Positions 1 to 64,000 of a stretch of DNA of 64,000 nucleotides are shown piece after piece (within the stretch, counting starts at the first letter, position 1; each line of letters begins with the position of its first letter). Origin of the DNA: Eledone cirrhosa (lineage: Eukaryota); the NCBI GenBank assembly GCA_964016885.1, contig OZ024742.1:147436001-147500000 (forward strand), in the 5' to 3' direction. A model generated the notes under the pieces. The model was given only the letters and a program-made list of their open reading frames with translations. It searched no databases and was not told the DNA's origin. A program made the position numbers and the translations under genes.

Positions 1-1571
1 TTTCCTCCGTGAACTTTCTATCAAAGAATACAGTGTCTAATGTGTCTTTCCTTTTTTTTAAGGGTGTGATTTTAGGGAGATTTGACTGGTTTTTTTCTTC
101 TAGTTGGTCGATTGATAGGCTCCTGCGTTTAATGTAAAAGCATCAGCTGGAACATATTTCTTTTCTAAATATATCGATGTCTCCGTTATTGTATTGTTTA
201 TTATAGAAAGCTCTGAACATCGAACGTATTATGATTAGATGTTTAAGAAAAGATACTTTTACTGAATCTATTTTTCAATATGTTAGAACATTGTTTGCTT
301 TTTCATATAAAGAAGTCTAAATATTTGGTTTCATCAGTAACCAAGATATATATAGTATACATATTTGACTCGTGTATTTTAAACACATCTCTAGAACAAC
401 TTCAATTAAAGCATTGAAGAATCTTAATTCTTTGTTATAATTAAAAATAAATATGCTTAGTTTAAAAATTGAATTCGAAGTTGGGGAAATATATTAGTAG
501 ATGTTTTGAGTTGTACTTGTCTGGCAAGTGACTTTATACGAGACCGTGTGTTTAAACTAAAGCAATTACATCGTGGAAGACATTTTCGCTATTGAAAAAC
601 ACAAAAACTGTTAAATTCACTTTACATTTAATTTTGACACCAACAAATAAATATAAAGCGAATTTAATAGTTTTGAATGGTTAAAATGACTTCCACGATG
701 TAATATGATAAATAACTATTGAGATAAAGTGAAGGGAAACTTTGAAATGAGAAATCATAAATGTTATATTTATTCCATCCAAAATTATATATTTTAGTAT
801 TTTTTAAATATGATTATTATTGATGAACTGTTTTTCTTTTTCATTATTGTTTATTTAATCCATTTATGTTTTATAAATATCACTACAAAATCAGAAAACA
901 GTTTTTGTTGCCGTGTAGTCAATCATCATCCACATGTTAAAATTGAGCCAGAGCAAGTACCTGCTTTAATCCAAGTTAATATGTAATAGATTAATTTTGA
1001 GAGTTTTCTCGAGTCTTTGAAATAAATAAACATTTAAAACTATGTTGTTTAACTTATTTATTTCATCTGCCATAAAAAATATATCTATTTGTTATTGATG
1101 TTTAGCTTTAGATTAGTCCTAATCGAACCGGCCTATGATCAGAGACAATCGCTCAGTGGCCATCTCATCTTTTTATTGATATTTAGGATTACATTATATA
1201 ATGTCCTTTCCTTGGGTGTCATTTAAGGTAGTTTGGCTGCTATTTCTAGCAAGTTGAGCAAGCATGTGTTTATATATAATGTATTTGTAATGTTCTTCTC
1301 AACGAATTGCGAGCAATTTATAATGTTATTTAAACAACTTTTGGGGCTTTTACTTTTGATGTAATTTTACATTGACTTTTGTCTGTATTTTAAAATATCC
1401 AAACTCTTCCATGAATGGATTGTTAGAGAAGAAAAAAAGGTTACAGAATACAGCAGAGATTTAGAGATATATTGTGAAGAGAAATTTATAAAATTGTAAC
1501 AAAAGCAACCTGTTGAATATCAAATCTAGAGCAGTTTGTCAACTTGAATATTGATAATCAACAATACATGT

Positions 1572-1603
<32 letters not shown>

Positions 1604-3299
1604 GGCAATGGTCTTTGGGCGAAATTTGAACGATGTCTACTTTGTCTTGATAATGGTTTCTAATTTTGGCACAAGGCCAACAATTTTGAGGGAAGGGAAA
1701 GTGATTATTTCGGCCCAGTATTTTTTATCGATCTCGGAAGGATGAAAAGCCAAGTTGACTTCGGTGGGATTTGAACACAGAACGTAAAGAGCCGGAACAA
1801 ATACTGCTAAGAATTTATCCGACGCTCTAACGACTCCGTAATGGTGATTTCTAATTTAGACACAAGGCCAGCAATTTGTGGGGAGGGGAAAGTCGATTAT
1901 ATCGATCACATTACTTAATTTACTTTATTTTATCGACCCCAGAAATATGAAAAGCAAAGTTGTTCTCAGCGGGAATTGAATTCAGAACGTAAAGAGACAG
2001 GAAAAATACTGATACGCATTTGTTTGATGCTTTAACAACTTAGCAAAATCCGCCACATTACTTTGTCTTAATAATAATAATTGTTTCTACGTTAGGCACA
2101 AGGCCAGCAATTACCCAGTGCATTACTGGTACTTTATTTTATCGACCCCGTAAGGATGAAAGGCAAAGTTAACCTTGGCGGGATTTGAACTCAGAATGGC
2201 AAGGGCCGTAACTCTATACGTCAAAGCATGGCGTCCGATCCTCTACCAATACTGCCAATCCACCGCCTACTAATAATAATTGTTTCTACGGTCTCTGATT
2301 TAGGCACAAGGCCAACAATGTGGGGAGGGGAAAGTCGATTAAATCGATCTTTCCTTCCCCAAAATGCATTACTAATACTTTATTTTATCGACCTCGTAAG
2401 GATGAAAGGCAAAGCTAACCTCGGCGGTATTTAAACTCCTAACGTAAAGGGTCGTAACTGTATGCTGCAAAGCATAATAAGCCGAATGGCGATGATGAAA
2501 ACAAACAATACCTATAATGATAGGTGCTCTGGGAATGATAAAAAAATCACTGACAGATACATTACCAAAATCCCTGGACTTAAAAAATATATATACAGTA
2601 GACAAAAATAGCACTACTAGACACTGCACACTTATTACAAAGAGTTCTCTCAATACAATAGAAACAACACCACCAAAAACTAACACTGCACATACCCAAG
2701 GCGCACAGAGCTGTACTTGGTAATGCACAATCAAAATAAGACAATAATAATAACATACTAATGATTCTATCAATCCATCAATAATAATTGTTTCTACTTT
2801 TGGCACAAGGCCAGAAATTACCCAATGCATTACTGGTACTTTATTTTATCGACCCCCGTAAGGATGAAAGGCAAAGTCAACCTCGGCGGGATTTGAACTC
2901 AGATCGTAAAGGAACATGTTCTGATATGTTCATAGGTGTTCCTAGTCTATTTTTATTTTTTAAAGGACAACATTTATGCTCATAGATATATGATATTAAA
3001 AGTGTAATTAAAAGCATGGATGAGTTGAGAGAAAAACTGGATGTAAGAGGAATCAGATGTATGTAAGAGAGATGACTGATATGGGTATGTCCTGCATATG
3101 GATGATGATAACTGAGTGAAAACATGTCAAATGGAAGGAAGCTGTAGTAGATGTAGATTTGAGTAGAAGTAGTGAGAGCTCATCTCAAATCACTGAACCT
3201 CACAGAGAAGTGATGAAGGGATGCAGCAAGTGAAGGAATGCTATGCTGGAAAAGACTCAGCTAAACTATGCAAGCATGGAAAACAGAATGTAAAATGAT

Positions 3300-3640
3300 G
3301 ACTTAGTGCATTTTATCATAGTACCAGCACTACCACTATACAGAGTGTACTAAGTACATTTTATTGTGGTACTAGTACTATTACTTTACAGAATGTACTG
3401 AGTACATTTTTCTCATGGTATCAGCACTACCATTTTGCAGAATATACTGAGAGCATTTCATTATAGCACCAGCACTATTACTTTACAGAATGTACTGAGT
3501 ACATTTTTCTCATGGTACCAACACTACTATTTTACAATGTACTGAGTACATTTTATTGTTGCACCAGCATTATCACTTTACAAAGTGTACTGGAAGTATT
3601 TTAGTGTTGCACCAGCACTACCATGTTACAGAGTATACTG
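3300..3640. repeat. About 43-bp degenerate tandem array CCAGCACTACCACTTTACAGAGTGTACTGAGTACATTTT (related inverted units at 18360-18730 and 42030-42180)
   Basis: Direct inspection; resembles the internal repeats of the RTE 3' UTR. Confidence 0.7.
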
Positions 3641-4868
3641 GTTCCATATTGCAGTTGCTACAAAGGAAAACAAATATTGTTTGCCTCAAATTTGACCTGT
3701 AAGACCAAATGAAAAACCTATTGGTACACCCAACCGGAGAAATTCTGTAGATGACTGCAAAATACATTAGTCAAAGAAATTTCATACAACCAAGTATTTC
3801 ACTAGAGCTTAGGTTGTAGTAACATAAAATAGAAATCACAAATGATACTTTGTCATTGATTTCTCTACCAACGACAACAACTATGTTATTCCTGATGCTG
3901 TTCCACTGCCTGCCACTGAGACTAGGTGTGTCAGATATACCTTCCATTTTTAATATCTTCTGGTAACTTGTCATGACTGGTACAAAAGTCTGGCATTCAC
4001 TGACTCTTTCCATTGTTACAATTAATGTCCTGTACCACTTGAAACTGCATTCACAAGACATTCATAAAAAGTATAAAACAGTACTATGACTATATCATAT
4101 TAAAAATTGAAGTCTTTACTTTAGTTTAATGCAAATTTTCACAAAGACCTGTCCACCAGTAAAAAATATTTAAATATTTAAATTAACAAACCCATTATAG
4201 ATATTTGCTGCTAAATCCTTACAGGATGTTAAGAGTTAAATATAGTGACGACACAACATAATCATAGACAAATTGAACATTGCCCAGTAACTAGGTAGAC
4301 CTCCCAGATCTGTGAAGATACAGTGTTATCACACACAACTGTGGAGAACAAAGCATCTGATAAAAGAGGGTTGATGGTGGTCTGCCTGGCAGGAGAGAGT
4401 GAAGTTAGAGGACTGAATAATTAAGAGGGGTAGATTAAACAAAATTTTAATCTTTTGTCCAAGATCTTAAACTTAACTCTTAATGTCTTGCACTCCATGG
4501 AACTACATTAGTAGGCATTCTTTAAAAGTACAAAATAGCACTAGGACTACATTACATTAAAAACTAGTCTTTACTTTAATATTGCATAGTTTCTCAACTG
4601 TACACTAGTAAAGATAATATAAGCATTTGAATTAACAAAACTGTTTTTAGATATTTTCTAGTAAATCATTACCAGATGTTACAAGTTAAATATGATCTTT
4701 TAATTTTCTGGCTAAATCAAAAATTGCCATTTATAAGCTTAGTTTTTTAACTTTTTTTGCTTTTAACAATTTGTTTGGTTTTTAACTTTTAAACACTTAT
4801 TTTTCTTTGTCATTTTAAACAAAAATATTATTTTTTATGTTTAATAAATGTTTTTCTGTACATTCCAG

Positions 4869-4940
4869 AAACTGCTCTCAATCATGTTGATGATGAGAAA
4901 AATGATGCAGTCTTTTACAAATTTCGTCATCCTTGCACAG
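4869..4940 (+). CDS. RNASEH2B: RNase H2 subunit B, coding exon 2 (TALNHVDDEKNDAVFYKFRHPCT)
   Basis: AG/GT-bounded 72-bp exon, phase 1/1; KFRHPCT matches the KLxxPCSG motif of RNASEH2B; joins in frame to the next exon. Confidence 0.88.
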
Positions 4941-6181
4941 GTAAAAATTTGATAAAGCTAATTATCTAGAATTTAGTAACTATTTCTATGACATACAAAA
5001 TTGAAAACCTTACAAACATTTTACTGTATTATTCTTTCCTTTTATTTTTTTAATGGTTTCAGTCGTTTGATTGCAGCCATGCTGGGCCACCACCTTCAAG
5101 TGATTTAATCAATCATATCAATCCTAGTACTTACTTTTTCTACTGCACAACAGTGAGACATGGATGGTTAATGCTGATGATATATAAAGGCTGGAGAGTA
5201 ATGAAATTAGCTTGCTCTATTGAATGTGTAATATTAATTGCATGAATGAGCCGAGAGAAAAACTGGGTATGAAGGTAATCAGATGTAGTGCAAAAAGGAA
5301 AGATTGCAGTGGTATAGATATTATGTGATGTATATGGATGATGATTGTTGGGTGAAGAAATGCCAAGAGATCTCAGTGGATGGAAGCTGCAGTAGAAGAC
5401 CAGGGCAGAAATAGTGAAAGCTGATCTCAAAATGCTAAACCTCATGAAGGTGATGGTGGAATGAGGCTGTACTGAAAAAGACCCATCCAACTTTTGCAAG
5501 CATGGAAAAATAGACATAAAATGATGATGGTCCTTATTTTATTGATTGATATTAGTTGAACTGCTAGGTTATGAGACATAAACAGTAAACTCAGACATAC
5601 ATACATGTATACATACATATCATCATCATTTAACAAGTCTTCCCTGCTAGCAGGTGTTGGTTGGGTCTTCACAAATAGAGCCAGTACTCAAGCAGAGTTA
5701 CTGGCCTCAGATGGGCCAGGGGCCTGTAATTCACTTACATATGATTCCGTGCTCTACCAGATAAATTTTATGACACCAACACTGAAGAGGTTGTTATGTC
5801 TTTGACACAGCTAATGGATCTTCCTGACCTTTTGTTTGACAGGTTTTATTACAGCTGGATGTCCTATAGTCCAGTGGAGGTGGGTTTACAAATTGTTACA
5901 TTTGGATGAAATCCATTCTGTGTATCCTACCTCCTGCTGCAAATTGTGACTGGTAGATAGTATCAACAACAGAAGACCCAATAGAACAATTGGTTCCTTT
6001 CCTTTTTTTAGTAATATAACAATTCCATAATGATTTGATAATCATATGTGGAATCGTTCATTAAAAATATAGTAATGAAAGAGTTAAATGTTCAATTAGT
6101 TTCTGTTATGCCAGTTACATTATAATATTATAATTCCTTGCCATTTCTCTCACTAATACTTTCTCCCCTTTGAATCTGCAG

Positions 6182-6289
6182 ATGAATGCAACATATTTCT
6201 CATCACCCATAATGGTCAAAATGTATTTGAAGTTACAAACTTCAAAGAAGAATTTCGTTCCTGGTTATTTGAAAATTCTGTTGTTGAAG
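6182..6289 (+). CDS. RNASEH2B: RNASEH2B exon 3 (DECNIFLITHNGQNVFEVTNFKEEFRSWLFENSVVE)
   Basis: ctgcag|...|gtaagt, 108 bp; FEV..FKE..RSW motif of the RNASEH2B N-terminal barrel. Confidence 0.93.
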
Positions 6290-7209
6290 GTAAGTCATTA
6301 TTTTCAACCATTTCTCTGTAAAATTCATCATCATCACTGTTTTTATGTCTGCTTCTCCATGTTGTCGTGGGTTGGACAGGATATTTTACAGCCCAGTGAC
6401 TGTCATGACTCCCAATCCTTTTACTCACTTCTCATGGCATGCTGGAATATGATGTACCTATTTTAAATACCAGGATAAAATACATTATCAAAATAATTGT
6501 TCTCTCTACATAAAACAATACAACAACAAGCATTTTAATGCTATTTTCCCTGTTAAAGCAGAGGTTGGCTTCATGCACATGATGGAGTTCTTTTTGAGGC
6601 AATAATTTACAGCCAAGATAGCCTTCCTGGCACCTATTACGACATGTAGGAATACAGTGTACCTATTGTGAACCAGATAGAGACTGAATCTCTCTATGGG
6701 AGGACCCTTCAATCGTGTCAAGAACATGACAGCCTCTCTAGTGTTGATGATAAATCCACCCAGTACATGCAAAGTGGTTGGTGAGAGGAAGGGCATTCAG
6801 CTGTAGAAACCTTGCCAAACAAAGGGTTGGGAAGAGCCTTCAAGTATATCAAAGACATGACAACCTCTCCTGTGCACTCGGTAGAACATGAGACTGTATG
6901 TAAGTGAGATGCAAACTCCTGGCCTGTCTGGGAGGTCTGTAGCCCCATTTCAATATTGACTTGCTCTGTGTAGACTCATTGAACTCTTGCTAGCAGGGAA
7001 AGTTGGCGTTAAAACAATAATGGTGATTCTTGTTAAATTAATACATTCACTCTATTGCAAGCATTTAGACCAGGTCTCCAGTTTGAGGATAATTTCCTCG
7101 CTCCTCTCTCACCAAGTATAGGCACTGTCCTTCCTTGGTTAAACAATATTAAAAAAAAAACCCACTGCATTGAGAAGCAATTTTTTATGTAAAAAAAGGT
7201 AATTTAGCC

Positions 7210-8510
7210 TATCATCATCATCATTGTTTATCTTCCATGCTAGCATGGGTTAGATGGGAATTGAGGCAAGATTATTCGGGTAAATGTGTCTCACTCGTAT
7301 AGGACTATCTGGCAGGTTTTCTATGGCTGGATGCCCTTCCTAACACCACCCACATTTACAGTGTGGACTGGGAGCCTTTTTACCATGTCTCCTACATGAC
7401 CACTTTATAGCGTGAACTGGGTTTTTTTTTTTGTCGCGACACCTACATGACCTCTTTAGTTTGGACTGGATGTTGTGGTACCAACATAACTTTACAGAGA
7501 AAGGGTGGTGTTGGTGGGAGTGGGAGGATGGAGTAGGAGTAGTGGGTTGGGTGTATATTTGGTTAAGAGGAGCCTACTGACTGAAGGTTAACTTTGTACG
7601 TAGGGAAGGCGGGTCTTCTGTATTACTGCGTAGCGGCAAAGGTCTCGATCCAGTGACATTGTCTTGGAGAGGTGTAAGTGTACAAGGTCGGATTTTATCA
7701 TGTAGTCCCAGGTTTTTCTGGGTCTACCTAATCCGTAACTTCCATCAATTTTGATTGCCCTGCACTTTTTTATACAGCTGTCGTCTTTGATGCGCATCAC
7801 ATGACCAACGTAATCTTCTCTCAAGTAAATAGCATCTGATCCCTCTTATTCCTAATTTCTCATTTAGTTTGTTTATGTTTTGCTGTTTGTGTATATTACT
7901 ATTAGACATCCAACGGAGCATGCATGCTTTGTTCCTTTCCAATCTGCACAGGTCCTCTGCAGATAATGCCTATGTCTCACTTGAGGCATAGAATGGAATT
8001 TCTACCTACTTTCCTACACACTGAGCATGGCCATTTCCCAGAGGGCACCTGTGCCCTATTTTCCTTTCTACATACTAGACTTTAGTCTTAGACAAGTTAA
8101 CTTTAAGGCCTTTTGATTCTAGGCCATGCTTCCATGTTTGGAATTTCTTCTCTAGTTCAGCCATAGATTCAACTATGGAAGTTAGATCATCTGCATATAG
8201 AAGTTCCCATGGGCAGCCGGTCTTAAACTCCTCTGTTATAGCCTGAAGGGCAATAATAAACAGGAGGGGGCTAAGGATAGAGCTTTGATGAACACCTATT
8301 TTTATGCTAAATTCTTCACTGTATTCATTGTTAATTCTAACCTTGCTGACTGTTTCTCTATACATGACTTGTATAGCTCTCACAAGCCATTCATCTACTT
8401 CTAGTTTTCTAAGGGCCCACCAGATAATGAAGTGGGGGACTCTGTCGAAAGCTTTCTCCAAGTCAACAAAAGCTAAGTAGAGGGGTTTACTTTTAGCTAG
8501 GTACTTCTCT
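7210..8510 (-). mobile_element. RTE LINE fragment, internally deleted
   Basis: EKAFDRVP, LLYADDL, GRPRKTW; same 3' UTR and tail as the 28 kb copy. Confidence 0.88.
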
Positions 8511-9059
8511 AAAAATCAATAAAATAAATTCTAGTGTCAATTGATCCACAAATAATGGTAATAATTGTTTCTACTTTTGGCACAAGGCCAGCAATTATCT
8601 CAGTGTATTACTGGTACTTTATTTTATCGACCCCGTAAGGATGAAAGGCAAAGTTAACCTCAGTGGGATTTGAACTCAGAATGGCAAGGGCCGTAACTCT
8701 ATGCGTCAATAATAATAAATTATAATCAATTGTTAAGTTGTTATTGATAATGGTGTTGTTCAACTCCTGATGCATACTTATATTTGAAGTCGTTCCAGCC
8801 ACGATCATCTTGTCAGTTTATTATCTGGGAATACATTATCAACATCATTGTTTTTATGTCCACTTTTCCATGCTGACATGGGTTGGATGGATTATTTTGA
8901 GACAATGTTTTACAGCTGGATGCCCTTCCTCATGCCATCTTTTAGTTACCTCGTATTCCTATTTTAAGATGATAAAATGTTTTTTGAAGGAAATTAGGTT
9001 ACTATTTTTAGCAGAATATATGTATATATTTTTAACGTTTTGTTGTTTTCCCTTTTCAG

Positions 9060-9136
9060 ATGGCTCCCTTTTATTTGTTACTCCCATTGACCCTCTGTTC
9101 CTTGTTTTGCCCTACTTAATGAAGGCACAGAAAAAG
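9060..9136 (+). CDS. RNASEH2B: RNASEH2B exon 4 (DGSLLFVTPIDPLFLVLPYLMKAQKK)
   Basis: ttcag|...|gtaac, 77 bp; diagnostic TPxDPLFLxLxYL motif. Confidence 0.95.
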
Positions 9137-10419
9137 GTAACATAATATAAAATGACTTTTTGGACTTGCATATATTTGATAGGTGACCTGATTTGCATAT
9201 GTGTTGAAATTGTAACAATTTAGATGGACAAGTCAGTTTAACCATTAACCATTTCATTACCTGTGATTTTCAAATAATTTAGAAAATCAAAAATGTAGAG
9301 GGATTTAGTAAATCTTTCTCATTATTAACCATTTAGCATTTACATTGCTCTATATTTACTATTATAGTGTCACTAAAGGCTTTATCTTGCATAATTATCC
9401 CACATGTTATTTATTTTGATAACAATACCTTAATGTCAGTATGAGTGGCCAATTATGGTCAGTTTGAACAGAAAGAGATGAGAAAATTCTGGCCAGATAT
9501 GTCCTGTTTAAATGCTAAAAGGTAAAGCTGGTGTTTGACCATAACTTAACAAAGCTTCATACATAAAATTATGATGAGGTTGTTGTTGTTGTTACAGCTC
9601 ACCTAGGTATGTTTAGCTTATCTGCTATGGGGTTATATCTCATAAGTAGTTTCTTTGGTGTTTTAATGATAGGAGCCTCAGTCTTATCAAACACCAATCT
9701 TTTGTAGGGGTTAACTCCCAGTACTTATGTTTTTTCAGCTGCATGGACTGCCACAATGTAAAATGCAGTTACTTGCTCAAGCACATATCACACTACTGGG
9801 TCTGGGGATTAAACATTATGATTGTGAGTCCAACATCTTAACTACATCTTCATAAGTTTGTTAGATACATATAAACACTTTAATTCTTTTGACACCAAAC
9901 TGCCTGGAACCAGTACTAGTTCTATGTTAAAGTGTTTATCATCATGATCACCGTTTAACATCTATTTTTCCAAGCTAGCATGGGTTAGATGAGTTGTCCT
10001 GTTGTGAGACAAGTCAGAGCAGGTGACCATGTATTGCTGATACAGAACTGGTTTATATTTATCTAAAAACTTTCCATCATAATTTTATGTAAGAACGATT
10101 GATAAGTTATATTCCAAACATGATAATAATGAGAAATTTTAAATTATAATATTAAACCTGTCCTAATTCTTGAATATTTGCAAAATTATTTTAAAATGTA
10201 AGCAGTGTCTTTCATTAGAAATATGGTAATGAAAGGGTTAAAGTGTTTATATTTATCTAAAAACTTTCCATCATAATTTTATGTAAGAACTTATGTTTAG
10301 TCTTTGGAAATAAGTAGAACTTAATTTTTATTATACAGAGCATATAAATAAATTTACAGTAGAATAACATAAAAATGTTTTAAATATATACATAAATAAC
10401 ATTACAAATGCTTAGATAA

Positions 10420-13400
10420 CATTATAAATTGCTCGCGATTCTTTCAGAAAGATATATTCTTTTAATGTTACAATATTAAAGAAAATGTATGTAAAGGGAG
10501 GGGTGAACAACCGAGCCAACACCAGAGCAAAAGACAGCAACGTCGCGAGGAGTACCGGGCGACCTCTCTAATGATTTTTGAGGCAAGCCAGCACACTCGC
10601 AGCGTTGCCTCGGGTGATGGCGAAGCTAATGCGCTGGAACAACCAAGCGCCCTCGCGAGATTCGCCAGTTACCTCTATTAGGCGAGCCGCCAGTGAAGAG
10701 AGGAACCTCGCAGAAAGCGGCCCGACTTCCCCAAACGTCTCGAAAGCCACAGGCTGAAAAATGTAGCTGGCCGACAGATCAGAGTATTTGAGGGTCTTAC
10801 TCCGCTCGGCTGCAGAAGCTGTGGCTCTTGTCTTAACCGCAGGATCCAGGATGTGGGAAAAAGCAAAAGAGTCACTAACAGTGACGTCCCAGACAATGTT
10901 ACACTATTAAAGAAAATGTAAACTGAGCCAACACCAGAGCAACAGACAGCAACGTCGTGAGGAGTACCGGGCAACCTGAGAATGAGGTTTAGCTCCGTGT
11001 GACGCGCGAAGTGGCCGGCATTCAGGCGGCAAGAAAGACTGTGGAGTCGAGGAGTTTGCCGCATCAGCACCTCAAACCCATGCAGACATGAAGTTTGTCT
11101 AGACTGAGTAGGCTACCAGCGTTGGCCACAGGTAGGGCCTTAACCCAGTCGCCTGAGTATTTGGCGCTGGCAGATAGTAAGCGGCACCTTGCAAACTGAT
11201 CCGACTGGTCGAAGGTGGCCTTCAAACTTATGCTGCCCCAAGTTCTCTGACTTCGACTGTCCTCCACCTTCTCAGGAAGAGACAAGCCCAACTCACTCCA
11301 TTGCTGGAGAGCTTCACCCAACTCCCTGTTGGAACCAGTCCATGTTGGAGAGGAGGGGATGCTGCTCACCAGGGTGGAGCAAGCGTGGGTGGAGGAAAGG
11401 AAGCAGGGGAGAGAGAGGGACAAACACTTACAAAGACCAAGACCCTCAAATCGCTTGGGCAATGCAACCTCATCGCAGAGAGAGTCTAACATTTACCAGG
11501 CACTCGAGTCTCTCGAAGATTAGGTCGTCGAAGCTTTGGAGGCAGGACAGAAATCTGAGAGGGGCTGACCCTGAGTATGAAGAAACCTTGATGGGGTTCG
11601 ATAACTTCAATATTCCTCAGCAGCTGCTCAAGGCCAACCATCTTCGATTGGAAGATGGACTCGAAGGCAAGGTCTGTAATTGGGGCTCCTAAGGAGCTCC
11701 AAGCCGATGGGGGAAGGACCGCAATGGAAGGGAAGGACTCTGCAAACAAGTCGATTAGCTGTTGGTGTTGAGAAACCGGGTGGCTGAGAATCCAGAGCTC
11801 ACATTTGGAGCTATTGACCTGGAGACCCCGGCGGCCAAGCTCCTCAACCATTTTGTTGGCAGTGGCGAGAACCCTATCCGGAGTTCCCCCCCAAACAAGC
11901 GTCGTCGAGGTACCAGACATTGAGGTCCAACTTAACCCCATCTTGGAGACGTCATCAATGCCCAGTGCAAACAGAGCGGGCCCGAGTGGGTCACCGAAAG
12001 AGAGGTAGGAGGGCTCTTGATAAGCCTGCCAAGCAAAATGGTAGAGTTGTGGGACCCTCTCTCTTACTGAGTCGAGGACGACGTCGCGGCTGATGGAGTT
12101 GCTGAGGTCAAGTTTGTGGATGACCTTGGTGGACAAGGAGGGCAAGTTGGTAATGTGCAGTCAACCGCAATGCGGCGCAGGTCTCCGTTGGGCTTGGTGA
12201 GACCAAATAGCTTCGCACCGAAGGACAGTGGGCGGATGAACGGGAGAACGTTCACTGAAGAGAACTGATTCACAAACTGAGTCAGACTCTCCAAGAGCTT
12301 GAGTCCGGCGTCACCGGCCGATAAGGAGATACCATCCTTCAGGTGTTGAGGACGAAGGCCGTCAATTCCCGCACCTGACCCAGCGAGGAAGGATGAAATC
12401 GCCTTTCTGATGATATTGGTGGTGTAAACCGGTCTCGAGTATTCTGGTGGTTCAGGCCAGTGTAGCTGATCATCTGGGGGTGCCGATGAGTGCTTCTCTT
12501 TCAGTTGCTCAAGAGAATCAGAGTTGCACGGAGCAAGGGAGGTCAGAGAAGAGAGGAGACGGACAGCCCCTTTAATGTCAAATTTGCTGAATTTGGCATT
12601 GACCGCTCGCTTGAGGTCTATCGGTTGCCTGTTGGTGGACACCGGGCTCGATGTTGAACTGAGGTGAAGCGTGGTTGGGGTGGACTCAAACAGATGGAAC
12701 TGCCGCTTGAGAGAGGACGTGAGGGAACCCGAATTCGCATTGTGCACGTGAAGAGAGATGAGGGGAAACAAAAACAATTTCTGCCAGTCAGACCTATTGT
12801 TGGACGAGCAAACGTTTTTCAATAAATTAGAGAGGACACGTGCAAAGCTATTCCAAGCTCTCTAAGGGATCGGGTTAACGAGCTTTGATTTGGAGAAACC
12901 CTGGAGGGCTGTGGCAAAGTCGTCGGTAGAGAGTTGGTCATCGAAGCGCGGGGCATCCCCACGGAATACGTCGGAGCTGAAGTGGCACCGATTACAGGTC
13001 CAGTGTTGAAGCCTTTCGGCTTGAGCTTTGGTGATGCCGACACAGCTTCTGTGGTAGCTTGCGTGGAATAGGTGACATTTAATTGTCTTTAAGTACTGGC
13101 TAGTGTGGGCACAGAGAGCACAATCAGGTGGTGGGCTGGCAGCAGAGGGCCAGCGTTGGAATTCGGTGGAGGGAGTGAGTCAGTAAAGGAGACAGCAGTG
13201 GTTCTAATGGTGGGACTAGAGCGGAGGTTGGGTGGTGTGGTTGGCCGGGTTGAATTCGCTCAGAATCTGTGGTGAAGAGGAGGAGGGGGTAGGTGGGGGA
13301 AGTTAGCTTCTCTCGTGCGTGCCAAAGTTGGTGGAGAATGATAGGTCGAAGGCTGACTGTTTGTCACATAGTTGTTCCACCAAGCAGGTCTCTTGGTCGT

Positions 13401-13790
13401 TCGACGCATGCCACCGCCACCTAGAGTGGACTAGGTTAAAGTGGTGGCAACTTTATCACTCGGCAATCGCCGATGATAGTTCGGTCGAAACATCAGGCCA
13501 CCGACGGGTCAAGCGAGGACGAAGTAAGGGGTGAGCAGAGGTAGGGATAGAAAGTGGAGAAGGGGGGAGAAGATTATGAGTGCGTGGAGATGAGTGTGGT
13601 CATGTGAGAGGCAGGTAAATACAGTGGATGAGAAAGAACAATGGTAATGCAAAGAGAAGGAAAATAAGAACGTTAGAAGTACAAAATCTAAGGCTGTGAG
13701 TTTGTGTAATATTTCGCATGGGTAAATCCGCAGTAAAATCAGAAATTGTGAGTTTGTGTAAAAATCCACAAGGGCAAGGCTGCAGTAAAG
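10420..13790 (-). mobile_element. Degenerate CRE-clade non-LTR retrotransposon (RT plus restriction-like endonuclease) in RNASEH2B intron 4
   Basis: GC-rich island; frameshifted ORF pieces GSGAGIDGLRPQHLKD, GDLRRIAV, GDPLGPALF, SGDWVKALP, C...ARHTELN, VWDVTVSD, FETFG, WLFQRISFAITRGNA; ends approximate. Confidence 0.85.
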
Positions 13791-14923
13791 TTAAAACCTG
13801 AATGACAGTGATACAAGATGTTTACAATTACAGAGTGATTACATTACTGTCAAGTGGTCAAAGCTTCTAATTCTGTGAAATAGAATGGAAGTATGGATTG
13901 ACGTTTCAGTCACACCTGACTATAAATAGATTCAGGTTATTTGAAGAGGGAGATGGGATGGTGCCATGTGTTATCTCTTCTTGTGAAGCTAGAGGTGGTT
14001 CCTCGCTATTTATAATTATTTATTTTAATTTTATTTTTGGGGGTTGTTTTTGAAAAATTGTAAGTGTACGTTAAGGAGGAATGTATAATTGTGTGATACA
14101 ATTGCTCCAGGTTGGTTCCCTGCGTTGTTGCCACAACCAATCCTTTTAAATTTTTAATTTTTCTTCTGAAGATCTGTTATTGCTCTCCGTAGATTGTAAA
14201 TGGTAAAATCTGTTCGAATGTCCCTGGGAGTTAAATGATCCAACGGAATGGTAAAATCCAGTTCTTTGAAGAATACTTGCAAGTTATCTCAGACAAAGCA
14301 TCCACTCATGCGAAAAAAGGGAAAAGTTGAAAATGTTTACCTCGTTTGGTGTCGAATTTGTAGGTCCAGAAATTTTTTCCAATCACAAGAAAGTGCACAT
14401 ACATATATGTATATATATAGGCGCATATATTAATGAACATGTATTTCACATTAAACAAATAACGATATACATATGCATATCTCTATTTGGCGTTGTTTTT
14501 TTTTCCCTGTGTGTAGCAACACGTGGTTGTGTGTGTTGCTGCTGACTCTAGCAGAGCACAAGAAAACACGTCTTGCCCTGCTGATCATCAATGTTATGTT
14601 ATATTACAAACACCAGCTTAAAGAGAAAATCAATTATATTACGAATTCTTGATTATTTTCAAAATTAAATGAAAATTATAGGCTGTCTTTCATTAAAAAT
14701 ATAGTAATGAAAAGGTTAAAGTGTTTATATTTATCTGAAACCCTTTAAGTTAAGTTTCCAATACCAGCTTAAAAATGAGAAATTTAGTTACATTACTAAA
14801 TCTCTCCAAATTCTTGATTATTTAAAACAATTATTTGAAAATTATATATTTTTCAATAGAAATATGGGTTTACTAAAATCATTTGTTTGATTATAATAGA
14901 TAATGGTTTCTATGTTATTTCAG

Positions 14924-15038
14924 AATGGCAAGTATATGACTGTTGATCACGTACTGGAAGATGACCAATTTGCAGACACACATCATCTCTCTGGAATTCT
15001 TAGACCAAAAGATCTATCCTTAGTCACAGATGTCAAAA
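14924..15038 (+). CDS. RNASEH2B: RNASEH2B exon 5 (NGKYMTVDHVLEDDQFADTHHLSGILRPKDLSLVTDVK)
   Basis: ttcag|...|gtaat, 115 bp, phase consistent; aligns to the GKFQPLDQVVVD region. Confidence 0.9.
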
Positions 15039-16261
15039 GTAATTATTTATTTATTAATTTTATTCTTTTACTGGTTTCAGTCATTAGACTGTGGCCATAC
15101 TGGACCACTGCCTTCATTTAGTTAATCATATTGACCCAACCAGTATCATCAAGTCTGGTACTTATTTCATCAATCTTTTGTCGAAATGCTAAGTTACTGG
15201 ACGTTAGTACAGACACACACCATCATCATTGTAGTTACGTCTACTCTTCCATGCTGGCATGAGTTTGGGACTTTTTGAGGCATATATATATGCATATGTA
15301 ATCCACAAACATAGCTTTGTAAAAGTTTGACAAAGGAACCGAATATTACTTATTTCGTCCATAAAACAGTAGCCTTTGTACTGGTTTATCATAACCTCTA
15401 TTGTTATAATCAGATTTTGGTCTTCGATCAGGTTGTAATATCATAGGGTGTTTCTTGAATGTTTTAATGATAAGGGCCAGAGTCCTGCCATATCACATAT
15501 GACATGAGGTGAAATTTGAACTCAGGACACAGGGAACAAATGCTCTAAGGTATCTCCTCCAACATCATTTACTGGTCTCCTTATAGTGAGACTTTCTCGA
15601 GGGGAGACAACTGGTGTACTGGCTGCTGCAGTTCTTTTGAGCAGTATTTTCTTTTTTTTATCTCATTACTGTAAAAGGATCAGAAGAACTCTTTAGTTAT
15701 GTCAAAGGCATGACAACCTTCCCCGTGTTGTTGATCTTCATGATAAACTCGCCCAGTGCAATCTGTGAAGAGGTTGGTGTATGAATGGCATCCAGCCATA
15801 GAAAACCTGCTAAACAAAGAGTCAGGAGTACTCTTCAACTGTGTTAAAGACATGATAACCTCCCTAGTGCTTTTACCATCATAAAATGCACTTAGTAGAG
15901 CACAGGAATGAATATAAGCAAGATGCAGGCCTTCTGACCATCTGAGCACTCGGTAATGTGTGGGAACATGTCATTGGCTCCACTTGACTTCTGTGATAAC
16001 CCATTCAGCCCTTGCTAGCAGAGAAAGACATTAAATAATGATGAAGTGCTTATTATGATACATTTTGATTATGATGTTGAAAAATTGTTTGGGACAGCTT
16101 TAATGATTGCCTTCTGTTCCCCTAAAATAAAAGAATAAAATGTTGTCATCACGGTTAACCTCAGAGATGACAAAATTTGTCCTTTTATTTTAGGGGAGCA
16201 GAAGGCAAATCACGAATTTTTCACCCTTTTATTGAAATTAATCTCATGTTATTTTCTTTAG

Positions 16262-16326
16262 AAAATGACGATATTGTTGCCTGTCGTTATTCTGAGGAGA
16301 AAACATTATCTTGGCTCCAACGAAAG
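16262..16326 (+). CDS. RNASEH2B: RNASEH2B exon 6 (KNDDIVACRYSEEKTLSWLQRK)
   Basis: tttag|...|gtaag, 65 bp; YSxEKTLxWLxxK motif. Confidence 0.93.
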
Positions 16327-17289
16327 GTAAGACTCATGTTTTTAAATAAAATATTTCTTTTATTAATGACAAATTATGTAGAATTTGTTTAGACTCAATA
16401 AGTTCATTTGTCATGAAGCGTGGAAAAAGACATTTTAATATGGTGTACATCTCATATTCCACCTATATTCCCTATACTTACAACACATACACCAAACATT
16501 CTCATAGTCACCATACCTACAACATACACACCACACTCTCACATATAGTCATCCCATTTACAATACACACACACTTACATATAGTCACCATGAAGCAACA
16601 CACTCTCGCACATAGTTACTATACATACAACACACTCTTACAGAGTGTAGTGTTCAAGTGTGGATTGGCAGAAACATTAGAATGATGGATGAAATGCATT
16701 GTATTTGTTCTAGTGCTTTCTTTTCTGAGTTCAAATCCCATCGTGGACTACTTGAGTGCTAGACTTAATCTGTCACTCAGTTTAACACCATCACTTAGTC
16801 CTTGCATTTGAGCCGGGACTCTGGCCTGTGGAATATCTTCTTCCTTCTCTCTCTTTCTTCCACTAGTCCTGAAGGCCGTAAAACATGTCATTGACACTGC
16901 CTTTCTAAGCAATAAAAAATAAATAAATAAAATGCACACTATAACCATACATTTCTGAAGTGTCTGTCTGTTTTTTTTTTCCATTCCTCCCAGTAACCAA
17001 ACTTATCAACACTCAATACACTCTCTCTCTCTCTTTCCCAGATTTACCATTACAGACATAAATTTCTTATGACTAGTCACAGGGTTGATGTCATAGTGAA
17101 ATCATATAGTTATTTAGATTTCAGTGTATTACTGTTTCATATGCCTGGCAGTTATAATTTATTGACATGAGGTTTGGTGAGACAATAATATTTATTTATT
17201 TAATTTTTTTACTATTTACTCATGGCCATATATTTTTTCAAGGCCTTTGAGATTGGTGGGGAAAATGGGGGTAGGTAATGATGACTAAG

Positions 17290-17740
17290 TGAGAGTGTGG
17301 TGTGTGTTATATGTATGTTGGCTGTGTGAGAGTGTTGTAAGTATGGTGACTATATGTGAGCGTGTGTTGTATGTATGGTGACTATATGTGAGAGTGTGTT
17401 GTATGTATGGTGACTATATGTGAGTGTGTTGTATGTATGGTGATTATGTGTGAGAGTGTGTTGTATGTATGGTGACTATATGTGAGAGTGTGTTGTATGT
17501 ATGGTGATTATGTGTGAGAGTGTGTTGTATGTATGGTGACTATATGTGAGAGTGTGTTGTATGTATGGTGATTATGTGTGAGAGTGTGTTGTATGTATGG
17601 TGACTATATGTGAGAGTGTGTTGTATGTATGGTGACTATATGTGAGAGTGTGTTGTATGTATGGTGACTATATGTGAGAGTGTGTTGTATGTATGGTGAC
17701 TATATGTGAGAGTGTGTTGTATGTATGGTGATTATGTGTA
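17290..17740. repeat. About 32-bp minisatellite TGTGAGAGTGTGTTGTATGTATGGTGACTATA, about 13 units
   Basis: Direct inspection. Confidence 0.9.
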
Positions 17741-18179
17741 AGTGGAATGAAGGCTCAGTAGAGGAAGACTACGAAAATCATGGGTGGAGGTGGTGAGAGC
17801 TGACTTCGGATCGCTGAAGCTCACAGAGGAGATGACGAAGAACTGTGACAAATGGAGAGATGCTGTGCTGAATAGAACCCGTCCCACCCTTGCAAGCAGG
17901 GAAAAGCAAATGTAAAATGATGATGTGGATTGTATATGTGATGACTATATGTGAGAGTACAGTGTGTATATTATAGGTATGGTGGCTATGAGAATGTTTG
18001 GTGTATGTGTTGTAAGTATAGTGAATATAGGTGCGATAAGAGATCATTTCATTTCATTTCATTTTACGTCCGCTTTTTCCCTGCTTGCAAGGGTGGGACC
18101 TTTAAGATGTACAACATATTAAAATGTCTAATTGTGAGTACCTCCACTATTAATACACTTTTGTTTCATTTTCTACAAG

Positions 18180-18288
18180 GTTGAAAAGGTAGCTAAAATT
18201 TTGTATGAAAAGGGAGTACATGTATCGGAGGGTGTTGCACATTCAATGACATACAAAGAGTCTATGAAAGAAAATCCTCATTTAAAAG
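18180..18288 (+). CDS. RNASEH2B: RNASEH2B exon 7 (VEKVAKILYEKGVHVSEGVAHSMTYKESMKENPHLK)
   Basis: caag|...|gtaac, 109 bp, open in the required phase. Confidence 0.85.
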
Positions 18289-19816
18289 GTAACTATATTC
18301 TGAACAAATTTTCTATTTTTAAAAATTTAATCCTGTCTCTATTAGATTGCCAACCATTTTACCGAGTACACTCTTGAAAGTGATGGGTAATCAACTGGAG
18401 ACAATATAGAGTAGAGAGGACATTTTAGTTCGGCCTAATACAGGACAACCTCTCTAGTGCTGGTGTCAAAATAAAATACACTCAATACACTCTGTAAAGT
18501 GGTGGGTGATTGAAGAAAGACAATATAGGGTAAAGAGGACTTTTTGTTCTAGCCGAGTACATAACCTCTCTAGTACTGGTGCCATGAGAATATGCACTCT
18601 GTAAAGTGGTTGGTGATTGAATGGAGACAATATAAGGTAAAAAGGACTCTTTAGTTTGGCTGAAGACTTGACAACCTCTCTAGTGCTGGTGCCATGAGAA
18701 AATGCACCCAGTATACTGTAAATATGGTTGGTATTAGGAAATGCATCAAGCTGTATAAACCATATCTAAATATTGAAAGTGTGAGTAAGACATGGTTATC
18801 TGACCATTCTTTTTCTATGACTCTGACAATCTGTCCAATCCATGCCAACATAGAAAATGGATGTAAACCAATGATGATGTTGACTCATATTTCATTGAAT
18901 TGTTATAGTGAAGTTATACAACTTAAAAGCATTTTCTAGATATATAACTATTGATGTCAGGCCCATAGGCTACTGGTTCACTGCATTGTTGATGACAAGT
19001 AACTAGGGAGTGTCTGTAACTCTGTGCAGAATAAATATGGTTATGGTTAAGGACTTTTAAAAAAATTTTCTTGGCATTTACATCACAAACACATGGTTAA
19101 GATGTTCACTTTCCAACCACATGGTCTCTACTAAAATCTCATGTAGATCACTGCCTTGTGACTAAAATGTGTGTGCTTATACAGAAATGTGTCTGTGTCT
19201 ATATTGAAATATGGGTGTTTATACTCAAATTTGTGTTTAGACTAAAATGTGTATGTTTGTGTATCATGACTCATACACTGTTCACTTTCCTGGCATTTGT
19301 ACATTATTCTATGTACTATACATGCACCTTTGATGAGTTGTAGTGCACCTGAGCACTGTACACAATACTTTTTATGATTACTATTATTATTATATAGGTG
19401 GTGGTTTGGCAGTATCGGTAGAGGGTCGGACGCCATGCTTTGCAGCACAGAGTTACGCTCCTTTCTGATCTGAGTTTAAATCCTGCCGAGGTTAACTTTG
19501 CCTTTCATCCTTACGGGGTCGATAAAATAAAGTATCAGTTATGTACTGGGATAATTGCTGGCCTTGTGCTAAAAGTAGAAACAATTATTATATATGTGTT
19601 TATACTAAAATATCTCTATGTTTAGATTAATATATGTCTATGTTTAGACTTATATATGTCTGGGTTTACATTAAAATATGTGTTTAAACTAAAGTACGTG
19701 TTTAATAAAATATAGTTTAACTTCTGTGGTTCAAGAAATGTTTTTGTTTTTTCTTCAAATGAAATTTACTTCTTCATTAATTTAATTTCTGTTCCTCTTG
19801 TTATTTCTCACCCTAG

Positions 19817-19898
19817 AGGAAGCCATGTTGTATGCTTATGGTTTAGTCTCTAATTATATATGTGATGAGTTGCAGAAGAAACTGAAAGATAGATTGGG
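19817..19898 (+). CDS. RNASEH2B: RNASEH2B exon 8 (EEAMLYAYGLVSNYICDELQKKLKDRLG)
   Basis: cctag|...|gtaagt, 82 bp; YAxGLxSxYI motif. Confidence 0.93.
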
Positions 19899-19929
19899 GT
19901 AAGTTATGTTTGTTGTTATTATTTTATTA

Positions 19930-20132
19930 GGAGGGCGGTGGATTGGCAGTATCGGTAGAGGGTCGGACGCCATGCTTTGCAGCAAAGAGTTACAGCCCTT
20001 TATGGTCTGAGTTCAAATCCCGCCGAGGTTAACTTTGCCTTTCATCCTTACGAGGTCGATAAAATAAAGTACCAGTAATACACTGGGATAATTGCTGGCC
20101 TTGTGCCAAAAGTAGAAACAATTATTATTATT
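19930..20132 (+). mobile_element. Representative copy of the abundant tRNA-derived SINE (more than 25 copies or fragments; clusters at 1650-2910, 33180-33960, 35195-36370, 37500-38340, 44850-46030)
   Basis: A box TGGCAGTATCGG, B box GAGTTCAAATCCC, core GCCTTTCATCCTTACGRGGTCGATAAAATAAAGTACCAG (resembles the MetaSINE core, from memory), (TTA)n tail. Confidence 0.88.
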
Positions 20133-21444
20133 TTAGCATGGTGGATTTAGCAGAATTGGTAATGCATCACCACACATGCTTTGCTGTATTTATTCTGGCT
20201 CTTTACATTCTGAGTTCAACTTTGCCTTTCAAGGGTTGATAAAATAAAGTACTGTTCAATTGACTGGGGTCAATTTAATTGACTGTCTCCTTCCTCCAAA
20301 ATTGTTAAACTTGTTCCTAAATTAGAAACCATTATTAGTATTTTTGAACCTGACTTAATCTGTTACCAGGTTTAACATTGCCACCTGAGTCTTGGATGAC
20401 TTTAGTAAACTACATTTTGTTCCAAGTATTCACACAAGGTATCCAGGCTCTCAATAGCTTTCCACTTTCAAAAAGGGTCATGAGCACTTTAGTGACCAAC
20501 ATCTAAAGATCAATGACTTCTTACTTATCTCTGGTTTTATGAGCATAAGAGACAAATCTCTCCCAGAATAGAATGTTGGTTTACTGTAGGTACCTTCCCC
20601 TCTGTTAAAATTAAATTCAAATTTATAATATAAAGTCAATTTCTGGTGGTCTTTCTCTCTCTCTAATGAATTCACTCTTCAGTTACTACATAATTGATGT
20701 AATGTATGATATAATGGCATTAATTGGCCGTGTGTATCTGGTTTAGAATAGGTACACTGTATCCTTGCATGTCATAAGAAGCAACTAAAAGGGTTGGTGT
20801 CAGGAAGGGCATCTAGCTGTAAAACATTTCCTCAAAATGTCCTGTCCAACCTATGATAGCATGGAAAAGTCAATGTAAAAACAATAATGATAATGACACA
20901 CATGTTTGTGTGTGTACAACCAGACTTACATGCTAGGGTTATCAAACTATAGTCATATTTTCTTTGATACCAACCCTCTTAAAACCACCTCCATTTCTAT
21001 GGAACAAAAAGAATACATTAATAATTAACTAATTAGAATGCTTTAGGCTATTTCCGTGCATTAAAAAAAAACATTTCTTTGAAATAGTGAAACCTCATGT
21101 TTCTGAGGTTTGATGTTTCTTTTGTATTTTTTTGTTGAATCAATTACTCCATTAGCTTCAAGATCAATGAAAGAGGATTAATCATTGCTTTATGTTAGTT
21201 TTTTCCATGCTTGCATGGGTTGGATGAAGTCTGCAGCTTATTCAAGTTTCATAGGTGTTAAGTGACTGAGAGTATAAGAACCCCTATCCACCCATTTTCT
21301 GGACAAGATAACAGTCTATTGCAGTGCTCTAACACCCAAGCTACTGTTGGTACTCATTTTCACCTGAGTGAATTGGAACAATGTAAAATAAAGTGTCTTG
21401 TTTAAGAACTCAACATATCACCTGGTCTGGGATTTGAACCCACA

Positions 21445-21737
21445 ATCGAAAGGTTGTGAGTTCAATTCTCAGACTGGGTGGTGTGTTGTTTCCTTGAGCA
21501 AGACACTTTATTTCACATTGCTCCAGTTTACTCAGCTGTAGAAATGAGATGATAGGGACTGGGGTCCGTATCATTCCACTGCTAAGTGGTCGTGGAGGTG
21601 CCACGGCAAAAAAGCACCCAGCACTGTAAATGAGGTTGGTGTTAGGAAGGGCATCCAGCTGTAGAAATCAAGCCAGAATCAGTTCCCGTCCCACCCTTGC
21701 AAGCAGGGGAAAGCAGATGTAAAATGAAATGAAATGA
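21445..21737 (+). mobile_element. CORE-like SINE with an RTE-derived 3' tail (second copy 40355-40695 on -)
   Basis: B box GAGTTCAATTC, CCTTGAGCAAGACACTTTATTTCACATTGCTCCAG core, tail matching the RTE 3' UTR at 32920-33070. Confidence 0.7.
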
Positions 21738-22036
21738 ACCTAACGATTGTGAGCCCAATACCCTAGCCACTAGGCTAACATTTGTTGTTAATTTGTCCAC
21801 TGGTTTAGTTGACAAAAAATATTTGAATACAATCTCCCTCAGTCTTTGGACTGTTGGCAGTAGTCAGATCATGCCTGTCCATTTACTTCACTATGTCTGT
21901 TGTAGCAGCAACATCTAACCTTTGAAAAGGAACTTTTGATTGAAAATTCAAGAAAAAAAAAAAGAGAATAAAATGTTTTTATTAAACATATTGTTTTCAC
22001 TTCCAAATCTTTTGAAATGTTTTGTTTCTTTTTCAG

Positions 22037-22076
22037 TTTTAAAGATGAAGAGCCACAGAATCCACCACCAAAAAAG
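22037..22076 (+). CDS. RNASEH2B: RNASEH2B exon 9 (FKDEEPQNPPPKK)
   Basis: ttcag|...|gtaat, 40 bp; NPPxKK NLS-like motif, correct phase. Confidence 0.85.
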
Positions 22077-22249
22077 GTAATATTTTAAATTCACTTTTCA
22101 TATTTGTATTTCTGATGCTTGGTTTCTGAGTTTTGTTTCTTTACAATTATTTCTCATTTCACCAAGGTATAATAAGTCTGGATTTTGCATAAAAATTATC
22201 ACCTACCAGTCAAGCCAAATTGACTTTGTACTCATTAGAAAATGGGATA

Positions 22250-23240
22250 GACAGATGGTTATGAATACTAAGTCTTTTCTCAGAGAAGAATGCCTCACCC
22301 AACATAAGTTAGTTAAGGATCAGAAAGGCAAGACAATCTGGAGAAGGCAGCTATGGAAACAAAAGGATCACCCTGTTAAATATAGGTTCAGAAAAATTAT
22401 GAGAGGGAAGAGGAGGTGGATGCACATGACATAAAAGACAATTGAAAGTTTGTATATGACAATCTGTTGCTGGCTACTGATGAGACCCATGGCCGGAGTA
22501 TGGTTCCAGCCAGGCAAAAGGTATTTGGTGGTGGAATAGTGCTGTAGATAGGCATTAAAGCTAAGAGACAGGCATGGAAAGACTGGAAAAATTGGGTCAG
22601 CAAAGAACAGTATCAAGTAGCTAAAAAAGAAACAAGACAACAGGTTTACATAGCACATTGAGAAGCAAGACAACAGGTTTACATAACATATAGAGATGCT
22701 GAAAACTGGAGGATCAGAAGTGTGAGGTATTCCGCATGACAAAGCAATGTGATTGGAATGACGTTGGTGCAATTAGCCTCACTGACACTTAGAAGAAAGA
22801 GGCTTGGATATGTTACTATGAGAGGCTGCTGAATGTAAAGAATGAGTGGAAGGAAGATGGACTACTAGAGGGACCAGCTATCCAAGTTGACAATTATATG
22901 GTGAAAGGAGCTATCACAGACAGAAATATTTGCTAAGGTGCTGAAAGTATCTGGTGAAGTAGGATTCAAGCTAGTCATTGACATAGTCAACCAAAATGTG
23001 ATGGTGTCTTACCGAATGACTGTCATAGTATAATCATTAACTATTCCAAGGGAAAAGGTAAATAATGTGCAGGTAGGTGTTGGTTCTCAGCCCACTCCTA
23101 TTATAGATCCCTGGGTCATAATATAGGAATTCAAGACCATCTATCCATGGGATCTCCTACATGCTGATGATCTGGTACTTATATCTGAATCTGTAGATCT
23201 AACGAAGAAATTCTAGAAGGGGAAATGACTTAGAATTGAA
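22250..23240 (+). mobile_element. Highly decayed RTE LINE fragment
   Basis: ccatgggatctcctacatgctgatgat (PWDLLHADD) and other segments match the 28 kb copy. Confidence 0.6.
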
Positions 23241-23263
23241 AGTCATTTTTTACCTCTTAATAT

Positions 23264-23462
23264 ATGTGGGTTGACTGAAAAGTTCATAGGCTGACCAAGA
23301 TACTCTCACGGAATGATCAAATGAGGCTTATTTTTCAGCATAGTTCCTGGAAGGAAACAACACGGTTATTAATAAGAGGAGTTGAAATAAATGCATGCAA
23401 GATTTCACAGCTCTAGCATCACTCCTTCATAGTCAGCCTATAAACTTTTAGGCTGACCCTTG
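23264..23462. mobile_element. Mariner-type MITE
   Basis: GGGTTGACTGAAAAGTTCATAGGCTGAC and GTCAGCCTATAAACTTTTAGGCTGACCC are imperfect TIRs. Confidence 0.55.
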
Positions 23463-23558
23463 TATAGTTCCCCTGTCCTGGTAGAGGCAATCACTTTCTA
23501 GACAATATGAAATTATGTATTTGTATTGTTTGTATAATTTAAACCATTTTAATTGTAG

Positions 23559-23636
23559 AAAATGAAGAGTGATCATTCTCAGGGCCCATCTGAAGATTAC
23601 AGCCAGACTAAAAAAACCACAGAACAAACGAATAAA
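23559..23636 (+). CDS. RNASEH2B: RNASEH2B exon 10 (KMKSDHSQGPSEDYSQTKKTTEQTNK)
   Basis: tgtag|...|gtaagt, 78 bp; EDY motif. Confidence 0.87.
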
Positions 23637-24999
23637 GTAAGTAGAAACTTTTTATTTCTACAATGAACACTTTCTAAATACCATCACTATAACAGGGTGG
23701 AAAAGCGAATAATTAACTCTTCTGGTAACAAAGGGTTTCTCTTTCCAAATGAAGAGCCGATTGTATGTTGCTTGTGTACATGGTAATGAAACATAGAAAT
23801 TGACTTTGGAGGGTGTGTGAAGGCTGGGAGGAAATGCTGTAAGCATGATTTGTTGAATGTGTAATATTAGGGTGTACATGAACAATGGAGCACAAAGTAG
23901 CTGAGAAAAAAATGGTTTGACGAATCATGTGTAGTGTGCAAGAGATAAAGTTGTGTTGATATCTGTTTGTGATAATAAAAGAGGATGGCATTTGAGTAAA
24001 ACAATGCCAAATGATTTAAGTGGAAGAAACCTGCAGAAAAGAAAGTCCAAAGAAGACATGGAAAAAAATGTTGAGGGCTGATCTCAGGATGCAGAATCTC
24101 AATAACCCTTGTCATACCAAATTATCTGAAACTGCCATTGGATCTATGATACAATACCACTCATTTTAATGTGTTCAAATTTATATTAAAATCCTCCATC
24201 ATAATTTTATGTGAGAATTTTTGTTAAGTTATGTTCCAAATATTGGTTCAATGATGAAAAAAAGTAAAACTATTTTACTAAACTCTTGATTATTTTCAAA
24301 ATTAATTGAAACACAAAGGCAGTGAATTTCATTAGAAATCATCATCATCATCATCATCGTTTAATGTCCATCTTCCATGCTAGCATGGGTTGGATGGGTT
24401 TGTCCCACATTTACAGTGTAGACTGGGGGCCTTTTTATCGTGTCTCCTACACGACCACTTTACAGTGTGGACTGGGTGCTTTTTGTCGTATCACCTACAC
24501 AACCGCTTAAGGAGATGACAATGGACTGCTTCAAGCTATGTTGATAACAGGTGGTTCTGTGCGAAACCTTTTCACTACCATGTCCGTCTAACCCATGCTA
24601 TCATGGAAGATGGACGTTAAACGAAGATGATGATGATGAGATGTTGCTAATTAAAGACTGCCTCTGATTTTCAAATATTTTTGAAAATAATAAAAGATTT
24701 GGAAGGATTTAGTAATATAACTAATTTTCTCATTAAGTTGATGTTTGGAACATAACCTAACAAAAGTTCTTACATTAAATTGTGATGGAAGGTTTTTATA
24801 TTAATATAACCAGCTTTGTATTATAGAACCCAGGCCAGATTCAGGTGGTTTGATATCCAAAAGAGTTGATCATGAATACTTTTTCCTGGGTAAATATGTG
24901 TTAGAAACATGACTGATATAATTTCCTGTTTCAAAAACTCTTTATTTAAAATTCACTTTCTTGCTTTTATTTATTAATTTTATTTATTTTTATTTTTAG

Positions 25000-25098
25000 A
25001 GCCAGAAACTTAGTTTAGCCCAGAAAAAACTCAGTCAAGTTGATAAATCTGGAATGAAGTCAATTTCTAGTTTTTTTTCTTTTAAACCAAAAGCTTAA
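25000..25098 (+). CDS. RNASEH2B: RNASEH2B last coding exon (SQKLSLAQKKLSQVDKSGMKSISSFFSFKPKA*)
   Basis: Polypyrimidine tract then AG; AQKxLxxVDKSGMKSIxxFF PIP-box terminus; TAA at 25096-25098. Confidence 0.95.
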   Translation, partial: SQKLSLAQKKLSQVDKSGMKSISSFFSFKPKA

Positions 25099-25242
25099 CT
25101 GAATTCCAACTCGCAATGTTGCTATTGCTGGTTAATTCTAAGAACACAACAATATTGTTAATGGCAACAACAGACAAATGTCTTGGACTGATCTTATATA
25201 TATATCATCATCATCATCATCGTTTAATGTCTATATTCCATG

Positions 25243-25243
25243 C

Positions 25244-25278
<35 letters not shown>

Positions 25279-25373
25279 ATATATATATATATGTGTGTGT
25301 GTGTATATATATATGTGTGTGTGTATATATATATGTGTGTATATATATATATATATATGTGTGTATGTGTGTG

Positions 25374-25446
<73 letters not shown>
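25243..25446. repeat. (TA/TG)n followed by (CA)n just after the RNASEH2B stop
   Basis: Direct inspection. Confidence 0.9.
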
Positions 25447-25448
<2 letters not shown>

Positions 25449-25838
25449 CATTTAATATAGAAATGGCTTTTACAGAACAAGAACTATTTAATTCGAAGGA
25501 AATCATCTGGAATGCCGACTTGTATTATAATGCGGTAGTATTTATATGCTTACTAGTGAGTGGGGAAGATGATGATTTTTAGGATGGGTAGGGGTCATTG
25601 GTTGATGTATTTTTTAGGGAACTGAGATTCTTTGAAAAAAACTATTTTTAGAAATATACAATTGACACAAATCGAAGATAAAGGAGGTTCACCGACACAC
25701 TTAAATACCCTTTTGAAATACTTCGAATGAAACAGTTCTAGTCCTTGTAGAAGCCATTTCTATATTAAATTTTGTATATACTCTACTAATGTATTGAGTA
25801 CCTTACTGTGGTTACCCCTGATTGAACCCATGACTCAT

Positions 25839-25869
<31 letters not shown>

Positions 25870-25879
25870 CACATACATA

Positions 25880-25978
25880 CAGGTGTCCCCCAAAAATGTA
25901 TGCACACTTTGATATCCTGTACGGGCAATTTGAGTTATCTGCTGTTGAAGTGTGTATACATTTTTTGGGGACACCCTG
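25880..25978. mobile_element. Tiny Tc1/mariner MITE
   Basis: TA|CAGGTGTCCCCCAAAAATGTATGCACACTT...AAGTGTGTATACATTTTTTGGGGACACCCTG|TA. Confidence 0.75.
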
Positions 25979-26219
25979 TATATATAAAGTGGGTGTTGTA
26001 GGCAAATGGAACATTAATTGTTGCAAATGTTGGTATGTTACTGTGGAGTTGTGTAACGGTCCTTATATTTTGGGATGAAGTCACTTCATCAGAAAAATAA
26101 TTAAGCAGGCTAACTTGTGTTGCTCTTATACTGCCATTTTTGAAAAGAGTGGCACAAGATATCGTGTTCTGAATTAGTTTCTTGATATTCTTTTGATAAA
26201 GGGATTTTCTCCTGAAATA

Positions 26220-26478
26220 CAGGGTGAGTCATGTGTAACTGGGCAGTCCAGCATTTATATTCTAAATGACAATAGTAACTAAAATTCTAGCCATCCATTA
26301 CAAAATTATAAATACATCAAACAAAAGTAGTTAAAAAAATATAATCACAGCTGATCAAACTCAGATAAGCCAATGTTAAAAAAAGCTGATCAAACTCAAA
26401 TAAAGCGATGTTCAAAAAAGTTATTTGAACCTTGCAATAAAAATGCATTGACTGTCCAGTTACTTATGACTCAGACTG
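26220..26478. mobile_element. Tc1/mariner-type MITE
   Basis: TA|CAGGGTGAGTCATGTGTAACTGGGCAGTC...GACTGTCCAGTTACTTATGACTCAGACTG|TA. Confidence 0.65.
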
Positions 26479-27064
26479 TACAAGGATCATCAAACAACTC
26501 CTAGGTAACATCCCAACATTTTTGTTATTATTATATTTTTAACAATTAATGTCTCATTTGCATCATGGTAGCCTTTTAATAAAACATTGTATATATTAGT
26601 TTATAAAAAACAGGAGATAGTGTTCATTACAATTGTAGAGTGTAGTACTTTATTTAGACTGATCTAAATGCTACAGGATCATCCTAAATAAGCAGTTTAT
26701 TAGACATATATATATATATTTATAAATAATGTGTGTATATATGTATGTATATGTATATAGAAATATATGTATGTATGTATATTTATATATAAATATGTAT
26801 GTATGTATATAATGTGCATCATTCAACTGTATATTAGCAATATATCAGATATGTTTACGTAAGTGTTAATGAAATATTTTACTGTCTCCACTTATGTAAC
26901 ATCTCACTTGAGAAGTCAGTGAAATAACTAAGGGAGACTACTTATGAATCATGATATAATTTATAATTAATAAAATACAATATAGAATCAAAATGAAAGA
27001 AAATATTAAGTCAACACTAAATGTGTCAATCGGTTAAGGGGTGTTGGAGCCTGCCTCTAATATT

Positions 27065-27160
27065 CTTATAGTCAAGCCAACACACAGGCAGCATTGCTGT
27101 GGCTGATAGCAAGGCTAAGGCACTGGAACAGCCAAGCACCCTCATGGGCATCACTGCCGT
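27065..27160 (-). mobile_element. Short 3'-end remnant of a CRE element related to the 10-13 kb copy
   Basis: Minus strand reads HEGAWLFQCLSLAISHSNAACVLA*, versus REGAWLFQRISFAITRGNAASVLAC in the larger copy. Confidence 0.7.
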
Positions 27161-27745
27161 GAGCATTGAACAATTTAATTTTCCAGTTTTAATTAGAAAC
27201 GGTCACAAATATGAATAAAATAAATGCAGTTTACACACAGCAATTTATTAGAATCCTTTACAATTGTTTCAGTGCATAAAAATCCTGTGTGTTTTCCTTG
27301 TTGAATGTTTCTGTATCAGACTTAACCCTTTAACATTTAATCTGGCTGTATCCAGCCAGAATTTTCTCACCTCTCTCTGTTCAAACCAGCTGCCCATCGA
27401 ACATTAAGGTATTGTTCTCAAAATAAATGATACAAAAATCTCATAGATTCGATATTATGTGAGATAAATCTTTTACTGTGAAAATACAACAGTAAATATA
27501 GAGTAATGTGAATGCTAAAGGGTTAAACAGCTTATTTTACTTCCATGCATTGGAAGAGTTTTTATGCACTTCTGCAGAATGCAAATTTCTGACAAATTTG
27601 TCTCTTCTTTGTTAACATCTCCAGTATATTAAAAGGCATGTCCACGTACTACTGGGGTAAGGGTATAATAAACTGATGGGTTTTAAGGGAATCATAGAAT
27701 AATGTTGGATATAGTCAAGTAGTGATATTTTACAGTGGAGGGGTT

Positions 27746-27776
<31 letters not shown>

Positions 27777-27940
27777 GACCATTCTTTATTATTGCTAAAT
27801 GATGAGTCTTGTTACTCTGGAGTTTCATCTGTGTCCTCACAAGATGTCTGATGATTCTGTGAGTACATAGGTGTAACTCTAGTGTAGATTCATCACTTAG
27901 CCATTATATATAATATTAAATTCTATTTGAGTATTGTTTA

Positions 27941-28083
<143 letters not shown>

Positions 28084-28224
28084 AGTGTATAAGTTGATTC
28101 AGATAAAACTGAAAAGATTGTGATATACAATGATTGCCTTTCTTCCTTTTTATAAACATTTTTTTGGAAATAAAAATCATACAATTTGAATTGTTGTATT
28201 TGTTTCATGGTGAGTTTGCCCTCA

Positions 28225-30076
28225 CAAGTGCCAAGAAGAAAGCTGCGTGGAAGAGCCATTATGAAATATTACTAAATGCGGAGAATGCATGGGAAAAAGA
28301 GACCCTACCCCAAATGGACCCTATAGAGGGGCCAGCAGTACAAGTCAGCAGCAGCGTAGTAAGGCAATCAAAGATATGAAGACGGGGAAGGCAACCGGAC
28401 CATCGGATATAGCTGCCGAGATGCTGAAGGCATCTGGGTTGGTAGGTCACACCATAACCACACATATTGTTAACCAGGTAATACTAGAAGGTGTCATACC
28501 AAAGGATTGGCGCAGCAGCATCATTGTCAACTGCTACAAGGATAAAGGTGATGCACTAGATAGAGGAAACTATAGAGGTATAAAGCTGTTGGACCAGGTC
28601 AGGAAAGTAACGGAAAGAGTTATAGCACGGTTGATTAGGGACCGGGTGAAACTAGGGATGCAATTTGGGTTTGTACCAGGAAAAGGCACTACTGTTGCCC
28701 TCTTCCTTGTGAGGCAGTTACAGGAAAAGTACTTAGCTAAAAGTAAGCTGCTCTACCTGGCATTCGTCGATCTGGAAAAAGCCTTCAACAGAGTCCCCCG
28801 TGCTATAATCTGGTGGTCTCTTAGAAAATTAGGAGTAGATGAATGGCTTGTGAAAGCTGTACAAGCCATGTATAGAGGAACAGTCAACAAAGTTAGAGTT
28901 AGCAATGAATTTAGCATACAGGTCGGTGTCCACCAGGGCTCTATTCTTAGCCCTCTCCTGTTCATTATAGTTTTGCAGGAAATAGCAGAGGAGTTTAAGA
29001 CCGGATGCCCATGGGAACTCCTGTATGTGGATGATCTCGCACTTATAGCTGAATCCATGGAACTAGAGAAGAAATTCCAAACATGGAAAATTCCAAACCT
29101 GACAAAGACTAAGGTTCTTGTAAGTAGACGAGAAAACAGAACCCAGATCCCCTCAGGGAAATGGCCTTGCTCAGTGTGTAGGTAAGAACTCCATCCTCTG
29201 CCCCAAATGCAAACAATGGGTACACAAGAGATGTAGCGGGATCTCAGGAAGTTTAATTAAGAATGTAGGTTTCATATGTAGCAGGAAACAAACACCACCA
29301 AACTCTGGGAGGGCTCTGTAGAAACAGTAGACAGCTTCTGCTACCTAGGTGATCGAATTAACAGAGGAGGTGGGTGTTCGGAAAGTACAATAACTAGGGT
29401 AAGAACGGGATGGAAGAAGTTCAGGGAGCTGCTGCCACTGCTAGCTGCAAAAGGCTTTTCCCTCAAAATGAAAGGCAGACTATGATGCGTATATACGAAC
29501 AGCAATGTTACATGGTAGTAAGACCTGGGCGCTGTCTGTAGAAGACAGGAATCAAATGCTGTGTGCAGGAGAGGAGGTTACATTGGTATGGACATGTGAT
29601 GCGTAGGAAGGATGACAGCTGCAGAGCACTGGAAGTTGTGGAGTGGGGAGACCTGGGATCAGGTGATAAAGGCCGACCTTACCCAATTGCTCCTCTCAAG
29701 GGCAATGACACACGACCGTGACCTCTGGTGTCACGCAGTAACACAGAAGGCCTGACCCCCCCACAGGAACAAGCCGAAGCTGAAGCATATAGACTAGGCC
29801 CCATCCCCTCCCACTGCAAAGTGGTCGTGGAGGTGCCACGGCAAAAAAGCACCCAGCCCACACTGTAAAGTGGACATGTAGGTGTCATGGAAAAAAGCAC
29901 CCAGCACTCACTATAAATGAGATTGGTGTTAGGAAGGGCATCCAGCTGTAGAAATCAAACCAAAATCAGTTCCTCTATGAGCAAGACAAGGTCAGCCGAC
30001 TGGACACTGCTCACAACAGGACAACCCGTCTAACCCATGCTAGCATGGAAGAACGGACATAAAAACGATGATGATG
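28225..30076 (+). mobile_element. 5'-truncated RTE-clade LINE (RT domain, 3' UTR, (GAT)n tail)
   Basis: ORF 28289-29185 has NYRGIKLL, QFGFVPGKGT, FVDLEKAFNRVP, GVHQGSILSPLLF, LLYVDD; downstream frameshifts and stops. Confidence 0.92.
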
Positions 30077-30649
30077 GTGTTCATCATCACACCTATGCAG
30101 GTTTACTTGGCCTTCTACAAGGTTGCATGTCATTAGGTTTTTTTGGGGTGTTTTAATGATAGGAGCCTTGGTTCTAGTAGGTTGTTACAGCTCACACCTA
30201 TATAGGTCTAACTGGTTGCCTATGAGGTTGCATCTTATAGGAGGTTTCTAGGGTTTTTTAATGATATGGGTTCCCGTATATTATGTTACAGCTCACATCT
30301 AGGTATGTTTAGCTGGCCTTCTACAAATTTACATCTCAAAGGAGGTTCCTTGGGTATTTTAATGATAGAGGACTAAGTCATGAAAAGATTTCCCATCACT
30401 AAACCAGACACCAGTCTGTTGCAGGGTTTAACTCAAAGCTGTTGTTGTTGCTGATACTCATTTTTTCTGCTGAGTAGACTGGAGCAATGTGAAATGAAGC
30501 ATTTTGCTCAGTGACATAATGTGCAGCCTAATTAACTAATCAAATCCATGATTTTGTAATCTAGACTCCAACACCCTAACCACTAGGTCATGTGCATTCA
30601 CACAATTTTAATTATGAAACTTTTTTTTCTTGGCCCACTTATTCCTGGG

Positions 30650-32000
30650 AGGGTTGTTGGGGAAGAGTCCAAACACGTCTTCTAACGAGTTCTGTCAGAA
30701 GCAAATGTCTCCAATTGATCTGGCTGGATCTCCAAGCATGACCAGCCAAGCTCATTAGTGCTATCCAACCATCTTGCTCTGAGTCTCTTGACAGTTGGTT
30801 TTTGTCCATAAAATCTGTCGAACAATTCTTTCCTGAGATATTTTAACCACATGTCAGTAGAGTCAGAGCTGTGATCTCTCAATTCGGAGAAGTAGCAGCT
30901 CTACCCAGAGTGACTCTGATCTCTGAGCTACTCACTCTTTTGGGTAACGTTAAATCAAAACCCTTCAGAGGAACCTCATTTCGGCCGCTAGTATTAGTGA
31001 TCATATTCTTTCGGTCATTACCCAAGATTCATGACTATAAGTGAGGGTTGGCACAAATACCGAATTGAAGCTAGGGAGTTTAGCTTTTATACTTTTACAC
31101 CCACCTCCTATCTTTTGATGGCTGAATCCTGAAGCTGAGGCATTACTGCAACAGCTCCTGCAATTTTGCACTCACATCAGCTTCCTGCCTTCCATCTCTC
31201 ATGAACATGGCCCTGAGACACTTGATCTTCTCCACCTGGAGAATTCCACTCACATGTAGAGTGCACTGCTAGGTTTTCTTGAGAGGACGAGTGTTTCAGT
31301 CTTTGCAGCACTGATTTTCATTCTTTCTGTGCAGCACTCAGCATCAGACCTATTGAGTGCATATCGGAGATTACCTGATGAGTTAAGTCTACAAATTCCA
31401 GTCAACTGATCCTACACTCACCAGTCTTGATACATCTTCTTACCTGGCTGTGCATATCAATCCTGTCTTTGAAGATTATGAACAGGAGAGGTGACAGTAT
31501 GCACTCTTGGCAGAGTCTGACACCCACATTGAATAGTTTCGAATTAGCACCATTTATCCAAGCACAATTACTAAAACATTCATATAGAGATATCAGGGCA
31601 GCAAGAAGCTGTCCATTGATCCCATACTTCTGCAGCACCTTCCATACAGACCCTGTGGAATGTGGTCATATGGCTTTTTGAGGTCTATGAAGGAAATATA
31701 CACCTCTTCACAATACTCTCATTATTTTTCAAAGATCTGCTGCAATGTGATATTTGGCCGGCTGTGCTGCATCCACGGTGAAACCGATGCTGTTTATCAG
31801 CTAACTTGGACTCGACAATATCCCTACAGGCTCTCTGCCAGACACTTTGCATAGACTTTACCAGGAAGGTTTAAAAATGAGTTCCCTCTATAATTGGAAC
31901 CATCTCTCTTGTCTTCCTTTTTAAAAATTGAGATTATCACTCCTGGTTGTCATTGCTTAAGTGCCTTTCCAGAGATCCAGGCCACTCAGCACACACAAGT
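30650..32000 (-). mobile_element. Decayed LINE of a second RTE-like family (related ends at about 34600-34790 on + and 63800-64000 on -)
   Basis: VGVRLCQECILSPLLFIIF; shared C-terminal WLDxxxELxWSxLxIQ motif in the three copies. Confidence 0.65.
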
Positions 32001-32634
32001 CAGTCAGAAAATAACTTCTGATAGCATGTGTGGAGGACTTCTTATTATGAAGTTGGAGGATGGTTTGTCAGAATACTTTATTTGCTGATCTGAAGTTGAA
32101 TACAAATCCTTCCTCGAGGAAGTACCTGCAGAGTTAGAATGATCAAACTTTATTAGTGAAATGGTAAAATCAGGAATCCAAGGAAATTGGATTGGCACCT
32201 ACAGATTTGATGTATTTTATTTGGTTGACCTTGAAAGGATGAAAAGCAAAGTTGAACTCGGAATCTAAAGAGCCAGAATTACTGCAAAGCATTTTTTACT
32301 CATTCTGCCAATCCAATGCCTTAACCCTTTAATGTTAAAACCGGCCAGAATTCTCTACCTTTTTCTGTTGAAACTGGCTGTAACTGGTCACTCAAACTGA
32401 TGTTACGGTATTGTTCTCAAAATAAATACTTTCAAAATCTCATAGATTCGATATTATGTGAGATAAAGCATTTACCATGAAAATATAATAGTATATATAG
32501 AGTAATGTGAATGCTAAAGGGTTAAAATAATAATGACTTCTAATTTAGGAACAAGGCCATTTGAGGAGAGAGGAGGACAGTTGGTTAAAGGAACTCCAGT
32601 ATTTGACTAGCAATATATTTTATTGACCATAGAA

Positions 32635-33181
32635 AGAGGGAGGTTGCATTGGTATGGACATGTGATGTGTATGAAGGATGACAGCTGCATAAAAAGGTGC
32701 AGAGCACTAGAAGTCGATGGAAGCCGCGGAGTGGGGAGACCCAAGAAGACCTGGGACAAGGTGATAAAAGCTGACCTTACCCAATTGCATCTCTCAAAGG
32801 TGATGACACATGACCGTGACCTCTGGCGTCACGCAGTAACACAGAAGACCCGACTTCCCATGGGTACAAGCTGAAGCATATAGACAATATGCCCCCACAC
32901 CCTCCCACTGCAAAGTTGTCGTGGAGGTGCCACGGCAAAAAAGCACCCAGCCCACTCTGTAAAGTGGCCATGTAGGCACCACGGAAAAAAAGCACCCAGC
33001 ACTCACTGTAAATGAGGTTGGTGTTAGGAAGGGCATCCAGCTGTAGAAATCAAGCCAGAATCAGTTCCCGTATGAGCAAGACAAGGTCAGCCATCCGGAC
33101 ACTGCCCACAACAGGACAACTCGTCTAACCCATGCTAGCATGGAAGAACGGACGTAAAATGGTGATGATGATGATGATGAT
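32635..33181 (+). mobile_element. RTE LINE 3' end
   Basis: RLHWYGHV...GRPKKTW, then a 3' UTR nearly identical to 29570-30076 and (GAT)n. Confidence 0.88.
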
Positions 33182-36100
33182 AGAAAAATGAAAGGCAAAG
33201 TTGACCATGGTGGGATTTGAACTCAGAACATAAAGGCTGGTAGAAATACCAAAGTATTTTTTCTGCCATTCTAATGATTCTGCCAATCCACCTCCTTAAT
33301 ATTAATTATTTCTACTGTTGGCACAAGGCCAGAAATAGGGAGAGAAAAGGAAAGTTAGATTAACCCCTGTGTGTTACTGGTACTTTATTTTATCAACCAA
33401 GTAAGGATGAAAGTCAAAGCTAACCTTGGCAGGATTTGAACTCAGAACGTAAAGGGCCATAACTATATACTGCAAAGCATGCCCCACGCTTTACCAATGC
33501 TGCCAATCCACTGCCCTCAACCACCCTAATAATGGTTTCTGATTTAGGCACTAGGCCAACAATTTTGGGGAGAAGGGGAAATTTGATTAAATCGACCCCA
33601 GTGCATTACTGGTGCTCTCTTTATTTTATCAACCCCATGAGGATGAAAAGCAAAGCTAGACTCGGTGAGATTTGAAATCAGAACGTAAAGGGACATAACT
33701 ATGCTGCCATGCATGTTGCTCAACACTACCAATACTGCCAATTCAATGCCTTCAACCACCCTAATAATTGTTTCTACGTTTGGCACAAGGCCAGCAATTA
33801 CCCAGTACATTACTGGTACTTTATTTTATCGACCCCGTAAGGATGAAAAGCAAAGTTAACTTAGAATGGCAAAGGCCGTAACTCCATGCGTCAAAGCTTG
33901 GCGTCCGACCCTCTACCGATACTGCCAATCCACCGCCCTTCAACTACCCTAATAATAATAATAACAACAACAATATCAATCCTTTCTTTATTAACCACTG
34001 AAGGCAATTACATAGAAAACACTTATAATACATGAAACATCAAAAAGGAAGCTTACAAAGGTGTGTAGGGTAGGCCATACAAAGTATACATAGATATGGG
34101 AACAAGTTTAAAAGTTCATTAAAAAAAATAATTATATAGGTTACAACAAAGCACATTTATTTGTCCCATATATTGAGGGATTGGTATATGAGTAGGCATG
34201 TAATGCCCTAGCTCAACTTGTCTCCTCACCCCATCCTCAGTTTTAAACCTGATGCATATGACTGCTCCATCTAACCTCTTACATCTGATATAGGACATGC
34301 AACTTCACATATTGACCAGATCTACTTCTAACTCTTCATTTGAGGTCACAAGTGAAGTCACTGTAGCTTTAGAAATACATAAATAATTTGCTTTCCTTCT
34401 GTAATAGTATCAAGGGCAAATCCCACTTGGTTTTGTTACTAGTGCTGCCAAACTATTTTCCTTCTATAGTATCTGGGGCAAATCACACTTGGTTTTGTTA
34501 CTATTTTCCTTCCAGTTAGCTGATTCAATAGCAAAGTACAAATTCTGACTCACACCTCTTTTGACGACATCAGTACTTCCAGAAATATCTTTTGGGTAAA
34601 AATGTGTTTTGAAACAGGATACCCAGGGGGTGACCCCAAGCAAGAGGGTTGGACAACATCCATGAGCTTGGCTCGTCTCGCTTGGGGATCCAGAATTGGA
34701 GTAGGTTGCTTCTGAGAGAACCCACCGGAAGGAATGTTTGAGGACTTTACCCCATACGACTCTCAGAAATAAGTGGTTAAGAAGAAGAGAAAAAGCGAAA
34801 AATGTGTGCTGCTGCTGCTGCTGTTGCCAAACTTTTCATTAGAATTTCTCACAATAGTACTGCAGAAAATATCGTTCAAAATATTTTGTAAAATATTTCC
34901 TATTAGTTTTCTTGTTTTTCATGTTCTGTGGAATTACATTCACCTTCTTTATTTTTGTTTAGCTCTGAGCTACCATGTTGTGTGTGTATGTGTGTAGAGT
35001 GAAGAGAAATATGGGGGAAATTGTTGAATAACATGTTTAATTTGGTCTAAACCCTGTATGGGTAGGATTCCAAGTTGTCCAAACACTGTATGAGAATGAA
35101 TTTTAAAAGATTTATTCGTTCTTACTGTTTCACTTGTAAATCCGTAATCTTTATGAGCAATAAAAAAACATGTCTGAACAGAGCAGTAGCATATAATAAT
35201 AGTTTCTGATTTAGGTACAAGGCCAGCAATTTTTGAGGTGGGGAAAGTTGATTAAATCAACCCCTGTGCATTACTGGTACTTTATTTTATTATTTTATAA
35301 ACCCTATAAGAATAAAAATCAAAGCTTACCTCAGCGGGATTTGAACTCAGAACATAAGAAACATAACTATATGCTGCAAAGCATGCTGTCCAATGCTCAA
35401 CCAATACCACCAATTCATCACATATAATAAGGGTTTCTGATTTAGGCACAAGCCAGTAATTTGAAAGGAAGGGGAAATTCGATTAAATTTAACCCCAGTG
35501 TGATACTGGTACTTTGTTTTATCGACCCTATTACTGGTACTTTATTTTATCAAAGCTAACCTCAGTGGGATTTGAACTCAGAACATAAAGGGTTATGACT
35601 ATATGCTGCAAAGCATGGTGTCCAATGCCCTACCAATACCACCAATCCACCACATATAACAATACTAATAATAATTGTTTCTAGTTATGGCACAAGGCCA
35701 GCAATTATTCCAGTGCATTACTGGTACTTTATTTTATCGACCCCGTAAAGATGGAAGGCAAATCTAACCTCGGCAGGATTTGAATTCAGAACGTAAAGGG
35801 CCATAACTCTATGCCACAAAGCATGGTGTCTGACGCTCTACCGATACTGCAAATCCACAATATAAATAATAATTGTTTCTATTTTTGGCATAAGGCCAGC
35901 AATTACCCCAGTGCATTACTGGTAATTTATTTTATCAACCCCGTAAGGATGAAAGGCAAAGTTAACCTCGGCGGGATTTGAACTCAGATCGTAATGGGAC
36001 GTAACTGTGCTGCAAAGCATGGCATCCGACCCTCTACCGATACTGCCAATCCACCGCCCTCTCATCTTATAATAATGGTTTGGAATTTTAGGTTGAAAGA

Positions 36101-38059
36101 AAAATCGATTACATTAAACCAGTACATGGTTGGTACTATATTTTATTGACCTTGGCAGGATTTGAATAATAATTGTTTCTACTTTAGGCACAAGGCCAGC
36201 AATTACCCAGTGCATTACTGGTACTTTATTTTATCGACCCCATAAGGATGAAAAGCAAAGTCAACCTTGGCGGGATTTGAACTCAGATCATAAAGGGACG
36301 TAACTATGCTGGAAAGCATGGCATCCGACCCTCTACCGATTCTGCCAATCCACCGCCCTTTGAATAATAATGATAGTAATATCCCAAATGTGGATGATGA
36401 AAACAGAAACAATCCTTATATGAGTCATGGTACATACATACACATACACCACACATAGACACACACACGTGTGCATGTGTATGGAGGGGGAATGTCAGTT
36501 GTAGTGTTGGCGAATTTTGGGAGTAGAGTGAAATGATTTGAAGAAACATTAGCTCAAAACTGAGGTGTTCTGGTAGAGAGAATACCTTGATGTCCGGTAG
36601 TGGCATCCTTAGGGATCCTTAGGGATGGACTACAGGTATACTACTTCTCAATTGACTCTCACCTCTGACTCAGGGACATTTTTCAGTCATATCCTGGTAA
36701 CTGTTTCTGCTTACAGGTTAAACTTAGTGAGGAATTAGATGTTTGTAGAGGAGATGGGCTTGTCCAAGCATTTCTAAGGCCCACTGAAATATCATGATGG
36801 TCACAGTCAAACGTCTAGAGTAACACCTCAAAAACTAGCTGCATCAGTTATTGGAACTTCATTTATTGATTAATATCCAGTTTTTTCAAGGCAACAAGTT
36901 GGCCTAGTCATGAGAATGTTTTGCAGTATTCATTCTGGTTCTTTCAGTATTCATTCTGGTTCAAATCCTGCCATGGTCAACTTTACATTTCATCCTTTCA
37001 GTTTAGCACTTTTGATACCTTGGTTTTATAAAATAACATTTTTTAATGTTCTAAAGATCAGCTTGATAATGAAAAGTTGAATATTTTACTAAATCCTTCC
37101 CATTTTTTTAATTATTTTCAAAATTAATTGAAACACGTTGGGAGTATATGTCATTAGAAATATTGTGATAAAAGGTGAAATTTGTTAGAATCCAACCTCA
37201 AGGAGCCATATCAAAAACACATGTGAATAGGTCAGTACTTGTAGTAGCTTGCTTTAATGAAGTACCAGGTGCTTGGCTATTCTATTAGCTCAGTCACATT
37301 ATCACTTGTGGTAATGTCATGTCTTGGCAGGTCTCAAATTTTTTTTTAGAAGGAAACATTAGCATTGTAATGTGTAATTGAGTGTCCATGTCATCATTTT
37401 TTTTTTCTTTCTGACTCTTTTGTATTGTTTCTTTTGTAAAGCATAAACTTTATATAATTTATGGAAAAACAAATGATTTCTTTATACATTTACTATCTTT
37501 TATAAATAATTGTTTCTATTTTGGGCACAAGGCCAGCAAATACCCAGTATATTACTGGTACTTTATTTTATCAACCCTGTAAGGATGAAAGGCAAAGTTA
37601 ACCTCGGCGGGATTTGAACTCAAGGGACGTAACTCTATGCTTCACAGCATGGTGTCTGACTCTCTACCTATACTGCCAATCCACCGCTCTTTTATAAATA
37701 ATTATTTCTACTTTAGGCACAAGACCAGCAATTACTCAGTACATTACTGGTACTTTATTTTATCGACCCCGTAAGGATGAAAGGCAAAGTTAACCTCGGT
37801 GGGATTTTATAAATAATTGTTTCTACTTTAGGCACAAGGCCAGCAATTACCCAGTGCATTACTGGTACTTTATTTTATCAACCCCGTAAGGATGAAAGGC
37901 AAAGTCAACCTCGGCGGGATTTGAACTCAGATCATAAAGGGACGTAACTATGTTGGAAAGCATGGCGTCCAACCCTCTACCGATACTGCCAATCCACAAT
38001 AATGGTTTCTAATTTAGGTACAAGGCCAACATTTTTGAGAGGAATGGAAAGTTGATTAA

Positions 38060-38280
38060 CCCTTTAGCATTTAAACCAGCCGTATCCGACTAGAATTCTC
38101 TCACATCTTTCTGTTTGAACTGGTCATAACCAGCTGTTCATACTTATGTTGAGGTATTGTTCTCAAAATAAACAATATAAAAATCTCATAGATTTGGTAT
38201 TATGTGAGATAATTATATGAAATAAAGCCTTTACCGTGAAAATACAATAGTAAATATAGAGGAAGGTAAATGCTAAAGGG
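38060..38280. mobile_element. piggyBac-type MITE with TTAA target duplication (other copies 27326-27522, 32325-32521, 62457-62674)
   Basis: TTAA|CCCTTTAGCATTTA...TAAATGCTAAAGGG|TTAA with a shared internal sequence. Confidence 0.85.
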
Positions 38281-38526
38281 TTAAACTGATTCCAGTACTT
38301 TATTTTATAACCCTCTGGAAAAAGAAATGCAAAGTTGACCTTGGTCCTTCATCTTTCTGAGGGAGTAGAGGGGGGGGGGATAAAATAGTAATAATTTCTA
38401 CAATTTTTAATAATATGACTCAGTGAGAAGGGTATGATTAGGTGAGGAGTCTTGAGTGGGAGTGTCAATGAATGGGGTTTGTGCACAGAAGGGCTTACTT
38501 TCTTTGTCACTGTGACTAAATAAACA

Positions 38527-39205
<679 letters not shown>

Positions 39206-39639
39206 ACAAATGTGGGTACAAATGAAAGAAAAGTGCAATCACCACATAATGTGGAAGTTCAATATATTTATATTAAGTTGGACTTATTTATGCATTACCA
39301 AAGAATTTTGCAGATAATCAATGCATCTAACTCCTTCAGGCACTTTTAAATAAGTGATAAGGAAATGGAGGAAGTTATTAAGTGGCATGTCATAAAATGC
39401 CTCCATTGTTTGATTATGGTTATGTGGTGGTAGGGAGATTACAGTCACATCAAATTTTTTCTGTCCATGTACAGATATGGATGGCTAATGATGTTTCATT
39501 GTGTCCTGAACCAACCACTAAAGGCTCTTTATGATATGCAAAAGCTTGAGTGTGTGTCCATGAAACATACACATATTGACCAGGTCCAAACACAAAGGAA
39601 CCAAACTCCCACTGTCACTGCCTCCGCCTCTCCTGCTTT

Positions 39640-39858
39640 CATTATAATGAGCACATCGGGGCTCACATGCTGGTCACCTCGTGGCCCCAGTAGACAGAAT
39701 AAAAAAGACATTTTCCAGGAGGACGGTGAGGGAGATGCTCTGGAAGAGCCATTCCAGCTTGCGAGGCTCACACCTGCGGATAGCCAACTCTATGCCAATG
39801 GTGGTGAGTAGGGAGGTGGCCCTAGGGCCAAGGACACCAGAAGTCTCCACTATCACAG
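39640..39858 (-). mobile_element. 3'-end remnant of the CRE family at 48 kb
   Basis: VETSGVLGPRATSLLTTIGIELAIRRCEPRKLEWLFQ is nearly identical to the 48028-48240 translation. Confidence 0.85.
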
Positions 39859-40002
39859 TCTCAACCGCCTCCTCATGCACACCATCCTCCATTTCCTTAT
39901 TATTTAAAAGCAACTAAAGGAGTTAAATGTGTTTATATCTACTGTTTAGAAATGCTTAAATAAGTCAAATTTATTAATACAAATACATATGTCTATACTT
40001 TA

Positions 40003-40296
40003 TTACATGTGAGTGTCGCTGAATGGAGTTTGTGGATATATGGAGTTATTTTCTGTGTCACTGTCACTAAAGACCGTCAAACTCTTATCTCCAATAGAAC
40101 TGCTTGGTGTTAAATCATAATGGCGACGGTAATTTGGAGATAGGAGTTCATGACTTATAGGACTAGATAAGGTTGATGTAGCAGCTTGTTTGTGAATGCA
40201 AGAACTTGATACACGGGATGAACGAGTCATTGAGACCCTTCGGAAGCGCATAGTGCTTGGGAAGCAGTTTAGTTTCATTTTGATGGTATGACGGAC
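40003..40296 (-). CDS. Class B GPCR last exon, helix 8 and Ser/Thr-rich C-tail (VRHTIKMKL...FSDTHM*)
   Basis: tttgcag|GTC continues NCE|VR; 97 aa then TAA; candidate AATAAA on - at 39970-39975. Confidence 0.85.
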   Translation of the reverse strand, partial: VRHTIKMKLNCFPSTMRFRRVSMTRSSRVSSSCIHKQAATSTLSSPISHELLSPNYRRHYDLTPSSSIGDKSLTVFSDSDTENNSIYPQTPFSDTHM

Positions 40297-42594
40297 CTGC
40301 AAATAAAATACGTTATCTTGAATAAATATAAACGTTTAAAGGTGTAAATGGTATCATTTATCATCATCATTTCATTTTTACGTCCGCTTTTTCCCTGCTT
40401 GCAAGGGTGGGACGGGAACTGATTCTGGCTTGATTTCTACAGCTGGATGCCCTTCCTAACACCAACCTCATTTACAGTGAGTGCTGGGTGCTTTTTTGCC
40501 GTGGCACCTCCACGACCACTTTGCAGTGGAATGTTAGGGATCCCAGTCCCTATCATCTCATTTCTACAGCTGAGTAAACTGGAGCAATGTGAAATAAAGT
40601 GTTTTGCTCAAGGAAACAACACATCACCCGGTCTGAGAATTGAACTCACAACTCTTCGATTGCAAGGCCAATGCTCTAACCACTAAGCCATGTGTATATT
40701 TATATTTATATATAATACATATGACAACAGTACTCAATACAAGGACAAAAGGTAGATTTATAAAAAATATAATATATTTTCAAGCATAGAAAATATAGTT
40801 AGCTATTGATTTTGATATGATATCATATTCGTTTATTATTTTACTGGTTTCAGTCATTACATTGTGGCCATGCTGGAGCACTTTCATGAAAGGATTTAGT
40901 CAATTATATTGACTCCATTACTTATTTTCCATATGTAGATGTAAATAGGAATGGAAACTGTAGATGGCCATGGTTCCTGGTTTATGGAGACAATTAAATA
41001 TAATGGAAGACCCCTACCATCTACTGTATGTAATTAACCCATAATGGATTATGAGTTAATTATTTATAATTAGTTATGTCTGAGGATGTGAAAGGTAAAT
41101 CATGAGTTATAAGCCCTAGTATTAGATCTAAATTTGATACCCTAAGTTAACAGTTCTTTAATCTCAGGAGGTAAATGGAGAATAGGTGGTAGTAGCACTT
41201 GTCCTTTACCACAACATAAATTGAATGGAGGATTTCTCTGGAAGTTTTTGAAGAATCTTTCCTGGAGCCATGTTTTAAATGTTCAAAACATTGCTTATCC
41301 ATCTTTCCCATATAATTAATTTTAATTCCATCTTTTATAAACTTCCTGATGTAAAAGAACCATGCAAAAAAAAGGAGGCATGAATTATCACTATAAAATA
41401 ATTATGAATAAATTGGAAGAGTATAATCTGTGGGATTTGAACTCACATCTGCCTTTCCTTTTGATAATTCATTGACTATCATTCATGTATTTTCTCTTTG
41501 TGTTTCAAAACTTTCTCTGACCTTTAGTAATTCTAGATTAATGTTGTCAAATATATAATTGATGACACCACTTTGAAAAAAGAAAATCACAAATTCTGCT
41601 TGCCATCTTCCAATAGTTGAACATTTTTATAGTTTGCTCTATTAATTTGACCTGCTTGTGTGTGTGTGTGTGTGCAGGCTTCCCCCACTTTAGTTCTCCC
41701 CTCCACTCACATCTTTCACTGTCCAACCCATTCCAGCATGGAAAGACAGATGCACACTTCCCTCACAATTTGCCACCCTGATCCACCCAGATCCCCAGTT
41801 CACTTTCCTCATTCAACCCAAGCCATTTTGGAAAGCCGAGGATGCTCCACAATATACTGCTAGATTTCACTTACTCTCTTTAAGGTCACCCACACGTCTT
41901 GCTGCTTGCTGTCCCACTATTGGATGATTTCCCTCCCCTCAACAAACAAGATGTAGCTCTCCCCCCACCAACTCTTACACACCCACTCCACTGCTTTCTC
42001 AGCCTGGCCTAAGTCACAGCTAGTGCATTAGTGTTGGTGCCATAGTAAAAAGCCCCTAATCCACTCTGCAAGGTGGTAGTGCTGGTGCCACAATAAATAA
42101 CAGCCAGTCCACTTTCCAAGGTAGATAGCTATAGTGCTATGATAAAATGCTTCCAGTATATGCTGTAAAGTGGTTGGCATTGAGAAAAGCGTCCAGTGAT
42201 TGAAACCATGCCAAACATGGAACATATCAGCTATACATGGTCACCTGACTGACCTTACCTCAGATCGGGATAATCTGTCTAATCCATGCAAACATGGAAA
42301 AAAATCATTAAATGGTGATGATAATGATGAAACTTACACACACAGACTCTCACACACACACTCACACATACATACACACACACATATATACACACACAGA
42401 CATGCACACGCATACACACACACATACATACACACACACATATATACACACACAGACATGCACACGCATACACACACACACACACACATATATCCACATT
42501 CTCATCATCATTTTACATGCTTTTTTTTGCTGGCATAGGTTGTATGGGTCATTACAGACTAAGTACTTAATTGGAGCTAATCCTCACATGTTTA

Positions 42595-42630
<36 letters not shown>

Positions 42631-42726
42631 ATACAAATACACACACTCATGTATGCACACTCACATGTGTACATAAAAATATGTATAAATGTACACACAC
42701 ACACATACACACATATATATATATAT

Positions 42727-43136
42727 ATCATCATTGTTTTTACGCTTGTTTTTTCCCACTTGCATGGGTTGGATGGGTCCTTTTCAGCACAGCATTTCTC
42801 CACTTGTCATATTCTTCTCTCATCTCCTCTGTGTGTCTCAGCGATTTAAGATCAGCTCTTACCATCTCTGCCCAGGTCTTCCTTGGTCTACCTCTACTGT
42901 AGCTTCCTTCCACTAGGATTTCCTGGCACTTCTTCACCCAGCGATCATCATCCATGCACATCATATGTCCGTACAAACGCAGTTTTCTCTCATGCACACC
43001 ACTTCAAACTCTTCTTAAACCCAGTTTCTCCCTTCGTTCATCAAAGCTTTGCTTTTCTTTCACATTTTCTTTGCACATCCAACGAAGCATGATTGCTTCA
43101 TTTCTCTCCAGCCTATACATGTCTTCTGCTGTCGGG
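42727..43136 (-). mobile_element. RTE LINE 3' fragment, short-UTR subfamily (related copies near 2995-3300 and 5150-5530 on +)
   Basis: ERKLRLYGHMM...RGRPRKTWAEMVRADLK. Confidence 0.75.
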
Positions 43137-43675
43137 GCTAAATTTTAATTCTACTTTCAAGTTGAGCCAACTTACACAGTTCCATATGCAAATGATGCTC
43201 ATCAGCCCATCTAAACAGGTGAAAAAACTATATATTTTCGCCTGTGTCAAGTTCTAGCAGGAAACTAGGAAAAACTAGGCAAGATTTGTTGAAATTCAAA
43301 GAAACATTTACTATACAATACAGTCTCTAACATGTGTTTCAATTCAGTTATGCAATTGCCTGTGAAGACTGGATTATCAAATAATCCATAATCCGTTATC
43401 TTGCACTACATAGTTTAAATCTACATTTCATCAGTACCTTGTTCATATTAAATTACTCCTTGGAACCTATGTACGATATTCAATGATATATTTTGTATCC
43501 AGATATTTATGTTACACAACTCCATCGACCATGTCAAGCACATAAACTGGTAAGCTGTCTCTTCCATTTTTTTGTCGTATATACAATTTGATACATATTT
43601 GATGCATATACAATTTACATAAACAATAATTAACCTACATAAAACGGATACTTCTATTTCATCACACACACATGT

Positions 43676-43707
<32 letters not shown>

Positions 43708-43733
43708 ATATGTATGTATATATATATACATAT

Positions 43734-44319
43734 ATTGTTATACTTTGGGAGGGTCATGTTGCCAATAAGAAACACACACACCTGTTGCTTTCACTTCAAT
43801 TTATTATAATAAATTTATAAATTTAGGAATTTATAAATTTCCGGTTGATTGGTTGGTTCCACAACCAGATGATTGTTTATATATTGTCAAAGTTCTTTCG
43901 TCACACATTCTGTGACCTTTTCAGTGACTGGGGATTCTTTTCTTTGTTTTTGTGCCTCTCCTTTGTTCTGTCCTACACCATCTTGTTTTTGACAAGATGG
44001 CGTAGGACAAGATGGCGTAGGACAAGATGGCGTAGGACAAGATGGCGTAGGACAGAACAAAGGAGAGGCACAAAAACAAAGAAAAGAATCCCCAGTCACT
44101 GAATGTGTGACGAAAGAACTTTGACAATATATAAACAATCATCTGGTTGTGGAACCAACCAACCAACCAGAAATTTATAAATTTATTATAATAAATTGAA
44201 GTGAAAGCAACTGGTGCGTGTGTTTCTTATTGGCAACATGACCCTCCCAAAGTATAACAGTATCTGTTTCAACACACGTTTTCAGATAAAGAATCTTGCT
44301 AAACAAATTCAGAAACAAA

Positions 44320-44320
<1 letters not shown>
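43734..44320. mobile_element. Fold-back element with about 250-bp inverted arms, Penelope pLTR-like, with a degenerate hammerhead core
   Basis: 43734-43985 is reverse-complemented at about 44040-44259; flanked by (TA)n and (TG)n. Confidence 0.65.
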
Positions 44321-44399
<79 letters not shown>

Positions 44400-44505
44400 C
44401 TATTGATGTATGTATTTTATATATACATAAATGTGTATATCTATGTGTATATTGTTTGAAATTCAAAAACTAAAAATTAAAGAATGTATTCTGCTCTCAA
44501 CTTAC

Positions 44506-44547
44506 CTCACAGTTTAAAAAACAGTAAAAAACTGCCACAAAAAGGCC
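44506..44547 (-). CDS. Class B GPCR 42-bp TM7 exon (GLFVAVFYCFLNCE)
   Basis: ttcag|...|gtaagt; classic 14-aa GxxVxxxYCFxNxE exon of secretin-family receptors. Confidence 0.95.
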
Positions 44548-46159
44548 CTGAAAGAGGAAACAGGAAAAAGTCATCAATTTAAACGGAAATAAAGTAATGT
44601 TAACTAGAGTGTTCTTCATTGTATGATTTTATTTTGTAAACTATGAGAATGGCATGAATTGGACCTCCGTTGGTTTAAATGATGTTCCAGTTGTTCAATC
44701 AATGAGGCAGCCTGCTCAGTGAATTAATATTCATGTGGCTGAGCAATACACAAACATATGTATCCTACATGTGATACTCAGGGATATCTAGTATGATTAT
44801 AGTGTGTGACAAGGCTGGCCCTTTGTATTATGAGTACAGTCCATCTTATATTATGCAGTGGATTGGCAGAATCGGTAGAGCGTCAGACAACATGCTTAGC
44901 GACACAGAGTTATGGCCCTTTACGCGCTGAGTTCAAAACCTTCCAACATTTCTTTGCCTTTCATCCTTACAGGGTTGATAAAATAAAGTACCAGTACCAG
45001 TAATGCACTGGGGGCGATTTAATTGACTTTCCCTCCTCCCAAAATTGTTGGCCTTATGCCTAAATCAGAAACCATTATTGTGTAAACAGCTGAATGTTCT
45101 GCAGACACATGTACCCATAATGTAATAATACTCAGGGAGATTCAGTGTGATTATAGTGTGTGACAAGTATAGTTCATCTTGTATTATTCTGTATCGGCAG
45201 AGGGTCAGACTCCATGCTTTGCAGCAAAGAGTTACGGCCTTTTATGGTCTGAGTTCAAATTCCGCCGAGGTTAACTTTGCCTTTTATCCTTACGGGGTAG
45301 ATAAAATAAAGCACCAGTAATACACTGGGATAATTGCTGGCCTTGTGCCAAAAGTAAAAACAATTATTGTGTAAATGGCTGACTGTTGTACACACACATG
45401 TACCCTGATTGTAATGCTCAGTGAGATTCAGTGTCATTATTGTGTGCAATAAGGCTGACCCTTTAAATTAGTGGTACAGTCCATCTTGTATTATAGTTTA
45501 AGTGGCGGTGGATTGGCAGTATCAGTAGAGGGTCGGACGCCATGTTTTGTAGCAAAGAGTTATGGCCCTTTACGGTATGAGTTCAAATCCTGCCGAGGTT
45601 AACTTTGCCTTTCATCCTTACGGGGATCGATAAAATAAAGTACCAGTAATACACTGGGGTATTTGCTGGCCTTGTGCCAAAATTAGAAACAATTATAGTT
45701 TAAGTGGCTAAGTATTCCACAAACATGAGTAAAGTAATTCTCAAGGAGATTCAGTATGACATAGTGAGTGACAAGGCTGGCTTATTCAATTACAGATCTA
45801 GTTCATATTATATTATATATTTAATATAATAAAATAGGATGGTGAATCGGCAGTATCGGTAGAGGGTCGGACGCCATGCTTTCCAGCATAGTTACATCCC
45901 TTTACGATCTGAGTTCAAATCCCACCAAAATTAACTTTGCCTTTCATCCTTACGGGGTCAATAAAATAAAGTACCAGTAATGTACTGGGTAATTGCTGGC
46001 CTTGTGCCAAAAGTAGAAACAATTATTTTATATATTTAATATAATCATTGGCAACACAGTTTTTATAGTCATTGTTTTATATTTGAATTCCAGAAGAATA
46101 TTTAATTCCTGTGAAGGTACTGTTCTTTCTGTTATTTTACACATCCTTATGATCATCTC

Positions 46160-46163
46160 CGCT

Positions 46164-46209
<46 letters not shown>

Positions 46210-46253
46210 CCACAACCACCACCAACAACAGCAACAGCAACGGTTTAACTCCC

Positions 46254-46291
<38 letters not shown>

Positions 46292-46430
46292 ATCATCATC
46301 ATCATCATCATCACAACCACCACCATCACCAACAACAGCAGCAGCAAGAGCTTAACCCCCCCCCATCCACCACCACCACCACCACTAACAACAACAACAG
46401 CAGTAGCAGCATAACTACCACCACCCACTA

Positions 46431-46462
<32 letters not shown>

Positions 46463-46715
46463 ACATCATCATCACCACCATCATCATCACCATCACCATC
46501 ACCATCATCATCTTTATGTCCACCTTTCCATGCTTGCATGAGATGGATGGGTCATTTCAAGCAGTTTCCCTCCACTTGTGTTATTTTGTCATCTCCTAAT
46601 CATCATCAGCACAACTACCACTACCACCATCACCACCACCACCACCACCAACACCATCATCATCACCACCACGCCCACCACCATCATCATTTTCATCACC
46701 ACCACCACCACCACC

Positions 46716-46747
<32 letters not shown>

Positions 46748-46775
46748 CAGCAGCAGCAGCAGCAGCAGCAGCATA
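46160..46775. repeat. Mosaic trinucleotide microsatellite (CAT/CAC/CAA/CAG/TAC)
   Basis: Direct inspection. Confidence 0.9.
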
Positions 46776-47094
46776 ACCCATCGTGAGATTCAGTATTTTG
46801 AGTTTAACCCTCATCAGCTCAGGTTTTCCTTGCTCTTGCTCTACCACATCTTACTTACACTTGGATCTCATGGCACTTCAACTATCATCATCTATATAAA
46901 TCACATACAGCTACCAGTGTAATCTTCTCTCTTACATACTACATCTGATCCCTCTTTATGCCTAGTTTATCCTTCAACTCATCCATGCCATGTTGTTCAT
47001 GTACACTAACATTACATATCCAATGGAAGGGGCTCAATTTATTTCTCTCCAGTCTTCTTATATTTTCAGTAAATACACAAAAATATAGACATAC

Positions 47095-47230
47095 CTGAAA
47101 AGATTGTAGTATGGTATCTGTATAGATTAAGATCACTGCAGATATGGAAGCCTCACTTGGTTGAAATATAAACATTACGTAAGTTATACCCAACAGAGGG
47201 AGAAGAACCAAGGCACCCTTGACAGCTTTT
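47095..47230 (-). CDS. Class B GPCR exon, TM6-ECL3-TM7 (KAVKGALVLLPLLGITYVMFIFQPSEASISAVILIYTDTILQSFQ)
   Basis: ttcag|...|gtatgt, 136 bp; PLLG and SFQ motifs, closest from memory to CRF receptor KAVKATLVLLPLLGITY. Confidence 0.95.
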
Positions 47231-48027
47231 CTGAAATTAAAGAAAACATGTATATATACACAAATTTATATACATATCATCATCATCATCATTTGACTTC
47301 CATTTTCTCCGCTAGCAAGAGTTGGACAGGTCTTCATAGACCAAGTCAGTACTGAAGCAGAGCTACTGACCTCCCAGACAGGCCAGGAGGTCTGAATCTC
47401 ACTTACGTATGGTTTCACATTCTACCGAGTGCACAGGGGAGGTTGTCATGTCTTTGATACAACTGAAGGGTCCTCCCAAGGATATGTTTGGCAAGCTTTC
47501 TATGGCTGGATGCCGTTCCTATCACCAACCACTTTACAGTGTGTACTGGGTGCATTTTCATGGCACCAATGTCTGAGAGGTTGTTGGTCTTTGTTCCAAT
47601 GGAAGAGCCCTCTTTATTGGGAGTTGGGTTGGAAGGATAAAAGGGAGATAATTTTGAAGTTGTGGCAAGTGTGGTGTAATTTGACAGGGTGATGATTAGG
47701 GAAACGAAACAGGTGACTTTTGATAGCACAGAGGGAGAGGAGATGTGGTGGTAAGAATACTGAAGTGGAAATAGGGGTGACTGGTTTGGTCAATAATGCA
47801 GGGTAGGTGGTGAGGGATGGCACTCACCATGCTTGGAAGGGGAGTTGTAGAAATGGAGAGAATAGCTAAGAAATCCATCAGGGTGTTTCCCAACATGCCC
47901 ATTGTAGTTGCCAGCTGCAACAATAATATCACTGTCATTTGTCATTGAAGTAGTCTGTAATCTTCATAGAAATGGTCTTTCTGCTCATCTCCAAATCCAG
48001 CTGTAACGATGAAAGAATGGTATTTAA

Positions 48028-49450
48028 CTAATGTATTGTTACATGATGGGGCCCACCCACAGCCCCGGCAGACAGAATAGAGAAGGCGTTTCCCCGGAGG
48101 ACGGCAAGGGAGACGCGCTGGAAAAGCCACTCCAACTCGCGGGGCTCACACCTGCGGCTGGCCAGCTCAGCGCCTATAGTGGTGAGTAGGGAAGTAGCCC
48201 TGGGGCCAAGGACACCAGAAGTTTCCACTGCCAGGGGAACGACCGCAAACCTGTTGGAGAGCGACCGGTATTCGAGGAGTTTCGCCTCCTCAGCCCGACG
48301 TGCAGCAGAATCTGGGTCAGTCGCAGACTGCACCAGGTTGCGGCTGCAGAAAGTGTTGGTGCAAGTGGCATCCCAGACGAGGGGTTTGCCACCGCGGAAC
48401 GGAAAGATGGTCATGCCATCTGGCCTTTTGCCGTCTCCTCGATCCAGCCCCACCGGCTCGAGCTGGGAAGGGAAGCCTGCAGCGTCCAAGCCATGCTTAA
48501 TGACCTCGTTGAGGGCAGTATGGCGTGGAATGCAGCCGGCACTGTGGTGACAGGAAAGCGGGTGGAGGCCGAAAGAGCCCACAGTGGAACCGCAGCGACA
48601 TTGGTGTGGCTGGCAGATCCGGAGGCCGAGCCTCAGGGAAACGCTGATTCTCAGGCTATGGTTGTTTAGCTGCGTGCCAGTGGAGAAGGAGGGCAGAGCA
48701 TGGAGCCAGGCACCACTGTGGCGTTTGGAGACCGCACAAAAACAAGCAAGGCGGTGCTGGTCGAGCTGGCACGTGAGCCTGTCTGAGGCCAGGCTGCACT
48801 GGATGGCATCCCAAGTGCGTTGGGGGGGACTTTACGTCAACAGGGGAAGAAGGAGGAGGGACGTCTACTGGGCAAAGTCCCAGCTGGTCCCACGTCTCAC
48901 AGGCGGCCTCACGTTCTCTGAACACAGAGGGTTCTGTTGTGTTTTAAAGAACCCTGCTGATGAGGACGCGGCACGAGGTTACCGACGAAAGATATGCCAG
49001 CAAAGCTAGTGAGATCGGGGACCGGAGGCCTAGGCCACCATACCTGACCGGTAAAGTGGCCTGTTGCCACCCTATGTCGTCAAACTTGACGTTGCATATC
49101 CCTTCGGCTGCTGCTCGGATACAAGTATCGAGGTCAGCGAGGAGAGATGACTGGGTGTAGCATGGAATGTTGCGGAGTGTATAAAGGAGCTTCAGCATGG
49201 CGAAGCAGTTCCTCAGCAGGGGGTCACCTGAACCTGGCGGAGAATGGACCGCACGTCGAAGACGGAGGCTGCAAAGCTCACAGCATCGAGGCTGATGTTC
49301 ACCACCTCTAACTTGGCCGAGTTGACCTGGAAGCTGATTCCCACCAGGGCAGGAATCACCAATTGAAGGTCTTCGCAGACTGTCTGTACAGGCCCGCCCA
49401 ACGTAGCATCATCCAGATACCAAACGTTGAGAGGGGCTGTGATACTCCGG
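48028..49450 (-). mobile_element. 5'-truncated CRE-clade retrotransposon, second family
   Basis: WYLDD RT motif near 49400-49420; CxC...HPLSC...RH zinc knuckle, DGKRPDG...WDATC...VETSG...LFQRVSLAVLRGNA endonuclease domain. Confidence 0.88.
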
Positions 49451-49519
49451 TCTAAGTTTAATTACTCTATCATTCACTCTGACCACCTCAATTACCTGGT
49501 CTACCCATCTCTTAGCTAG

Positions 49520-49740
49520 GAGATACCTACCTCACCCACCCATTATTGCTACCTACCCAGAAGAATCTGTACCAGTGTTCCTTTCCTGTGATGAATTTGG
49601 CCGAAGTACCCCTCCAGCTCACTTCTTGCACACAGTACACATCTACTCCTCTCCTCTCTAACATCTCCACAATCTCACCACACTTACCTTTCATTGTTTT
49701 GACATTTATTGTGGCAAATCTGAGATTCTGCACTTGATGG
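49520..49740 (-). mobile_element. RTE apurinic endonuclease N-terminal fragment
   Basis: LRFATINVKTM...RGVDVYCVQEVSWRG is an APE motif I/II. Confidence 0.75.
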
Positions 49741-50349
49741 GAATGGGGCTGCATGCATGTCTTTCTCTTTCCCTGGGCTTTATTTGATGATAATCGGGGG
49801 ATTCACATGCATGTTAGGTTCTTTTGTATATCATTTTGTTTTGTATTTTCACTCAGATGTTTGTACTAACCACCAGTACCAGTGCCAGCTGAAACGACAA
49901 CCAGTCACTAGATTCATTGTAACCTACATAGGCCACCCATAGATCCCAGAAATCTCCAGGACAGTATTTATTATAATAGAAAAGGAGGTGAGGGGTCAGT
50001 AGTGTAGCAGCCCCCATTCACCCAGTTGTCAATGCAAGTTGTGCTGGTGGGAGTGAAAGGGTGGGAAATGGCATTCAGGAAACTCTACACTATAAAGTTC
50101 ACACTTTTACAAAATAATCATCTATGCAATAATATGATTAAAAGGAGAGAAATAAGTTTTAGATTTTGAATCTATGTTAGATCTAGGAAATAAGATTACA
50201 TTATGTTAACAGGAGAGAAGAGGATTTAGGTTTAAATCTATAGTAAACTACATACTGTGAGTGGCTGGCTAGATGACTGGCTGGCTGGTAATTTTACATG
50301 ACTCCACAATAGTTTAAACTCTGAATTGTTTATGTAGCTACCCCACCCC

Positions 50350-50384
<35 letters not shown>

Positions 50385-50385
<1 letters not shown>

Positions 50386-51098
50386 GTAATAGTAATATAC
50401 GTGAACGGCAAAGCATAAACGAACTAAGGAAAAAATTAGAAATAAGAGGGATCAGATGTTGTTTACTCGAGAGAAGGCTACGTTGGTATGGTCACGTGAT
50501 GAGCATGAAAGTCGATAGCTGTATAACAAAGTGCAGGGCAATAAAGATAGACGGTAGCCACGGAATAGGCAGACCCAGAAAAATCTGGGACGAGCTGATA
50601 AATTCTGACCTCACACACTTACACCTCTCCAAGACAATGTCACTGGACCGAGACCTTTGGCGGTACTCAGTAATAGAGAAGACCCGCCTTACCTAAATAC
50701 AAAGTAAAACCTACTACAGTCAGTAGGCATCTCTAACAAAATACACCCCCGTCCCACCACCCCCACCCCATCCACACCGCCCCCTTTCAATGTAAAGTTA
50801 TGTTGGTGCTACAACATCCAGGCCGAAACAAATGAGATCGTGTAGGTGTCACGACAAAAAAACACACAGTCCATGCTGTAATGTGGCCGTGTAGGCAACA
50901 CGGTAAAAACCTCCCAGCCCCACACTGTAAATGTGGTTGGTGTTAGGAAGGGCATCCAACTGTAGAAAACCCGCCAGACAGTCCTATGCGAGCAAGACAA
51001 TCACTCTTGCCTCAAGTGGGAAAACCCCCGTCCAAACCCATGCAAGCGTGGAACACGGACATTAAACGTTGTTGATGATGATGATGATGATGATGATG
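50385..51098 (+). mobile_element. RTE LINE 3' end
   Basis: RRLRWYGHV...GRPRKIW plus 3' UTR ending in (GAT)n. Confidence 0.87.
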
Positions 51099-51313
51099 AT
51101 ATATATATATATATATAATTGTTTCTACTTTAGGCACAAGGCCAGCAATTACCCAGTGCATTACTGGTACTTTATTTTATCGACCCCGTAAGGATGAAAG
51201 GCAAAGTTAGCCTCGGCAGGATTTGAACTCAGTATGGCAAGGGCCGTAACTCTATGCGTCAAAGCATGGCGTCCGACCCCCTACCGATACTGCCAATTCA
51301 CCGCCCTATATAT

Positions 51314-51378
<65 letters not shown>

Positions 51379-51381
<3 letters not shown>

Positions 51382-51892
51382 CACTTTTGAATTTGTTTTG
51401 CGAGATTTCTTATCTGGAAACGTGTGTTGAAACAGATATTGTTATGCTTTGGGAGGGTCATGTTGCCAATAAAAACACACACACTGTTGGTTTTCACTTC
51501 AGTTTATTATAAATTTCTGGTTGGTTGGTTGGTTTGATAACCAGATGGTTATTTATATATTGTCAAAGCTCTTTTGTCATGCATTCTGTGACCTCCTCAG
51601 TGACTAGGTTTTTATTTTGTGTCTCTCCTTTGTTCTGTCCTACACCATCTTGTTTTTGTGTGTTGTGTGCTTAGTTTGCACATGTGTTAAATCCAGGTGT
51701 GTGTGTGTGTGTGTTTATTTATTTATGTGTTTATTTACTTGTCATTAGTTGGTTGTTTGTTCTATCAGTGTGTCTGATTTGTTTTGTTAGTTTGATTTTT
51801 GTGTGAAACCAGAAATTTATAATAAACTGAAGTGAAAACCAACAGGTGCATGTGTTTTTATTGGCAGGATGACCCTCCCAAAGTATAACAAT
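51379..51892. mobile_element. Second copy of the same fold-back family with a partial inverted arm
   Basis: 51437-51657 matches 43734-43990; 51808-51892 is an inverted copy of the arm; embedded in (TA)n. Confidence 0.65.
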
Positions 51893-52266
51893 ATATATAT
51901 ATGTATATAGGAGGGTGTTGTAACTGCTTCCTAAACATACCTACTTTTCAGATTCCCTAATATTTCAAGCTCTACAACACCATCTCATTCTTACACCTAA
52001 GCCTGTGCTAGTTTGCAAATGTCAAGGGACTTTACAGAATATCAGAGAAATGGGTCTGAGCTGGTTGCCAAATTAACTTTCTTAAACACTGTCTGAAAAA
52101 CCACACAGTTTCCAACACAATCAAAAACATCCACCTTCCTGGGTTCCTTCATTCACAAGTTTCAGAAACACCACTAACCAATTCCCTTCTGACTTTGTTG
52201 CTTTGTTGCCTTGGTATTTCAAACCCACCTGCATTGTAACAGCTTCCTAAACACATCCACTTTTCA

Positions 52267-52406
<140 letters not shown>

Positions 52407-52415
52407 CTTTTACAT

Positions 52416-52461
<46 letters not shown>

Positions 52462-52473
52462 TATATACTCCAG

Positions 52474-52857
52474 CCAGTAGGCATCTCTAACAAAATACAC
52501 CCCGTCCCACCACCACCACCCCCACCCCATCCACACCACCCCGTTCTATGTAAAGTTATGTTGGTGCCGCGCCATCGAGGCCGAAACAAATGAGATCGTG
52601 TAGGTGTCACGACAAAAAAACACACAGTCCACGCTGTAATGTGGCCATGTAGGCAACACGGTAAAAACCTCCCAGACCCACACTGTAAATGTGGTTGGTG
52701 TTTGGAAGGGCATCCAACTGTAGAAAACCTGCCAGACAGTCCTATGCGAGCAAGACAATCACTCTTGCCTCAAGTGGGACTACCCCCCGTCCAAACCCAT
52801 ACAAGCGTGGAACACGGACGTTAAACGTTGATGATGATGATGATGATGATGATGATA
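52474..52857 (+). mobile_element. RTE 3'-UTR-only copy, nearly identical to 50720-51098
   Basis: Direct sequence comparison; (GAT)n tail. Confidence 0.8.
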
Positions 52858-52868
52858 TATTATATATA

Positions 52869-54456
52869 CAGTGCCCCGCAAAAGTTTACAACACATTAGG
52901 AAAAATGCGGTTTTAGGTATTTTTAATAAAGTTAGGGTAATGAAAATTTAACTACTGATAGAACATATAATGAGGCATTTAATGATACAATCATATTTTT
53001 AAAAAAGTAACAAGGAAATAACTCATGAAGAAAAATCAATATTTTTATAATGCAAAAGTTTACAACACATTTATTAAATCATCTCTTAATATTTCGTAGC
53101 GTAACCTTTGTTGCTAATTACAGCCTGTAGGCATTTGGAGTAGCCTCCTACAAACTTCTTGCATGTTTCTTGGCTAATATTTATCCATTCTTCACAATAA
53201 ATTTTCTTTAGTTCAGGGATATTTTGGGGTTTCCTTTTTTGAATTCTCTCCACAAATTTTCGATCGGGTTAAGATCTGGAGACTGACTTGGCCATTTTAG
53301 AACATTTATTCCATTCGTACTTAACCAAGATTGTGTTAGCTTTGCAGTATGCTTTGGATCGTTATCTTGTTGAAAAAACCAACCTGGCTTTAAGCTGAGA
53401 GAATGTGCACTTTGATGTAAATTCCTTTGCAAAATACCTCTATAATAAGCGCCACCCATTCTTCCTTCTATTATTTCAATATTTCCTACTCCTGTGGCAC
53501 TAAAGCAACCCCAGACCATGACTGATCCACCTCCAAATTTTACAGTTGGAATAGTATTCTTCGGCGAATATTCAGTACCTTTCTTTCTCCAGACTTTTGC
53601 CACAGCATTTCGACCAAAAAGTTCAATTTTTGTTTCGTCCGACCAAAGTACATCTTCCCAAAATGACGCAGGTTTGATGAGATGCTCATTTGCAAAGTTT
53701 AATCGACGAAGAACGTGTTTCCTCGTAAGAAGTGGTGTTTTCCTTGGAGACCTCGAGAAGATATCATATCGACGAAGTGAACGACTAATTGTATCTGTGC
53801 TCACTTTTACTCCACTTTCTTCTAGGTCATCCTGAATATTTTTAAGAGTACACCGGGGTTCGTTGCCAACCTTTCTCGTCAATAACCGAGCTGCACATTC
53901 CGTTATCTTTCTAGGACAACCAGAACTAATTAGAGGACAGATGGAATGATGAGATTTCCAGTGACAAATTATAGTCCCAACTGAACTCAATGGCACATTT
54001 AACTGACAAGATATCTTTCTATAACCAACACCATTTGTATGAAGGTCTACAATGCGTTTACAGAGGTCTTGATCAATCAGTTTATTTTTCCCCATATTGT
54101 CAATGTTTACAGGACGGTTGTCAATGTTTACAGGATGGTTGTCAGACAAATAATGACGTAATGTTTTTAATAGTCCTTAGAAGTTACCTTAAACCTAATC
54201 TAGAACATTCTACTGAATTTTAAATCTGAAAATTTAAGAATTTTCTTGAAAAAAAGCGATAAATATAAAATGTGTTGTAAACTTTTGCGTTATAAAATAT
54301 TGATTTTTCTTCATGAGTTATTTCCTTGTTATTTTTGTATCATTAAATGCCTCATTATATGTTCTATCAGTAGTTAAATTTTCATTACCCTAACTTTATT
54401 AAAAATACCTAAAACTGCATTTTTCCTAATGTGTTGTAAACTTTTGCGGAGCACTG
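52869..54456 (-). mobile_element. Tc1-family DD34E DNA transposon with about 200-bp IR/DR terminal inverted repeats and TA target duplication
   Basis: TA|CAGTGCCCCGCAAAAGTTTACAACAC...GTGTTGTAAACTTTTGCGGAGCACTG|TA; direct repeat GCAAAAGTTTACAACACATT at both ends of each TIR. Confidence 0.95.
53086..54095 (-). pseudogene. Tc1 transposase with one C-terminal frameshift
   Basis: MGKNK start; WSDETK, QQDNDPKH, SPDLNPIENLW with 34 residues between the second D and E; C-terminus RKPQNIPEL...KGYATKY* in another frame after about 53235. Confidence 0.92.
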
Positions 54457-54639
54457 TATATATATATATAGAGAGAGAGAGGTAGAACACTGGAAGGTAA
54501 TATCCGCAGTGGTAGAGCACTCAGTCCATGGGACGAGTTATGTAGAAGTGGTAACACAACAGTTAGTTCACCATACCAAGAACAATTGTTTAACCTTAGC
54601 GGATCTTCAGCTTGTACTGGTCATGGTTACACGGAACAG

Positions 54640-56755
54640 CTGTACATGGTTACACTGAACTAGCTTCTCTTTTTAACACTCGGCAATATATTTTTCATGT
54701 TATCTTTTTATTTTCTCTCTTGTATGAAAAAGCTATTTGCATAATACACATCATATTACAGTACTACAGATATTTGGTATGTATGTATGTGGTTTGGAGT
54801 CGGAGTTTTCACCAGAAAGCTCAGCATAGATGACTGTTTTGTTTGCTTTTTTTTCTCATCATAGATTTCACGATAGCAACGTAGTCCATCTTCCAAATGT
54901 CTTTGAAATTTTGCCAAGCGTTCAATGTGAGGATCCATTGCCTCCAATCCTGACATCACCTTACTCATATGCGTGAATACTTCCGCCAAGCCCTTAACAG
55001 TGAACTTTTTCTGTTCCTCATCTGGTTGTTCTGCTGCTTCTTCCAACTCTTCTCTATGTCTCTGCTCTTCCAACTCTATTAAATCTTCATCAGTCAACTC
55101 TCCTTCAACAAAGTTCACTAAATTTTCCACATCTTGCGCATTCACTTCCAACCGCAACTTTTGAGCAAGACCAACAATTTTATTACTTATCACTTCAAAA
55201 TCTGAATTTTTATCAAAACCTTCAAAATTATTAACAAACCTTTTCAAGCACTTTTTCCATACACCTTTCATACCTCTTTCACTCACGTCCTGCCAAGCTC
55301 CGTCAATGTTCTTGATGCAGTTGACAATATTAAAATCTTTCCAAAATTCACGAAGATCCATTACGTCATCCTCCGTTGCTGTTACTGCCTGTGCAAAAGT
55401 AGTTCGTAAATAATACGCCTTGAAAGTAGATATCACCCCCTGGTCCATTGGTTGAAGAATTAACGTCGTATTTTTGGGCAGATAAACTACTTTAATATTA
55501 GGATGCAGGTCATCAATATGTTGAGGGTGGCCTGGGGCATTATTGAGGAGAAGTAGAATCTTGAAGGGAATGTTGTTTTCAAGGCAGTATTCCCTGGCTG
55601 CAGGTATAAAGCAGTTGATGAACCAGTCCTCAAACAAAGATTGCATCATCCATGCCTTGTTGTTTGCCAGATAAAACACTGGTAGCATGTTTTTGTTCAC
55701 GTTCTTTAATGCACGTGGGGTTTGAGAGCGATAAATGAAAAATGGTTTTAACTTATGCCCCGCAACATTTCTGCCTAAAAGCAACGTTACTCAATCCTTG
55801 AATGCCTTGAACCCGGGCATACTTTTAGCCTCTTTGTGAAGATACGTTCTTTCATACATTTTTTTCAAAAGAGGCCAGTTTCGTCGACACTGAAAATTTG
55901 TTCCAGGCGATAGTCTCCTTCCTCGATAATCTTGTCTAAAACATCGAGGAATGTTTTTGCTGCTTCACCAGTAATACGACGGTTGTGCAAATTAAATCGA
56001 CGACGAAATTGCTGGAACCAATGTCTCCCTCATGTGACTTGAGTTTCTCGAAGATGCTGCGCGCCTTGCTTTGAATAATATGAAGACTCATTGGCATTCA
56101 TTTGGCTATTTGGTCATCAAACCACATGGCCAACACTTTCTCCATTTCATGTATCAGGCCTTTTCGCTGTCTTGTTATCAAAACATTGTATCCCATTGTG
56201 TTCTTGGCCGTCTCCTTCACTTGTTCTTTGTTCTTGAGGATGGTAGATATAGTAGAACTTGCCAAGTTCATTCTAGCAGCAATTGCGTTCTCTTTACCCC
56301 TTCTTCATATTGTTTGATGATCTTCAGCTTTGTTTCTATATCAATGGATTTCCTTGACTTCTTGGGATAAGGTCCTGGTGTAGTACTGGTTCTTTTTGCT
56401 GACATCTTGAGGGATATAACGGTATCGAAACGAAAAATTACTTGGTAACTTCTAAAGTTCAGTGGATACACTCAAATGACGCCGCGAAAGGTGATGAGCT
56501 GGAGGCTGCTCAGCACTGCCGGTTGCTTCTGCCCAACTTATCGTACACAACTGCGTTCACTTTCACTCACAACTGTGCTGTCACTGTTCTCTGCAGATCG
56601 TAACTGCGAGGTATTGTCGTTGAGCGAATATATTATTGACGAGTCAACGAATCGTAATTTCGAGAGATTTTTGTTAAACTGATATATGTAACTCGTGAAG
56701 TTGTTCGTAACTCCGAGAGGTCGTTAAACGAGTAGATCGTTAAATGAGTATATGT
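54640..56755 (-). mobile_element. Decayed Tigger/pogo (TIGD1-like) DNA transposon
   Basis: N-terminal RKSIDIETKLKII HTH, FSVDETGL, LLLLNNAPGHP (catalytic D to N), LQPMDQGVI; several frameshifts and stops; left TIR not found. Confidence 0.88.
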
Positions 56756-56778
56756 ACACAGGTATACATGCGTGACGT

Positions 56779-57106
56779 CTTCGCGCATGCGCACTTCGGA
56801 CCAGCCTTCGCGGTTGCGCACTTCGAACCAGATTTCGCACATGTGCAGTTCGGACCAGACTTTGCGCATGCGCAGTACGGACCATATTTCGCGCATGCAC
56901 AGTACGGACCAGCCTTCGCCCATGTGCAGTACGGACCAGACTTCGTGCATGCGCAGTACGGACCAGCCTTCGCGCATGCGCACCTTGGACCAGACTTAGT
57001 GCATGCGCTTCAGACCAGCCTTCGCGCATGCGCACTTCCGACCAGCCTTCGCAAATGCAGAATACGGACCAGCCTTCGCACATGCGCAGTACAGACCAGA
57101 CTTCGC
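56779..57106. repeat. GC/CpG-rich 27-bp tandem repeat CTTCGCGCATGCGCAGTACGGACCAGC, about 12 units
   Basis: Direct inspection; 9-aa periodicity in the overlapping ORFs. Confidence 0.9.
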
Positions 57107-57168
57107 CTATATATATGTCTATGTATGAATAGATATATTTGTGTGTGTGTGTGTGTCCGTTAGATGTA

Positions 57169-57599
57169 CTAGCAGGTGTGGTTTTCTGCTAGCATGTGTA
57201 GTGTCTATATTGATATTATACGCAAGTATATATACATGTAGATATGATACATCAAATAAAATTGTAATTGCCAATGTATAGAAATTGAACGAAGACTGCG
57301 TTACACTGTCTTATTTAATCAGTAACGTAAGATGATATTATATATAAACTGCATTAGGAGAAAATTAGTATGTTTATTTACGCGATGGCCAACCGTAAGT
57401 GTTGACATTTCAGACATTTTAAAGAAGTGAATCTTTAAATAAACAAAATATATTTAATCAACAGCCACAAAATTTAGTAGATAAATTATGTAATATTCAT
57501 TCATTATTTATTCAAAGTAATCCAACTTATTTTACTACTGGGATAAAAAAATTATAAACCGTACGCAGTCCCGCGCTCCTTACTTTATTATAGTTTAGA
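57169..57599 (-). mobile_element. Non-autonomous Helitron-like element, family A, copy 1
   Basis: On - strand A|TCTAAACTATAATAAAG ... CTGCTAG|T: TC and CTAG termini in an AT site, no TSD. Confidence 0.72.
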
Positions 57600-57814
57600 T
57601 TATTGCATTTCATGAATTACGAAGAATTTGCAAGTTACTTCACCCGGGAGGATTAATAATAGCTTCACTAACTTAGGTAGACGATTTGTGTGTGGTGTAG
57701 TATGTATGTGTGCATGTATATATATATATATATGTGTGTGTGTCTGCCTCAGACATAATTTATATGCTATTACATTTATATATATCTAATCAATGGGCGT
57801 ACAACAGTGCTTCA

Positions 57815-58501
57815 TCTAAACTACAATAAAGTAAGAAGCATGGGACTGTGTACGGTTTATAATTTTTTATCCCTTTAGTAAAATAAGTTGGATTACTTTG
57901 AATAAATAATTGTTTCTACTTTTGGCACAAGGCCAGCAATTACCCAGTACATTACTGGTACTTTATTTTATCGACCCCGTAAGGATGAAAGGCAAAGTTA
58001 ACCTCGGCGGGATTTGAACTCAGAATGGCAAAGGCCGTAACTCTATGCGTCAAAGCTTGGCGTCTGACCTTCTACCAATACTGCCAATCCACCGCCCTTT
58101 ACTTTGAATAAATAATGAATGAATATTACATAATTTATCTACTAAATTTCGTGGCTGTTGATTAAATATATTTTATTACTTATTTAAAGATTCACTTCTT
58201 TAAAATTTTCAAATGTCAACACTTCCGGTTAACGATCGTTTAAATAAATATTCATATATTTCTGTCACTAATTTTCTCCTAATGCAGTTTATATATAATA
58301 TCGTCTTTTTTTAATGTATCATGGATTACGTTACTGATTACAGAAGACAGTGTAACAGTCTTCGTTTAATTTCTGTGTATATTGTCAATTACGGTTTTAT
58401 TTGATGTATCATATCTACATGCATATATACTTGCGTATAATATCAATATACACACTACACAAGCTAGCAGAAAACCACCCGAAGGCTGGTTTTTCTGCTA
58501 G
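57815..58501 (+). mobile_element. Non-autonomous Helitron-like element, family A, copy 2, interrupted by a SINE
   Basis: A|TCTAAACTACAATAAAG ... hairpin CTAGCAGAAAACCA..TGGTTTTTCTGCTAG|T. Confidence 0.75.
57911..58098 (-). mobile_element. Young SINE insertion with an 18-bp target-site duplication
   Basis: TTACTTTGAATAAATAAT at 57893-57910 and 58099-58116. Confidence 0.9.
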
Positions 58502-59094
58502 TTATATTAAATGAGTTTAAAAAAAATAGTTAATAAATAGAGTTAATAAATAAATAAAACGTTATACTTGTTTTACCCTCCCATTTCCAATTAAACCGAA
58601 CGCTATCATGACTGTATGTGTGTGCTTGTGTAAATGTATATGTGTGAATGTATGTCTGTTTGTGTGAAAGTATGTGTGAATGTATGAGTATTTGTGTGAA
58701 TTATGTCCGTGAGTGTGTATTTTTATAAGTTTGTGTTTGCGCGATTATAGTTATATACTCATGTATATAGATGTATGTATGTGCTCACTCATACGCGTCA
58801 GTGTGTAGAAAATCCTAATCTCTCTATCTCTCTCATCACACACTCTCTCTTTCTATATATATGGTAGTTGAAGTGGTGGTGGTGGTAGTGGTGGTGGTGG
58901 CGACGATATACCGGAAGTGCAACTTTGAAAAGAAGTTAATTTTAGATTATGTATTTTTACAAAATTATTTGTTTACGAAATTTAGCACATAAATTATGTA
59001 ATAATCATTCATTATTTATTCAAAGTAATCCAACTTATTTTACTAACTGGATTAAAAGAAATAACCCACAGCCCTTGCTTTATTATAGTTTAGA

Positions 59095-59502
59095 CTAGCA
59101 GAATGGCCCGGCGTTGCTCGGGATTCTAAACATAGATTGGCATGTTTATCCCTCCTTTCTGAAACAGTTTTGTTGCATGTTCACCAATTGATGCAGAAGT
59201 CGCCTTGGGTGAATAGGCAAATAATTTTCCATTAAGATTTTTCAAAAGCATGTAATTGCGTTCCCTCTCTTTTTTGTTGTTGTTTTTGCTGCTGTCGAGC
59301 CTCGTGAAATAAATACGTTTGTTTATATTTTTTTATTGTGTATGCAAAAATATCTGTACACGAATATGTAATTATATATATATATTGAAATAACAGATTA
59401 AAGTTTAAGCTAAGAATCGCTGCTTTCACCCTTAACAGGATCTTCTGAAACTAAAAAAATCAATCTGTGAACGCAGAAGTAAATATTTCGAAAAACGTTA
59501 CA

Positions 59503-59562
<60 letters not shown>

Positions 59563-59822
59563 TATATATACATATATACACACAGACACAGATAGTGTCA
59601 TAATGTCGTAATGCAGACAGCCAGACATACAGACAGATATTATAAGGGCGTTATAGCTATCTAATGCGATCCCTAGGGCATTGAAAATTTGAAATATTTT
59701 TTGCTCAAAACACTCACACGACCATAAGTATTACATGTGTAAAGTTTGAAAACAATCGGTTGGGTGGTTCTCGAGTTTTAGGGAGACAGACAGACAGGCA
59801 TTCTCTGTTTTAGATATATAGA
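59095..59822 (-). mobile_element. Non-autonomous Helitron-like element, family B
   Basis: On - strand A|TCTATATATCTAAAAC..(GTCT)n.. and 3' CCCGAGCAACGCCGGG hairpin followed by CTGCTAG|T. Confidence 0.75.
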
Positions 59823-60305
59823 TATATATCCCTGTTTGCATTTACATCAATGTGTTTATGTATGAAGTCATGTGTAAGTATGTCTGCCTAAATATGCGAA
59901 CACAAGTCAATTAGATATAAAGATATGATAGAAATATTACATAGGAAATACTATACAAGTGTTAATGTAAAGGCATTATCATCGGTAGAGGGTTGGACGC
60001 CATGCTTTGATGCATAGAGGTGCGGCCCTTGCCATTCTGAATTCAAATCCTGCCTAGGTTAACTTTGCCTTTCATCCTTACGGGGTCGATAAAATAAAGT
60101 ACCAGTAATGCACTGGGATAATTGCTGGCCTTGTGCCAAAAGTAGAAACAATTATTATTATTATTATTATATCATAAAGTATTATATTATAAAGTATTAT
60201 TATTATATTATAAAGTACCAGTAATGCACTGGGATAATTGCTGGCCTTGTGCCTAAAGTAGAAACAATTATTATTATTATATCATTATCCTCATCATCAA
60301 CACTG

Positions 60306-60346
<41 letters not shown>

Positions 60347-60484
60347 GCCATCATCATCATCATCATCATTAGATGTCTATTTTTTTCATGCTGATATGGC
60401 TTGGACAGGTTGTAACACACTAAATGCATACATAATCAGGACTACTGTCCTTCTGGACAAGCCTGTAGCCACATCTCACTCACT

Positions 60485-60517
<33 letters not shown>

Positions 60518-60597
60518 TCATGTGCATGCTCACACATACCCATATGTATACATGTGAAAGTATATTAGCATGAAGTATTGATAATTAGACAACATAC

Positions 60598-60683
60598 CTG
60601 TAGTCAACAGCTTCTGGTGAATTAGCCATGCGAAGTTTAACTATCAGAATCCAAATAATACTGATAAAGAAAATCACATTTGC
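60598..60683 (-). CDS. Class B GPCR exon, TM5-ICL3 (ANVIFFISIIWILIVKLRMANSPEAVDYR)
   Basis: ccag|...|gtatgt, 86 bp; N..F...I..IL..KLR motif. Confidence 0.92.
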
Positions 60684-63042
60684 CTGGCATGGAAATGAAG
60701 CATTCAAAATTAGAGATTTAGCATCTGTGTAAAATCTACAACATTAATAACAAAACTATTATGTTAAGTTAAAGAAATTAAAATTATGACATCAGTATAG
60801 TTCTGTAGCTCCTGATGGAGTTGTAGGGGTGCCGTATTGACATGCAGCATTTCTACAGCATTTTTAAAGCCTAGCAGAACCCATCTCCCTTCCATGTGTG
60901 AATACAGTAGATTTCTTCCACAGAAGGATAGAGAGTGATAAAAAGTAAGTAAGAAAGAATCAACCCCAGTACTTGACTGGTACTTTTTTTATCGACCTTG
61001 AAAGAATGAAAGGCAAAGATGACCTCAGCGGGATTTGAACTTGGAGAGCAGAGAGCTAGAACGAATACTGCAGAGCATTCTATCTGATGTTCTAACAACA
61101 CTGCCAATACACTGCCTGACATCTGTGTAAAAACATTAAATTCTTATAAGTACACCTGTCTTACTTTGGAGGTGAAATTTATAATTTTTTCTATTGTTTT
61201 GGAAATAATTGTAAAAACAAATTTCAACTCTAATGGGAGATGGTTGCAATTGTAAAAATGTATGTAAAAAACTACATTAGTAGCAATATCAATTGGATTC
61301 ATGGTTTTATTTTAGCTTATAAATACAATTTATATAATGAATTAGATTTTGTGTCTTTTGCAACAAGTCAATGGAAATTAATCAGAGAAAAAATATTTTA
61401 AAAAGAAAAGGTGTGAAGAAGACATGTGTGTTTAATTATACACAACAAACAGGAATGTTGTTGTTGTCTTCTAAAAATGTTTGAGAGAAGCCAAAATATT
61501 CATTGCATTACCATGGAATAGCCAAACATCTCTATGAACATCACCTGACACTTCAGTAAAATGAACTGCCAGAGGCAATATTGACTCTGGTTAGAGCCTA
61601 CATTACTATCAGTTTCAACTCAATGTAGAAAGCAAAGTGACTTGCATTTAATGACAATCTAAAATTATTTTGTTAAGTTTAGAAAATTAGTTTTAACATC
61701 AGTCTAAAAGCTACTACATTAAAAATGTAAAAAGTATAACATTAATAACAAAACTATTTTGTAAAGTTTTTAAAAAATGATTCTAAAGATAAAGACACGA
61801 AATCTGAAGTTTCCAGGAATTTGTGATTTTTATGATTTTCAGTTGATGATATCTATATTTATCGAAGTTGGGTGAGATTTGTGGACTTTAGAGATTTTAA
61901 GCTGTCAATCTTAACTGTAGTTTAGAAACAAAAAATAATTCCATCCTAAAATAAATTGATCATGATAAGGCAGCAGGCTGGCAGAATTGCTGTAGCATCA
62001 AACAAAATGCTTTGTGGCATTTAGTTAACAATATTTATGATCCCAGTTGAAATCCCAAGCAGTCAATTTTACCTTTCATCTTTCTGGGGTCAATAATCAA
62101 CTTTCCTTCCCCTCAAATACTGACCATGTGCCTATAAGAGAAACCATTATTATTGATCATGGTGATAATGAAATCCTCATTGTCATCATCATCATCATCA
62201 TTATCATCATTGTCACTGCTGTCAACATTGTAGACAAACCCTCAGTAAAAGAGGTGTATGACGGTTATTAAAGGATGATGGTTGAACAACATTTTTCCCC
62301 TTTATTAACTGCAACTGTTATTGTTGTTCTCTCCCTCATCGTCTGTCCCTCTCTCAGATTGTCTTTGTTACAGTTACAGTGGTCTGTTAATACCTTTGAT
62401 CAGTCACAGATTGTCATATGGGCTAAGTGGGCTGCAACCAAGGGCTTCATATTTAACCCTTTAATGTTCAAACCGGTCACCCGGCCAGAATTCTCTACCT
62501 CTTTCTGTTGAAACTGGCTGTAACCAGTCGCTCAAACTGATGTTACGGTATTGTTCTCAAAATAAATACTTTCAAAATCTCATAGATTCGATATTATGTG
62601 AGATAATTATGCAAGGTAAAGCCTTTAACATGAAAATATAATAGTATATATAAAGTAATGTAAATGCTAAAGGGTTAAGGGTGGGGTTCTTCTTATATTA
62701 AAATATAGTTATGAAACAACATTTATGTCCGAATTTATATTATAATTGATATTAAATACATTTTTTTCTTTAGGTGTCAACTGTGTTTTAGGGGTTAGTA
62801 TATGTTGATGCTGGAACCTCAGCATCATTTTATATGTAGGTCTACATTCATGTACTTCAAATTTTTATCAAGGTTTTTACAAACAGATGCTAGCTACCCC
62901 AAATGTCCCCAAGAGTCCTAGGGCTCTAGCTGCTTTAGTCAGCCTTGTTTTTTACTATTAACCCAAATCGTACTCTCAGCTTGCTGAGACTTTACCCTAT
63001 AGTTTACAGTTTATCACAAAGAAAATGAATGATAGTACTCAC

Positions 63043-63112
63043 AAAGAGAACCAGAAATACAGGCACACAATGGATGTAGTCAAAATTAGACATAGGCACA
63101 GATATCCAACAC
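63043..63112 (-). CDS. Class B GPCR (CRF/DH44-receptor-like) exon, ECL2-TM5 (CWISVPMSNFDYIHCVPVFLVLF)
   Basis: ttgcag|...|gtgagt, 70 bp; CW...DYI...P motif of secretin-family ECL2/TM5; upstream exons lie beyond the window. Confidence 0.85.
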
Positions 63113-64000
63113 CTGCAACAATAATGGCTATTGGCTTAATACATGATGTTTAAATAAACAATATCATCACCACACGTATAAACATTTTTATCAAACAACA
63201 ACTTTTTATTCCAATTAAATTATATAATGTTTGTTTTTGCTCTTAACGTGGTGGATACCTCAGTGTATTCGTGAGTGAACAACAATGATATTATAGTAAT
63301 ATCATAATATTATAAATATTTACTTGTAAACAAACTGAATATTAATAATATTATGATATTATAATATTATTGTTATTCCCTCACCAATACACTTATATAA
63401 CGTTTATGATTTATAAAAGGAACAAATCAATAAAAAGTGTCAGAAAGAAGAGAAAAGGGAGATGTGCACACGTAAGTACATGTTACAACAGGAAATGATA
63501 GTAATGCCTTCTAAATGTGTTTCAGGCAAACCAAGATACTTATAGCATTATCACTGGTCATAACAAGCCTTATATGCTGTAATAGCCAAGTATACTCACC
63601 AGCATCATCTAAAACTTCAGTAAGATTATTCACTAATTACAACATTGCCCCCTGCCAATGTATTGGATGCCACAGGCTAAAAAAATGTAGTTTACTGATA
63701 AATAATGGTATTTCAGTAGTTTATTCCCATCTCGAAGCTTTTACAAGAAACTCTGTATTTTAAAACTCATACATCCACTTACATCAATAGTACATCATCA
63801 TCCTTCTTCTTCTTCTTCTTCTTCTTCTTCTTCTTCTTCTTCTTCTTCTTCTTCTTCTTCTTCTTCTTCTTCTTTCTTCTTCATTCTTGGGAGGGAGCAG
63901 CCTATCAGAAGCAGCCAACTCCAATTGATTCAATTGGATCCCCAAGCAAAACCAGCTGAGTTCATGGATGTTATCCAACCAGGAACTCCTATCAGTTTTT

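What the first reader, a model, noticed from the sequence alone, without database searches (positions are those of the whole stretch)
43734..44320. Palindromic fold-back element carrying a minimal hammerhead-ribozyme-like core (Penelope pLTR or retrozyme-like)
Seen: a near-perfect palindrome of about 530 bp. Its - strand (43886-43928) reads GTCA CTGAAAA G GTCAC agaatgt GTGAC GAAA GAAC TT TGAC. The sister copy (51562-51604, -) reads GTCA CTGAGGA G GTCAC agaatgc ATGAC AAAA GAGC TT TGAC. The two copies have complementary core lesions, so their consensus gives stem I GTCA/TGAC, CUGAGGA, stem II GTCAC/GTGAC, GAAA, a 4-nt stem III loop and a UU cleavage site. Known: minimal type I hammerheads with tiny stem III, partial inverted pLTRs and microsatellite-associated insertion are features of Penelope-like elements. 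Inference: a non-autonomous self-cleaving retroelement family. Both cores are in the GPCR sense orientation. Caveats: one extra G before stem II is non-canonical, and the right-arm core (about 44095-44125) has lost half of stem II.
Basis: partly seen in the sequence, partly recalled or inferred. Interest (0 to 1): 0.72.

Follow-up and report, generated by a model that had tools for sequence, protein, structure and literature searches.

The report
Two-armed Penelope fragment with minimal hammerhead
This mirror-image stretch is a broken, one-off insertion of a very common jumping gene whose end carries a small, likely self-cutting RNA motif; RNA-editing marks shared by both arms of sibling insertions indicate that the two arms are likely copied from one RNA molecule, which bears on an open question about how these elements insert.

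Summary
The palindrome (43732-44263, plus a 60-nt tail to 44323) and both hammerhead-like cores are real. It is not a non-autonomous family. It is a one-off pair of 5'-truncated 3' ends, joined head to head in a (TA)n tract, of a young autonomous Penelope-like retrotransposon (RT plus C-terminal GIY-YIG; 22,691 exact hits of its end motif). The family carries a standard minimal type I hammerhead: the 'extra G' is a published feature, and stem II covaries in a sister family. Both cores of this insertion are damaged, and cleavage is untested. Genome-wide, paired arms end at two fixed sites 60 nt apart, one site per arm (23 of 26 unselected pairs). In 10 of 12 informative ADAR-edited pairs both arms share sense-strand A-to-G marks, so one sense RNA likely templated both. 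This argues against a published antisense-template model; self-priming followed by deletion remains possible. 76 of 100 arms read through the ribozyme cut site. The RT has a conserved ~70-residue fingers insertion absent from the named C-terminal-endonuclease clades compared. The scan noted two-armed ends and single-RNA editing marks before on other DNA.

The parts
43677..43731 (.). (TA)n target microsatellite, left flank
43732..43991 (-). Left arm: 5'-truncated 3' end (pLTR) of the element, ending outward at end site 1 (26 nt into the ORF), no tail
   Evidence: up to 98% identical to other genomic copies
43886..43928 (-). Minimal type I hammerhead with G8>A lesion; predicted cut between 43890 and 43889
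   Evidence: G8A is recurrent decay
43991..44054 (+). 15-bp unit x4.3 at the arm junction, copied from the 5' end of the right arm (templated junction insert); holds the AAGATGGCG motif conserved in the sister family
44037..44263 (+). Right arm: second 5'-truncated pLTR copy, up to end site 1
44095..44125 (+). Right-arm hammerhead with a 12-nt deletion between short direct repeats (loses G8, A9 and the 5' half of stem II)
44238..44323 (+). First ~28 codons of the element ORF (ATG at 44238); the last 60 nt (44264-44323) are the tail, ending at end site 2
44324..44397 (.). (AT)n/(GT)n microsatellite, right flank
44506..44547 (-). 42-nt exon of a class-B (secretin-family) GPCR; the element lies in the following intron, about 180 nt past the donor
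   Evidence: upstream exon hits 7tm_2 at E 8e-9
51378..51894 (.). Sister insertion of an older subfamily: tailed arm on - (from 51378) and short site-1 arm on + (51807-51894)
51562..51604 (-). Hammerhead of the older subfamily with a CpG-type G12>A lesion and a weakened stem II

Best explanation
This is a one-off insertion of a young autonomous Penelope-like retrotransposon, made of two 5'-truncated copies of the element's 3' end joined head to head in a (TA)n tract, likely produced when both ends of the cut target each primed reverse transcription on one sense RNA at two fixed sites 60 nt apart, with the minimal hammerhead likely carried along uncut. Shown: identity of the family, its ORF, the two end sites, the one-site-per-arm rule, shared haplotypes and shared editing marks in sibling pairs, read-through of the ribozyme site. 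Inferred: the GIY-YIG domain cuts both strands in (TA)n; each 3' end pairs through the AATAT that ends both sites; two RTs copy the same RNA, the second displacing the first cDNA; host end joining fuses the two truncated ends, leaving microhomology or a templated insert such as the 15-bp repeat. The family hammerhead is under selection and probably cleaves only slowly, as a dimer or with the element's protein, at a step other than insertion. Confidence in the identity is about 0.97; the figure below is for the whole mechanism.
For: Identity: copies run upstream into an ORF with RT and C-terminal GIY-YIG (Pfam GIY-YIG 23.2 bits above its cut-off, RVT_1 weak at E 5e-4); the model's best structural matches are telomerase RTs (Z 15.4, rmsd 3.7, 363 aligned); partial tandems put the ATG inside the pLTR. 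Ends: of 235 ends, 83 lie exactly at site 1 and 105 exactly at site 2, both ending AATAT and typically followed by (AT)n. Unselected sample: 52 of 100 sites lie in 26 outward pairs, 23 of 26 are site 1 + site 2 (p 4e-5; one more has a mutated tail start). One template: arms agree at 223 of 234 subfamily-diagnostic cells against 80% for shuffled partners (max 91%). In 10 of 12 informative edited pairs both arms share sense-strand A>G marks (31/33, 24/25, 98/103, 11/15, 27/32, 31/31, 10/12, 43/52, 41/41, 91/91; unlinked edited arms Jaccard mean 0.19, max 0.48). Two patterns searched genome-wide matched at 96-100% only the two arms of their own locus among the 40 scored candidates each. In 4 of the 10 the tailless arm is the longer, so neither arm is a plain copy of the other. 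Ribozyme not cut: 76 of 100 arms span the cut site and none ends at it; edits destroy the core in inserted copies. A relative was shown in vitro to cut and extend both strands, start at two internal sites and not need ribozyme cleavage (PMC11167929).
Against: The window copy itself has no editing marks, so the one-RNA step is carried over from siblings; its own support is 11 of 11 shared diagnostic cells. Fold-back copying followed by off-centre deletion would also give shared edits and either arm longer. 10 of 45 joined pairs have arms equal within 15 nt (shuffle mean 3.6), which fits fold-back as well as run-off from one RNA end. The 91/91 pair has identical arms and could be an assembly fold-back. 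A source locus already carrying the edits was checked for only 2 patterns and only among 40 scored candidates each. Edited pairs were collected by searching with edited queries, so 10 of 12 is not a genome-wide rate. 2 of 26 unselected pairs are site 2 + site 2. Two partner arms end within microhomology of the ribozyme cut. No cleavage, protein activity or target-site duplication could be tested.
Confidence: 0.64

Rival explanations
1. One priming event at site 2; the cDNA folds back, copies itself up to site 1, jumps to the other target end through AATAT, and the palindrome centre is later deleted off-centre.
For: Explains shared haplotypes and edits, the tail at one end only, the excess of equal-length arms and overlaps at 17 of 45 junctions.
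Against: Without deletion the tailed arm must be the longer. It is the shorter in 17 of 31 unequal pairs and in 6 of 8 untied near-equal pairs, and some tailed arms are only about 20-30 nt long. In a relative both sites are RT start sites in vitro on both strands (PMC11167929).
Confidence: 0.25
2. One reading: the palindrome is the unit of a non-autonomous, self-cleaving retrozyme-like family.
For: Hammerhead in both arms. 2 of 12 edited pairs have A>G in the tailed arm and T>C in the other arm, with altered (TA)n flank, as expected if a whole hairpin transcript was re-inserted.
Against: No other locus has this junction's multi-unit repeat (one other has a single extra unit). Arm lengths run from 41 to over 1269 nt. 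No tandem monomers here. Arms are continuous with the ORF elsewhere. Both cores are damaged.
Confidence: 0.06
3. Self-priming on an antisense transcript, as proposed for rotifer Penelopes (PMC3846280, Discussion).
For: Published inference from palindromic junctions; antisense transcripts exist in the 2 whole-hairpin cases.
Against: An antisense template would leave T>C on the sense strand of both arms; 10 of 12 pairs show A>G on the sense strand of both arms and none shows T>C in both.
Confidence: 0.03
4. Fold-back DNA transposon or MITE with long terminal inverted repeats and a chance hammerhead-like motif.
For: Long inverted arms in TA-rich flanks.
Against: Arms are pieces of an RT-coding element; RNA-editing marks are fixed in copies; the motif covaries across families.
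Confidence: 0.01

Closest known systems
Canonical EN+ Penelope-like elements (Craig et al. 2021, PMC8557442; sections 6, 11, 12, passages and supplement parts 1, 2, 57, 58 read; Arkhipova et al. 2013, PMC3846280; passages and Discussion read)
   Same: Single ORF with RT then GIY-YIG, pLTR holding the first ORF codons, partial tandems, inverted 5'-truncated copy, tail at one end, (TA)n targets, Asn-rich ORF insert.
   Different: Tail is 60 nt rather than 30-40. Motif A to B spacing is 134 residues against about 64 counted by eye for Penelope in the paper's Fig. S7 alignment, where Poseidon, Nematis, Neptune and Hydra rows align without a long insert. The paper assigns a fingers insertion (about 20 aa) to N-terminal-EN clades, and sporadically Coprina, not to canonical ones.
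Minimal type I hammerheads of metazoan PLEs (Cervera and de la Pena 2014, PMC4209133; parts 1-2 of 4 read)
   Same: CUGANGA and GAAA core, unpaired nucleotide between 9 and 10.1, G10.1-C11.1, long stem II, 4-bp stem I, tiny stem III with a paired 15.2-16.2.
   Different: Nothing substantial; loop 3 is purine-only (AA, AG or GA), and the cut triplet is CUU or CUA.
Poseidon from Anolis (PAc; Frangieh et al. 2024, PMC11167929; parts 1-2 of 4 read)
   Same: Two internal RT start sites in the ORF start bounding the tail, AT-rich targets, both strands cut and extended, ribozyme cleavage not needed for insertion.
   Different: Here both sites end in AATAT and so match the (TA)n target, whereas PAc was reported to start at sites not homologous to the cut DNA. 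The ATG lies 144 nt downstream of the cut site rather than inside the ribozyme.
Nematis clade
   Same: Short Cx4CxxC linker, then C ahead of GIY-YIG, CCHH, similar endonuclease C-terminus (by eye against supplement rows).
   Different: The three Nematis rows shown lack the ~70-residue RT insertion; no tree with named references could be built.
Metazoan non-LTR retrozymes (Li et al. 2026, 10.64898/2026.07.22.740005; part 1 of 5 and passages read)
   Same: Type I hammerhead of PLE origin, no coding capacity in this copy.
   Different: Not a tandem monomer array; the sequence is the pLTR of an autonomous family and the junction is a one-off.

Membership tests
EN+ Penelope-like element | Single ORF with telomerase-like RT | tested here: met
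   1167-aa open frame in a genomic copy; top structure matches are TERTs. The window copy holds only the first ~28 codons.
EN+ Penelope-like element | GIY-YIG endonuclease with CCHH, C-terminal | tested here: met
   Pfam GIY-YIG above cut-off; I-TevI match Z 10.0, rmsd 2.2, 88 aligned; motif visible
EN+ Penelope-like element | pLTR from partial tandems, containing the ORF start | tested here: met
   L055 and L059
EN+ Penelope-like element | Inverted 5'-truncated copy with a tail at one end | tested here: met
   Window copy; 23 of 26 unselected pairs
EN+ Penelope-like element | Retained spliceosomal intron | not tested
   No RNA reads available
Minimal type I hammerhead (family consensus) | CUGANGA, GAAA, UH core | tested here: met
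   Intact in 53 of 71 unselected arms that span it; 5,586 exact copies of one variant. Not met in the window's three cores.
Minimal type I hammerhead (family consensus) | Covarying stems | tested here: met
   Two double-sided changes in stem II between families (one evolutionary event, 6 sequences). Stem I is only partly kept in the sister family.
Minimal type I hammerhead (family consensus) | Self-cleavage | not testable with these tools
   Needs an assay; no pile-up of copy ends at the cut site
Non-LTR retrozyme | Tandem non-coding monomers each with an intact hammerhead | tested here: not met
   Two inverted arms, both cores damaged, one-off junction
Non-LTR retrozyme | Circular RNA | not testable with these tools
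   No raw RNA reads to lay
Nematis clade | Short CX2-5CxxC linker | tested here: met
   (compared by eye)
Nematis clade | RT phylogeny | not testable with these tools
   No named reference sequences available to the tools; motif A-B spacing differs
Hydra clade | No CCHH, CxCX5C linker, under 3 kb | tested here: not met
   CCHH and Cx4CxxC present, ORF over 3.5 kb
Naiad/Chlamys | N-terminal endonuclease | tested here: not met
   Endonuclease is C-terminal
MITE / fold-back DNA transposon | Fixed terminal inverted repeats independent of an RT gene | tested here: not met
   Arms vary in length and belong to an RT element

The most novel reading that the evidence does not exclude
The element belongs to an unnamed, widespread Penelope lineage whose RT carries a telomerase-scale fingers insertion with a C-terminal endonuclease. 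It integrates by a two-RT, one-RNA reaction primed through AATAT microhomology at both target ends, which fossil ADAR marks record directly. The fold-back products are themselves transcribed, edited and sometimes re-inserted.
Probability: 0.35. Interest if true: 0.75.

Novelty: new member of a known kind. Interest (0 to 1): 0.5.

Why it matters
How Penelope elements make their inverted, one-tailed insertions is described as open in the papers read. Fossil A-to-G marks act as natural barcodes: they give the template strand (sense), indicate one molecule for both arms, and show that an intact ribozyme is not needed for insertion. A family with over 22,000 end-motif hits and open ORFs makes each step testable in a genome and at the bench. 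The conserved RT insertion may also mark a lineage missing from the current eight clades. The window copy itself is an ordinary dead fragment, apart from placing a ~230-bp hairpin in a GPCR intron.

Tried and rejected
(1) G8A as a mobile dead-ribozyme lineage: rejected. It has 71 exact copies against 5,586 intact, lies on many haplotypes, fits the background G>A rate of 2.7%, and the partner arm has G in 6 of 7 comparable pairs. (2) Telomerase-like repeat addition at a fixed template edge for the 15-bp repeat: only one other locus has a single extra unit, and other junctions carry other templated inserts, so end joining is preferred. (3) Arms as run-offs from a ribozyme-cut RNA: no ends at 166-174 nt among 100 unselected arms. 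(4) One arm from the short 5' pLTR of the mRNA: several pairs have two long arms. (5) A protein footprint as the cause of the edit-free 70 nt before site 1 (9 of 347 A; tail 0 of 294): weakened, because whole-hairpin copies edited there still inserted, and the queries biased the edit profile. (6) A transcription start at the AAGATGGCG motif: 10 ends among 64 at risk at 250-280 nt against about 5% elsewhere; modest after 16 windows, left open; the YY1 label is recalled and one search gave a listing only. (7) Rfam: no hammerhead match, only hairpin-driven miRNA hits below cut-off. (8) Sequencing runs: no RNA holder listed; laying four contig sets gave nothing on expression. (9) Pfam on the whole 1167-aa frame gave no hit; the Atlas gave unnamed RT/GIY-YIG clusters; family motifs were not found in the Craig supplement text. 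(10) A short stem-III dimer folds for the older loop but not for the main one, so dimer stability is unsettled. Literature searches that found no description of one-RNA two-arm synthesis or of this RT insertion: (Repbase, Dfam and subscription papers are not covered; bioRxiv supplements could not be seen).

Full report
Observation. The window shows two inverted arms, 43732-43991 and 44037-44263, with 221 matches, 6 mismatches and two gaps of 16 and 12 nt. A 15-bp unit repeated 4.3 times lies between them, and the right arm continues 60 nt further, to 44323. Both flanks are (TA)n-type microsatellite. A relaxed hammerhead descriptor finds only those two sites in the window and 0.07 per shuffled window. 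The predicted fold gives stem I of 4 bp and stem II of 6 bp, with an unremarkable z-score of -1.3. Rfam has no hammerhead hit here.

What it is. The left arm matches other genomic copies at 96-98% (40 scored of 1,680 candidates). [quoted passage not shown] An RT fragment retrieves 150 scored copies at 97-100% identity, some in open frames over 1,000 aa; one of 1,167 aa was read out. Pfam gives GIY-YIG above cut-off and a weak RVT_1 on the split protein and nothing on the whole. An AlphaFold model (pLDDT 86) matches telomerase RTs best. Two partial tandems show that the ATG lies inside the repeat and that the tail is the start of the ORF. This is the layout described for Penelope-like elements (PMC8557442 section 6; PMC3846280 passages). 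A 34-nt end motif has 22,691 exact hits. The nearest named protein is from Octopus vulgaris at 69%, so the host is probably an octopod.

The ribozyme. Among 157 copies the young family has core CUGAAGA, one extra G, a 6-bp stem II, GAAA, a 4-nt stem III/loop and UU or UA; the older subfamily, to which the sister copy at 51378-51894 belongs, has CUGAGGA and a different loop 3. A sister family at 66% protein identity has CUGACGA, an extra U and two double-sided changes in stem II (this is one evolutionary event on 6 sequences, and its stem I is only partly kept). The fixed differences between the two subfamilies fall in N7 and the loops. The extra nucleotide is a published feature of minimal PLE hammerheads, which cleave poorly and as dimers (PMC4209133 parts 1-2). 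In an unselected sample 53 of 71 arms spanning the motif have an intact core. The window's cores do not: G8>A on the left, a 12-nt deletion on the right, G12>A in the sister. G8A is recurrent decay, not a lineage.

End sites. Of 235 ends, 83 stop exactly 26 nt into the ORF (site 1) and 105 exactly 60 nt further (site 2); both sites end in AATAT and are typically followed by (AT)n. Taking the first 100 hits of the end motif without selection, 52 lie in 26 outward pairs, of which 23 combine site 1 with site 2, one more has a mutated tail start and 2 are site 2 twice. In the pooled, partly selected set 41 of 45 directly joined pairs do so. The window copy follows the rule. Junctions show overlap in 17, blunt joins in 4 and inserts in 24 of 45, often copied from nearby element sequence. 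The window's multi-unit 15-bp repeat occurs nowhere else; one other locus has a single extra unit.

One RNA for both arms. Paired arms agree at 223 of 234 subfamily-diagnostic cells against 80% for shuffled partners. Some copies carry dense A>G changes on the sense strand with fewer edits after G and more before G, the neighbour preference I recall for ADAR. I collected them with edited queries. Of 12 outward pairs with 10 or more edits in the shared stretch, 10 share them between arms: 31/33, 24/25, 98/103, 11/15, 27/32, 31/31, 10/12, 43/52, 41/41 and 91/91, against a mean Jaccard of 0.19 and a maximum of 0.48 for 453 unlinked comparisons. Left out of that count: one pair with no edits in the overlap, one with 7 of 9 shared, pairs with fewer than 5 edits, and inward-facing or same-strand neighbours (one inward pair 10 kb apart shares 27 of 29, one shares 1 of 18). 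The 91/91 pair has identical arms and may be an assembly fold-back. Two patterns searched genome-wide matched only their own two arms closely (next best 87% and 89%). In 4 of the 10 pairs the tailless arm is the longer one. The other 2 of 12 pairs have A>G in the tailed arm and T>C in the other, with altered microsatellite flank, as expected when a whole hairpin transcript is re-inserted. The window copy shows no such marks.

Mechanism. The best reading is that the endonuclease opens both strands in (TA)n, each end primes at one of the two AATAT sites on the same sense RNA, and host end joining fuses the truncated products. A lizard relative was shown to cut and extend both strands, start at two internal sites bounding the tail, and insert without ribozyme cleavage (PMC11167929 parts 1-2). 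Consistent with that, 76 of 100 unselected arms span the cut site, none ends there, and edited copies with a destroyed core inserted. The main rival is fold-back copying of one cDNA with later off-centre deletion; it fits the shared marks and the 10 of 45 near-equal pairs but needs deletion in about half of the unequal pairs. The antisense-template model proposed for rotifer elements (PMC3846280 Discussion) predicts shared T>C marks, which were not seen. Cutting, priming, strand displacement and ribozyme activity are inferred, not shown here.

Clade. The endonuclease has CCHH and a short Cx4CxxC linker like the Nematis rows of the published alignment, which rules out Hydra and Naiad/Chlamys as defined. 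The RT has 134 residues between motifs A and B, and 132-138 in the 111 of 122 proteins where both motifs were found, against about 64 counted by eye for Penelope in the paper's alignment. The paper gives canonical clades no fingers insertion. I could not build a tree with named references, so an unnamed lineage is possible but not shown.

Context and novelty. The element lies in an intron of a class-B GPCR on the minus strand, about 180 nt past a 42-nt exon, so the pre-mRNA would carry a long hairpin; no RNA data were available to test this. The element type, the ribozyme and the inverted layout are known. My searches found no paper showing one RNA for both arms or describing this insertion, but they do not cover Repbase, Dfam or most subscription journals. 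Unchecked notes of this scan report two-armed ends 59 nt apart, edited Penelope hairpins and single-RNA barcoding on other DNA; none covered this sequence or place. Verdict: new member of a known kind, interest 0.5, carried by the mechanistic evidence from the family rather than by this copy.

Noticed in passing
L307:1400-2150 (G000 C4:162095373-162096121) and L358:1200-2300: Fold-back copies with A>G in the tailed arm, T>C in the other arm and altered (TA)n flank: likely whole hairpin transcripts re-inserted in trans.
   Followed up: partly
L051:2688-6188, query residues about 240-312 of the 767-aa RT-EN part: Conserved ~70-residue insertion between RT motifs A and B with a CP-x-R...GR-x-P-x-x-T pattern, confidently modelled, in 111 of 122 proteins; also an Asn/Thr-rich N-terminal insert.
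   Followed up: partly
L217:2485-6126 (-): Sister family with an unbroken 1213-aa frame from the pLTR ATG to the stop; its tail is about 45 nt and its hammerhead covaries.
   Followed up: partly
window 43994-44047 and homologous sites: AAGATGGCG motif (YY1-like, recalled) kept in both families about 45-60 nt upstream of the core; 5' ends of arms are modestly enriched there.
   Followed up: partly
edited arms, first 70 nt before site 1: Edits start 73-108 nt before site 1 in most arms; an initiator-like TCACTT on the antisense strand at 60-65 nt could mark where transcripts start inside the inverted arm (inference).
   Followed up: no
window 40006-47241 (-): Class-B GPCR exons (TM6-7, 42-nt TM7 exon, probable C-terminal exon); the element's hairpin lies in the intron after the 42-nt exon and could attract editing.
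   Followed up: partly
window 2054-61041, many copies (families D9, D11-D14, D16, D18-D20): Abundant ~200-bp dispersed repeat on both strands, SINE-like (label recalled, not tested).
   Followed up: no
window 53211-54176 (-) and 54759-55790 (-): Tc1-type transposase ORF with inverted repeats at 52861-52995/54330-54464, and a DDE_1 (pogo-type) ORF.
   Followed up: no
window 28265-29182 (+), 8078-8515 (-), 11067-13179 (-), 48031-49461 (-): LINE fragments; the first hits RVT_1, the others gave no Pfam hit or were not scanned.
   Followed up: no
window 8771-9142 (+): Frame ends in a stretch resembling an RNase H2 subunit B exon (recalled motif; no Pfam hit).
   Followed up: no
window 17323-17739 and 56779-57106: 32-bp x13 and 27-bp x12 tandem arrays; the 27-bp unit contains a GCGCATGCGC palindrome also seen in the element's 3' UTR.
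   Followed up: no
G000 C12:17009248-17468697: Eight sister-family copies, seven identical in score, spaced about 60 kb apart, suggesting a large tandem segmental duplication.
   Followed up: no
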